This document shows, one piece after another, positions 1-52,450 of a stretch of DNA of 52,450 nt. Each line of letters opens with the position of its first letter. Within the stretch, counting starts at the first letter, position 1. This stretch comes from Macrostomum lignano (Eukaryota). The notes beneath the pieces are model-generated. The model ran no database searches, had not been told where the DNA came from, and saw only the letters and a list, made by a program, of their open reading frames with translations. Location: assembly GCA_002269645.1 (NCBI GenBank), contig NIVC01004266.1, positions 1 to 52,450 on the forward strand, written 5' to 3'. Made by a program: the position numbers and the translations under genes.

Positions 1-905
1 TTAACCTCACATATTTCATTAACCTCACCTGTTCATTAACCTCACATGTTCATTAACCTCACCTGTTCATTAACCTCACATGTTCATTAACCTCACCTGT
101 TCATTAACCTCACATGTTCATTAACCTCACGTGTTCATTGCCCTCGCCTGTTCATTAACCTCACCTGTTCATTAACCTAACCTGTTCATTAACCTCGCCT
201 GTTCATTAACGTCATCTGTTCATTAACGTCACCTGTTCATTAACCTAACCTGTTCATTAACCTCACCTGTTCATTAACCTCACATGTTCATTAACCTAAC
301 CTGTTCATTAACCTAACCTGTTCATTAACCTAACCTGTTCATTAACCTCACCTGTTCATTAACCTCACATGTTCATTAACCTCACGTGTTCATTGCCCTC
401 GCCTGTTCATTAACCTAACCTGTTCATTAACCTCGCCTGTTCATTAACATCATCTGTCATTAACCTCACCTGTTCATTAACCTCACATGTTCATTAACCT
501 CACGTGTTCATTGCCCTCGCCTGTTCATTAACCTAACCTGTTCATTAACCTCGCCTGTTCATTAACGTCATCTGTTCATTAACCTAACCTGTTCATTAAC
601 CTCACCTGTTCATTAACCTCACATGTTCATTAACCTCATCTGTTCATTAACCTCACATGTTCATTAACCTCACGTGTTTATTGCCCTCGCCTGTTCATTA
701 ACCTCACCTGTTCATTAACCTCATCTGTTCATTAACCTCACCTGTTCATTAACCTCACCTGTTCATTAACCTCACCTGTTCATTAACCTCACATGTTCAT
801 TGCCCTCGCCTGTTCATTAACCTCACCTGTTCATTAACATCATCTGTCATTAACCTCACCTGTTCATTAACGTCATCTGTCATTAACCTCACCTGTTCAT
901 TAATA
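1..905. repeat. 17-bp minisatellite (TTAACCTCACCTGTTCA)n in a TTLL1 intron
   Basis: Tandem units directly visible from base 1; degenerates towards ~960. Confidence 0.95.
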
Positions 906-1066
906 ATATTGTCATCGTCCTGTTTATTACCATCACCTATTCATAACCACCTGTTCATTATCTTCCAGAGTTCATTATACCCCAGTTTCCAGCTATCACC
1001 CTCACTTTTCATTGCTCTTCTGTACAACAATTATCCACTTAAGCCACAATCGACCTGCTAATCTAA

Positions 1067-2364
<1,298 letters not shown>

Positions 2365-2424
2365 AAATGCAAACTGTGATACTCAAACTACTGTAATGTC
2401 TCACTTCTCTTATCCCCTTACTGT

Positions 2425-2650
2425 AGCTCTTCTCCCTCCCCATCTCCCATCTATTCTCACTACCCATCTCCCATCTATTCTCCCTCTCCATCTCCTATCT
2501 ATTCTCCCTACCCATCTCCCATCTATTTTCCCTCCCCATCTCCTATCTATTCTTCCTCTGAATCTCCCATCTATTCTCCTCATCTCCCATCTATTCTCCC
2601 TCTCCATCTCGTATCTATTCTTCCTCCCTATTTATCTATTCCTTTCTCCG
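2425..2650. repeat. CT-rich degenerate tandem repeat (CCCATCTCCCATCTATTCT) in TTLL1 3' UTR
   Basis: Visible pyrimidine-rich units; explains ORFs 2396..2653 and 2410..2607. Confidence 0.85.
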
Positions 2651-3094
2651 TAACTCCTATCTATTCTGTCTTCCTTTCTTCCTTCTATTCTCTCTGTCGT
2701 ATCCATCTTTCATCCTACTTGAAAATTACTGCTTTCTGAGTTTGAGCTGTTTAATGCACTGATTCCGTCCTGACTCTGCGTGCTGTGTTTTTCTAGTCAC
2801 TTATTTTACCCCACGGATTTAAAAATCAATGACAGTTATACAATTATTACGATTGAGTAAAACGGGTCACTTAGTTTCCTAGAAAAGGTTTAAGTTTTCA
2901 CTTTGCAAAACAAAGCCGTACGCCCATATTCGTGTATTTGTAATTTTTTTACCTTGTTAAGTTTTCTTGGCTGCTATTGCGTTAATGTGATCCATTTTTA
3001 TAAAAAAATATGTTGTGAAATAATATCTTTATCACTATTTAAAAGTTGATTCTTATCTCATTGGTTATTTATTGCAGTCAATTATACGTAGTGT

Positions 3095-3100
3095 AATAAA
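3095..3100 (+). promoter_or_regulatory. Probable TTLL1 polyadenylation signal AATAAA
   Basis: First AATAAA I found after the TTLL1 stop; 150 nt before the THADA ATG. Confidence 0.6.
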
Positions 3101-3250
3101 AATATTATAGCATGTCGTCTAAAAAACTTTTAAACATTTCTTCCAGAGCAAGCGTTGTAAATTAATTTCACGCTTATCAGCTTACTGACTGACCTGCGAT
3201 CTCCGAAACGGACGCGCCCGCGCTTTTGGAATTGTTAATTTAAACTGAAA

Positions 3251-6200
3251 ATGTCATCGGGTATTGATAAGGCGCTTCGCCAGGTTATTAATGTGAGTGT
3301 GCGCTGACTGCCTTTTATGTAGGCTTTACAACTGCTTGTGTAATTATTGGCCTGAGTCATTGGCAGCTTGAACCATAGACTATTTATTGAGGGTCTGAGA
3401 TGCTTACAGCAGCCATAGACTAACAAAATTATGGCTTGAGTTCATGGCAGCTAATGCCATAGACTAACCAACTGATAGCAACAGTCCCTGGTAGTTTAAG
3501 CCATAAACCAACCAACTGATAGCCAGAGTTCCTGGTATTTTCAGCCATAGACTAACCAACTGATAGCCAGAGTTCCTGGTATTTTCAGCCATAGACTAAC
3601 CAACTGATAGCCAGAGTTCCTGGTATTTTCAGCCATAGACTAACCAACTGATAGCAACAGTCCCCGGTGGTTTAAGCCATAAACCAACCAACTGATAGCA
3701 AGAGTTCCTTTTAAGCTATAGACTACCCAACTGATAGCGAGAGTCCCTGGTAGTTTGAGCCATAGACTAATCCGATCAAGCACCGGAGACGCTGGCATTT
3801 CAAAAAACAACACTGCCAAATACCATTCTTTAACCGCAGGATGTGTACACCGCCTGCAAGCAGAAGGAGCAGCAGGCTGCTGACGCCAGCGCTGACAACA
3901 GCCCTGTTGGCATGGACTCTGCAGCTGTGCAGGAGAAACTGCAGTTCCTTGAGTGCTACTTGAATAGCGATGTAAGTTTTATTTTGTATATGAAATATGT
4001 AGCCTTAGCCTCTAAAAGTCTCCCCGAATAAGTCAAATTCATCAGCATGTGCAATTCCTAAACCATTGACATTGCAGACCAATAGTTTGTCCAATCGTTG
4101 CAAGGCCGGCTCCGCGTTCATCGCTTTGAAAAAGCACTATCTGGGATGTAATCTGTCCAAAGCTTTGGAGTACTTTGCCTGTAAGACACTTGTTTAATTT
4201 GTTAAGCTAAGCCGAACAATTCAGGGCCACTGTACACCCTGTGTGAGCGTGTGTATGAGTGCGTGCCGTGAGTACAGTATTGGCGCGCTTGTGTGCGCTC
4301 AGGAGTCTGCGGAATGGGCAGAGATAGCCTCGGCGCTGATTGTGGGCACCATGGTGTCTGCAGCCCTCATGCAATTTTTATTTGTGAGTTAGCTAGTTAG
4401 TCAGTCAGTCAGTCATTTAGTCAGTCAGTCAATCAGTCAGCCAGTCAGTCAGTCAGTCAGTCAGCCAGTCAGTCAGCCAGTCAGTCAGCCAGTCAGTTAG
4501 TCAGCCAGTCAGTCAGTCAGTCAGCCAGTCAGTCAGCCAGTCAGTCAGTCAGTCAGTCAGTCAGTCAGCCAGTCAGTCAGTCAGTCAGTCAGCCAGTCAG
4601 TCAGCCAGTCAGTCAGTCAGTCAGTTAGTTAGTCAGTGAAAGCTTCTCCTCCGCCCCATTCCAGGCTCCGCGCTGCCGATGCAGATCTGCCTCATCCAGG
4701 GCCTGGTCACCGCGCACGAGCCCAGCCTCACGGAGGAGAGCGCCGACATCTTGCTGGAGACGCTGTACTCCGGGCTGAAGCAGCAGGACCTGGTGTTCCA
4801 CTGCCTCACCTGCCTGCTGAGTCTGCTCAGCCTTGGCGAGTCCGCCGCAACTCCGCCGGCTCCAGCGGAGGCAGCGGGCGGCTCGCAGCAGCAGCAGCGC
4901 AACTTCTTCACCGCCCCGGCCGTGCTGCAGTCGATCCTGCGCCGCCTGCTGGGCTTCTGGGACTCCCCGCTGTACTTTGTGCCCAACCTGACCGTGAAGA
5001 TCTTCCACTGCATCGTGGCTAACTGGTCCACAGACTCCGGCTCGCCCAATCCCGCCCTGGCTGCCTTCATTGACGAGCTCTGGACAATGCCCATGCTGTG
5101 CCGCGGCGCCCTGCGCTTCTGGTCTGCGCTGGTGCCGCTGCTAGACGAGATCCGCATCATCGGCCTCTGCAGCCGCCTGGTTGACGCTCTGGACGTCAAC
5201 TACACCGCCAGCGCCGCTGCCAGTCTTTTTGGCGTCATCGCCGGGGCGCTGACCCAGCGCGGCAAGACGGACCTGCTAGCCCAGATCTTCCCGGACATGT
5301 GCCACCGGATGCGCCACATGTCGCAGCTGTCGCAGCGCAACTTCTGCTCCCTGATCCTGCCCGTGTACATCGCCTCCGACACGAGTTTCAATTTCAGCGC
5401 CCGGGAACTACCGGACGGCAACAATCCGCACGGGAACTTCTTCGACATTCAGTGCTGGTGCAGCGTGGCCAAGCACTGCAAGCTGCGCGGCCGCCTGCCT
5501 AGAATGCGCATGGCTGATCTGAGAATGGCCCTCATCCACTGCGATGAGCAGACCAGGGCGGCTGCACTGGAGGTGCTCTGTCTGAGCAACAAGCCGGTTA
5601 GTTGCCTGCCCCTGACTGTGTTTGAAATTGCCGATATGTTGTGTAATTAACTTTATAAAGACTGTGTCCCCTTGCCGCACCCAGACGTGCCACATCACGC
5701 CGCAGTCGCTGAAGATGATCCTGGAGTTCTTCTGCCTCAACATGAACTCCGACCAGCCGCCGTTCCGCCAGCGCCTCCTGGCCTGCTTCCGGTCCGTCTG
5801 CCAGCAGGTGAAGGACGGCTGCATCCAGGCACTGCCGGAGCTGAGCACCCGCCTGGCCGCTGAGCCGCCGGCTGAACTGGCGGCAGCTGAAGGGGCAGAG
5901 GAGTACGACGATGGCGGCGGCGCCTCCCGGCTGGTGCACTGCCTGCTGCCCGACATCTCCGTGGCGACGCGGATTGCCCAGTTCGACGCCATCGTCTCCT
6001 CCGCCGCCGTGATCGGCGCCAACTCCGGCGACAAGACCGACAGCGCCGAGGAGTTCCTGGTGTTCGAGGACGACCCGTCGAAGACTTCGCCGGATGCTTT
6101 GCTTAGCAACGTGAAACTGTTGGCGCAGTTCGTTCGTCAGCTGTTGGATAGCGACGTGTGGTTTCCTGGAGCCTGCTACCAGCGCCAGCGCACCTGCATT

Positions 6201-9200
6201 GAGTACCTGCAGATCGCCTGCACGCACTATTTTGGCAGCTCGTCAGGAATGAAGAAACGCGGCTATCCTAGCGAAGTGCTGGACAAGGTGACTCTTATTG
6301 ACGATCTGGGCCATCTTTGGATCCACCAATCTCCAATAATCCCACTCTGGAAATCCAAAGATCCCGCATATTCCCAATAATCCCCCTCTGGAAATTCCAA
6401 GATCTCATCCATCTCCAATAAGCCGACTCTATAAGTCACAATATCCCGTATACGAGCTATTCCCAATAATCCAACTGGAAATCCCAATCTCCCATTCATC
6501 TTCAATAATCACACTCTGGCAATCACAATATCCCATTCATCTCCAATAATCCCACTCTGGAAATCTCAAGATCCCGTATATTCTCAATAATATCACTCTG
6601 GTAATCCTAAGATCCCGTATATTCTCAATAATCCCACTCTGAAAATCCCAAGATCGTGTCTATTCTCAATAATCCCACTCTGGAAATCCCAAGACCCCAC
6701 TCATCTCCAATAATCTCACTCTGAAAAGCCCAATATCCCGTCTATTCCCAATAATCCCACTCTAGAAATTCTAATATCCCATTTTCCCATCACTAAGAGC
6801 GCCATGCATCCCACGCTTCCCCACTCCCACCGCAGGTGACTGAATTCCTTCGCGAGGCGTTCCGCCGCTTCGGCGCTCCCATGGACGGTCCGGAAGCCGC
6901 TGAACGCGTTGTTGGCCGCCTGCTCCGCTCGGCGCTGCACTGCTCCCGGGACATCCAGGACAGCATGCTGGGCCTGCTGACTGAGCACTACCCCATGGCC
7001 CGCCTGCCGCAGGCCGGCCCGGCCAGTCTGGACCGCCTGCTGCCGCTGCTGCTCCGCCGGTGCCATTCGCCGGACGCCGAGCAGTTCCACGGAGCCGGCC
7101 GTGTGCTCGCCTACCTGCTGGCCAATTCCGCCGTGCATGTCGGCGGCGCCGAGCCGCTGCGCTACTGCCTGGACGCGGTGGCGGCCGCCCTGGCCAAAGC
7201 CAAGGCCGAGCCTGCCGCGGCGGCCTCCGAGTGCACCGGCCACGGCTACCTGCTGGCGGCCGGCCTCTACCTCAGCCGGGGTGGCGGCGAGGTCAACCGA
7301 GGACCGGATGTGCAACGGCAGCTGTTTAACGAGGCCACCGCGCTGTGCTTCGACTTGATCGCCTCGCTGATGTCCGTCATGGGCTTCCGAGGCGGCGGCG
7401 GCGAAGGCGGAGGCGAAGTCGCAGATTGGTCAGCCGATGCGGCGCCATCGTTCGAGGAGCTCGGGCGGGCGATTGAGAAGGCGGCCGGGGTAAGTGGTGC
7501 TTAACCATGCCATTCGTTTGGTTCTCAAAATCCCAATAGCCCATAATCCTCGATTCTGAAATCCTAATAACCCATAATCCTCGATTCTGAAATCCCAATA
7601 ACCCATAATCCACGATTGTGAAATCTCATAAATTTAGATAAAAATCCTACGAACTCAAGCCCTATTATCTCAGGCGCCCCCACGCAATCACCCCCGCCAA
7701 CCGCCATCAGGTGGACGCCGATCTGGACGAGGACCTGCTGTCCGGCGCCCGGCTGTCGCCCCACTACCAGCGCATCCTGGCCTGGGCCTGGCGCAACCTG
7801 GCCATGGCTGCCGACCTGCTGGTCCAGCTGTGCGCCGCCCACCTGCGCGCCGCCGATGCCGACATCGACTTGGACGGCGTGCGCCGCGTCGGCCGCCGGC
7901 TGGCCGCCGTGGTGACGGGCAGTCGGCACCGCGGCACCATCGAGGCGGTGGCCAACTCGCTGCGCGAATTCTGCCAGCTGATCCGGTGGCGACAGGAGCT
8001 GGCCGACCTGCCAGGCGAGCTGGTCAACGCGCCGCTGGTTGCTATGGAAACGGCAAGCTATTCGGTAACCAGGCGAAGCGCCGGCCTGCCGCTGCTACTG
8101 ACCTCCGTGCTGTCGGCCGTGTGCGCCGGCCAGTGGTCGGAGCCGCTGCTGGACCGGACGGTGGCCCGGCTGCTGCGCTGCGTTGAGTCGGCCACGGCCG
8201 ATAAGGCGACTGCGGAGGACGAGGCCAAAGGCAGCGATAAGGTGGGCCTCTCAAAGGTTCTGCCCACGCAGCTTTGTTTAAATTGGCTCCAAGCATTACT
8301 GACGCCAAGAAACGCCCCCAATCCATCAGAGAATCCCCCAACCCATCAGAGAATCGCCCAATCCTTCAGAGAATCGCCCAAATCCACCAGAAAATCCCCC
8401 AATCCATCAGAGAATCTCCCTATCCTTTAGAGAATCGCGACAATCCATCAGAGAATCGCCCCAATCCATCAGAGAATCGCCCCAATCCATCAGAGAATCG
8501 CCCCAATCCATCAGAGAATCGCCCCAATCCATCAGAGAATCGCCCCAATCCATCAGAGAATCGCCCTATCCATCAGAAGAATCGGCCCAAAAGCCTTTGC
8601 AAGAGCACTCGAGAATGGAAGGTCTGCATTGCTGTTTCTCCAGCTGTCTCCATTCCCTCACTCGCCGTCTCCCAGGTGGACAGCCCGAAGGTGCACGCCC
8701 TGAACCTGCTGCGTGCAGTGGTTCGCGAAGCGGCCCTGTACAATGCCACCACGCGGCACCACGAGGCCATCACCCGGGCCACCCTGACCAACTTCTCCGA
8801 CCGCTCCTGGGCGGTGCGCAACGCCTGCGTCCAGCTGCTTGGCGCGCTGTCCCAGCGGATGCTGGGCGTCGGCCGGCCGCACATCACGCCGACTGAGTTC
8901 TTCTCGGCTTATCCTCGGTTGCAGCGCTGCTTCCTGGAGGTGCTGGTGCGCGGCGCCAATCCCAGCAGCGCCAAGTTCATCGCCCACCAGGCCACGGTGC
9001 CTGTGCTGTCTTTCCTGTCGCAGCTATCGCCGGATCCTCCGACCGCCCTGCTGGACAATGTCGAGCCGTTCCGGCAGCCCCTGGTGACGCTGCTGTCCAG
9101 TCCGGTGTACGCCATCCGCCTCATGGCCGCCAAGTCCCTGGTGTCGTTCGCTCCGCCCAAAGTGCGGCTGGACCTGCTCAGCGCCCAGGTGCGACTTCTG

Positions 9201-12200
9201 GGGATGTACTTGAAGTAGTGGGTTTGGGATTATAGAGATTCAAAGAGTACAGTAAAATACAACTTTAGTGTGACAAGAAATACTTTGAGTGTGATCTACC
9301 TTTAGTACAGATACTTTAATATCTGAGCTTTTAGATGATTGGCTAATATTGGAGATGCATGGCTGAGATTGGAGATACTTGACTGAGAGTAGAGATACTT
9401 GGCTAAGATCAGAGATACTTGGCTGAGATTGGGGATGCTTGGCTGAGATTAGATTTCGTATAGTACGGTTGAGACTGGAGATACTTGGCTGAGATTTGAG
9501 ATGCTTGTGGTTGAGATTAGAGATATCTTGCCGAGATCGGAGATACTTGGCTGAGATTTGAGATGCTTATGGTTGAGATTAGAGATATCTTGCCGAGATC
9601 GGAGTTACTTGGCTGAGATAGGAGATACTTAGCTGAGATAGGAGATACTTAGCTGAGATAGGAGATACTTAGCTGAGATAGGAGATACTTAGCTAAGATT
9701 AGAGATAATAAAGGTAGAGATTAGTCTACTGCCACTAGGCACTTAGTACACGGAGGCAGCCCCGCCCCCAACTCCCCGCAGGTGCACAATCTCTCCAGCC
9801 TGCACCGCAGCGCCAACTCGCTGCACGGTCACATCCTGCTATGTCAGCGACTGGCCCTCGGCCTCTCCGGTCACCAGGACCTGTCGGTCATCCTGTCCGT
9901 CATTGTCGACCTCCTGCTTGTGCTCATCACCTTTAAGAGCTGGTTCCTAGCTCGCGAGAGTCTCCGACTGCTCCGCCTCCTGATGAAGCGCCACGACCCC
10001 GGCGTCAGCCTCAACCTGCCAAACAGCCTGGCGCCGACTGGGAAAGCGGCTCCGCCCGACATCTTCTTCGACATGTTCGACCAGGAGCTCACCGAGCTGT
10101 CCATGGAGCACCCCAACATCTTCGAGAATGTCCGCTGGGACCCCGGCTACCTGTTCAAGTCGCTGGCCGCCAGCTCCGAGGAGACCACTCAGCACTTCCT
10201 CACCCAGCAGGACCAGCTGAAGGAGCAGCGGATGAAGCTGGCTCTGTCTGGCCGGCGCGGGGTCACCGAGGACATGCCGAAGGCCGTCTGCTCGCCGCAG
10301 GACCTCATCGACTATGCGATTGGGCAGCCGCCTGAGCAGTGTCTCACCAGCAACCTGGCCGTCAGGGTGCTGGCTATGCTGGTCACCTATAATCAGGGAT
10401 TCTTCGCTACCGGGTATCTCAAGGCAAGCATCCGGAAATAAAAAATTCAGATTTATTCTAGTTCAAGTCACAGTCTGCTGTCTGAGACTCACCATCTCAA
10501 AGCCGAGAATCCCAATCCACAAGTGGAGAATCCCAATCGTGAGTAGAGAATCCTGGGAGCACCCAGCTGGCACAGATCACACCCAGCTGGCACAGATCAC
10601 ACCCAGCTGGCACAGATCACACCCAGCTAGCACAGATCACATCCAGCTGGCACAGATCACACCCAGCTGGCACAGATCACACCCAGCTGGCACAGATCAC
10701 ACCCAGCTGGCACAGATCACACCCAGCTGGCACAGATCACACCCAGCTGGCACAGATCACACCCAGCTGGCACAGATCACACCCAGCTGGCACAGATCAC
10801 ACCCAGCTGGCACAGATCACACCCAGCTGGCATAGATCACACCCAGCTGGCACAGATCACACCCAGCTGGCACAGATCACATCCAGCTGGCACAGATCAC
10901 ATCCAGCTGGCAAAGATCACACCCAGCTGGCACAGATCACACCCAGTTGGCATTCTGTATCTCCGCTTCAGCGTCTGCCTGGCGCAGCTCACCAGCTGAC
11001 CTTGCAGTGACCTCTAGCGGTCGAAAGAATGCTAAACTAGCTGGGGCTTCGCTGCCCTGCTAAGCACAAATCGTTGGTCAATTGGCTGTGTTTGGTTCCA
11101 ATTGGCCTGGTGTTGCTTTGTACATTGCTCTCTGTTTCATTAACAAAACTTATGGCAATATGGTGTCCATTTCTTTTTCATCGTGTCAAATTTCCCGAAG
11201 TTTTGTCGGGTTGGAGATAAACCAACGTTAAAGATAAAAATACAGTTCTTGACCTGCATAGGGATTTTTGACTTGGGATTTCAGCTTCGCCATTAAATTA
11301 TTGACTTTGAGGTGGGGTTCTTCATTCTGAGATGAGATTCTTAACTCTGAGATGGGATTATTGACTCTGAGATGAGATTCTTAAATCTAAGATGAGATTC
11401 TTGACTCTGAGATGAGATTCTTGACTCTGAGATGAGATTCTTAACTCTGAGATGAGATTCTTGACTCTGAGATGAGATTTTTCACTCTAAGATGAGATTC
11501 TCGACTCTGAGATAAGATTCTTGACTGTGAAATGAGATTCTTGACTCTGAGATAAGATTCTTAACACTGAGATGAGATTCATGACTCTGAGATAAGATTC
11601 TTGACTGTGAGATGAGATTCTTGACTTTGAGATGAGATTCTTGACTCTGAGATAAGATTCTTAACACTGAGATGAGATTCATGACTCTGAGATAAGATTC
11701 TTGACTGTGAGATGAGATTCTTGACTGTGAGATGAGATTCTTGACTCTGAGATAAGATTCTTAACACTGAGATGAGATTCATGACTCTGAGATGGGATTC
11801 TTGGCTTTTAGAAAGTATTCATAAATCTGTATTTATCGGGATTCCCTGTTTGTGGATATGAATGCCTCAACCTTACCAGCTGGCATCTTGTCTTCAACAA
11901 CAGGAGTACCTGGCCTTCATCAGCGACCAGCTTCGTCAGCTGCCGTCCGACTGCCCGAGCGAGCGGTTCTCGTCGCTGATCCTGCTGCAGAGCCACCTGG
12001 TGAACACGCTGTTCGACAAGGCCGCTTGCCAGGACCTCCTGGCCTACCTGAACCGCTTCTCCGACTACTCGATCAGCGAGGACCTCCGCCTGTCGGCCGC
12101 CAACGCGCTGCTGATTCTGGTGAGCGGCCGGCTGTGGGCGCAGAGCCGGGCCCAGACTGAGGACGAGCGAGTCCGCGAGATCCTGTTCCGCATGCTGTTT

Positions 12201-14652
12201 GACGAGTCCACGGCTGTGCGGGTGCTGGCCTGCTCCATTGTGTACCGCTGCGGCTGGCTGCCCGCCCTGTCCCACCACCGCATCTCCGGCCTGGCGCTCA
12301 CGCATCCCATTGTGGCCAGGCCGGCTGGCGCTAAGGAGCTGGACGCCGGCACCGACTGCGACTGGCTGGTGCGCACTCTGGCCGGCCTGGTGCAGCGGAT
12401 GTCCACCGCCTGCCGGCTGCGTCTGCGCGAGTGCCATCAGCAGACCATGTACCAGCGGGAGGAGGCCAATATCTTTGTGGAATGGCGCTACCTCATTGAG
12501 CTGTGCTTCTACAAGCTGTATCTGTCCGCTCCCGTGAGTTTTTTGTGCTCACTGTCTGAGAATGCCAGTTTTTTTTATGTACCACAACTTCTATTCAGAA
12601 TTTCCCAGGGATTTCTGTCCTGAGTCCGAGAGTCCCGATCCCGCTGATCCCGAGTATATCTAGCTGGCACAGATCACACCCAGCTGGCACAGATCACACC
12701 CAGCTGGCACAGATCACACCCAGCTGGCACAGATCACACCCAGCTGGCACAGATCACATCCAGCTGGCGCAGATCACATCCAACCGGCGCAGATCACATC
12801 CAACCGGCGCAGATCACACACAGCTAGCAAAGATCACACCCAGTTGGCACAGATGATGCCAGATCACACCCAGCCGGCACAGATCACACACAGCTGGCAC
12901 AGATCACACCCAGCTGGCACAGATGATGCCAGATCACACCCAGCTGGCACAGATGATGCCAGATCACACCCAGCTGGCACAGATCACACCCAGCTGGCAC
13001 AGATGATGCCAGATCACACCCAGCTGGCATAGATCACACCCAGCTGGCGCAGATCACATCCAACCGGCGCAGATCACATCCAACCGGCACAGATCACACC
13101 CAGCTGGCAAAGATCACACCCAGCTGGCACAGATCACACCCAGCTGGCACAGATCACACCCAGCTGGCACAGATTACACACAGCTGGCATAGATCACACC
13201 CAGCTGGCAAAGATTACACACAGCTGACATAGATCACACCCAGCTGGCAAAGATCACACCCAGCTGGTACAGATCACACCCAGCTGGCACAGATCACATC
13301 CAGCTGGCACAGATCACACCCAGCTGGCACAGATCACATCCAGCTGGCACAGATCACACCCAGCTGGCACAGATCACACCCAGCTGGCACAGATCACACC
13401 CAGCTGGCACAGATTACACACAGCTGGCATAGATCACACTCAGCTAGTACAGATCACACCCAGCTGGCACAGATCACACCCAGCCGGCATTCTGTATCTC
13501 CGCTTCAGCGTCTGCCTGGCGCAGCTCACCAGCTGGCCTTGCAGTGACCTCTAGCGGTCGAAAGAATGCTAAACTAGCTGGGGCTTCGCTGCCCTGCTAA
13601 GCACAAATCGTTGGTCAATTGGCTGTGTTTGGTTCCAATTGGCCTGGTGTTGCTTTGTTCATTTTCATTAGTTTGATTGATATGTGCTTACGGACATAAT
13701 AACATATATGCATCGGGCATTCTGTATCTCCGCCCCTGTGTCCAGCTGCTGAAACTGCACCAAGTGACCTTTTGGCGGTCGAACGAATGCCAGATTAACA
13801 AAGCCTCGCATGGCTTGGCTGTGCGCAAATCGTTGGTCGAATTAGGGCTACCCGCCTAATAGCCGTTCGACCTGGTGTTGCATTGCACACTTGCTGGTGT
13901 AGAAAATAGCCATTGAATTCATTTCTATTTGCTACTTGCTGCTCAGTAGCATGTAAAGAATTTTGTAGCCATTTTTACTGAATGAGTGTTACGAGTGGCA
14001 TTTATTAATTTCTCGTGAGCTTTCTCCCATTAAGGCCTCAGACTTTTAAACTTCTATAGACTGAGCAGTTCTTCTGTAGGGGTTGTGGCCTAGTGGTTAG
14101 GAGCGTCAGACTCACGACTGGAAGGTCGAGGGTTCGATTCTCGATCCACTCGGAACAATTTGTGTCCTTGAGCAATAAATACTCTGCATTGCTTCAATCC
14201 ACCCAGCTGTAGAATGGGTGCCAGCATTAGCTGAGGTAATTGAGGGTTGAATTGAGGACCCCCCAGTCCTTGGACTGAACAGCCGTACGCAGCCTTCAGA
14301 TGCGCCGCGCAATAGCTGCGGCTGAGCTGTCGGTTGCTGTGCTTTTATCAATTATTAAACTATTATTATTGTATAATAAGCTACTGGAAGTAGTTTATGC
14401 GCACATCTGATGTCCTCCCAAACTCTTTCATCCAACACCCAGACGCTGGACAAGCAGGAGCGGGCCCGCATCGGCGAGTCCCTGGCCGACATTCGGGTGC
14501 AGCTGGCCAACGCCTCGGCCAGGGGCGACAGCGCCGAGGCTGCCTGGCCGAGCAGCCTGGTGGACTCGGCAGTGATGGAGCACTCGGCTCCGTTTCATGC
14601 CATGCTGTACGCTGGCCGGCTGTGCGACCTGCTGATTGGCCAGCTTTGCTAA
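3251..14652 (+). CDS. THADA: THADA / Trm732 homolog (tRNA 2'-O-methylation cofactor, DUF2428 armadillo-like), 11 exons, ~1660 aa
   Basis: Phase-consistent model: 3251..3292, 3840..3971, 4078..4180, 4665..5596, 5685..6287, 6836..7489, 7711..8241, 8676..9188, 9782..10423 (GC donor), 11904..12533, 14443..14652. THADA motifs: AWAWRNL, SRHRGTIE, VTRRSAGLP, VHALNLLRAVVRE, WAVRN, TEFFSAYPRL, NSLHGHILL. Confidence 0.9.
3460..3770. repeat. 44-bp minisatellite (CCATAGACTAACCAACTGATAGCCAGAGTTCCTGGTATTTTCAG) in THADA intron 1
   Basis: Tandem units visible. Confidence 0.9.
4226..4340 (+). repeat. Dispersed ~115-bp element, copy A (THADA intron 3)
   Basis: Shares GTACAGTATTGGCGCGCT and GCTCAGGAGTCTGCGGAAYGGGCAGA with copy B, and CTGTACAC(T)CCTGTGTGAG plus GCGCGCTTGTGTGC with copy C. 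Confidence 0.8.
4393..4637. repeat. (AGTC)n microsatellite, THADA intron 3
   Basis: Directly visible. Confidence 0.95.
6320..6790. repeat. Degenerate ~40-bp minisatellite (AATAATCCCACTCTGGAAATCCCAAGATCCC core), THADA intron 5
   Basis: Visible repeated core. Confidence 0.85.
7525..7625. repeat. 30-bp tandem repeat (AAATCCCAATAACCCATAATCCTCGATTCT), THADA intron 6
   Basis: About three visible units. Confidence 0.8.
8305..8585. repeat. 21-bp minisatellite (GAGAATCGCCCCAATCCATCA), THADA intron 7
   Basis: Visible; produces the spurious NPSENRP peptide repeats. Confidence 0.9.
9345..9710. repeat. 20-bp minisatellite (GAGATACTTGGCTGAGATTG), THADA intron 8
   Basis: Visible tandem units. Confidence 0.9.
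10561..10950. repeat. 20-bp minisatellite (CCCAGCTGGCACAGATCACA), THADA intron 9
   Basis: Visible; the last unit runs into snoRNA copy 1. Confidence 0.95.
10949..11127 (+). ncRNA. SNORA8: Box H/ACA snoRNA, SNORA8/ACA8-like, copy 1
   Basis: Hairpin 1 GGCATTC/GAATGCT with upper stem CCGCT/AGCGG; H box AAACTA 11034..11039; hairpin 2 GGTCAATTGG/CCAATTGGCC; ACA at 11122..11124, 14 nt from the pocket. Pockets GTATCT+TCG and ATCGTT+TGGT complement conserved 18S CGA-U-C-AGAUAC and ACCA-U-A-AACGAU. Confidence 0.8.
11325..11805. repeat. 20-bp minisatellite (GAGATTCTTGACTCTGAGAT), THADA intron 9
   Basis: Visible tandem units. Confidence 0.95.
12660..13487. repeat. 20-bp minisatellite (CCCAGCTGGCACAGATCACA), second array, THADA intron 10
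   Basis: Same unit as 10561..10950; runs into snoRNA copy 2. Confidence 0.95.
13486..13664 (+). ncRNA. SNORA8: SNORA8-like H/ACA snoRNA copy 2, ACA box mutated to TCA (possible pseudogene)
   Basis: Near-identical to copy 1, but TCA at 13659..13661 where copy 1 has ACA. Confidence 0.65.
13716..13892 (+). ncRNA. SNORA8: SNORA8-like H/ACA snoRNA copy 3 (diverged, intact boxes)
   Basis: Stems changed compensatorily (CCGCC/GGCGG; GGTCGAA/TTCGACC) while both pockets are unchanged; H box AGATTA 13792..13797; ACA 13887..13889, 14 nt from the pocket. Confidence 0.82.
14079..14372 (+). mobile_element. tRNA-derived SINE in THADA intron 10
   Basis: A box TGGCCTAGTGG 14086..14096; B box GGTTCGATTC 14131..14140; tRNA cloverleaf imperfect; followed by a GTGTCCTTGAGCAA...TCCACCCAGCTGTAGAATGGGT central domain of the kind seen in V/Deu/Meta-type SINEs; (TTA)-rich tail. 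Confidence 0.8.
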
Positions 14653-16654
14653 TTTATTACTTTCTTCATAATTTAATTTGCTGCATTTTTGTTACTTTGA
14701 GCTGAGCTGCTAAAGCTCCGCTTTGGTTGCCTTGCTTGATATATAATCTGGTCTTTCGGCCACTTGAGCCTGGAAACCGCATCAGAATACATAGCAACTG
14801 CATGGTAACAAAATAGTAACCGCATAGTAACGACATAGCAACAGCAACAACCGCATAGTAACGGCATAGCAACCGCATAGTAACGACATAGCAAGTGCAT
14901 AATAACGACTAAGCAAGTGATAGGACTTGAGAATTCTTGCAAATATTAGCATAATTGCCACTTTAAATCCCGCCGCCCCTTATAATAATTTCATCCAAAC
15001 TTCTTTCTTATTTTTATCATGGAAATTGTGTGCCCCAGTGTTGTGAGCTACCAGCTATCGCTTACCGTAGTTTTCATAATTTATGATGATATGTAATAAT
15101 GATACTGATAATGAGTATGCTGTACCTCATTTTCTTATCTATGGCTCCAATTTCGTCGCTACGCAGGTGAACTGTTAAATTCTGCGTCAAATTACTGATT
15201 TAAGCCCGAGGCTGCAGTCCGGAACCGATCTGCTTGGGTGCCTGCATTTGGTAATAATTCTAGACCACAATAGCAAGCGGCACCTAGAAGTCTTGACTTG
15301 AATCGCTTTATTCATTATGATATTTAATTTCGTGTCATATTTATGAATATTACTAATAAAATTTTTCTAGTATATCCCTGTGCGTTTCTGTTTTTTCTTC
15401 ATGCTTCTCGTAACTCTTGTGACCCGCTTATCAATTAGCTAGAGAATTCAATATATTTACTCAAACGCTTTTTGAACTTCGCTTTTTCATCCGTTTAATC
15501 TAAACGTACATGTATTTGCATCGAGACGATTCACTTTAAGCGTGTTTCATCTGCTTATTGTTAAATAAAACTATCGACTCTGCCTGGTTAAATATATATG
15601 TTTATAAATGCCTCCCGTGGTTTGAGGTAAAAAACATTAAATAAATCGAAAGAGCATAAATCTGTCGTTTTCACATTTAATCGAAGACAGGTCCAGGTGA
15701 CAACCGTAAAGAAACTTTCGACTAAGTTATCATTATATCGATTTTTCCATCGTTTTTACTAAGCAAAGTACCGACAGCCAAGGGGATATGCATTCATTGG
15801 CTTCAGCTACATGAACTAGTATGCATGTTATTGTGCATTAATTATAAAAACCTTTGCGATTAGCATTGCATATTTGAGCTTCTGATGCCAGTTAGCTTAA
15901 ATGGCTTATTAAAAATCAACGTAAAACCGTAACAACGTAACAACGTAAAATACAAATCAGGAAGGTATTTTTTAGAATACATGAAGGGTCTCCATCTCAC
16001 TATTTAAAGCTTGAAAAAAACTGGCCGAGTTTGCGAATTAGAAATGCAGAACTAAAACAAAGTTTTAAAGTTAAAAGATAAATTTAACAGTAACAATAAA
16101 GTATATTACAAGATGTAAAGTATTGTTTTTAATACTAAAGATTCTCTCATTCTACTACGCATTATGTATTCTAATGCTTTGCATTTGAATTTGCGTATGA
16201 GGAAGTTAATTTTTGTAATGGTGATTTTCACGAGGTTAACGCTAAATTTGTATTATCGATTTGGATTAGATGGTCCATCCAAGCCCTGAAAGAATAACAC
16301 CACATGAGTGACGACTCATAGCGTCATGACTAAAATAACACTACCTACTTTTAGGTATGGTTTAGAAATAAATTTAGAGCACTTAGTCTTTTAAAAAAGT
16401 TGTTAAGTAGTCCTTGCATAATTGTTATTGTATCTATCTATATCTATTTATCTGGATTAGGCCTATAAAACTATATAGCTAGAACTTAAAAATGCTTAAT
16501 CAAGATATATATTTATAATTTTAACATCAATGTACTTTTGGGCCTGAGGATAAATGACTTTTAAAAAGTTATCTTGTTTTTCATATTTAAATTATGAATA
16601 TGTGTTTATAGGCCCCCCTAGCACTATGGTAAAGTTGCACGTCTGAGAAAAAGT

Positions 16655-17783
16655 AGAATTAAGGTGAGCGCTATCATTTTTTATGCAACATGTTTCGCCT
16701 CGCATCAGGCATTGTCAGGCTCTTAAAATTAGTAACAATTTATTTGTTTATTTATATTTAACAATTAACACTAAGAACAGGTCGATAAAAGTCAGAAATG
16801 TATATAAATTAACAGTAGATTGTACAGTCCCACGAAGCGCTCACAGAGTTGCAATGAGGGGAGAGAGAGAAAGAGAGTGAGATGAGCACAAGTGTACACC
16901 TAGAATACTCTAATCTCTAAGGAGGGCATTGGCACCATGATCGGCTGGCAAGTTGTTTATTTAGGATTGGTTTACGCAGTTTTATATATAGGGCTTCAAG
17001 CAGTCTGTACTCATTTGAGCATGTATGGATGGTGGAAAAGTTTTTATCTATTTGGCTGTCACAGCATTCTTTGCATATCATCAGGTGGTTATGCATAGCC
17101 AACATCTTTTGCCTATGTTCTCTACTTCTCACGTATAGGTATCGGGTAGTTTCACCTATGTGGGTGATACTCTGGTCGCCAGGGAATTAAAATTAGGCCC
17201 TAATAAACGACACCTGCCTGTAAGGAGCTGGGAATGCGGCATTTCAAATTCTTAACAAATTGACCGATTTTCTTGCAACAGAAAATGACCATGAGCTTCA
17301 CATTTAAATACTTATTAAATGTTCTGATGAGGTTCTTTTTAAATGAACAGAAGCACGCCCATAGAAAAGAATGGAGATATGGGTGCAATCAGTCCTTAGA
17401 TCTTTCGATTACCACATTAGGAAATTCATTGATGGTAAAGTCGCGAAACCTAACAATAGACAAAATAATGAAGAACAGAAAGATCTGAGGACTGATTGCC
17501 CCCATATCTCCATTCCTTTTTATGGGCCTGCTTCTGTTTATTTTTTTCCTCTCTCTCTTTCCCCCTCTCTCTCTCTCTCCCCTCATTGCAACTCTGTGAG
17601 CACTCCATCAGACTGTATAATCTACTCTTATTTATATACATTTCTGACTTTTATTGACCTGTTCTTAGTGTTAATTGTTAAATATAAATAAACAAATAAA
17701 TTGTTACTAATTTTAAGAGCCTGACGATGCCTGATGTGAGACAAAACATGTCGCTTAAAAATGATAGTGCTCATCTTAATTCT
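16655..17783. repeat. ~215-bp diverged inverted repeat pair (16655..16870 / 17570..17783) around a ~700-bp spacer; possible non-autonomous DNA element
   Basis: The same peptide shadow (QALKISNNLFVYLYLTINTKNRSIKVRNVYK) appears on opposite strands; arms end inwardly in GA/TC microsatellite. Confidence 0.8.
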
Positions 17784-18594
17784 GTTTATAGCACATTTAT
17801 TTTTTCCAATGTATGTTAAATATATATGTGAAACTGTAACTGGCAACCAATATCAATATGGCTCGTATAAATTATATTAGACTATAGTTGCAAAATAACA
17901 ACCCTAAAATAAGAAAAAAAGAAAAGGAAAAAAGGCATAAAGAAACAAAGTTAGAAAACACAATAAAATTAAAAGAAATAAAAACAAAAGGTTGCAAAAA
18001 AGCAAACTAAGGTTGCATTTTGGTCAAGACAAGGTTGCAAGCAAGACTGATATATAGTTTTAGAGTTTATATATATTATATATGCTTTTAATTAAACTAG
18101 GCCTATCAATTGACATTAAATGCATACAATTTTTATGCTACACAAATAGGCATACTAACATAACTTTATAACTTGATGGCATACTTGGTATATACCTAAA
18201 CTTTTGCCCAAAAACTCTGGCATACACGGGACATCTTCTTGACAGTATCTTAGTGTGCTTGTTACTAAAATATGAAAGTATATATAATGTCTACTCATAT
18301 TCATTATTAAATGTCTTTCATTATTGATTATTATAGTTAAATTTGCTCATATATATGCAGTGCAGTACTTGAAGTAAGAATACAAATAATTCAAAATGAT
18401 ATTAGTTTCACTAATTATAGAATTACCATGTACAAAAGTCAAAATAATTTTGAATATATTACAAATCTGAGACATTTAATGCCATTTTCAATCATATTTT
18501 TAACACCTGTGATGCATTTTTGCAGGTCTTTATAATGCTTAAATAGACTCCATGGGACAAGTTTCTTGCATTACATTTTTAGTATATGTACTAG

Positions 18595-19640
18595 CAATCA
18601 GTGCCTCCTGTTGGGGAGCCTAAAAAATGCAGTACAAGTTGTTTTAATAAACTACATGTAGCGTCTCTTTGCATTTTACCCCAGCAGTCCCTTGTAAGTC
18701 TTGACATGTCAGCAATTCCCCCCACAAGCCTTAACATATCAACTCCCCCCTTGACATCTCAGCGATGCCCTTATAAGCCTTGAAATCTTAAAAAAATCTG
18801 TCTACTTTCTAACCCTAGCCTAACCCTAACCCTAAAGCATTGAAATTTCAGTAATTCTCTCAAGAGTCATTATAGCACTACTACAGCATTATAGCGATTC
18901 CCTGCAAGCCTCGACATCGTAGGGATTCCCAAATGAATCTCTTAACTTTGACATGAAGCTTCTTTTATTTTTTACATTATGCTTTTTTTATCAGTGATCC
19001 CTCCCATGAGGAGCCAACAAATAATGTATTAAAAAGTTTTCAATAAACTACATGTAGCTTCTGACTTTAGCCTTGACATCTCATTTATTCCCCTGTGAGC
19101 CTTGAATCTCAGCTATTCCCCCCATAAGCCTTGACATCTCAGCTATTCCCCCCATAAGCCTTGACATGTCAGCGATGCCCCTCATAAACCTTTAAATCTA
19201 AAAAATCCCCTGTTAACCTTGAAACCCGCTAAAATCTAACCCTCAACCCAAACCTGACCTAAACCTAACTTTAACCCAACCTAAAGCCTTGAAATCTCAG
19301 CAATTCTTTTCCCCTAAGCCTTGGCATTTTAGTGATTCCTTCTTTAAGAATCACAGCGCTATAACGATTCCCTCCAAGCTTTGCAATCGTAGCAATTCCC
19401 AAATGAATCTTTTAACTTCGACATGACTTTTCTTTTATGTATACATAGTGCTACTTTTATTTTTTACATGACTCTTCTTCTATCAGCGCCCCCCCCGTGG
19501 CGAGCCAACAAAGAATGTAATAAAAAATTGAGTAAAGTACATGTACTTTGAAGTAGCTTCTGACTTTTGCTTTGACATCTCAGAAACCCCCCCCCCCCGT
19601 AATCTCAGTTATTCTCTGTGAGCCTTGACGTCTCAGTAAT
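18595..19640. repeat. Three degenerate tandem copies of a ~400-490 bp unit containing TAACCC-like motifs
   Basis: Units begin near 18595, 18990 and 19480 (ATCAG..GAGCC(A/T)A..TACATGTA..CTTGACATCTC). Confidence 0.7.
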
Positions 19641-19856
19641 TCTCCCCAGCACAGCACAATAGCTTCATTTAATTTTTACATGACGCTTCTTTGATTCTTC
19701 CATGATGCTTCTTAACTTTAGTTTTTCGAATATTTAATCCCTTTAGCATTGACCAATTTCTTAGCGAGATTTAGTATATTTGAATTTATTTAATTGTAAT
19801 AAACTGTCATTCTTAAACACTTCAGCAATCTGGTATATCTGATACAGCAAATTGAA

Positions 19857-20966
19857 ATGCTTGTGGAGTACGAGAACAGTGACTCGGAGTCCGAGTCAGA
19901 CGCTGAACAGCAGCAGCAGAAACAGGAGGAGAAGAAATCTTCAGCCAGGCAGGCGGCAGAGGAGCCGGCAGGCACTGACACTGAGGAGGCGCCCGTCATT
20001 TCCGATGACGAAGCCGAAACAGTCCAGAACGATGCGGAGCGCCAGCAGGAGGCGGCGGGCGGCGGCGTCGAGGCAGCCGATGGCCTGGCCGCGATGGCAG
20101 CCGCGGACGACACTGTGGAGGAGAATCTGCGAATGCGCGTTCCCGCGTCCGCCCAGGCGCCAGCGACATCCGGGTCGGGGACTTCGGCGGAGCCAGCAGC
20201 CGCGGCGGCCGAATCGCTGGCTCAGCAGAAGCAGCAAAGACAGAAGCAACAGCAGCTGCTGCTGCAGCAAAAGCGCCGCCGACTTCTCCTGTTGGAACCG
20301 AGCGCTGCCGCCAACGGCGCTGACGAGGACGACGATGAAGACGACGAGGACGCGGTCAAGCGTCGCCGGATCGCGTCGGCCGCCGCCGCCGGCCAGATGC
20401 GCGGCGCCACGTCACTGCTGGCGCAGCTGCCCAAGCCCAAGGCGCTGGCCGTCCGCGAGGGCGCCGGGCGCGTCTTCGTGCCGCCGATGCGGCCGACAAT
20501 CCGGCCACCGAGTCCGCCGGCGCCGAAGCTGCCAGCGGCGACATCTTCGATGGTGGATGACGAAGCGCCGTTTGCCGCGGAGCCTGCCGACTCCAACCTG
20601 CCGCAGCAGCAGAGCCTTCTTGGCGCCGTCCTGCCGCCCAGCGAGCTGCACCGCTACCGCCAGGCCACCGGCGCCTCGCTCACCGCCGACGTCGCCGCTG
20701 ACGCTGGCAGCGGCGGGATCATCGACATCCGACAGTCTGACCAGGTGGCCGGCGCCGAGCTCGAGCTGACGAAACAGTTAACTCGCAACGCCGGCGCCGA
20801 TGCAAGGCGCAAGCCGGAAGGCCCCGAGCCCAGCTCGATGGCGAAGCGGAAGCACCAGATCACCTACCTGGCCTATCAGGCCAAGGAGCGCGAGCTGGAG
20901 CTGAAAAACTCCTGGTCTGACGCGCGCTTCAATCAGCGGAGCAGTCAGAGGAAGTACGGCTTCTGA
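19857..20966 (+). CDS. PRCC: Proline-rich protein PRCC homolog, single coding exon, 369 aa
   Basis: N-terminal MLVEYENSDSESE and C-terminal KRKHQITYLAYQAKERELELKNSW...RKYGF* are the conserved PRCC termini. Confidence 0.93.
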   Translation: MLVEYENSDSESESDAEQQQQKQEEKKSSARQAAEEPAGTDTEEAPVISDDEAETVQNDAERQQEAAGGGVEAADGLAAMAAADDTVEENLRMRVPASAQAPATSGSGTSAEPAAAAAESLAQQKQQRQKQQQLLLQQKRRRLLLLEPSAAANGADEDDDEDDEDAVKRRRIASAAAAGQMRGATSLLAQLPKPKALAVREGAGRVFVPPMRPTIRPPSPPAPKLPAATSSMVDDEAPFAAEPADSNLPQQQSLLGAVLPPSELHRYRQATGASLTADVAADAGSGGIIDIRQSDQVAGAELELTKQLTRNAGADARRKPEGPEPSSMAKRKHQITYLAYQAKERELELKNSWSDARFNQRSSQRKYGF

Positions 20967-21265
20967 TTGGCCGGACTGTGGAGTTGGTTACTTTTTTGCT
21001 TGCATTTTATGTCTCTGCGGGTAGCGTGTCTTTTGCTTTGTATGCCTCGTATATTTTGCGGTATAGAATAGAGTCTTAGCAACCGGGAGTTTAGGCGTCC
21101 TTGTATAGTGCAAATATGGAATATATTCTCATGCTAAACGTTCATGTTTTCTATTATTGAACTGGAAATCTATTATATTTCGTGTGCAACTCTGCTTTCT
21201 CGTAACATTGCTCTTTAGCTGCAGTAGTTGTGTGTCATCATTTTTGCGCGAATTCAAACTGCCGA

Positions 21266-21271
21266 AATAAA
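21266..21271 (+). promoter_or_regulatory. Probable PRCC polyadenylation signal AATAAA
   Basis: AATAAA 300 nt after the PRCC stop, followed by a T-rich stretch. Confidence 0.6.
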
Positions 21272-21306
21272 GACTGATTGCAGTAAAGCATTTTTGTCTT
21301 ATGACT

Positions 21307-22155
21307 CAATTAGAAATCGCCCTTAGACTTCAATTAGGAATCGCCCTTAAAGTAGAGTCGAGGTAAGGTACATCGTTTGATAAAAGCCAGGAGAACGAAA
21401 GCAAAAACGAACATTCGCATTTTTTCTTTAATACGATTATTTTCTTCAACTTAATAAAGAAAAATATGCGAATGTTCGTTTTTGCTTTCGTTCTCCTGGC
21501 TTTTATCAAATCGCCCTTAGGCTTCAATTAGAAATCGCCCTTAGGCTTCAATTAGAAATTGCCATTAGGCTTCAATTAGAAATTGCCCTTAGGCTTCAAT
21601 TAGAAATCGCCCTTAGGCTTCAATTAGAAATCGCCATTAGGCTTCAATTAGGAATCGCCATTAGGCTTCGATTAGAAATTACCCTTAGGCTTCAATTAGG
21701 AATCGCCATTAGGCTTCGATTAGAAATTACCCTTAGGCTTCAATTAGGAATCGCCCGTAAGGCTTCAATTAGGAATCGCCCTTAAGCTTCAATTAGGAAT
21801 CGCCCTTAGGCTTCAATTAGGAATCGCCCTTAGGCTACAATTAGGAATCGCCCTTAGGCTTCAATTAGGAATCACCCTTAGGCTTCAATTAGGAATCGCC
21901 CTTAGGCTTCAATTAGGAATCGCTCTTAGACTTCAATTAGGAATTACCCTTAGGCTTCAATTAGGAATCGCCCTCAGGCTTCAATTAGGAATCGCCCTCA
22001 GGCTTCAATCAGAAATCGCCCTCAGGCTTCAATTAGAAATCGCCCTTAGGCTTCAATTAGGAATCGCCCTTATGCTTCAATTCGGAATCGCCCTTAGGCC
22101 TCAATTAGGAATCGCCCTTAGGCTTCGAATTAGGAATCGCCATTAGGCTTCAATT
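21307..22155. repeat. 24-bp minisatellite (AATTAGGAATCGCCCTTAGGCTTC), interrupted at ~21350..21510
   Basis: Visible tandem units. Confidence 0.95.
21376..21510. repeat. Perfect 45-bp inverted repeat (foldback/MITE-like)
   Basis: 21376..21420 TTTGATAAAAGCCAGGAGAACGAAAGCAAAAACGAACATTCGCAT is the exact reverse complement of 21466..21510; flanked by TCG on both sides. Confidence 0.9.
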
Positions 22156-22188
22156 CACCAGCTCACCCGCACCCCAAACTGCTGCACA

Positions 22189-22964
22189 ATGAAGGCGCTC
22201 CAGTCGGACAACCGGCAGCGCAACCTCATGTTCCACCTGGCCCTGCTGTTCTGCTGCGTTGCCATGGTAACCTATTTCTTAGCTTTCGTATCGCCGCACT
22301 GGCTGGAGTCGCAGCCGGAGTATCACAGCCAGTTCCTGCGCATCGGCCTGTGGGAGGTCTGCTTTGACGGCTACCTGCACCCCACAGACTACGTGTCCAA
22401 GGCCTACTTCGGCTGCTGGTACATCTACTTCCCGGAGTTCTCCCGCATCAGCGGCTGGCTCATCCCGCCCTGGTACTACGCTGTGCAGATGCTGGGCATT
22501 GTGGCCTTCATCTCCATCCTGCTGTCCACTATCGCCATGGGCTCGCAGTTTGTCCGCGTGCTGAATCGCGACTCAAAGCGTTGGCTGCGTGCCAACACGA
22601 TTTTCCACCTGCTAGCCGGCGCCTGCATCGCCTTCCAGCTCATTGTGATGGCCATCCAGAGCCGCGACCGCCGCTGGATGCCGCGGCCCGACCAGAACCG
22701 GCTGGGGTTCGCCTACGCCATGGCGCTCATCGCCTGCCTGGCCTGCACCTTCACCGTCGGCTTCCTTGCCATGATGTACATCAAGGAGGACGAGGAGCAG
22801 CTCGTCTTCAGCGACGTCACCGACGCCGGCCCTGACATCGGCGCGGCGGCCGCGTCCCAGCCGATGGGCGGCTACGGCGGCGCTAGCGGTCAGGACAAAT
22901 TTATGGAGGCCGGCGGCGGTCGATATTTTGTCGGCGGCGGCGGGCAAGCGACAGCGCCGTTTGA
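22189..22964 (+). CDS. Invertebrate claudin (PMP22/claudin superfamily, Megatrachea/pickel-like); probable true stop 22962..22964 after a 1-nt frameshift
   Basis: Four hydrophobic segments; W..., GLWEVC...C claudin signature in loop 1 (SPHWLES...IGLWEVCFDGY...GCWY). The ORF track end (23103) reads into a 33-bp repeat; the shifted frame ends ASDSAV*. Confidence 0.8.
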
Positions 22965-22969
22965 GCTTT

Positions 22970-23100
22970 TGGGACTCGGACTCTGTTGTTGGGACTTGAA
23001 TTGGGACTCGGGATTCAGTTGTTGGGACTTGAATTGGGACTCGGGATTCAGTTGTTGGGACTTGAATTGGGACTCGGGATCCTGTTGTTGGGACTTATAT
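22970..23100. repeat. 33-bp tandem repeat (GGGACTCGGGATTCAGTTGTTGGGACTTGAATT)
   Basis: Three to four visible units. Confidence 0.85.
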
Positions 23101-24916
23101 TAACCCTGGCGTTGTAGGAAGGAGATTTTAACAAGTTGACTTGTTTAAGTCTGCTTGTGACTCTTGTGCTTATCTAGTGTAACCATGCTGCTCTCCTTCG
23201 CCTCATCATTCCCTCTTGCTTATTCACTACTAAAAATTTGTTTTTTCGTAAACGCACATCATGCTACTTTTGTTAAAAGTAGTAGCCTAAACAGACAATA
23301 TTGCTTAAAAATTCGAAAAACTTTTCAAACTAATAGGCTTTTGGCTGTATTTGTAAATATCTGTTTTACAAAGTTTCTAACAGGGAGTTGTGTAATTTTG
23401 TGTACGTTGTAACTGCTAAATTTATACCAATCTGGGCTGTTCAGGCTGTGCCATCAGCACCCGGCTTTAACATTCCATCTACCAGTAACTGAAAAATCTG
23501 TACTGTGTTACTATAATTATATTACCTAAATAATAATACCTGGAGCAATTTATAATCCTGATCGCTTAGTAATAATATCAAATAATAAATTGTGCGATTT
23601 TAATTAAACTAACGATTTTAAAATTTTATTGCTTTGAGTAAATAAGAGAGAGACAGACAATGCAAGTTCATGCCATAGTATATACCAATGCAGTTATTAT
23701 TAGTGAATTAATGGTCGGCTTATGCATATATTTAGCAGAACTTTTATCAATCGCCGCCCAATATGAACAGGTAAGACTTTTATTAAACTGGAAAATAGAA
23801 AATCAGGGCTTGCTATATCGGTTTCAGTAATGCGTTATCAATAAGCAAAGAAAAAACTCTCTGTTGGGATTGCTGCTGCTTACTGCTAGTAGTGAGGGAC
23901 GCGTGTGTCTCGAGCGCATCTTGTTGGCTTCTGGCATGCCAACCTGATGCAGCCCGAGTCCAGCGTCCCGCTTATTTATATATTCATACTCGAATTGGCA
24001 GAAGGAAAGTCTTTAGCGGCATATTAATTATATAAAATACATGGCTGCTCAAAACAAGACAATATTCCTATGTACGCGCAGGCTAATTAGCATAGGTAAT
24101 TAGTTAGCAGTGTCCAAACCTAGCCAATGCAAAACGGAAAGACGTGCGACTTTCATTTTCACACCTGGACTGTGCATGCGGCGGGGGGATAAGGGGAGCA
24201 TTTTTATACACGCGATAAGCCGTCCGCACAGTCTAGCGACTATTGGCTGACAAGGGATTATTTATTGTACGCAGATTAGCAGATTAGCAAGCAAGAGAAA
24301 AAATACGAGAAACAGTTTTTGTTATAACAATGCGAAAATACTTTTTTATAGTTTGACCAGAAACACAGAAAGAGAAGATGCTGGCTATGATTATGGTTAT
24401 GAATGCAGTCGCAAGTTGAACTAGATTGCTTATTGGAGCAGCAGCGCAAGCAGAAACTGAAGCCGCTAGGAACAGTTGGATTAATGTCAAGTTTATCAAC
24501 GCAGAATTGGGAAACAAGATCAGCAAGGAATCAATTTTAATTTGGCTGCTAATTAATGGCAAAGTGCGTGAAACCTCAGATGCCAAAGCAACAACCAGTT
24601 TACATCGTAGTAGATGGGTGCAAATGGGTTTTTGAAAAAGGTTTTTAGTTAATACTTTTAACAATTTTCTATGCAAAATTTAGCTATAATTGCCTCTCCA
24701 AGAAACAGCATCGGGCGAATGCGGGAGCCTGGATCGCGTCTGATGAGGTGGTGAATGTGCTCTGCGCTCGAATTCTGTCACTATGCAGTTAATCTCCGAA
24801 GGCCAATCGATATTTAAATGACTTTTTGCTTAACTAAATTTCAAACGCCAGGCTTTAGCACGCGCCTCTCAAATGGGCTGGAGTATCTGTTAATGGATTT
24901 TTGAGTCGCAAAAGCC

Positions 24917-26116
24917 CTAGCACCAGTAAGCGCCCTCATCATCCGGGGCCTCGACTGTACGTGCCAACATCGTCATGGCCGCCGGTCGACCGGAGGCTAC
25001 ATAGAACGGGTACCGCTGCTGCTGCTGCTGCTGCTGCTGTTGATGTCTGCGCGGCGGCGGCGGTGGCGGCGCCAACGGCATCGGGAAGTTCGCCGGATGC
25101 GGCTGCGGCGGCGGCAGACCGGCTGCGGAGGGCTGCGACGATCGCAAGGCCGCTCCGCTGAGACAGCTTTGATGACGGCTTGAGTTGTTGAAGGACGGAG
25201 GGTAGGCGGGGTGCCGCTCGGCGGCCGGCTGATATCCACGGGACGGCGGCGCCGGGTGCCGATAGGGCTGCGACTGCCGATGGTACATCTGCGGCTGCTG
25301 CACCGACCGCCTCGCCCGCGGCATCATGGGCGGTGACATGTCGTCGTAGTCACCCGCTTCGACCATTGAAGCGTCGATGACCAGGCGTAGGTCGGCGTCG
25401 GAAGCTATCGACTCTTCAACCATCAGGTCCTCGTCCGGTTCGAGCTGGTCGACCTCCGCGTCGAGCTCCTCGTCAACAAGTGACCCGGAAATGCCGCCCA
25501 TCTCGTACTCCTCCATGACGACGTCGAACTCGTTGAGATCGTCTAGAAGCTGTTCGGGTGGCGGACTGGGCACCCGGTCCAACCTCCGAGTCGGCGACTC
25601 TGTCGTCGTCGGTGGTGCAGCTGCCCAAACTGCGTCGGCGAGGACAGCGACGGCGTCGGCGACATTGACGGCGGTGTTGGTGGTCGAGACGGTGACGCGT
25701 TCAGCCGAGGAAAGTTGATGCCAGACGGCGAACAAAATCCGTGCCGGCCGCCGGTGGCGCCAGCGACGCCAGTTTGAACCGTCGGCGACGGCAGGACGTG
25801 CGGCATCCGGTCGTGGTCGTCTGGCAGGCGCAGGTTCAAGCTGCTTGGTGGTGGAGGCTTCCTCGCTGCCGCTGCCGCTGCGAGCTGTTGTTGATGCTGC
25901 TGCTGCTGCTGCTGCTGAAGGTACTGAGGATGCTGAAAGGTTTGCGCTGGGCGCGACTGCTGCTGCAGCGTCGGCACCGGCTGCGACAGCGGGGGCGGCG
26001 AGTTCGACGGCGAGGGCGTTTTCGAACGCGACTCCAGCGAAGTGGCACGCATCGCCTGAGACAGCTCTGGCCGCGGTGCCGATAGGGACTGGGACTGCTG
26101 CTGCTTTTGCGGCTGC

Positions 26117-26154
<38 letters not shown>

Positions 26155-29100
26155 TTGTTGAAACTGCAGCTGTTGTTGTTGCTGCTTCTGCTGTTGTTGC
26201 TGTTGATACTTCAGTTGTTGTTGTTGTTGTTGTTGTTGTTGCTGCTGCTGCTGCTGCTGCGGGTTGAGCGGTTGCTGGCGCGCAGTGGAGCCGCTTCGAG
26301 GCGGCATCTGGCGGCCGGACTGCTGATGATGATTTTGGTAGCTGCTGGTCACCGAGTCGTCGGACCGCTGACCGCGACCTAAGGGGTGCCGCGGCAGGTG
26401 GAAATATACAGTTAGAATTCGTGTTGCCAAGGAGCTTATAACCCGGTCTCGCGATGCAGGCCCAGTTTAAGGAAGCCAATTGGCTAAAACAAGCTTGTGC
26501 GCATCGCAAAACCAGCTGCAGTGACCTCGTGCCGTATTGCGAGAGGCGGCAGCTGGCGCAGAGCGTCAATAACTAATAATAGTGCATGGAAACCAAAATC
26601 TGCTGGTGAAAGTGCCTCTACAGCCACCGGTGCTTCCGTGTCTGAGCGGTGCCTCTGAATAAAATTTCTGGTACACCAACGCATCCTTGAGGGGCCGGAT
26701 TCCCGTGGAAATGAGCAAAATTAGAAATCTGACCGTCACCAATATAAGGAATTTATTCCCCGATATCCAAAAGTAGACAAAGGAGCAATGAGCAATTTTG
26801 GCTAGTTCTTACGGCTGAATTTTGAGCACATGTATGGAAACTGATGTCGGGGCAGATGGACGATGAGCCAAGCAGCATATTTCAGTCTGCAGAACGGCCA
26901 AGACAGAAAATACGGTGCACGACAGTTTAAAATTGTAAATGCTAAACTACTCATTCATAATCATATTGCGAGCGTAAATCTACATTTCTACGCTTATGCG
27001 AGACAACATCGATGTTGAAAAGTAAAACAAAGATCTAAGCGCCTTGTGGCGTACGCAGGGATTTTAATTGGACCCTAACCTAAATGGCGCCAGTATTCGG
27101 GGTCCTGGTTGGCGCCCCTGTCCTCTGGGCCGGTGGATGCCAAGTCCAAGTGGTGGTAAAGTTCGAACTATGCTGCCTCTTATTTGGAGTTTGAAGGAGC
27201 CCCCGGCCACCTCTGCCCCCTCTGCCCCCTCTGCCCCCTCCGCCCCCCTCTGCGTATGCCACACTGCTGGGCGCTGCTACTCGGTGCTACTGCCAGCCCT
27301 GCAAGATTCTTGGCATATTTTACACCTTAAGGGCTTCGCTGCAGCTGATCAGCAAAACAAGTATCTAAACGGACGTGACGGGACGAAAGCACGCGTGAAA
27401 AACCGGTGCATCAAAACAAAATTGAGGAAATTCTATGAGACATCGAATGCTCTCAGTAATGCCGTTGTCTGTGCAGTATTATCATTTATTTTCAGAGGGC
27501 AGACCCTTAAAATTTAACTGGAAATTTCAATCTTGCAATTCCACGGAGTGAAGCATCACTCAACTCCGAGGAGGTACCCCTGAAATACAAGGTCAAAAGT
27601 GGGCTGTTGTTTAGCGGAATGTTTGCGACAACCTCAATCTGAGACCCTATCAGCGGTGAGTAAAACAAATAGGTTAAAAAGAAGATTCACAATATTTAAT
27701 TTATTACTTTACACAATGTTATTAATTATGATAGAAACGATGCGGTCGCTTCTTCAAGCAAAAGATCATGTATAACATCATGTACTCGAAATAACACCAA
27801 CACAGACTGGGGCGGGAAGAGACGTGGACTGCAAAGCGTTAAGCGGAAAGTCAGACAAACAGCTAATGACGCAGGTCACATGTTCATCAATGCAAATGCT
27901 ATAGATTAATACGCGGCAGTAACTGAGACTCTCTTGACTGACAATAACAGGCATGGCTCATGCAAATAGTTTTTCATGAGTAGTATGAACCGCGTTTTAT
28001 GTGGAGTAGTACTGGCGGCAGGAATCTTGAATAGTTTTAAACCAATTTACAAAAGGCAGCATTGGAGTATACTATTATAATGCACTAATAAACTAAAGCC
28101 AATATAGTTGTCTAGAGCTTGTCACTGTTGTCTAGAGCTTGTCTCTGTTGTCTAGAGCTTATCTCTGTTGTCTAGAGCTTGTCTCTGTTGTCTAGAGCTT
28201 ATCTCTGTTGTCTAAAGCTTGTCACTGTTGTCTAGAGCTTGTCACTGTTGTCTAAAACTTGTCTCTGTTTTCTAGAGCTCGTCTCTGTTGTCTAAAACTT
28301 GTCTCTGTTGTCTAGAGCTTGTATCTGTTGTCTAGAGCTTGTCTCTGTTGTCTAGAGTTTGTCAATGCTGACTAGAGATATCTACTAGAACTTTTCGATG
28401 TTTATAAAGATTGTGGCTCATAGTCTTGCTGTCTATCAATATGCGTCCAACGACTTTTCTTGCGGGGGGTGATTGGTGCCATGGTGGCTTAGCGAACGAA
28501 GGGGTTCAAACTCGAGTTCAGACTCAACCTTATAAGGACTCAGGCGACCAACTCACCAAAATAGCGCTCCCGCCGCTCCCTCTCGGCCAGCTGGTGGGCC
28601 TGGTCAATCATGCTCGACACCGCCTGCGCGAACCCACCTGCTGCAGCGGCTCCGAACGGACTCGAGGCCATGCCCGGCCCCGGGTAGCCGGCGGGCGCCT
28701 GGTGCTGACGATACGGTTGATGATGATAATGAGGCGACGGAGATGTCGGACGCGACGGGGTCGGGCTTGAGTCGAGATAGTTGCGCAGGTTGCCGTGCTT
28801 GTACTGTTGAACGGCGAGCGGTTTCAGGATATGAAAAGCAGGGTTACAGAGATGTGAACTGACGAGCAAAGCATCGAGTAAACCCTTAAAACCATTTGCC
28901 GGAGAAAGGGGTTCGCGGGGAAACTTCAGTTTGTATAAAATCCTATTGCGGGAAGTCTGTGACTTTCTGGCGCTGTGAATTTGATCGGAAAGCTGGGTCT
29001 GAGCAACTGAGACCGTCACCAAATTCAAGAAATGCAAAGAAGCGGCTGGGCGGCTTGTGTTGAAGGAAACTTGGCTCCTGTAAAAAATTTCCCGAACCTG

Positions 29101-32100
29101 TGAAAACGAAAAGCTTTTCCCTGGATATTTTTTTAACTCCTCGAGCCACTTCGCCTACTTAATTAAAATCAGCTCCTAAGCGAACTCAGACTCAGATGCG
29201 CTGCTCAGTGAAGGCGTCTGCAGGGCTTGAATCCTGCGCAGGCGGTGGCTGTCGCTGCCACGGCATGGAAATCTGCGTTTTTAGCGTGTGAATCGGCAAT
29301 GAAGTCGCTGGATTCGGAGGGCCCAGGAGAGAAACGGAATTACCTCGCCAATAGCAGTTACAATAGAGTGCAGGTCATCGCATTTACCCGCTACCATATC
29401 GTTAATTACCGAGAATTATTTAACCGCATAAACACCCAGGTACGCTAACATATGTGTATGTATGTTTATATGCGCAAATATCATGTAATTTCTTTAAAAT
29501 TATTGGACCTGTTGCTACCCAACACCGAATTAGGAAGAAGATTGACTAGAAATAAAGTACCCTATCGATCCGTTGCCAAATGCGATTGTACAACTGCAAT
29601 TGGAAAGTTTTTGTGCAACATATTTATTTAATAAGCTGAAAGCAGTTCTATCCTTACTGCCCTGGACAATTCCATGAATGCTGCTCTGCACTGGCTGCGG
29701 CCCTCTTTGCAGTCCGAATGATTCATGCCCAAAGCCACCACTCATTGGCTGTGGGCTTCTGTTCGGAGTGAGAAGGGGCCCGGGTCCAAAGCCACCGTTC
29801 ATTGGCTGAGAGCCTCTGTTCGGAGTGAGGAGGGGCCCGGGTCCAAAGCCACCGTTCATTGGCTAAGAGCCTCTGTTCGGAGTGAGGAGGGGCCCGGGTC
29901 CAAAGCCACCGTTCATTGGCTAAGAGCCTCTGTTCGGAGTGAGGAGGGGCCCGGGTCCAAAGCCACCGTTCATTGGCTGAGAGCCTCTGTTCGGAGTGAG
30001 GAGGGGCCCGGATCCAAAGCCACCGTTCATTGGCTGAGAGCCTCTGTTCGGAGTGAGGAGGGGCCCGGGTCCAAAGCCACCGTTCATTGGCTGAGAGCCT
30101 CTGTTCGGAGTGAGGAGGGGCCCGGATCCAAAGCCACCGTTCATTGGCTGAGAGCCTCTGTTCGGAGTGAGGAGGGGCCCGGGTCCAAAGCCACCGTTCA
30201 TTGGCTGAAAGCCTCTGTTCGGAGTGAGGAGGGGCCCGGGTCCAAAGCCACCGTTCATTGGCTGAGAGCCTCTGTTCGGAGTGAGGAGGGACCCGGGTCC
30301 AAAGCCACCGTTCATTGGCTAAGAGCCTCTGTTCGGAGTGAGGAGGGGCCCGGGTCCAAAGCCACCGTTCATTGGCTGAGAGCCTCTGTTCGGAGTGAGG
30401 AGGGACCCGGGTCCAAAGCCACCGTTCATTGGCTGAGAGCCTCTGTTCGGAGTGAGGAGGGGCCCGGGTCCAAAGCCACCGTTCATTGGCTGAGAGCCTC
30501 TGTTCGGAGTGAGGAGGGGCCCGGGTCCAAAGCCACCGCTCACACATTGTGTAAATTCAGATTCCATTCGATGATTTAAGACTTAGATCGAAACTACTGT
30601 AAATCTGTAAAATATGTAAGCCTGGGCATGTCTGTAGTAACACTATCAGTACGCTTTGTGCTATTCAATTGGCTATCAATTCGCCATCAAGTGGCTCACC
30701 TGGGCCGTAAGGTTCTCTCCGGGCTCCTTGTTCCGGCTGTCGGCTCCTCCGCCGCGGCCCAAGAATGAGAATGACTTCTTGGTTGGCTCGCCCGGCTGCC
30801 GGTCGATGCTAAAATTTAATAGCAATTTAATATGGTCTAAGGTTAAAGCATGCTTAAATTTAGGCGGACCGAAAGGGCAGTAAAGTCTAAGAATGCAGAT
30901 AGGCATGAAACACATTGGTTTAGAGAGAGCTCTATGTAAGGTTTCTGATCCGACCCCGCTTAAAATCACTCTAATGCACTCATTCTGCAGCTGCAGCCCT
31001 ACCTCTCGTCCTTTCAAGCGCCAATTAAGTAGCTCAAGTAGCTACAAGCATGTCTCTGTTTTTACCCTAAAATTACAACAATGACTGCTTTGTTGAGGCT
31101 CTAACTACTAATTTAGCGAGGAAGCTGGAAATTTCCCATAATCGCCTTTTTGCTTACCCCAGGAAGCTTTACATTTATTACTCTAAGCCGGGCAACTCAA
31201 CGGGAAGGGAAAAGCTTCTAGTTTACTTAATTTACTTGTACGATAGCAAGAAAGCAATTCGTTACTAAAAGCAGACATGAAGTGCAAAAGAAGCAAAATT
31301 AACAATTTCTAAATGTCCAGTCGTCAGCTCAGGCATGCCAGAACTCTCAGCAACCGCGGATGGTTATAAATTATGAGATAAAACCCGTCACCTTAGACCG
31401 TCCTCGTCGGAGGAGTGGCGAGCATTGAGGCTCTCGCTGGACCTGTTCACATTGCCGCGCATGACATTGTCCATCAGCTTGGCCAGAATTGAGGATTGCT
31501 TGGCCTGAAACCGCGGGGTCAAGATTGAGTCAAGCGGGAGCTGATAGGGAGGCCGGGTTCACCATGCACAATAAATCCCTTTACCAAGCACTAAGCATTA
31601 AAACAATTAAACACCTTCACCAATGGATAGCGAATTATATCTATAGAAAGTCCCCAATGCCAAATTATTTTTCTATTCACTTCAAATCGGACAGGCTGAG
31701 CTCGTCGAACTCAGACGAGTGAATGCTGCCTCGCCACTGGAAAGTTTCGAAACAAAAATTCATAACAATAACATCACTCAATATGGCATTCTGAATTGTT
31801 CTCAATCAAAATATCAGCAAACACATCGACAAAATCGCGTCAAGATTTGCGATAGCTGCCGTCGTGGCGAAGGCAACCCGGTGTGAAGCGAGTAAAACAA
31901 ACTGGAAAAAATCGTTTTCTGTCAGTTCGATCAATTTGCTACCGGATAATTTTCTACCGTGTTTTAAAAAATGAAAGAGTTTTTTAATTCGGTTGCTTAC
32001 AAGCAACTCTTCAACCAATGTTAATCTGCCTTCCTGCTGGTACGGAAGCAATGACGAAAGCTCGATTATTAATTGAAAAACTGCAGCTCAGTGCTAGAAA

Positions 32101-35100
32101 ACCCGATGGATAATTTGCTACAGGTAACAATTTGCAAAAAAGTCTGAGCTAAAATTGAAAAAAACATGAACTGTCATTCTTCACTGTGAAGTGCGCAAAC
32201 CAATTCAATAATACTTTTGCTGCAGCAATACATTTTAGAAAATAACCAATCAAATCTTCAGTGCTTAATTTTTTTCTTAACGGATAACCTTTAGGGTGAC
32301 GTAATGCGGTTTATTATCAAGGACCAGCGGTTCTGCAGTGCGTTGCCTAAGCTGGAACTGTTAGCGGAAAATCTGATTAACTTAGTTCGCATGTTTAATG
32401 TGCAGCGCGGGTGCCACGCATAAAAAGGGCTCATTGCGCCGGTGTTTTTTATATGCCATTTTGTTTTAGTGCGTGGCTGGTTGTGTGAGTTTAAACAAAG
32501 TTATTTTATGATCAACTGAAAACAAAATTACGATGCTGATCTTTCGCATAGACAAAAAAGTATATGGTGTTAACAGAATTTCATGGAATTTTTGTGCTCG
32601 CTTTAGATAATTTATAACTGCCGTAGCTGGTTCGCTCGCATGGCTACTCCAAATTCCATCTGATTACTAAAAAACATTGATTGAGAACTCTTTCTAAAAA
32701 TTTCTATAAATTTTATGAGAACTATACAGCCTGACTGAAATTAAAATTTTCTAAATAATCTTAATTTAAATAGAAACAGAAAATGACGTATAATTAAAAC
32801 AAAGTAACGAAACAAACAATGACACCACTTGTTATCAACAAAGGTAAGGAATTCATAAATTGAAATGCGCTGTGGATTCCAGTGTTCGAATAAAAGCATC
32901 AGTTCATAACAACTCTGCTGTCGGTGAGTGATGCAGATCTGACTGGTCTCATAATAATGAAAAGGAGTAAAACTGCCTGCACAGAAATTACAAAATACCT
33001 CGTCATTGCTAGTGCGTGAAGCTGTTGGCGATGCCAGAACACCTTTAGTTGGTTTTACCTGGCGACGATGGCGTTCAGAAAGATCGAGTATTGGATATTG
33101 ATTTGGCTCACCAGCAACTCTCTGAGAGACTATACTTAAAGAAAGTTCCATTTTTGCTGTTCACAATTAAGTAACAGCAAAATTCTACTTGTAAATTGGA
33201 AATACTTGACACTGTTCTTTCGGAAGCTAAAAGGGTTTAACAAATTTAAAACAAAAAAGTGTCTGCGATTTGGAGCATCGGGCACTCACCCCTGCGCCTT
33301 GTTTCTCCTTGCTGCTCGACTTGAAAGCCCGCCAGTTTTCCAGGATCAGCAGGCCAGCGTAGACTTTGCCGACCGTCATTTTGAACTCGCACAGCTCTGG
33401 AAAGATTGGAAGATCGTCTACGTTGCTTGCTACGCTTGTAGTTCAAACCAAAGATGCTAGAATAACTGGATGGGCCACTCAGCACATTTGCATGCAAGCT
33501 ACTTTCAGTTCAGTATACACTGAAGCATTTTAATGTATTTTTAAAGACAAGGCTCTTTACCCCCCCCCCAAGCAAAAACCCCCAAACTCCACGCCGAACC
33601 TCTACCCCTGCCCCGCCCCAGCCTTAATCTGCCATGTACATTTCAGTGACTAGCGTACATTACGGATGAACCAATTACAAGCTGTTTACGTCTACAATTA
33701 GAGTAACGCAAACACGCACAGCAAAACTTAAACTATGAATCATGTTACTATATGATACCGTAAGCAACGAATAACGACCCTAGAAAGGTATCTATTATAT
33801 CTATTAAATTTCCTAAAATTCTATTCAACTGTCACGGGGTAAAATTCCTAAGAATTGACCCCATCACCCATCAAAATGACCCTGTTCACGTGAAAATTTC
33901 CTATAAATACAAGCCAAAATCCGAGCTGAAGTCTCAAGCTCAGCAGCCTCAGGAAAACTTGAGACCAATCAAGAACTACTCCCAAACCGAGGGTACATCT
34001 CTGGGAGAAGTGTATACCGAACGGTAAGCCTTTGTTGAAACCCTTGTTATTTGATTACTGAGAGCTGAGTCATTGCCAGCCGTTATCGATCAGTTGATTT
34101 CTGTTGAATTATTCAATTAAAAGTCTCCTTATTCCTAGGGGATTGGATAAGATCCATTTGGACCAGCTTTGATCGGTTTCTGCTTTGCACCATTTCTTCG
34201 AGAGAGAATTCGTTCAGTTACAAGAATAGGTAGCAACAGAGTGCTTAATGTGTGCTTGGAATTGCTATTCGTGTGGGTTTCGTACTATCCATGAGGACAT
34301 GCAAAACTTTAACGCACCTTCGTCGGGCGGCACGAGCTTGTTGAGGCATTTCTTTGCCCGCAGCGGCCACATCTTCTGGATGCTCACGCGCAGCTCCTCG
34401 TCCTTTTTGTCCATTAGTTCGACCGCGTCCACCTTGATGCTCAGCGACTCGCGGATGAGCGCGAACAGGGTGGTGGTGAAGTGCACGGTGTTGTTCTCGT
34501 CCACTGGCATGTTCATGCGGATCAGCTTCCGGTAGGCCAGGCGGTAGGGGCACTTCTTGCCGAACCCGACGGGCGGCTCCATGTTGCGGAGCATGTCGTA
34601 CATCTCCGAAAAGTGGATTCGCCCCGTCGCACCGGGGTCGAACTCGGCCCACACTCTACTATACTCGTCCAGATGATGCGGGCCCAAAATTGAGGAGTCC
34701 CTGGTCAAGTAGTCGAAGTTGTCCATGATGACGGCCACGAACAGGTTGAGCATGAGAAATGTGCAAAAGAAGATAAAGGAAACAAAGTAGATGTAGGAGA
34801 TGTTGTTGCCGCAGGTGCTGCCCGTTTCATCGCTAGGTGTGTATGGATTATCCTTCGTGGATGGCGGAGGCTGGCAGTCCTTGCCAGCGGAGCAGGCCAG
34901 CATGATGGTCTGCCAGGACTCGCCAGTGGCGCAGCGGAACAGCAGCACGAGGCTCTTGAGAAACGTCTGGAAATTGTTGTGCCTGTTGATGTCGCTCTCA
35001 TTGTCCAGCTTGATGTTGCCGAACACCTGCATGCCGATGATGGCGTAGATGAAGAACAGCATGATGATGAGCAGGCAGACGTACGGCAGGGCTTTGATGG

Positions 35101-38100
35101 ACTGGATGAACGTCCACAGCAGGATGCGGATTGTGTAGCCCTGGCGCAGCAGCTTGATGAGGCGGGCGGCTCGGAATAGACGAAGAAATCCGAGATTGAG
35201 GAAGCTTTGTTGCTGCAGTGAGGTGCAGGGTTGAGGTTGGAGGCGTTGAGCAGTGAGTTGCAGCAGGTATGAAATTTTGGTCTGGTCTGGTCTGGTCTGG
35301 TCTGGTCTGGTCTGGTCTGGTCTGGTCTGGTCTGGTGTTGGTGTGATCTGGTCTGGTGGGTTTTCATGTGGTTCGATGTGTTTGGTGTGATCTGGTCTGG
35401 TGGGTTTTCATGTGGTTCGATGTGTTTGGTGTGATCTGGTCTGGTGGGTTTTCATGTGGTTCGATGTGTTTGGTGTGATCTGGTCTGGTGGGTTTTCATG
35501 TGGTTCGATGTGTTTGGTGTGATCTGGTCTGGTGGGTTTTCATGTGGTTCGATGTGTTTGGTGTGATCTGGTCTGGTGGGTTTTCATGTGGTTCGATGTG
35601 TTTGGTGTGATCTGGTCTGGTGGGTTTTCATGTGGTTCGATGTGTTTGGTGTGATCTGGTCTGGCGGGTTTTCATGTGGTTCGATGTGTTTGGTGTGATC
35701 TGGTCTGGTGGGTTTTCATGTGGTTCGATGTGTTTGGTGTGATCTGGTCTGGCGGGTTTTCATGTGGTTCGATGTGTTTGGTGTGATCTTGTCTAGTCTC
35801 TACAAAGGTGGCTAGGATAGGGATAGAGCTTCACCTGTCAAGAAGCATTACCTGTAATCCCGACACCAGTACATCTGTGATGCTGCCAATGACTGTGATA
35901 AAGTCGAATATGTTCCATCTGTCTCGGAAGTAGTTCTAAAATTTGGTGAAGCAACGTGACGTTTGGAAATCTTTAGAAGATACATTCGGACATGCGCAGA
36001 AATTTCTGCAACTTGAATTTCTCATAAAAGTGCAGCGAATGCCGATTGGCTGTTAAAAGTTATTGAGCAACATATTATGCCGGATAAAATAGGTATTTAT
36101 GCTATAAAAAGACTTACGTGTCTGACAGCCTGAAAACTTTAGTAATGTATGTAAGACATCAGAATATGACGCATATCTCGCTTGTTTAACACTAGATAGA
36201 TGTTCCCTATCAAGTCACTATTCACCTACATATGATATTGGTAACAAAGAAAAATCCAGCTGATAGCGGCATAGCACTAGACGCACAGACAACGCAATTG
36301 ACATGCGCATAAACAGCCACTGTGCAGGATATTTTATGGACAGGCTGTCTGTCAAGTGCAAATTTAATGAATGCTCAGGGCGATGGTGAGCCACTGGGTA
36401 TAATTCCCTTTGCTACCCTATTTGTGTCAAAATCTACGCATTTGAATAATTGCAATTAGTAATGTCATTATGTTGAACTCCCCACAAATGTGCGAAAAAC
36501 AGGAGTACAGTGAGTGATGTCGGGTACACTGGGATAGTCAATCACATGTAAATACTGTGTATAAAACGGTTCCATTTCGAGTGTTAACTAGAATAACCGT
36601 AACCGAATGTACAGAATAGTAAATTATTCACCAGCAGTTTTGCATGCTTAGAACTTAATTACACAATCCCAAACAGGTGTAGACTATTAGAGGCTGGAGA
36701 CTGCGGGGGACAACACGTCAGACTCAGCGCAACCATGATTAAAAAATGACACCACAAAAAATTAGCACGGCTCCGGTTTCAGCAAGTTAGGAGCAACTCG
36801 ATGTACCTTGGGTCCAAATGCCAGGATTTTGAGTATGCACTCAACAGAGAACATGACAGTGAAGGCTGAGTTGAGGTACACCAGGGTACTGCAATAGTGC
36901 TTGTACGCCTGGTGCTCGGGATCTTCCAGACCGTCCAGTGTTTGAGTCTCGCGCCTGTAGTACTGCACACAGGCAACCGCGGGGGCAGAGAGGGAGGAGG
37001 AGCGCAGGAACGGTAAAGAATTGCACGGCGGGTACGCCAGTTACAGTAAAGTACGTCAAAGGCAGTAGTATAATCAGTTATCAGTAGTATAAGTAGTTTA
37101 CATGCTTTGAAATCTAGCGGTGCAAAAAATTGAAGGCCATCACGGCTGCGGCATGGGCCGGTGCTCCAGATGGCAGTTAGGATTACTTTGAGCACAACCT
37201 AGCTCAGACTGAGCAGCTGGCACAATAAAAATATTTAATAGCCAAGAGGTAAAAAAGTTAATAAATGCACAGAAAGATTTTACAAGTTTTCTCTCGCTCA
37301 GCTTTAATGAATAATGTTAAGCAAAGTCGGATAGGTGGGAGGGGCAGCCTACAACTTAGATGAACACTCCGCTGCTTGCATCCGGCAATCTTTGCTGCTT
37401 TTTAATTATAAAATTCAAAGAAAAAACGGTCTATGAAAGAATAAATGAGCAAAACTACTGAGAAAGTTGGTCTCTGCCATGCTTTGCAGATCTGGTGCAA
37501 AATCTCTTCAGTTCAGAAAACGAAGTTTAGAAATGAAACAAGCGTGACAAAGGACTAATTCCTTTTCTCGAGAGCACTCTGCCCTGTCCTGCCTTGAAGC
37601 AGAAAAGTTAAGCTGGATTAACCAGAGCTGAGGCTAGCAAGCAAAACAATGGCTGGAGAGGCGAGGTAATAAAGGAGAAGAGAGTAGAGATGAAATAGGA
37701 GAGAGGAGATTAGAGAGAAGAGCGCTGAGAATAGATATAGACATTGAGCGGGCCAGATTGCTATTGTGAAGTTTCAAAGGTCCCGAGGGTCGGATAGAAA
37801 GGCTTTGCGCCTTTAGGGCCTAACGCCTGAAGGACCACCTTTCCAAACGAAATCAAATTCGCGAAGCGAAGTTGGAGGCTCAAGCAGCTCTACTAAAAGT
37901 TAAATGCCATTTTTTTAGGAAAGGCTGCAGAGCAGATGAAAAGATTGGCTAATTCTGCTCTAAGATTATTTAAGAAAATATATAAAACAGAAAAGAAATT
38001 GAATAAAAACTGAACAGAAACAGCCGAAGGAAGCGGCATATATGGTTGAAGGCTCAAGGACCGGCAGGTGTTTTGGGCTGCTCGGCTTACCCTAATATCT

Positions 38101-41100
38101 AAGCCCAGCATTTTCAGCAGGCATTCAATGCTAAACACCACGGTGAATGCGATATTCAGATTTCTCATTATATCGCTGTAGAATTGACTGGCACCGTGGA
38201 ACTGAAAATTATTTTCATATTTAATCAATTTCAAAGCTGCTAGGGGACTTGACTGTTTGACTTGTTTATCTTGGTACTCTTGGTAAATATAATCTTTTTA
38301 TGTAAGCAGGTGGTGAAACTTTTATAAGGTAATAATGAAATCACATCTTGAATTGCTTAATAACGGCATATAGAGCAATGAGCTGCTAAAATTGTTGGCA
38401 AGCATGTGGCATTTTTGGCAATAGACACTTTAATAGTGGCATATTAAGCAAATACAAGCAATATATACTTTATCTATAATGCCTCATAGATGCCATCATT
38501 TAAAAAAGCTAATTGAGAGGCTGGTGGGTACGGAGTCAGGGGTGGAGAAAGTACGGGTGAATCAAAAGAAGGTGAGGTGGATGGAATAATCAATAGTCGT
38601 GGGAGACGGGAGTGAGGTGGGTGTAGACATCAAGGGTTGTGGGGGACGGGAGTGAGGTGGGTGTAGACATCAAGGGTCGTGGGGGACGGGAGTGAGGTGG
38701 GTGTAGAAATCAAGGGTCGTGAGGACGGGAGTGAGGTGGGTGTAGAAATCAAGGATCGTGGGGACGGGAGTGAGGTGGGTGTAGACATCAAGGGTCGTGG
38801 GGGACGGGAGTGAGGTGGGTGTAGAAATCAAGGATCGTGGGGACGGGAGTGAGGTGGGTGTAGAAATCAAGGATCGTGGGGACGGGAGTGAGGTGGGTGT
38901 AGACATCAAGGGTCGTGGGGGACGGGAGTGAGGTGGGTGTAGAAATCAAGGGTCGTGGGACGGGAGTGAGGTGGGTGTAGAAATCAAGGATCGTGGGGAC
39001 GGGAGTGAGGTGGGTGTAGACATCAAGGGTCGTGGGGGACGGGAGTGAGGTGGGTGTAGAAATCAAGGATCGTGGGGACGGGAGTGAGGTGGGTGTAGAC
39101 ATCAAGGGTCGTGGGGGACGGGAGTGAGGTGGGTGTAGAAATCAAGGGTCGTGAGGACGGGAGTGAGGTGGGTGGAGAAAATATTTAAATTCCAATTAAA
39201 GTAAAATTCAAGAAAGGCATTCTGGCTTTATACAATTTCACTTTCATGAAATAAAAATTGTGATTTTGCTTTAAGCAATAGTCAGGCCATCACGACACAA
39301 GCCCTTACCTTCATCATCAGAATTAGAGTATTTAGCGCAATCATCACCATGATGAAGTATTCGAACGGTGTAGACACCACCAATCGCCAAATTCGATACT
39401 TGATGGAGTTCTTGTTCTTGGGCATGTAGCGGCACAGCGGCCTCGCGTTGATGGCGAAGTCAATGCACTGGCGCTGTGTTGTGGAGTGCGAATTAGGAAC
39501 GTCATATTGCTTTTGTGCGAGTCCAATGTGTACTTTTTCCGTATAACAAACCAATACTGCATATCTAGGCTTCTAATTAAAATATTCTTGGAATGTCTTC
39601 AATTTTGACTGGGTTTTCAAAAGTCACACTGTTGAAAATTGCCATTTGGCTACTGGATTTCTGGCATCAGGGGCCAAATCGAACAGGTTGTCAATCATTT
39701 CATATTTTTTTGCTTTTTTTCATGCTATTGAGATTAATGACTAACAAACTACGGGATACGGTAACTAGGGGATTTTGGGCCCCTTGTCTTAACTGAAGCC
39801 TGGATCTCCGACAGAAATAATCCAGACTGTAAAAATGTTTCTCAAAATATTCTTTAGGTCCCTGTTGAACGGCACTATCAAGCTGGCTTCGACTGTCAAG
39901 CGGCCCTCACCTGGTTCTTGTCGATCTCCTGGTCCACCAGATCATTCTCGCCCTGCTCCTGGAACGTGATGATGATCAAGGCGACGAAGATGTTCACAAA
40001 GAAGAAGGGAAACACGATGAAAAAGATGACGTAGAAGATGGCCATCTCCTTGCGGTAGTCGGGCACCGGCCCCGTGTCAACGTGCGTGGCGGCCATGGAG
40101 TTCATCAGCACACTGCAATCGCCAAGTTTTGTTAGGTTGCCCTGCTTTGTTGCGATTCCATGAAACAGAGTTGAGTTTACTGCGTAATAAGTTGCATAAT
40201 ATCATGCGCAAAGCATAGGAACTTTAGGGCGATAGAAAAGCTGGTGAAAAAATCAATCAAAGAAATTCATAAAAAATAATAAAGTTATTCATAAATAGTT
40301 CAAACATAGAGTGTGAGTGCGCAGGTAGTGAGGTTGGTGTTACACAAGAGAGTAGTGAGAGGGCAGGGAGTGAGGTTGGTGTTACACAAGAGAGTAGTGA
40401 GAGGGCAGGGAGTGAGGTTGGTGTTACACAAGAGAGTAGTGAGAGGGCAGGGAGTGAGGTTGGTGTTACACAAGAGAGTAGTGAGAGGGCAGGGAGTGAG
40501 GTTGGTGTTACACAAGAGAGTAGTGAGAGGGCAGGGAGTGAGGTTGGTGTTACACAAGAGAGTAGTGAGAGGGCAGGGAGTGAGGTTGGTGTTACACAAG
40601 AGAGTAGTGAGAGGGCAGGGAGTGAGGTTGGTGTTACGCAAGAGAGTGTGGGTGGGCAGGGAGTGAGGTTGGTGTTACACGAGAGAGTGTGAGTGGGCAG
40701 GGAGTGAGGTTGGTGTTACACGAGAGAGTGTGGGTGGGCAGGGAGTGAGGTTGGTGTTACATGAGAGAGTGTGGGTGGGCAGGGAGTGAGGTTGGTGTTA
40801 CATGAGAGAGTGTGGGTGGGGAGTGTGGTTGGTGTTCCACGAGAGAGTGTGGGTGGGCAGGGAGTGAGGTTGGTGTTACACAAGAGAGTAGTGAGAGGGC
40901 AGGGAGTGAGGTTGGTGTTACACAAGAGAGTAGTGAGAGGGCAGGGAGTGAGGTTGGTGTTACACAAGAGAGTGTGGGTGGGCAGGGAGTGAGGTTGGTG
41001 TTACACGAGAGAGTGTGAGTGGGCAGGGAGTGAGGTTGGTGTTACACGAGAGAGTGTGGGTGGGCAGTGTAGCGACTTTCTTCATTTGTTCCACCTTCTC

Positions 41101-44100
41101 GCGTATGTTTGTATGTCTTAATTCTGATTGGCTGCCTCTCTGTGCTTATCTCTATCTCTGCCTTCTCTGCCTTCTGGTCGCACCTTGTACCCACTCCCCA
41201 TTGCACGCTTATTTGCTCTTCGTTATCATTTTTCTACCCCCTCGCGCTCTCGTGCTCTAATCATTCACCCCCGTCTCTTATCGTGAATGCAACACCCCCC
41301 CCTAATTTAGGCAATGTCTTATAAATATATGAATTTTGGGCCCTGCGCCCTCTCCTGCTGGTTTGTGTAGTTCAATTCTAATAAAAGTCTGTCTGTGTTT
41401 ACTGATATTAATTACAGGCAGGGAGTGTGGTTGGTGTTACATGAGAGAGTGTGGGCAGGGAGTGTGGTTGGTGTTACACGAGAGAGTGAGTGGGCAGGGA
41501 GTAAGGTTGTTGTTATTGGGGCATTGGGGCAGAACGTGAGGTCAGGTACGTATTGGCCTAGCACAGATAAAAATAAGTGGAGAAGCAAAGCAATGATGAG
41601 AGAATAGTGAAAGTCTGTCGCTCTATTTGCGACTGAGGAATCTGAGATGCAGCACTGTCTGCAAGCGGCTATCAATATGAAGAACAGAAAATACACAACA
41701 GATCGTGCAAGACAACACTGGCCATAGTACAAGCCTAGGGACTTTGCAGAAACTGGGTTGGACATTACGTTGGCCAGCCTTCGCCAGTGGACACGGTGAA
41801 CAAGGTGAGCATGGAGTTGTAGATGTTGTCGTAGTGGAAGCTCTGGTTGCTCCACTGCCGCTCGCGCATCTCGGGCTTTTCGGCGTCGCCGTCGTAGTGA
41901 AAATAAAATCCCCTTTGTTGTTAGAGGATTAGATAAATAAAAAACGTGTTAAAGCTGCATTGAAGCTATGCGACAGCAAATTTAGAGTAAAAAATGTCCT
42001 TGACCAAAACTCTACCACCATTCACCGAATGCTAGGTTTAGCATGACTACACTTGTGCGTCCCAACAATGCGCTTCCCAATGAACCGGATTGAATGAGGA
42101 ATGCAGCCACCAAGGGTTTCGGGGTAAAGGAAGGGAAGCTGGGCTGATCAACCTACAAGTTCCAGCCCTCTCCCGTGGTGACAGTGAACAGCGTTATCAA
42201 CGATATGAAAACGTCGTCATAGCGGAAGCACTGTGCGCGCCAGCTGCGCGCGTCGACGGAAACCGAAGTCTCGCCGTTTGGCGCCGTTTCATAATTGAAG
42301 AAGTAACCCCTGCGTTTGTTGGGTCGGCGGCTCGGTTGGACGCGTGGACAGGAATGCTCCCGGTACGGCTAATACTACTAATACTAGTAACTTCAGGAGG
42401 GCCGCGGGCACCTTGGCGCAACGGCTTCGGCGACGTCGTCGCGCAGCCAGCGCTGACGGCATTTCTGCCCGTTCCGCAGACTCCTGAGCCATGCAGCGCG
42501 CCAATACTGTACGCAGGCACAGCACTCATACTCATACGGCCTGCCCTGTGCCTCGTATACGGTACTCATCCAATGTTAGAACTGTACTCTTCCAGAAGAA
42601 CGACTTCCAATGAACTTTATTTTATCTTTTGGAAGAATTCGTATCTACTTTTTCTATGAGTTCTTTAACCCTAGAACGTATAGAGAAGCTCCCGAACTTG
42701 AGTTTCTAGTAAACTGACTCATTACCATGGCATTGAAATTTTGGCATCGAGTCTGATCAGTACTTACTGGCACTCGCTTCTCGTCTTTTTCGATGCGTCA
42801 TTGCAATAGAAAAACTTTCCTTGAAACAGCTGCACCGCAATGACCGCAAAGATGAATTGAAACAGGCAGTAGACAATCAGAATGTTGAATACGTTTTTCA
42901 ACGAGCTGACGACACAGTTGAACACCGCCTGAGGATGGCAGGAAGGAATTTGGGAGCATTAGTCCCAGTATCCCAGGATTTTTCCCTAGAGAGAACAGAA
43001 GAGACGCACCTTCAGTTTTGGCACCCGGTTGATGGTCTTCAGTGGCCGCAGCACGCGCAGCACGCGCAGACTCTTGATGGTGCTGAAGTTCTTGGCGTTG
43101 CCCTGAACCGGCGTTCGACTGTGGGACATCGGAATTGATGAGGAGCATCGATGGAGCTTCGGTAGAGATTCTGATTCAGACAGGATTTTTAAGCCTTTTT
43201 ATTGGACTATTATGTGCACAATTATTGTTATGAAACGGTATTGTTGGCTTCATGCAATTGGTTAAGTGTAGCTGAATAGTGTTGGATACGAGCGTATGTG
43301 CAACATATATTTTCATTACATATTTCGGCACCATAACTGAAACCTTCAACCAAAATAACACCGCCGCCGCCCTGAAAGCTGACTCAAGTGCACTCGCCGG
43401 AGACTCAAGCATGAAAAAAACGCCAGAAAGAGAGCATCTTGTGTCTTACTTGAATTTGGCCATGATGCTAAAATAAAAATATGTATTTGAATGTACATGC
43501 TAAAAATCCTGTATCATTTTGCAACATTTACTACTAATCAGTGCTAATTTGGGGACGCAAAAATGGTTCGGCCCTCCGCCTCTTATTCTCATTAATATTC
43601 TCCGCTCGGTAAAGAATTTTTTGGCTGCGGGAAATTTTGAGTGCCCAAAGAGGAGCAGGCAGAAATGGGAGCGAGACAGGAGTAGGGGGGGGGGGGGGTT
43701 GGGGATCAATCACCTGCGTGAAAGAGCCGAACAATTCTGGCTTAGAAATCGATTATCCCCGCACTGGTGCTCCGTAGAGCCAGGGCCAACCCCCCCTTCC
43801 GAGCAAGCAAGCACTGTTGCTTTCCGGCTTAGCCTAGAGGTGCGCCGCTCAGGCAAGGCAAAAGCGGGTCTCGCGCCTGGCAGTTGCTGGGGTGGGGGGG
43901 GCTTTAGACTTTCCCGTTGGACTCTCGGCTGCTCTGTCTGCGCTGCAGTTTTTGCTACTGGAAATTTCCGAGCACTGGGCCTCGTTTCCTTGACAAGGGC
44001 AGAGCTATGCTTAGCAGCTGGGCTTGAGTAATTTGCGCTGGTCTCGCTAGCCAAATATGCTGTTTTCCTGTTTCCAAAATCTATTCACTAAAGAGATTTG

Positions 44101-47100
44101 CTGTCCGGTTCGAGTGGCTTGGCTCAGCATTCGGCAGCGTTGAATAAGAAAATTTAACCTGATCTCAAACTCTCCAACCCGATCGGCTGCATGCTTTCAG
44201 CTGATTGAAACTGCCTGAGAGGCTATTTGGGAGCAAGGATTAACATTTGCTCTGCTCAGGTTGAGCTCTGCAACTGTCCTGAAGACTCGGGGCAATGGGC
44301 AGCCCGCCAGCGTACCCGACGTGCCCGACGCCAACGGATGTAGCTGGCAAGTTGGGAATTTTCACATTAAAATCTGCCCGTAAAATGTAAAACTTCCCCG
44401 TTTTCCAGCGACGTCGAAAGACATCGGAAGCGTCAGATTGCTGCCAGTGAGGATTGCAAACGCTGATGGAGAACACTTGGCAAGTGTGCGCCAGAATTGA
44501 ACTCAAGTGCAGGGAAGTCACTGACTCTGTTAGCTTATTTTGTCAAACTCTGATGGCTACCGAAGAACAACATTACAAAATCTTACACAGAGCTCGCAGT
44601 CATTTCATTTTTGCACACGTGCAAATAACTATAAGCACGTGTGTTACAAAATATATTGTACAAAATTAACCTCTCAAACTTTAACTTTGCAGTATATTAG
44701 TCAAAGCATTGCAAAAGCGGGGTCTGGGACCACATTATTGGCGAATCAAAATCATATTCGGTTTTGCTGTGCGTTGCCACGACAGAGAGTTCGGACACTC
44801 GGACACAGATGTTTTGCCAACTTTGATTAGCAATTCAAAACTTCAACTCATACTGATTGGAAATTATTTTTCTTCAACTATTAATTTCAAGCTAAACGTC
44901 AGTATGAAGCGGAATATTTGTTATAACAAAACAGATAATAAGTGCGTTATCTTGCTGAATAATGGATTAAAACAAATCACTAATTTGTGACTACAACTTT
45001 AACTTTTTTGTTTGTTCAAATCGATGCGGTGCATTGAAATCAACGGGCAAATGCGGAGAACTTAAGCATTTCTGCTGCATTGTCGCAATCAAAAGCTTGG
45101 GTTGAAATTATTTCATATCAAGTAGCCACAATAATTAATATTGTCAAGAAATTGCATTAAATATGTTTAAAATAAATGATAAACTGATTCAGATTTTCTC
45201 ATTCAAATGCATTGAAAAGTCTTGGGGAGAAATCAATAATGAGTACGAGAATTCGCAGGCATAATGCGGGAAGTCGCTTGCCGCCACTTTCGGGAGGATC
45301 AGACGACGTGGATGGGAAAACATAACTTTTAGGCTGCAGGTGCAGGCAGACAGACACTGGTTCACGAAATCTCTGTGACTAGTTGTGTTCCGCAGACTTC
45401 ATGTGCGCAGGAACAGCCTCTTTATTCGATCGCTCTACCTTTGTGGAGGCTTCTGGTTACTAGCAGCTATATACGATTAATTAACTCAAGCATGCACGAG
45501 GGTCGAGAGGGCATTTCAGCCGCGTACTTACGAGACGGTGGTCGACTTTGTCATGAAATGACTGGCAGTGAGAGAGGGGACATGCGACAAGATGAGAAGA
45601 ATCCCAAATCCGCTTTGACAGCGTGCTTGCTTGCAGTTAGCAAACACCTTTTTATAGCACTCAGCTTTGTTTAACTCTCACTGCCTACCAGGTACTTCTC
45701 CAGACTGCCTACCAGGTACTCACCCAGACTATCTAACATACAAAGCCACCAGACATGTAACGCCATCACAGAATAAAATGTGCAATTTGTATTCAGCAGA
45801 GAGCTTTCGCTGACCAGCACGGGTAATTTAGTGGGGGTTGCGGTAATTACTCGGACCCATCGGGGTGGTTACATACGCTCGTACAACGCCATAACAAAAA
45901 GCTGCAGGCTACTCGTAACTGATTAAGTAGTAAGATTTCCAAATGTCTGTGGGAAATTCCTCGAGCTTCGCAGTTTAAAATGTTGCTAATTCTGGCTTAA
46001 GTAAAACAAAGCAATAATCAATGAGCGTCAATAAATTGTGCATATAAGTAGGTTGATACTGGTTTAATGTTAATTTTCCGCAAAATATTACACTAAATAC
46101 GCAGTTAAAATGTATACAAACTTATTATCTGGAATTTTGAGCACTCTCACTACGGCTCGTAATTAATAAGAAATTATGGGCCTGCTCAAAGCGCTTTGCC
46201 AGGCCAAACGCCAGCGCACATTAGCATCACAGCCAGCTCCCCGGCATCTGACCTCAATTTGGCACTCAGAGTTTCTTACATGTCAGCTCCAATCAGGCCA
46301 GACAGTCTGCAAAGTCAACCCGGTCGGAGCTTTCTTTACTGCTGATAAGAAATCGGGGAGTCTCTGAGACCGATTCTACCGTTATATCCGGCTATTCTAC
46401 CGATATATCCGACTAGTCTACCGTTATATCCGGCTATTCTACCGATATATCCGGCTATTCCACCGTCATATCCGACTATTTTTCCGGTTTATCCAAAAGT
46501 TCTCAAACGTTCTTCAATATTTCGGTGCAAATTGCAAATGAGTAGCATATAAAGAGGTAAAAAATGGCGTGAAGCAATGTAGAATCGAGTAAACCAGAAA
46601 GGGTTGCGGTGCGGACCAGCGACCACGGGTTTAGTAATCGGGTACTGCAAAGGAAACAGTCCCCAGAACCGTGGGATGTCAGGGATTTAAATAAGTTATG
46701 TGAAAAGACTGCAACAGTTTGCTCATACAAGCTACTCACTGACCAGAGTGTTCAAGAAAGGTAAAAACAGCTACGAGCAGGCAACCCTCGGCCTCGGACT
46801 TACTTGATGATGAAAGCGAAAAGGGCGCACAGCACCACCGTTGCGTCGAGGATGTTCCACAGGTCGCGGCAGTAGGATCCGGGATGCAGAATGATGCCTA
46901 GGTCAACAATCTGAATTGAGTGGTGCGAATTTGTAAAGTTTGGTAACTGGGGGCTTTGGATTCCACTGAACCTGGGCCCCCACACGCAAGCACACGCTCC
47001 CAGTCCGCCGACTCCCCTGAGCAGGCACACAAGCGCGCGGATACGTACGCAGGCGCACACTCACACAGGAGTGTACAGCGGCGCTAACTTTATTTATCGT

Positions 47101-47499
47101 TAGGCATGTACACTTCACTGTGCCTTGGGGGTTGGTTCACGAGGTTGTTAATTGCACGAGCAGAGCCAAGCCAAGACTCCAATTCAGCCCCAAATTAATG
47201 AGACTGCACTTGGAATCGAGCCTGGGCCGCTGGCACATCACTGGAACTGGCCCCTACGATCAGCCTTATTCGCAGTGCCCGGAATCCTGCTCAGAGGACT
47301 CACCTTCAGCAGCATCTCCACGGTAAACACCAGGGTGAAGGCGTAGTCGAAATAGCCCAAATAGATATTCTTTAGAGTTGCGTTCTTCGTGTCCACCGGG
47401 TCCTCGGCGGCCAGGGCGATGCTGCTGGCGCAGATGATGATCATGATGAACAGGTCGAAGTAGCGCAGATTCACCACGAAGTGACAAAACTTGCGAATC
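24917..47499 (-). CDS. CACNA1A: Voltage-gated calcium channel Cav2 alpha-1 subunit (cacophony/unc-2; CACNA1A/B/E ortholog), domain III to C-terminus; 5' part outside window
   Basis: Phase-consistent exons: 47304..47499, 46804..46910, 43010..43118, 42768..42928, 41769..41912 (TGEGWP), 39911..40112, 39309..39473, 38091..38201 or 36807..36962, 35852..35935, 34318..35212 (ATGESWQ, EF-hand), 33290..33396 (IQ-like [16 protein letters not shown]), 32999..33121 (less certain), 31392..31504, 30700..30808, 28557..28803, 24917..26378 (one frameshift near 25625). Cav2-specific [21 protein letters not shown] and C-terminal xWC* PDZ ligand. Symbol denotes the ortholog group. Confidence 0.93.
27080..27124 (-). 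CDS. Candidate 45-nt cassette exon of the Cav2 C-terminus ([15 protein letters not shown])
   Basis: CCCAG| acceptor, TTAG|GTTAGG donor, phase 1-1, open in the required frame. Confidence 0.4.
   Translation of the reverse strand, partial: RTGAPTRTPNTGAI
28095..28375. repeat. 20-bp minisatellite (TGTTGTCTAGAGCTTGTCTC), Cav2 intron
   Basis: Visible tandem units. Confidence 0.9.
29725..30540. repeat. 57-bp highly homogeneous minisatellite, Cav2 intron (possibly partly exonic)
   Basis: About 14 units of GGCCCGGGTCCAAAGCCACCGTTCATTGGCTGAGAGCCTCTGTTCGGAGTGAGGAGG. Confidence 0.95.
35279..35790. repeat. (CTGGT)n followed by a 44-bp minisatellite, Cav2 intron
   Basis: Visible tandem units. Confidence 0.92.
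36807..36962 (-). CDS. Cav2 domain IV S1-S2 linker + S2, alternative exon b (long linker)
   Basis: [52 protein letters not shown]; GCAG|, AAG|GTACAT; phase 0-0. Confidence 0.88.
38091..38201 (-). CDS. Cav2 domain IV S1-S2 linker + S2, alternative exon a (short linker)
   Basis: [37 protein letters not shown]; TTTCAG|, AGG|GTAAGC; phase 0-0. Confidence 0.82.
38595..39175. repeat. 39/40-bp G-rich minisatellite (GGGACGGGAGTGAGGTGGGTGTAGACATCAAGGGTCGTGG)
   Basis: Visible tandem units. Confidence 0.93.
40310..41500. repeat. 42-bp G-rich minisatellite (GGGCAGGGAGTGAGGTTGGTGTTACACAAGAGAGTAGTGAGA); main array to ~41070, remnant 41415..41500
   Basis: Visible tandem units. Confidence 0.93.
42447..42565 (-). 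repeat. Dispersed ~115-bp element, copy B (Cav2 intron)
   Basis: Reverse complement matches 4226..4340. Confidence 0.8.
43450..43467 (-). CDS. Candidate 18-nt microexon, Cav2 domain III S3-S4 linker
   Basis: TTTTTATTTTAG|CATCATGGCCAAATTCAA|GTAAGA; phase 2-2, no stop. Confidence 0.6.
45532..45561 (-). CDS. Candidate 30-nt microexon, Cav2 domain III S3-S4 linker
   Basis: TCCCCTCTCTCACTGCCAG|TCATTTCATGACAAAGTCGACCACCGTCTC|GTAAGT; phase 2-2, no stop. Confidence 0.6.
46376..46480. repeat. Short ~21-bp tandem repeat (CTACCGTTATATCCGGCTATT)
   Basis: Visible units. Confidence 0.8.
46995..47085 (-). repeat. Dispersed ~115-bp element, copy C (Cav2 intron, more diverged)
   Basis: Reverse complement shares CTGTACACTCCTGTGTGAG and GCGCGCTTGTGTGC with copy A. 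Confidence 0.7.
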
Positions 47500-47559
47500 C
47501 TGCGAAATGTTTCAAGCGTACCATTTGTAAGATCTTTCATTCATAAAAAAGCTGGTATA

Positions 47560-47710
47560 GAATATCCAGCAGAGCATGGCACACGGACAGAATATCTAGC
47601 AGAGCATGGCACGCGGACAGAATATCTAGCAGAGCATGGCACACGGACAGAATATCCAGCAGAGCATGGCACACGGACAGAATATCCAGCAGAGAATGGC
47701 ACACGGACAC
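47560..47710. repeat. 30-bp tandem repeat (GAATATCCAGCAGAGCATGGCACACGGACA)
   Basis: About five visible units. Confidence 0.9.
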
Positions 47711-48083
47711 AGACAGAGTGGATAGGAAAGAAGTGAACAGAAAAAGACACATGTAGCATCACCACCCAGTAGGACCCGCAGTCAATCGCTTTAATTATTC
47801 AGATCCTGCGAGACCGCAGTGCTTCCGCAGTGCTTCAGTGGCTGCCCACATTCAGCTCTGGGCAAAGTCCACAAAGCTTACAGCCCTACACAGATAGTCA
47901 AGAGGGACCTGAGACTTCTCATGCAGCTCTCCTCTCCAGGACGCTGTTGCGAACTGAAAAATTGCTCCCTGTTTTTGTTTCCCTTCTTTTGAAGTAATCA
48001 ATAACAGAGTTGCCCAGCTGCGCTGTGCAATATGTTACACGCCACAAAACTGAGTTGTAGCGAACTTTTGAGCCTTCAGTTTC

Positions 48084-48387
<304 letters not shown>

Positions 48388-48596
48388 GCATGCAATGGCG
48401 GGTACAGCACGCCTGTGAAGCTTGAGACAGACTAGGCCTACGGGCTAAGGTCTGCGATCCTACACACCTGCACCCCCTCTATTCTGGTGCAGGAATGGCA
48501 GGAGAACTCTCTCCAAGCTGACTCGCAAGCCGACCCAGGGGTTCACGCCCCGCATGTGTTCAAGGCAGCTCTAGGGCTGCTGGACTGACTGGGCTC
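48388..48596 (+). ncRNA. Candidate HDV-like self-cleaving ribozyme in the retrotransposon 5' UTR
   Basis: P1 GCAUGC(A) 48388 / (C)GCAUGU 48551..48557; P2 CCCAG 48534..48538 / CUGGG 48589..48593; P3 GGG/CCC; L3 UUCACG; P1.1 C48544-G48558; P4 48560..48584; J4/2 CUGA with catalytic C48585. Confidence 0.65.
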
Positions 48597-48990
48597 CGGC
48601 GGCGGCAACCCATCCGTGGCCTTTTGGCCAAGTTGGGTACGGGCTCCGCCCGGAAGTGCACCTGTGCGTATCAGGTACCTCTGGCCACGGCTCTGAGGAA
48701 CAGGTACCACCCTCTGACCTTAACAGGGTATGCGGCCAGTCCGCAGGCTCCGGAGGCAGTCCTCCTGCTTCCCTCAAGGGCCCAGTGTAGTACCGTGCTG
48801 ATGGTCCTTTGGTTCGGCCTCTGGTTCTTCCAAGCCGGGCTCTTAGCCGGGGAGTTTCTCGGTTGCTAGCGGTCGGGCCGGTACGGGCTTAAGCCACCCC
48901 CCGGTCGCTACCTCTTGGCCTGGTTGTTGGGTTTGGGGTTACGGCCCAGCGGCTTCTCACCTTTAGTCCCCACTCGCCTTTCAGCGACTC

Positions 48991-50433
48991 ATGGAGTATT
49001 CATTTACCTCCGACACGTCCGAGGCTGCTGGAGCACCAACCGAGGTTGGCACGGCGGCCCAGCCGGACATTCGCAACACCGGAACCCCCGGTGCCTCTCA
49101 ATCTGCCGCTGCCGCCGCTCAGGATAATACCGGAGTGGCTGGACAAGACAGCGGACCTCAGATTTCAAAAAAGAAGGCCCGTAGCATTGCTCGCTACAAA
49201 GCCTTTCTCCAGCGCAAAGCGGAGGAACGGAGGAATGCGAAAGCCGCCCCTCCGGCCACCTCTGAGGAGGGTGCCGGTAACTCTGCGAACCCCGCGGAGG
49301 AGCCGACATCCGACAAGGGGGTGGACCCCGCGCGCCGGTCTGATGCGTCAGGTGCCGCCGAAGCTCCTGGTGCGGCTGGCCCCTCCCGTGACCGGACCTC
49401 TGCCCGTGTGGAAGCTCCCACGGCCGTGGAGGGATCCAAAGCGGGGGGCGCTGGCCAAACCACAAAGCCGAAGCGAACCTACGCGGCTATGGCCAAAAGG
49501 CAGCCGGCCCTGGTTATCCAAGGCCAGGAGACGCCTCTTACGGCCGAACAGCTCGACCTTATCTGGCGCAGGTTGGACTCCCACCTGGTCAAGATGGCCT
49601 TGAGCGGCACTACCATTCGAGTCCAAAAGACGAAAGTCGAGGACCAAGCCCTTTATATCCAGCCCACCGACAGCCAGTCAGGACAGCAGCTCCTCGAGCT
49701 GCTGAAAACCTTCGACTGGGGTACGGAGCTGGAGAACCTGTTCATCTACAGGGAGGACGAGCGACCCCGGACACACCGGCACCGTGCCTGGATCTCGGCT
49801 CGCAGCTGCATCACCAAGGCCGACGAGCTGCGTCACCTGCTAGTGGCTTCCAACCCGGAGCTACCGGCCAACGGTGTCGTAGTTCACGAGACCATCTCCA
49901 AGCCGGGCGGAGACGGTTTCACGGCTATTCTTGGACTGTCGGATAGCTGGATGCTCCGCTACCCGGACATGTCCATCATCTCTGTCGGGCTGTTGCAGAT
50001 TCAGCTCTTTAGTTTTGAGTCTGACGCCACCCGCCCACCGCCCCCGGAGAAGCGTAAGCGGGCAGTCGGGGGCTCTGCCGGGCGGAAACGCCCAGGAAAA
50101 GAAGCTCCCGGTCGTCACGACCCCTTCCGAGGACGTGGACCCTGTCAGAGGGAAAGCCGCGAAAGCTGCAGCAACAGGCGGACGTGGAAAGGGCCGGAAA
50201 CCCGCCCGGAACACTATTCGCTCTGGTCTGACTCAGCGGGCGAAGCAGCTGCTGGACACCGCCAAGGCCCCCAACCGCAGCCACCCCCAGCCCAGTGTCA
50301 CCACTGCGGCCCCCCCGGAAAACCGGGCCGAGAGCGAGACTGCCGCCCAGGTAGCGACCTCGCCCTCGACCATGGAATCCATCCGGGAGGAGCCCATGGA
50401 GCTGGAGCCTGGAGCTATCGGCGAGGCAGGTAA
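48991..50433 (+). pseudogene. Retrotransposon ORF1 (DUF4780-like), frameshifted near ~50040
   Basis: The 48991 frame is protein-like to about LQIQLF; continuation appears in the 49931 frame. Confidence 0.7.
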
Positions 50434-52450
50434 GAAAGGTAAGATTCCGAATATTCCTGCTGGTTTTGACTGTTTTCAAGACCCCCAAAACCCCAGAGCA
50501 GCCATTTTCGTATCTACCCACCTCAAAGCTTGGCACAGACCGGACCTCTCTGACAGAGACCTCTGTGTCATTCAGTCTAACCACATTATCACCAACCGCA
50601 CGGTCATCATCGCCTCGATCTATATCCCTGGCGATGGCCCCGCGGTTCCACCCAACCTCACCTCCCTCGTGGACTACTGCTCTAACCGTAGGTTCGAGCT
50701 GCTGGTGGCGGGCGACATCAACGCTCACCACACCCACTGGGGCAGTAATACTTTCAATAGCAGAGGCGAGGAACTCCTTGCTTACATCTGCACCACCAAC
50801 ACTGAGTTTTGCAACATTGGTGGAACCCCCACCTTTGACAACGGGCGATGGACGGAGGCCCTCGACGTTACCCTCGTCTCCCATGGCTTGGCTCCTTTAG
50901 TCAAGGACTGGGAGGTGTGGGACGAAGAGAAGTCTCTGTCTGACCATCGCTTCGTTCGTTTTCGTTTGCAATCCTCTTGCCCCAAGCCTCACATTCTGTG
51001 GAAAAGGAACGTCCGGAACACTGATTGGACGGCTTTCACGGAAACCCTGAAATGCCAGACAGATCAGCTGACTACCGTCGCTCCAACCACCTGTCAGGAA
51101 GTGGATGACCTTGCAGACTTGCTCAGCAAGACCGTCCTGACAGCCCATGAGGCTTCCTGTCCTCTTAAAGCCTACAAAGGCAAAAAATCCCCCCCTGGTG
51201 GCACCCGGCGCTCGGATCCACCGGCGCAAGGCAAAGTGCCTCCAACGGAAAGCTCGCAAGAGCAAGGACCCAGCTGACCTGGCCGCCTATCAAGAAGGCG
51301 ATCCGCGACTTTAAGCGTGAAACCAGGAAAGCCAAGTCCGACAAATGGCGCCAATACTGCGGAGTTAAGAAGGCACCCGCCCTACTTCGCGCGTAGTTAA
51401 GGCTCTCACCCTCGACAAAATGTCAAAGCTCTCAGTCATTAAAAGACCGGACGCGCCGGCTCGCTGAGAACCCTGGGGAATCGCTGGACATTATGCTCAC
51501 CAGCTCTTTCCCACGTGCCGCACCGCAGCTAGGCCCACCGGACCACTCTCCGGGCGGACAATCCTGGCTTCGACATCATTACTAGAGAGAGCGACGGCTC
51601 GCGCCGCAAAATCCTTCTCTCCTTTCAGTCCCCGGGTCCTGACAACATTTATCCTGCCTTCCTTCATGAGGCAGTTAAAAATGACAGGTTTCTCGGCCTC
51701 CTCTGCAACCTCTTCAAGGCCAGCATTACCCTCGGGTATGTGCCAAAAGCCTGGCAAGAGGCTACGGTAGTCTTCATACCCAAGCCAGTAAAGGGAGACT
51801 ATCACTCCGCCAAAGCTTACCGCCCTATCAGTCTGACGTCCTTCTTCGCTCAAACTGATGGAACGGCTGGTGCTCTGGCGCCTTCTCCTCGTTGAGCTGA
51901 GGAACTCCCCGCTCTCCCTAATCAGCACGCCTTTCGTCCTGGACATTCCATCGAAAGTGCGCTGCACGCCCATTGTCGACAAGCTGGAGCGCGCCGTGCT
52001 TGGCAGTGGATACGCGCTGTCGCTTTTCCTCGACATTGATGGTGCTTTTAACAATGTGCTCTTCGAAGCCTTTAAGCGAGCCCTGGAATCCCGGGGCACG
52101 CACGAGCACCTCACCCGCTGGAATCATGTACATGGTCTCCCATCGTACTGCACCTCGCACCTCCTCCGGACACTCACGCTCCGTGGAAGTCCCAGAAAGG
52201 CGGGACCGCAAGGTGGAGTCCTCAGCCCGATCCTCTGGAACTTAGTCATGGACGAGCTGCTTGCAGCCCGCATCCGACCTGTTCAGAAGGTCGCGCTAAT
52301 GCGGACGATGTTACCGCCACTGTGGCTGGACCATCGCCCGCGTCCTCAGGGACCTCCTTCAAGCCTTCATCCACCGTGCCGAGCGCTGGGCACATAGCTG
52401 CGCCTGCGGTCTCAGGTTCTCTGAGTCTAAAACCGTGGCTATCATGTTCA
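50430..52450 (+). pseudogene. Retrotransposon ORF2 (APE endonuclease + reverse transcriptase), multiple frameshifts, N-terminus apparently missing
   Basis: APE and RT motifs are spread over several frames. Confidence 0.88.

What the first reader, a model, noticed from the sequence alone, without database searches (positions are those of the whole stretch)
10949..13892. Three hidden SNORA8/ACA8-like H/ACA snoRNAs hosted in THADA introns
Seen: three copies of a ~178-nt element with hairpin-H box-hairpin-ACA layout. Copy 3 has changed stems with compensatory pairs, but both antisense pockets are invariant, which indicates selection on RNA structure. The pockets complement two conserved 18S uridines 25 nt apart (GACGA-U-CAGAUAC and GACCA-U-AAACGAU). 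Known: these are human 18S Psi1056 and Psi1081, guided by SNORA8 (hosted in TAF1D); yeast snR31 guides the first (Psi999). Inference: the guide has moved into a different host, itself an RNA-modification gene (tRNA Nm32 cofactor), and is longer than typical H/ACA RNAs.
Basis: partly seen in the sequence, partly recalled or inferred. Interest (0 to 1): 0.75.

Follow-up and report, generated by a model that had tools for sequence, protein, structure and literature searches.

The report
Intronic H/ACA snoRNAs in flatworm THADA
Two intact copies and one box-mutated copy of an unannotated ~178-nt H/ACA guide RNA lie in the last two introns of the Macrostomum lignano THADA gene, and they are predicted to direct the two conserved 18S rRNA pseudouridines that match human Psi1056 and Psi1081; this is a sound but ordinary annotation find.

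Summary
Three + strand copies exist: 10949-11127, 13486-13664 and 13716-13892. There are no others in the 52-kb window. Copies 1 and 2 are a recent duplicate (98.9% identical, duplicated together with a 20-bp satellite). Copy 3 is old (67% identical).

Between copies 1 and 3 the four pocket strands are 27/28 identical, against 54/82 for the other comparable segments. All 29 stem pairs are kept, six of them through changes on both sides. H boxes (AAACUA/AGAUUA) and ACA boxes sit 13-14 nt from the pocket tops.

Against a validated human 18S sequence, the best target of pocket 1 is U1056 (3+6 bp) and of pocket 2 is U1081 (4+6 bp). Both are known pseudouridines. The host is THADA/Trm732 of Macrostomum lignano.

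- Copy 2 has UCA instead of ACA and is probably dead.
- Complementarity is shorter than claimed.
- No Rfam family, SNORA8 and snR31 included, matches even at E<=10.
- Papers tie ACA8 to the Psi1056 site and a 28S site, not to Psi1081.

An extra covarying mini-hairpin follows the H box.

Verdict: genuine H/ACA snoRNA genes, a new member of a known kind. Expression, the worm's own 18S sequence and genome-wide copy number could not be tested.

The parts
10949..11127 (+). Copy 1, an intact H/ACA snoRNA gene of 179 nt. 5' hairpin: P1 10949-10955/11027-11033; pocket strands 10956-10962 (UGUAUCU) and 11021-11026 (UCGAAA); P2 10963-10967/11016-11020. H box AAACUA 11034-11039. Mini-hairpin 11043-11047/11054-11058. 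3' hairpin: P1 11062-11066/11114-11118; pocket strands 11067-11075 (CAAAUCGUU) and 11108-11113 (UGGUGU); P2 11076-11082/11101-11107. ACA 11122-11124.
13486..13664 (+). Copy 2, a recent duplicate of copy 1 with 2 substitutions in 178 nt. The ACA box is mutated to UCA at 13659-13661; the H box is at 13571-13576. It is probably a non-accumulating pseudogene.
13716..13892 (+). Copy 3, an intact and diverged paralogue of 177 nt. P1 13716-13722/13785-13791; pocket strands 13723-13729 and 13779-13784 (UCGAAC); P2 13730-13734/13774-13778. H box AGAUUA 13792-13797. Mini-hairpin 13801-13805/13812-13816. 3' hairpin: P1 13821-13825/13879-13883; pocket strands 13826-13834 and 13873-13878; P2 13835-13841/13866-13872. 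ACA 13887-13889.
11904..12533 (+). Penultimate THADA coding exon (210 codons, phase 0/0; acceptor AG at 11902-11903, donor GTGAGT at 12534-12539). It separates the intron holding copy 1 from the intron holding copies 2 and 3.
   Evidence: read directly from the sequence
14443..14652 (+). Putative last THADA coding exon (acceptor AG at 14441-14442, in phase, stop TAA). The last intron 12534-14442 therefore holds copy 2 and copy 3.
   Evidence: inferred from reading frame and splice sites, with no transcript evidence and no Pfam hit
7711..9218 (+). THADA exons that identify the host gene and the species. They match Pfam DUF2428 (THADA/TRM732) and TPR_Trm732_C. The stretch 7711-8265 is 99% identical to Macrostomum lignano UniRef A0A1I8HAI4.
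10400..10948 (.). 20-bp satellite (CACCCAGCTGGCACAGATCA)n that abuts the 5' end of copy 1. The block 10560-11126 is duplicated at 13097-13663 (94.9% identity).
12658..13485 (.). The same 20-bp satellite, abutting the 5' end of copy 2.

Best explanation
These are intron-encoded box H/ACA small nucleolar RNA genes of the flatworm Macrostomum lignano.

How they are made (inferred from established H/ACA biology): the RNAs are transcribed as part of the THADA pre-mRNA, from its last two introns on the sense strand. They are bound co-transcriptionally by the dyskerin/Nop10/Nhp2/Gar1 proteins and released by exonucleolytic trimming of the spliced intron, down to the base of the 5' hairpin and to 3 nt past the ACA box.

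How they work: each hairpin has an internal loop (pocket) whose two strands pair with 18S pre-rRNA on either side of one uridine.
- The 5' pocket (UGUAUCU / UCGAA) presents the U of CGA-U-C-AGAUAC, the equivalent of human Psi1056 and yeast Psi999.
- The 3' pocket (CAAAUCGUU / UGGUGU) presents the U of ACCA-U-A-AACGAU, the equivalent of human Psi1081.
Dyskerin then isomerises each uridine to pseudouridine.

Status of the copies: copy 1 and copy 3 are functional paralogues kept by selection. Copy 2 is a recent duplicate that lost the ACA box and probably does not accumulate. A small covarying hairpin between the H box and the 3' hairpin, together with long hairpin tips, accounts for the 177-179 nt length.

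Shown here: the sequence architecture, the covariation, the pocket conservation, the box spacing, the target match and the host gene. Inferred: expression, processing, protein binding and the actual pseudouridylation.
For: Architecture and boxes:
- Hairpin-hinge-hairpin-tail folds are recovered for the single copies (z-scores -1.9 to -3.9) and for the alignment.
- ANANNA is kept through two substitutions (AAACUA to AGAUUA), and ACA is kept in copies 1 and 3.
- The distance from the upper stem to the H box is 13 nt and to ACA is 14 nt, which places the target U at the canonical 14-16 nt (counted).

Selection:
- Pocket strands are 27/28 identical, against 54/82 for the other comparable segments. 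The binomial p is about 1e-4, by my arithmetic.
- 29/29 stem pairs are kept, with 6 double and 5 single compensating changes. Slid-partner controls give 24-46% paired.
- Similarity between copies 1 and 3 starts at the first P1 base and stops about 3 nt after ACA.

Targets:
- On it, the top hit of pocket 1 is U1056 (3+6 Watson-Crick pairs) and of pocket 2 is U1081 (4+6 Watson-Crick pairs).
- Shuffled pockets reach the same total at a known Psi in 1.3% and 2.0% of trials.
- Both sites are about 93-94% modified in human cells.

Context:
- The copies are on the sense strand inside THADA introns.
- They are not a dispersed repeat within this window.
Against: - There are no expression data, and no RNA ends are known.
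- The M. lignano 18S sequence and its Psi map were not available. Target pairing was tested only on human 18S, although in a very conserved stretch.
- The 5' arm of the pocket 1 duplex is only 3 bp, the minimum usually accepted.
- No Rfam H/ACA family matches.
- No orthologue from another species could be retrieved. The covariation therefore rests on one old duplication, in effect two independent sequences.
- The MFE folds partly close pocket 2 by pairing AUCG with UGGU.
- Genome-wide copy number is unknown.
- 28S, 5.8S and snRNA targets were not scanned.
Confidence: 0.8

Rival explanations
1. All three are silent or decaying copies (pseudogenes) of an H/ACA gene whose working copy lies elsewhere in the highly duplicated M. 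lignano genome. They carry the features only by descent.
For: Copy 2 has demonstrably lost its ACA box. The locus is full of satellites and segmental duplication. Genome-wide copy number could not be checked.
Against: Copies 1 and 3 are old paralogues: 67% identical, with hairpin tips that cannot be aligned. Yet they keep 27/28 pocket bases, both boxes and every stem pair through 11 compensating changes. That pattern requires selection on both lineages after they split.
Confidence: 0.1
2. It is a structured intronic repeat with no guide function, for example a satellite-associated hairpin element or a splicing-regulatory structure. On this reading the complementarity to 18S is coincidental.
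For: Short bipartite matches are common. 14-15% of shuffled pockets find some U in 18S at the same total. No Rfam family recognises the element.
Against: Both pockets independently pick known Psi sites; the joint chance is about 3e-4. The ANANNA and ACA boxes sit at the canonical distances. The single-stranded pocket bases are the most conserved part, the opposite of what a purely structural element would show.
Confidence: 0.05
3. It is a genuine H/ACA RNA, but its real targets are elsewhere: 28S or 5.8S rRNA, snRNAs (a scaRNA), or it is an orphan.
For: Only 18S was scanned. Pocket 1 pairs with just 3+6 bp. The AA after UCG in the 3' strand of pocket 1 is conserved but unpaired in the U1056 model.
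Against: The best all-Watson-Crick matches in 18S are precisely two known Psi sites. No CAB box (UGAG) is present in any apical loop; I read this directly from the sequences.
Confidence: 0.05

Closest known systems
Human SNORA8 (ACA8), hosted in TAF1D/JOSD3
   Same: It is a box H/ACA guide and is listed as the human counterpart of snR31, that is, the guide of 18S Psi1056 (PMC2780460). This is the same uridine that the 5' pocket selects here. It is also intron-encoded.
   Different: The Rfam SNORA8 model does not match, even at E<=10. The host gene differs (THADA against TAF1D). In the chicken survey ACA8's other listed target is a 28S site shared with E2, whereas the second pocket here selects 18S U1081. 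The element here is about 40 nt longer and has an extra mini-hairpin after the H box.
Yeast snR31, N. crassa ACA5 and Arabidopsis snoR5
   Same: These guide the equivalent 18S uridine (yeast Psi999, N. crassa Psi996). N. crassa ACA5 is 187 nt, a length similar to this element.
   Different: The fungal genes are independently transcribed (marked IR), not intronic. In N. crassa the site is guided by the ACA-proximal hairpin, whereas here it is the H-proximal one. No sequence or covariance-model similarity was detected.
Generic metazoan intronic box H/ACA snoRNAs
   Same: They share the hairpin-H-hairpin-ACA design, the bipartite pocket, the 14-16 nt spacing rule and the sense orientation in a host-gene intron. 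Antisense elements of 3+6 to 4+6 nt fall within the range tabulated for chicken guides.
   Different: There is a third small hairpin in the hinge. Two copies lie in one intron, one of them defective. The copies sit 550-780 nt from the 3' splice site. The host gene is not a ribosome or translation gene.

Membership tests
box H/ACA snoRNA (class) | Two hairpins, each with an internal loop, joined by a single-stranded hinge and followed by a short tail | tested here: met
   This is seen in the single-sequence folds and in the RNAalifold consensus. 29/29 stem pairs are kept across the copies. There is an extra 5-bp hairpin in the hinge.
box H/ACA snoRNA (class) | H box ANANNA in the hinge | tested here: met
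   AAACUA (11034-11039, 13571-13576) and AGAUUA (13792-13797) lie in the same alignment columns. Both fit ANANNA despite two substitutions.
box H/ACA snoRNA (class) | ACA box 3 nt from the mature 3' end | tested here: inconclusive
   ACA is present at 11122-11124 and 13887-13889. Similarity between the paralogues fades about 3 nt later, but the mature end is unknown. Copy 2 has UCA, so the feature is not met for that copy.
box H/ACA snoRNA (class) | Target uridine positioned 14-16 nt upstream of the H or ACA box | tested here: met
   There are 13 nt between the upper stem and the H box, and 14 nt between the upper stem and ACA, in copies 1 and 3 (segment lengths).
box H/ACA snoRNA (class) | Bipartite pocket complementarity flanking a uridine that is actually pseudouridylated | tested here: met
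   U1056 pairs with 3+6 bp and U1081 with 4+6 bp, all Watson-Crick, on validated human 18S. Both are mapped Psi sites. This was not tested on M. lignano 18S.
box H/ACA snoRNA (class) | Stable nucleolar RNA bound by dyskerin, Nop10, Nhp2 and Gar1 | not testable with these tools
   No expression or binding data were available. No paper on M. lignano snoRNAs was found.
SNORA8 / ACA8 family (Rfam) | Match to the family covariance model | tested here: not met
   cmscan against all 4227 Rfam 15 families gave no H/ACA hit at gathering score. It also gave none at E<=10 on 196-nt slices of copy 3 and copy 1 or on the whole region.
SNORA8 / ACA8 family (Rfam) | Same pair of modification targets | tested here: inconclusive
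   One target is shared (the Psi1056 equivalent). The papers I could reach give ACA8 a 28S site as its other target. I could not find which human snoRNA guides Psi1081.
SNORA8 / ACA8 family (Rfam) | Conserved host gene (TAF1D/JOSD3 cluster) | tested here: not met
   The host here is THADA/Trm732.
scaRNA (Cajal-body H/ACA) | CAB box (UGAG) in the apical loops | tested here: not met
   Direct reading of the apical segments found no UGAG in any of the four distinct hairpin tips.

The most novel reading that the evidence does not exclude
The element is a flatworm-specific three-hairpin H/ACA RNA that combines, in one molecule, the guides for two neighbouring 18S pseudouridines that other lineages may serve with separate snoRNAs. 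Its covarying hinge hairpin would have a function of its own, such as a protein-binding or processing signal. Its residence in THADA would couple rRNA pseudouridylation to expression of a tRNA 2'-O-methylation cofactor.
Probability: 0.12. Interest if true: 0.45.

Novelty: new member of a known kind. Interest (0 to 1): 0.3.

Why it matters
Flatworm snoRNAs are essentially unannotated, and I found no paper describing them for Macrostomum. Rfam models miss this one entirely.

The locus is a clean example of how paralogue comparison alone can expose an H/ACA guide: pockets invariant, stems covarying.

It predicts that the two central-domain 18S pseudouridines known from human cells, one of them also known in yeast, are conserved in Platyhelminthes.

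It also gives M. lignano, a regeneration model that can be genetically manipulated, a concrete guide RNA to deplete. Beyond that, it is routine gene annotation rather than new biology.

Tried and rejected
- **Rfam.** A whole-window cmscan at gathering score and three permissive scans found no snoRNA family. The only hits were satellite-driven miRNA noise.
- **Orthologues via flanking exons.** A protein search with the exon between the copies and with the last exon found nothing. The DUF2428 exon found only M. lignano itself and one 921-bp Logan contig of a relative, L001, which holds no intron of interest.
- **Orthologues via DNA patterns.** Two scans of JGI metagenome contigs, with the 3' hairpin and the 5' hairpin signatures, gave 0 matches.
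- **Human guide of Psi1081 and full ACA8 target list.** Several searches and look-ups were uninformative.
- **Dispersed repeat or transposon.** Rejected for this window: there are only three copies, I saw no terminal inverted repeats or poly(A) tail at the ends, and copy 2 arose by DNA-level duplication together with the satellite.
- **tRNA gene next to copy 3.** Rejected: ARAGORN finds none, and Rfam gives only a 11.7-bit tRNA-Sec hit.
- **Longer pairing of the pocket 1 3' strand UCGAA with 18S UUCGA (1045-1049).** Considered and rejected, because it would leave 8 unpaired nucleotides around the target, which does not fit H/ACA geometry.
Full report
**Where the window comes from, and the host gene**

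The + strand from about 4.7 kb to 14.65 kb carries GC-rich exons. They hit Pfam DUF2428 (THADA/TRM732, E=5e-25), TPR_Trm732_C (1e-20) and TPR_Trm732. The exon at 7711-8265 is 99% identical to a Macrostomum lignano UniRef protein (A0A1I8HAI4). Its only other relative is 72% identical, on a 921-bp Logan contig. The window is therefore M. lignano (a free-living flatworm) genomic DNA, and the host gene is its THADA orthologue. By established knowledge, THADA/Trm732 is the partner of Trm7/FTSJ1 for tRNA residue-32 2'-O-methylation.

Reading frames and splice sites define two exons. The penultimate coding exon is 11904-12533: acceptor AG at 11902-11903, donor GTGAGT at 12534, phase 0 at both ends. 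A last exon is 14443-14652, in phase and ending in TAA. Copy 1 therefore lies in the penultimate intron. Copies 2 and 3 lie together in the last intron (12534-14442). All three are in the sense orientation. The donor of the penultimate intron is ambiguous (10367 or 10414). The last exon rests on frame and splice sites only, with no Pfam hit.

**The observation**

The three copies are real and sit exactly at the stated coordinates: 10949-11127, 13486-13664 and 13716-13892. blastn with word size 7 and nhmmer --max find no other copy in the 52 kb.

Copies 1 and 2 differ at 2 of 178 positions. They belong to a block (10560-11126 matching 13097-13663, 94.9% identity) that also contains a 20-bp satellite, (CACCCAGCTGGCACAGATCA)n, abutting the 5' end of each. 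One of the two differences turns the ACA box of copy 2 into UCA (13659-13661).

Copy 3 lies 51 nt downstream of copy 2 and is an old paralogue. It is 67% identical over the alignable columns, and its hairpin tips have different lengths and cannot be aligned.

**Anatomy**

In copy 1 coordinates the element reads as follows.

| Feature | Sequence | Coordinates |
|---|---|---|
| 5' hairpin, P1 | GGCAUUC / GAAUGCU | 10949-10955 / 11027-11033 |
| 5' hairpin, pocket strands | UGUAUCU and UCGAAA | 10956-10962 and 11021-11026 |
| 5' hairpin, P2 | CCGCU / AGCGG | 10963-10967 / 11016-11020 |
| 5' hairpin, tip | 48 nt | 10968-11015 |
| H box | AAACUA | 11034-11039 |
| Mini-hairpin (5 bp) | GGGGC-UUCGCU-GCCCU | 11043-11058 |
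| 3' hairpin, P1 | AAGCA / UGCUU | 11062-11066 / 11114-11118 |
| 3' hairpin, pocket strands | CAAAUCGUU and UGGUGU | 11067-11075 and 11108-11113 |
| 3' hairpin, P2 | GGUCAAU(UGG) / (CCA)AUUGGCC | 11076-11082 / 11101-11107 |
| Spacer | UGU | 11119-11121 |
| ACA box | ACA | 11122-11124 |
| Tail | UUG | 11125-11127 |

The MFE folds of the halves and of the full elements reproduce this layout. Their z-scores are -1.9 to -3.9 against dinucleotide shuffles. RNAalifold does the same on an unguided MAFFT alignment.

The 3' pocket strand plus P1 amounts to 13 nt before the H box and 14 nt before ACA. This puts the unpaired target uridine at the canonical 14-16 nt from each box.

**Evidence of selection on the RNA**

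I compared copy 1 with copy 3 segment by segment.
- The four pocket strands are 7/7, 5/6, 9/9 and 6/6 identical, 27/28 in total.
- The single difference (A to C) is at the bottom of the 3' strand of pocket 1, outside the predicted duplex.
- All other equal-length segments together are 54/82 identical.
- With 60-66% background identity, 27/28 has a binomial probability of about 1e-5 to 1e-4 (my arithmetic).

I then counted pairs on a gap-free core alignment with the structure given explicitly (A3).
- All 29 pairs of the five helices are standard pairs in all three copies.
- Six pairs changed on both sides: U-A to C-G in P2a; G-C to A-U and G-C to C-G in the mini-hairpin; A-U to U-A in P1b; A-U to G-C and U-A to A-U in P2b.
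- Five pairs changed on one side through G-U. None is broken.
- When the 3' partners are slid by 1-3 columns, only 24-46% of cells pair, with 0-1 double changes.
- Only 2 of 500 column shuffles reach the observed values.

The H box changes at two positions yet stays ANANNA. Similarity between copies 1 and 3 begins at the first P1 base and ends about 3 nt after ACA. The unit under constraint therefore coincides with the predicted mature RNA.

One caveat applies. All of this rests on one ancient duplication, so there are in effect two independent sequences.

**Targets**

Taoka et al. 2018 (PMC6182160) map human 18S Psi1056 in A-Psi-CAG (1055-1059, 93% modified) and Psi1081 in ACCA-Psi-AAACG (1077-1086, 94% modified).

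It is 1869 nt long, as stated in that paper. ACCAUAAACG starts at 1077. All 43 published Psi positions fall on U.

I then scanned every U under H/ACA geometry. In this geometry the 3' pocket strand pairs with the bases 5' of the U, the U and the next base stay unpaired, and the 5' pocket strand pairs downstream.
- For pocket 1 the best hit is U1056, with 3+6 Watson-Crick pairs (UCG:CGA and GUAUCU:AGAUAC).
- For pocket 2 the best hit is U1081, with 4+6 Watson-Crick pairs (UGGU:ACCA and AUCGUU:AACGAU).
- The runners-up are shorter or rely on 2-5 G-U pairs, and none of them is a Psi site.
- Shuffled pockets reach the same total at any known Psi in 1.3% and 2.0% of trials, so the joint coincidence is about 3e-4.

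Antisense elements of 3+6 nt do occur in curated vertebrate H/ACA tables. From general knowledge of SSU rRNA, this stretch corresponds to the bacterial 790-loop region of helix 24 and the adjoining strand, one of the most conserved parts of the molecule. I could not check the M. lignano 18S itself.

**Comparison with known families**

Yeast snR31 guides 18S Psi999 (PMC5699541). The N. crassa survey lists snR31, Arabidopsis snoR5 and human ACA8 as homologues of its 187-nt guide for 18S Psi996 (PMC2780460). The chicken survey places ACA8 in the JOSD3 (=TAF1D) intron cluster, and it also lists 'E2/ACA8' as the mammalian guides of a 28S site (PMC2653536).

The element therefore works like SNORA8/snR31 at its 5' pocket. 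I found no support for SNORA8 guiding Psi1081, and I could not find which human snoRNA does.

Membership in the SNORA8 or snR31 families is not demonstrated. Rfam 15 gives no hit at gathering thresholds over the window. It gives no H/ACA hit at E<=10 over the region or over 196-nt slices around copy 3 and copy 1. That is common for H/ACA RNAs across phyla, so it weakens 'is a SNORA8' but not 'is an H/ACA guide'. No CAB box is present, so a scaRNA reading is unlikely.

**What could not be done**

No orthologous locus could be fetched. Protein searches with the flanking exons returned nothing. Two pattern scans of metagenome contigs returned nothing. No literature on Macrostomum snoRNAs turned up. 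Expression, mature ends, genome-wide copy number, the species' own rRNA sequence and its Psi map all remain untested.

**Verdict**

The finding is a correct detection of unannotated box H/ACA snoRNA genes. Two are intact paralogues and one is a recently duplicated copy that lost its ACA box. They are predicted to guide two conserved 18S pseudouridines from the introns of flatworm THADA.

The mildly unusual features are the covarying hinge hairpin, two copies in one intron, the co-duplication with a satellite, and the combination of these two targets in a single RNA. None of these departs from the known kind. My confidence that copies 1 and 3 are functional H/ACA guides for these sites is about 0.8. 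Novelty: new member of a known kind. Interest: 0.3.

Noticed in passing
window 10400-10948 and 12658-13485: Long arrays of a 20-bp satellite (CACCCAGCTGGCACAGATCA) end exactly at the first bases (GGCA) of snoRNA copies 1 and 2. They were duplicated together with the copies (10560-11126 matches 13097-13663, 94.9%). The unit resembles the CACCAGCUG tip of the copy 1 5' hairpin. Whether the satellite derives from the snoRNA is untested.
   Followed up: partly
window 11290-11810: A second, unrelated 20-bp satellite (GAGATGAGATTCTTGACTCT) fills most of the rest of the intron downstream of copy 1. It produces spurious weak C/D-box and miRNA hits in permissive Rfam scans.
   Followed up: no
window 14078-14152: A degenerate tRNA-like sequence with an intact GGTTCGATTCTCG T-arm but no acceptor stem lies 190 nt downstream of copy 3 in the same intron. 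ARAGORN finds no tRNA. Rfam gives only a 26.6-bit hit to Plastid-ycf2 on the minus strand and a 11.7-bit hit to tRNA-Sec. It is single-copy in the window. It may be a tRNA pseudogene or the head of a SINE.
   Followed up: partly
window 11043-11058 and 13801-13816: A 5-bp hairpin lies between the H box and the 3' hairpin. It is kept in both old paralogues through two double compensating changes (GGGGC/GCCCU against AAGCC/GGCUU). It is not part of the canonical H/ACA design, and its function is unknown.
   Followed up: partly
window 1085-2364 (+): Exons of a tubulin-tyrosine-ligase-like (TTL family) gene lie upstream of THADA (Pfam TTL, E=2e-44 and 7e-23).
   Followed up: no
window 34265-47540 (-): Exons of a voltage-gated calcium channel alpha-1 subunit (Pfam Ion_trans, GPHH and Ca_chan_IQ), with several intronic minisatellites (for example 35328-35752, 38788-39105, 40300-40666 and 47919-48418).
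   Followed up: no
window 48991-52397 (+): A non-LTR retrotransposon: a Gag-like ORF, an endonuclease (Exo_endo_phos_2, E=1e-19) and the start of a reverse transcriptase (RVT_1), running off the end of the window.
   Followed up: partly
window 19857-20966 (+) and 22189-23103 (+): A PRCC-domain gene (E=1e-13) and a claudin/PMP22-family membrane protein gene (E=6e-14) lie between THADA and the calcium channel gene. A long Gln/Ala-rich ORF lies on the minus strand at 24917-26569.
   Followed up: no

Follow-up and report, generated by a model that had tools for sequence, protein, structure and literature searches.

Positions 48388–48593 of the window, the whole 52,450-nt stretch of Macrostomum lignano DNA analysed here, very probably constitute an HDV-like ribozyme that forms the extreme 5′ end of a flatworm APE+RT+RNase H LINE and is predicted from its sequence to cleave itself. 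The span of ~206 bases contains every element of the HDV-like nested double pseudoknot in the complete order P1-J1/2-P2-P3-L3-P3′-P1′-P1.1-P4-J4/2-P2′, and the same order recurs in a diverged relative of the element, L001. The assignment is carried by these sequence elements, by the covariation of their helices with this one relative and by the coincidence of the first paired nucleotide with the boundary of the element.

The retrotransposon copy and its 5′ junction

The 5′ boundary of the LINE lies on the plus strand, where a (GACA)76 microsatellite (48084–48387; period 4 and 76.2 copies by TRF) is followed directly by a leader of ~600 nt, ORF1 and ORF2. G48388 is the first base out of the (ACAG)n register. 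A preliminary description of this DNA had placed the start of the 5′ strand of P1 at this base, the first after the tract, in agreement with the TRF end point at 48387. Downstream of the ribozyme, the remaining 5′ UTR (48594–48990, plus strand) contains sequence islands that are conserved in alignment with L001. ORF1 (48991–50433, plus strand) is disturbed in frame after about 50035, its homologous C-terminus continuing in the frame of 49931, and ORF2 (50435–52450, plus strand), which encodes an APE endonuclease followed by RT, runs off the window end and contains frameshifts near 51277 and at about 51860. The ORF2 pieces fall in at least three different frames by tblastn, and the Pfam matches are Exo_endo_phos_2 (1.3e-19) and RVT_1 (2.4e-8). 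Judged by its reading frames, the window copy is a decayed LINE with both ORF1 and ORF2 frameshifted. By domain content, with RNase H read in the ORF2 of L001, the element is of the APE+RT+RNase H type.

Long stretches of the ORF1 protein match the UniRef protein P0001 of M. lignano residue for residue. The best solved relative of the endonuclease domain is the telomere-repeat-specific endonuclease (EN) of TRAS1 (1wdu, 1.5e-13), and clade assignment went no finer than ‘APE + RT + RNase H, EN closest to TRAS1’. No second copy of the element was found within the window, and the 5′ junction is seen directly in one genomic copy only.

Positions 1–48000 of the window are extraordinarily dense in minisatellites with periods of 17–118 nt (48 TRF rows), and further simple repeats are found at 4395–4637, (AGTC)n, and at 26095–26260, (CTG)n. 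On the minus strand, two ORF segments (47238–47540 and 46800–47060) resemble transmembrane segments of voltage-gated calcium-channel repeats; the retrotransposon sits antisense to these segments and, in gene orientation, upstream of them. The neighbouring calcium-channel-like exons lie on the opposite strand to the window copy, whose co-transcription is therefore not evident. UniRef gene models of M. lignano (P0001, P0005, P0006, P0008, P0011, P0017, P0034 and P0098) join host domains, among them BTG, ankyrin, LRR, acyltransferase, subtilase and tropomyosin, to LINE-family ORFs, and these fused models reflect either annotation artefacts or frequent sense-strand co-transcription with host genes.

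Architecture and covariation of the HDV-like fold

All features of the fold lie on the plus strand. P1 consists of 6 bp between GCAUGC (48388–48393) and GCAUGU (P1′, 48552–48557), including a G+1·U48557 wobble, and the predicted scissile bond is 48387/48388. The 140-nt peripheral domain J1/2 (48394–48533) leads to P2, in which CCCAG (48534–48538) pairs with CUGGG (P2′, 48589–48593) at the 3′ end of the ribozyme. P3 is a helix of three Watson-Crick pairs between GGG (48539–48541) and CCC (P3′, 48549–48551), and P1′ follows P3′ immediately. The 7-nt loop L3, UUCACGC (48542–48548), contains U48542, C48546 and G48547, which are kept in L001, and C48544, the partner of G48558 in P1.1. The 3′ strand of P1.1 is G48558 and U48559 (48558–48559), of which the former makes the single Watson-Crick pair of this helix. 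J1.1/4, UCAAG (48560–48564), shares its CAA with L001 and precedes the P4 hairpin GCAGC-UCUAGG-GCUGC (48565–48580), which can be extended by G48564·U48581. Finally, J4/2, UGGACUGA (48581–48588), ends in CUGA, retains its C-U-G in L001 and places the predicted catalytic C48585 three nucleotides 5′ of P2′.

The helices named in the preliminary description are thus all present and in the right order, each at the position given for it. Two of its caveats, that L3 is one nucleotide short and that the last P1 pair is A-C, vanish with a 6-bp P1 and the 7-nt L3 UUCACGC, and the 3′ end that it set at 48596 moves to 48593. Its third caveat, a G at position −1, remains; further weak spots of the window copy are the 6-bp P1 that includes a G·U pair and the 5-bp P2, both near the lower limit of known lengths, and the single Watson-Crick pair of P1.1.

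L001, a Logan contig of 6492 nt from ERR14788467, is the only relative found with a homologous 5′ UTR. It is a complete element with an intact ORF1, 54% identical to that of the window, and an ORF2 with APE, RT and RNase H, and its 5′ UTR aligns with that of the window across the full ~600 nt. Its base 1 is homologous to G48388 (GCCUGCAAUGG versus GCAUGCAAUGG). In L001, P1 GCCUGC (1–6) pairs with P1′ GCAGGC, J1/2 (7–169) is 163 nt long, P2 CUCAGA pairs with P2′ UCUGAG, and the P3 strands GGG and CCC enclose L3 UCUCCGU. P1.1 AG, forming a U-A and a C-G pair, is followed by J1.1/4 GCAAU; P4 is a 10-bp hairpin at the equivalent place, unrelated in sequence to the P4 of the window; and J4/2 AGCUGC contains the predicted catalytic C228, in CUGC/UCUGAG.

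The differences between the two elements preserve pairing throughout. From the window to L001, pair 3 of P1 changes from A-U to C-G and pair 1 from G·U to G-C; in P2 one C-G pair becomes U-A and an extra A-U pair is added on both strands; in P1.1 U-A replaces C-G, and L001 gains a further C-G pair. P1, P2, P3 and P1.1 together comprise 30 paired nucleotides, of which seven are substituted, yet each of the 15 testable pairs is canonical (p = 2.4e-4 under random placement). Against this one homologue, three changes are doubly compensatory, one converts a wobble into a Watson-Crick pair and none of the 15 pairs is broken. The unpaired nucleotides of the core are also kept in both elements: the U, C and G of L3, the CAA of J1.1/4 and the CUG of J4/2. 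The fold had been fixed on the window sequence alone, prior to the comparison with L001, and the covariation is that of two sequences. The HDV-like helices of the sequence model are supported by covariation with L001. The central reading of the preliminary description, an HDV-like ribozyme with a predicted cut 5′ of G48388 at the 5′ junction, gains from a relative that keeps every helix and starts at the homologous G.

That start of the L001 contig at G1 could mark the place where the assembly graph branches as copies diverge, or an RNA end, or could be an accident. No (GACA)n was found in L001. At its other end the contig runs on for ~640 nt past the ORF2 stop (5849–6492) into sequence that has minus-strand ORFs, and neither poly(A) nor a simple-repeat tail is present. 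Between the ribozyme and ORF1, the leaders of the window (48594–48990) and of L001 (238–600) have islands such as CAGGTACCTCT, CCCAGTGT, TAAGCCACCCCC and CAGCGAC-CATG in common, which may represent a translation-entry or protein-binding structure.

Unconstrained MFE folds of the window and L001 RNAs contain P1, a closed J1/2 domain, P3 and P4. The P2 strands are free in both, as the pseudoknot requires; in the window copy P2′ is accordingly unpaired in the nested fold. J1/2 itself consists of a 4-nt linker (AAUG), a closing helix (GCGGGU, 48398–48403, with ACUCGC, 48521–48526), three internal hairpins and a 7-nt linker (AAGCCGA), and the three hairpins of the preliminary description reappear in the unconstrained MFE fold. 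Folded alone, J1/2 forms a closed multibranch domain in the window (−55.6 kcal/mol, z −3.1) and in the 163-nt version of L001 (−83.3 kcal/mol, z −2.35), and RNAalifold on the two J1/2 sequences finds both-sided changes in 12 of 32 pairs. One block, AGGCC.A.GGGCUAAGGUCU.CGAU (window 48438–48466, L001 51–79), is near-invariant even though the elements otherwise differ by about 25–40%, and it forms a nested hairpin in the folds of both elements.

In R2 ribozymes P1 and P1′ are 23 to more than 700 nt apart, and silkmoth forms carry J1/2 loops of 216–498 nt (PMC3774820); a 140-nt J1/2 lies within the known range. Experiments on large HDV-like ribozymes have shown that a structured J1/2 domain activates them by drawing P1 and P2 into each other’s vicinity, a ‘pinch’ (PMC4908430), and the domain arrangement predicted here fits, by analogy, such a role.

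A real ribozyme could also use a different P1 strand, GUCUGCG at about 48450, and would then cut about 62 nt inside the element. Six of the seven positions of this strand pair with CGCAUGU in the window and six of seven pair in L001. The one mismatch, however, falls at different pairs in the two elements, and the substitutions are not compensatory; reportedly, HDV-like ribozymes are impaired by a mismatch in P1 (PMC3774820). The segment is moreover sequestered, in the MFE fold of either element, in a conserved CAGAC/GUCUG hairpin, as the preliminary description had proposed for this competitor, and descriptors that require a fully paired P1 find the terminal strand only. We consider an internal cut extremely unlikely and retain the terminal P1 at 48388.

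Motif specificity and searches for further members

To gauge how specific the motif is, we used a strict descriptor that demands G+1, a P1 of 6–7 bp, a P2 of 5 bp, a P3 of three Watson-Crick pairs, an L3 of the form U-Y-Y-N-C-G with 7–8 nt, P1.1, P4 and a C three nucleotides before P2′. On both strands of the 52-kb window it matches once, at 48388, and in L001 once, at position 1; a descriptor search of this kind had been suggested in the preliminary description. In 40 dinucleotide-shuffled windows the descriptor matches 0.1 loci per window, a specificity that is inflated in appearance because the descriptor was written after the candidate had been seen. A loose descriptor returns three loci in the window, including 5103–5249 and 20922–21122. 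Both of these fail the strict descriptor and are judged to be chance matches, the one at 5103 sitting in a 323-aa coding ORF (4679–5650) and having neither P1.1 nor a Watson-Crick P3.

Rfam holds HDV-family models that are narrow, do not encode the pseudoknot and would need to absorb a 140-nt insertion. These models gave no match, neither for the whole window at the gathering score nor for 48300–48800 and the window and L001 cores at E ≤ 10, so that the check with Infernal models proposed in the preliminary description returned nothing. Given the narrowness of the models, a pseudoknot that they cannot encode and the length of the insertion, this miss is weakly informative.

The question raised by these searches is whether a GC-rich, structured LINE 5′ UTR has merely been drawn as an HDV fold, with no ribozyme behind it. 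The spurious loose matches at 5103, inside a coding ORF, and at 20922 speak for such a chance resemblance, as do the Rfam result and the MFE z-score of the whole ribozyme, which is only −1.55 in the window. Since the loose descriptor yields chance matches too, the motif by itself is only suggestive, and it is the comparative evidence that convinces: in L001, three double compensatory changes stand against zero broken pairs (p about 2e-4), the catalytic-core nucleotides are conserved, and the strict descriptor, expected at 0.1 per window, matches the element start in two diverged elements. A fortuitous fold is on this evidence very improbable, and we return to the ribozyme reading.

Single-sequence and profile searches for ORF1 homologues yielded only P0001 and P0098 (UniRef, M. 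lignano) and P0002, which belongs to L001, and an exact look-up of the ORF1 of the window found it not on record. The closest ORF2 relative, P0004, is on a contig without a 5′ UTR. When metagenomes were scanned with GGGCTAAGGTCTNCGAT, the conserved block of J1/2, 120 stretches came back, all of them chance by blastn against the 5′ UTRs, and nothing was found in two IMG/VR scans. More distant relatives (L002, L003 and L124–L127; ORF2 33–37% identical) have unrelated 5′ UTRs in which, within the reach of their contigs, no strict HDV-like core was found; as these 5′ UTRs are unrelated, conservation of the ribozyme across the clade could not be shown. In place of a ribozyme-like leader, L003 (150–540) and L126 (1–170) have tandem 5′ UTR monomers.

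Known systems, predicted mechanism and implications

R2, R4/Dong, RTE, Baggins and L1Tc elements, planarian R2 among them, were already known to carry HDV-like ribozymes at their 5′ ends (PMC3774820, PMC6765202). In R2, especially that of the silkmoth, a nested double pseudoknot likewise forms the 5′ end of a non-LTR element, with a P1 of 6–7 bp, a P2 of at least 5 bp, a 15-nt P1.1, P3 and L3 core, a variable P4, a catalytic C in J4/2, a J1/2 of hundreds of nucleotides and a separation of P1 and P1′ from 23 to more than 700 nt (PMC3774820). The element sizes read from the window match these ranges, the catalytic C being a prediction here. R2 differs in having a restriction-like endonuclease, a single ORF and 28S specificity, and many R2 ribozymes cut within the upstream 28S. 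In contrast, the present element has two ORFs with APE, RT and RNase H, a predicted cut at the junction itself and a J1/2 that is both conserved and structured.

Functionally, the cleavage predicted here is most closely matched by that of Dong from Bombyx mori (R4 clade). The HDV-like ribozyme of Dong cuts in vitro exactly between (TAA)n and the element (PMC3774820), the counterpart of (TAA)n at the predicted cut here being (GACA)n. Dong differs in its single ORF and restriction-like endonuclease, and its (TAA)n is a proven target, whereas the 3′ junction of the present element lies beyond the window.

The J1/2 domain has its nearest counterpart in drz-Agam-2-1 of Anopheles gambiae, where a structured J1/2 (P1.2) on short linkers also occurs and there pinches P1 and P2 and speeds cleavage (PMC4908430). 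The P2 of that ribozyme is 12 bp long and its P1.2 is one helix, in contrast to the 5–6-bp P2 and the multibranch J1/2 of 140–163 nt of the elements described here.

The L3 motif UUCACG(Y) of the window copy is common to the mammalian CPEB3 ribozyme, which differs in being intronic, compact (J1/2 of about 1 nt) and outside any transposon. P1.1 of the CPEB3 ribozyme is likewise weak and consists of a single Watson-Crick pair. In mouse Cpeb3, a primer 18 nt from the cleavage site reads GTTCACGTCGCGGCC, which contains UUCACG (PMC10919898).

Among APE-type LINEs, Baggins (LOA), RTE and L1Tc have a 5′-terminal HDV-like ribozyme that trims read-through transcripts (PMC6765202, PMC3774820). The hosts of Baggins, RTE, SART/R6 and L1Tc differ from the present one, being arthropods, nematodes, chordates and trypanosomes, and no sequence similarity was found between the present 5′ UTR and Baggins, RTE, SART, R6 or L1Tc elements. 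Ruminski et al., in 2011, reportedly placed an HDV-like ribozyme at the 5′ end of SART/R6 elements as well.

We infer the following course for catalysis, read-through transcription and translation. A transcript starting upstream would read through (GACA)n and fold co-transcriptionally, with P1 joining 48388–48393 to 48552–48557, P2 joining 48534–48538 to 48589–48593, and P3/L3, the one-pair P1.1 and P4 forming around them, while the structured 140-nt J1/2 domain would keep P1 and P2 together. C48585 of J4/2 and Mg2+ would catalyse attack by the 2′-OH of G48387 on the 48387/48388 phosphodiester. The (GACA)n would be the 5′ leaving fragment of this predicted cut, and the released element RNA would begin at G48388 with a 5′-OH. 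Full-length cDNA would regenerate the ribozyme, so that every daughter copy would carry a complete 5′ end whatever promoter had driven the transcript. The uncapped, highly structured leader of 600 nt would then have to support translation of ORF1, as has been proposed for the structured leaders of R2 and L1Tc (PMC6765202).

The possible involvement of the leader in translation bears on a further reading, in which the fold is an HDV-derived relic or a mimic that now serves as a structured leader (an internal promoter, an IRES-like element or a site for an ORF protein) and has lost cleavage, at least in this copy. The HDV-like ribozymes of R2 and L1Tc are reported to double as IRES-like, protein-binding or promoter regions (PMC6765202; PMC3383444), some R2 ribozymes found in nature fold well yet have little activity in vitro (PMC3774820), and the window copy combines a weak P1.1 and the −1 G with broken ORFs. 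Conservation, however, is concentrated on the positions of catalysis (the U, C and G of L3, the C of J4/2 and the G+1 pair), and P1 connects the core with the extreme 5′ nucleotides of the element, a link that is required only if a cut is made there. A re-purposed fold that no longer cleaves thus seems very improbable, and an active ribozyme family remains the preferred reading.

A more extended proposal is that the family consists of flatworm APE-type LINEs with a TRAS1-like EN that target (GACA)n, as Dong does (TAA)n, and are excised by their ribozyme from repeat read-through transcripts, with J1/2 and the 400-nt leader serving as the site of translation entry. We regard this as speculative and on balance doubtful: the hints at (GACA)n targeting are the (GACA)76 tract at the 5′ junction and the TRAS1-like EN only, the 3′ junction being beyond the window. 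Should the targeting reading be true, Platyhelminthes would have a first LINE that is microsatellite-specific, bears RNase H and is terminated by a ribozyme, and the start of the L001 contig might record an RNA end cleaved in vivo.

The preliminary description also held that the element may be an unreported example for its lineage. The searched literature contains no article linking HDV-like ribozymes with Macrostomum, and the suggestion is plausible in that respect, the host being a flatworm and not an insect. An HDV-like ribozyme on a non-R2 flatworm LINE is apparently unreported. Within the searched literature, flatworms were represented by the planarian R2 ribozyme and, from schistosome elements, by twister or hammerhead motifs only; those used by schistosome LINEs are variants of twister (PMC8501958).

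What is currently understood about the working of such ribozymes does not change with this finding. The ribozyme is a large HDV-like one that occurs in nature, and its conserved and covarying multibranch J1/2 would make it a useful system for asking how catalysis is tuned by peripheral domains. Gene models of this genome often join host exons to these elements, and for annotation the ribozyme would supply an exact marker of the 5′ boundary of the repeat family. For the biology of these elements, the range of ribozyme-terminated LINEs would grow to include a flatworm model that is free-living and a lineage with two ORFs and APE/RT/RNase H.
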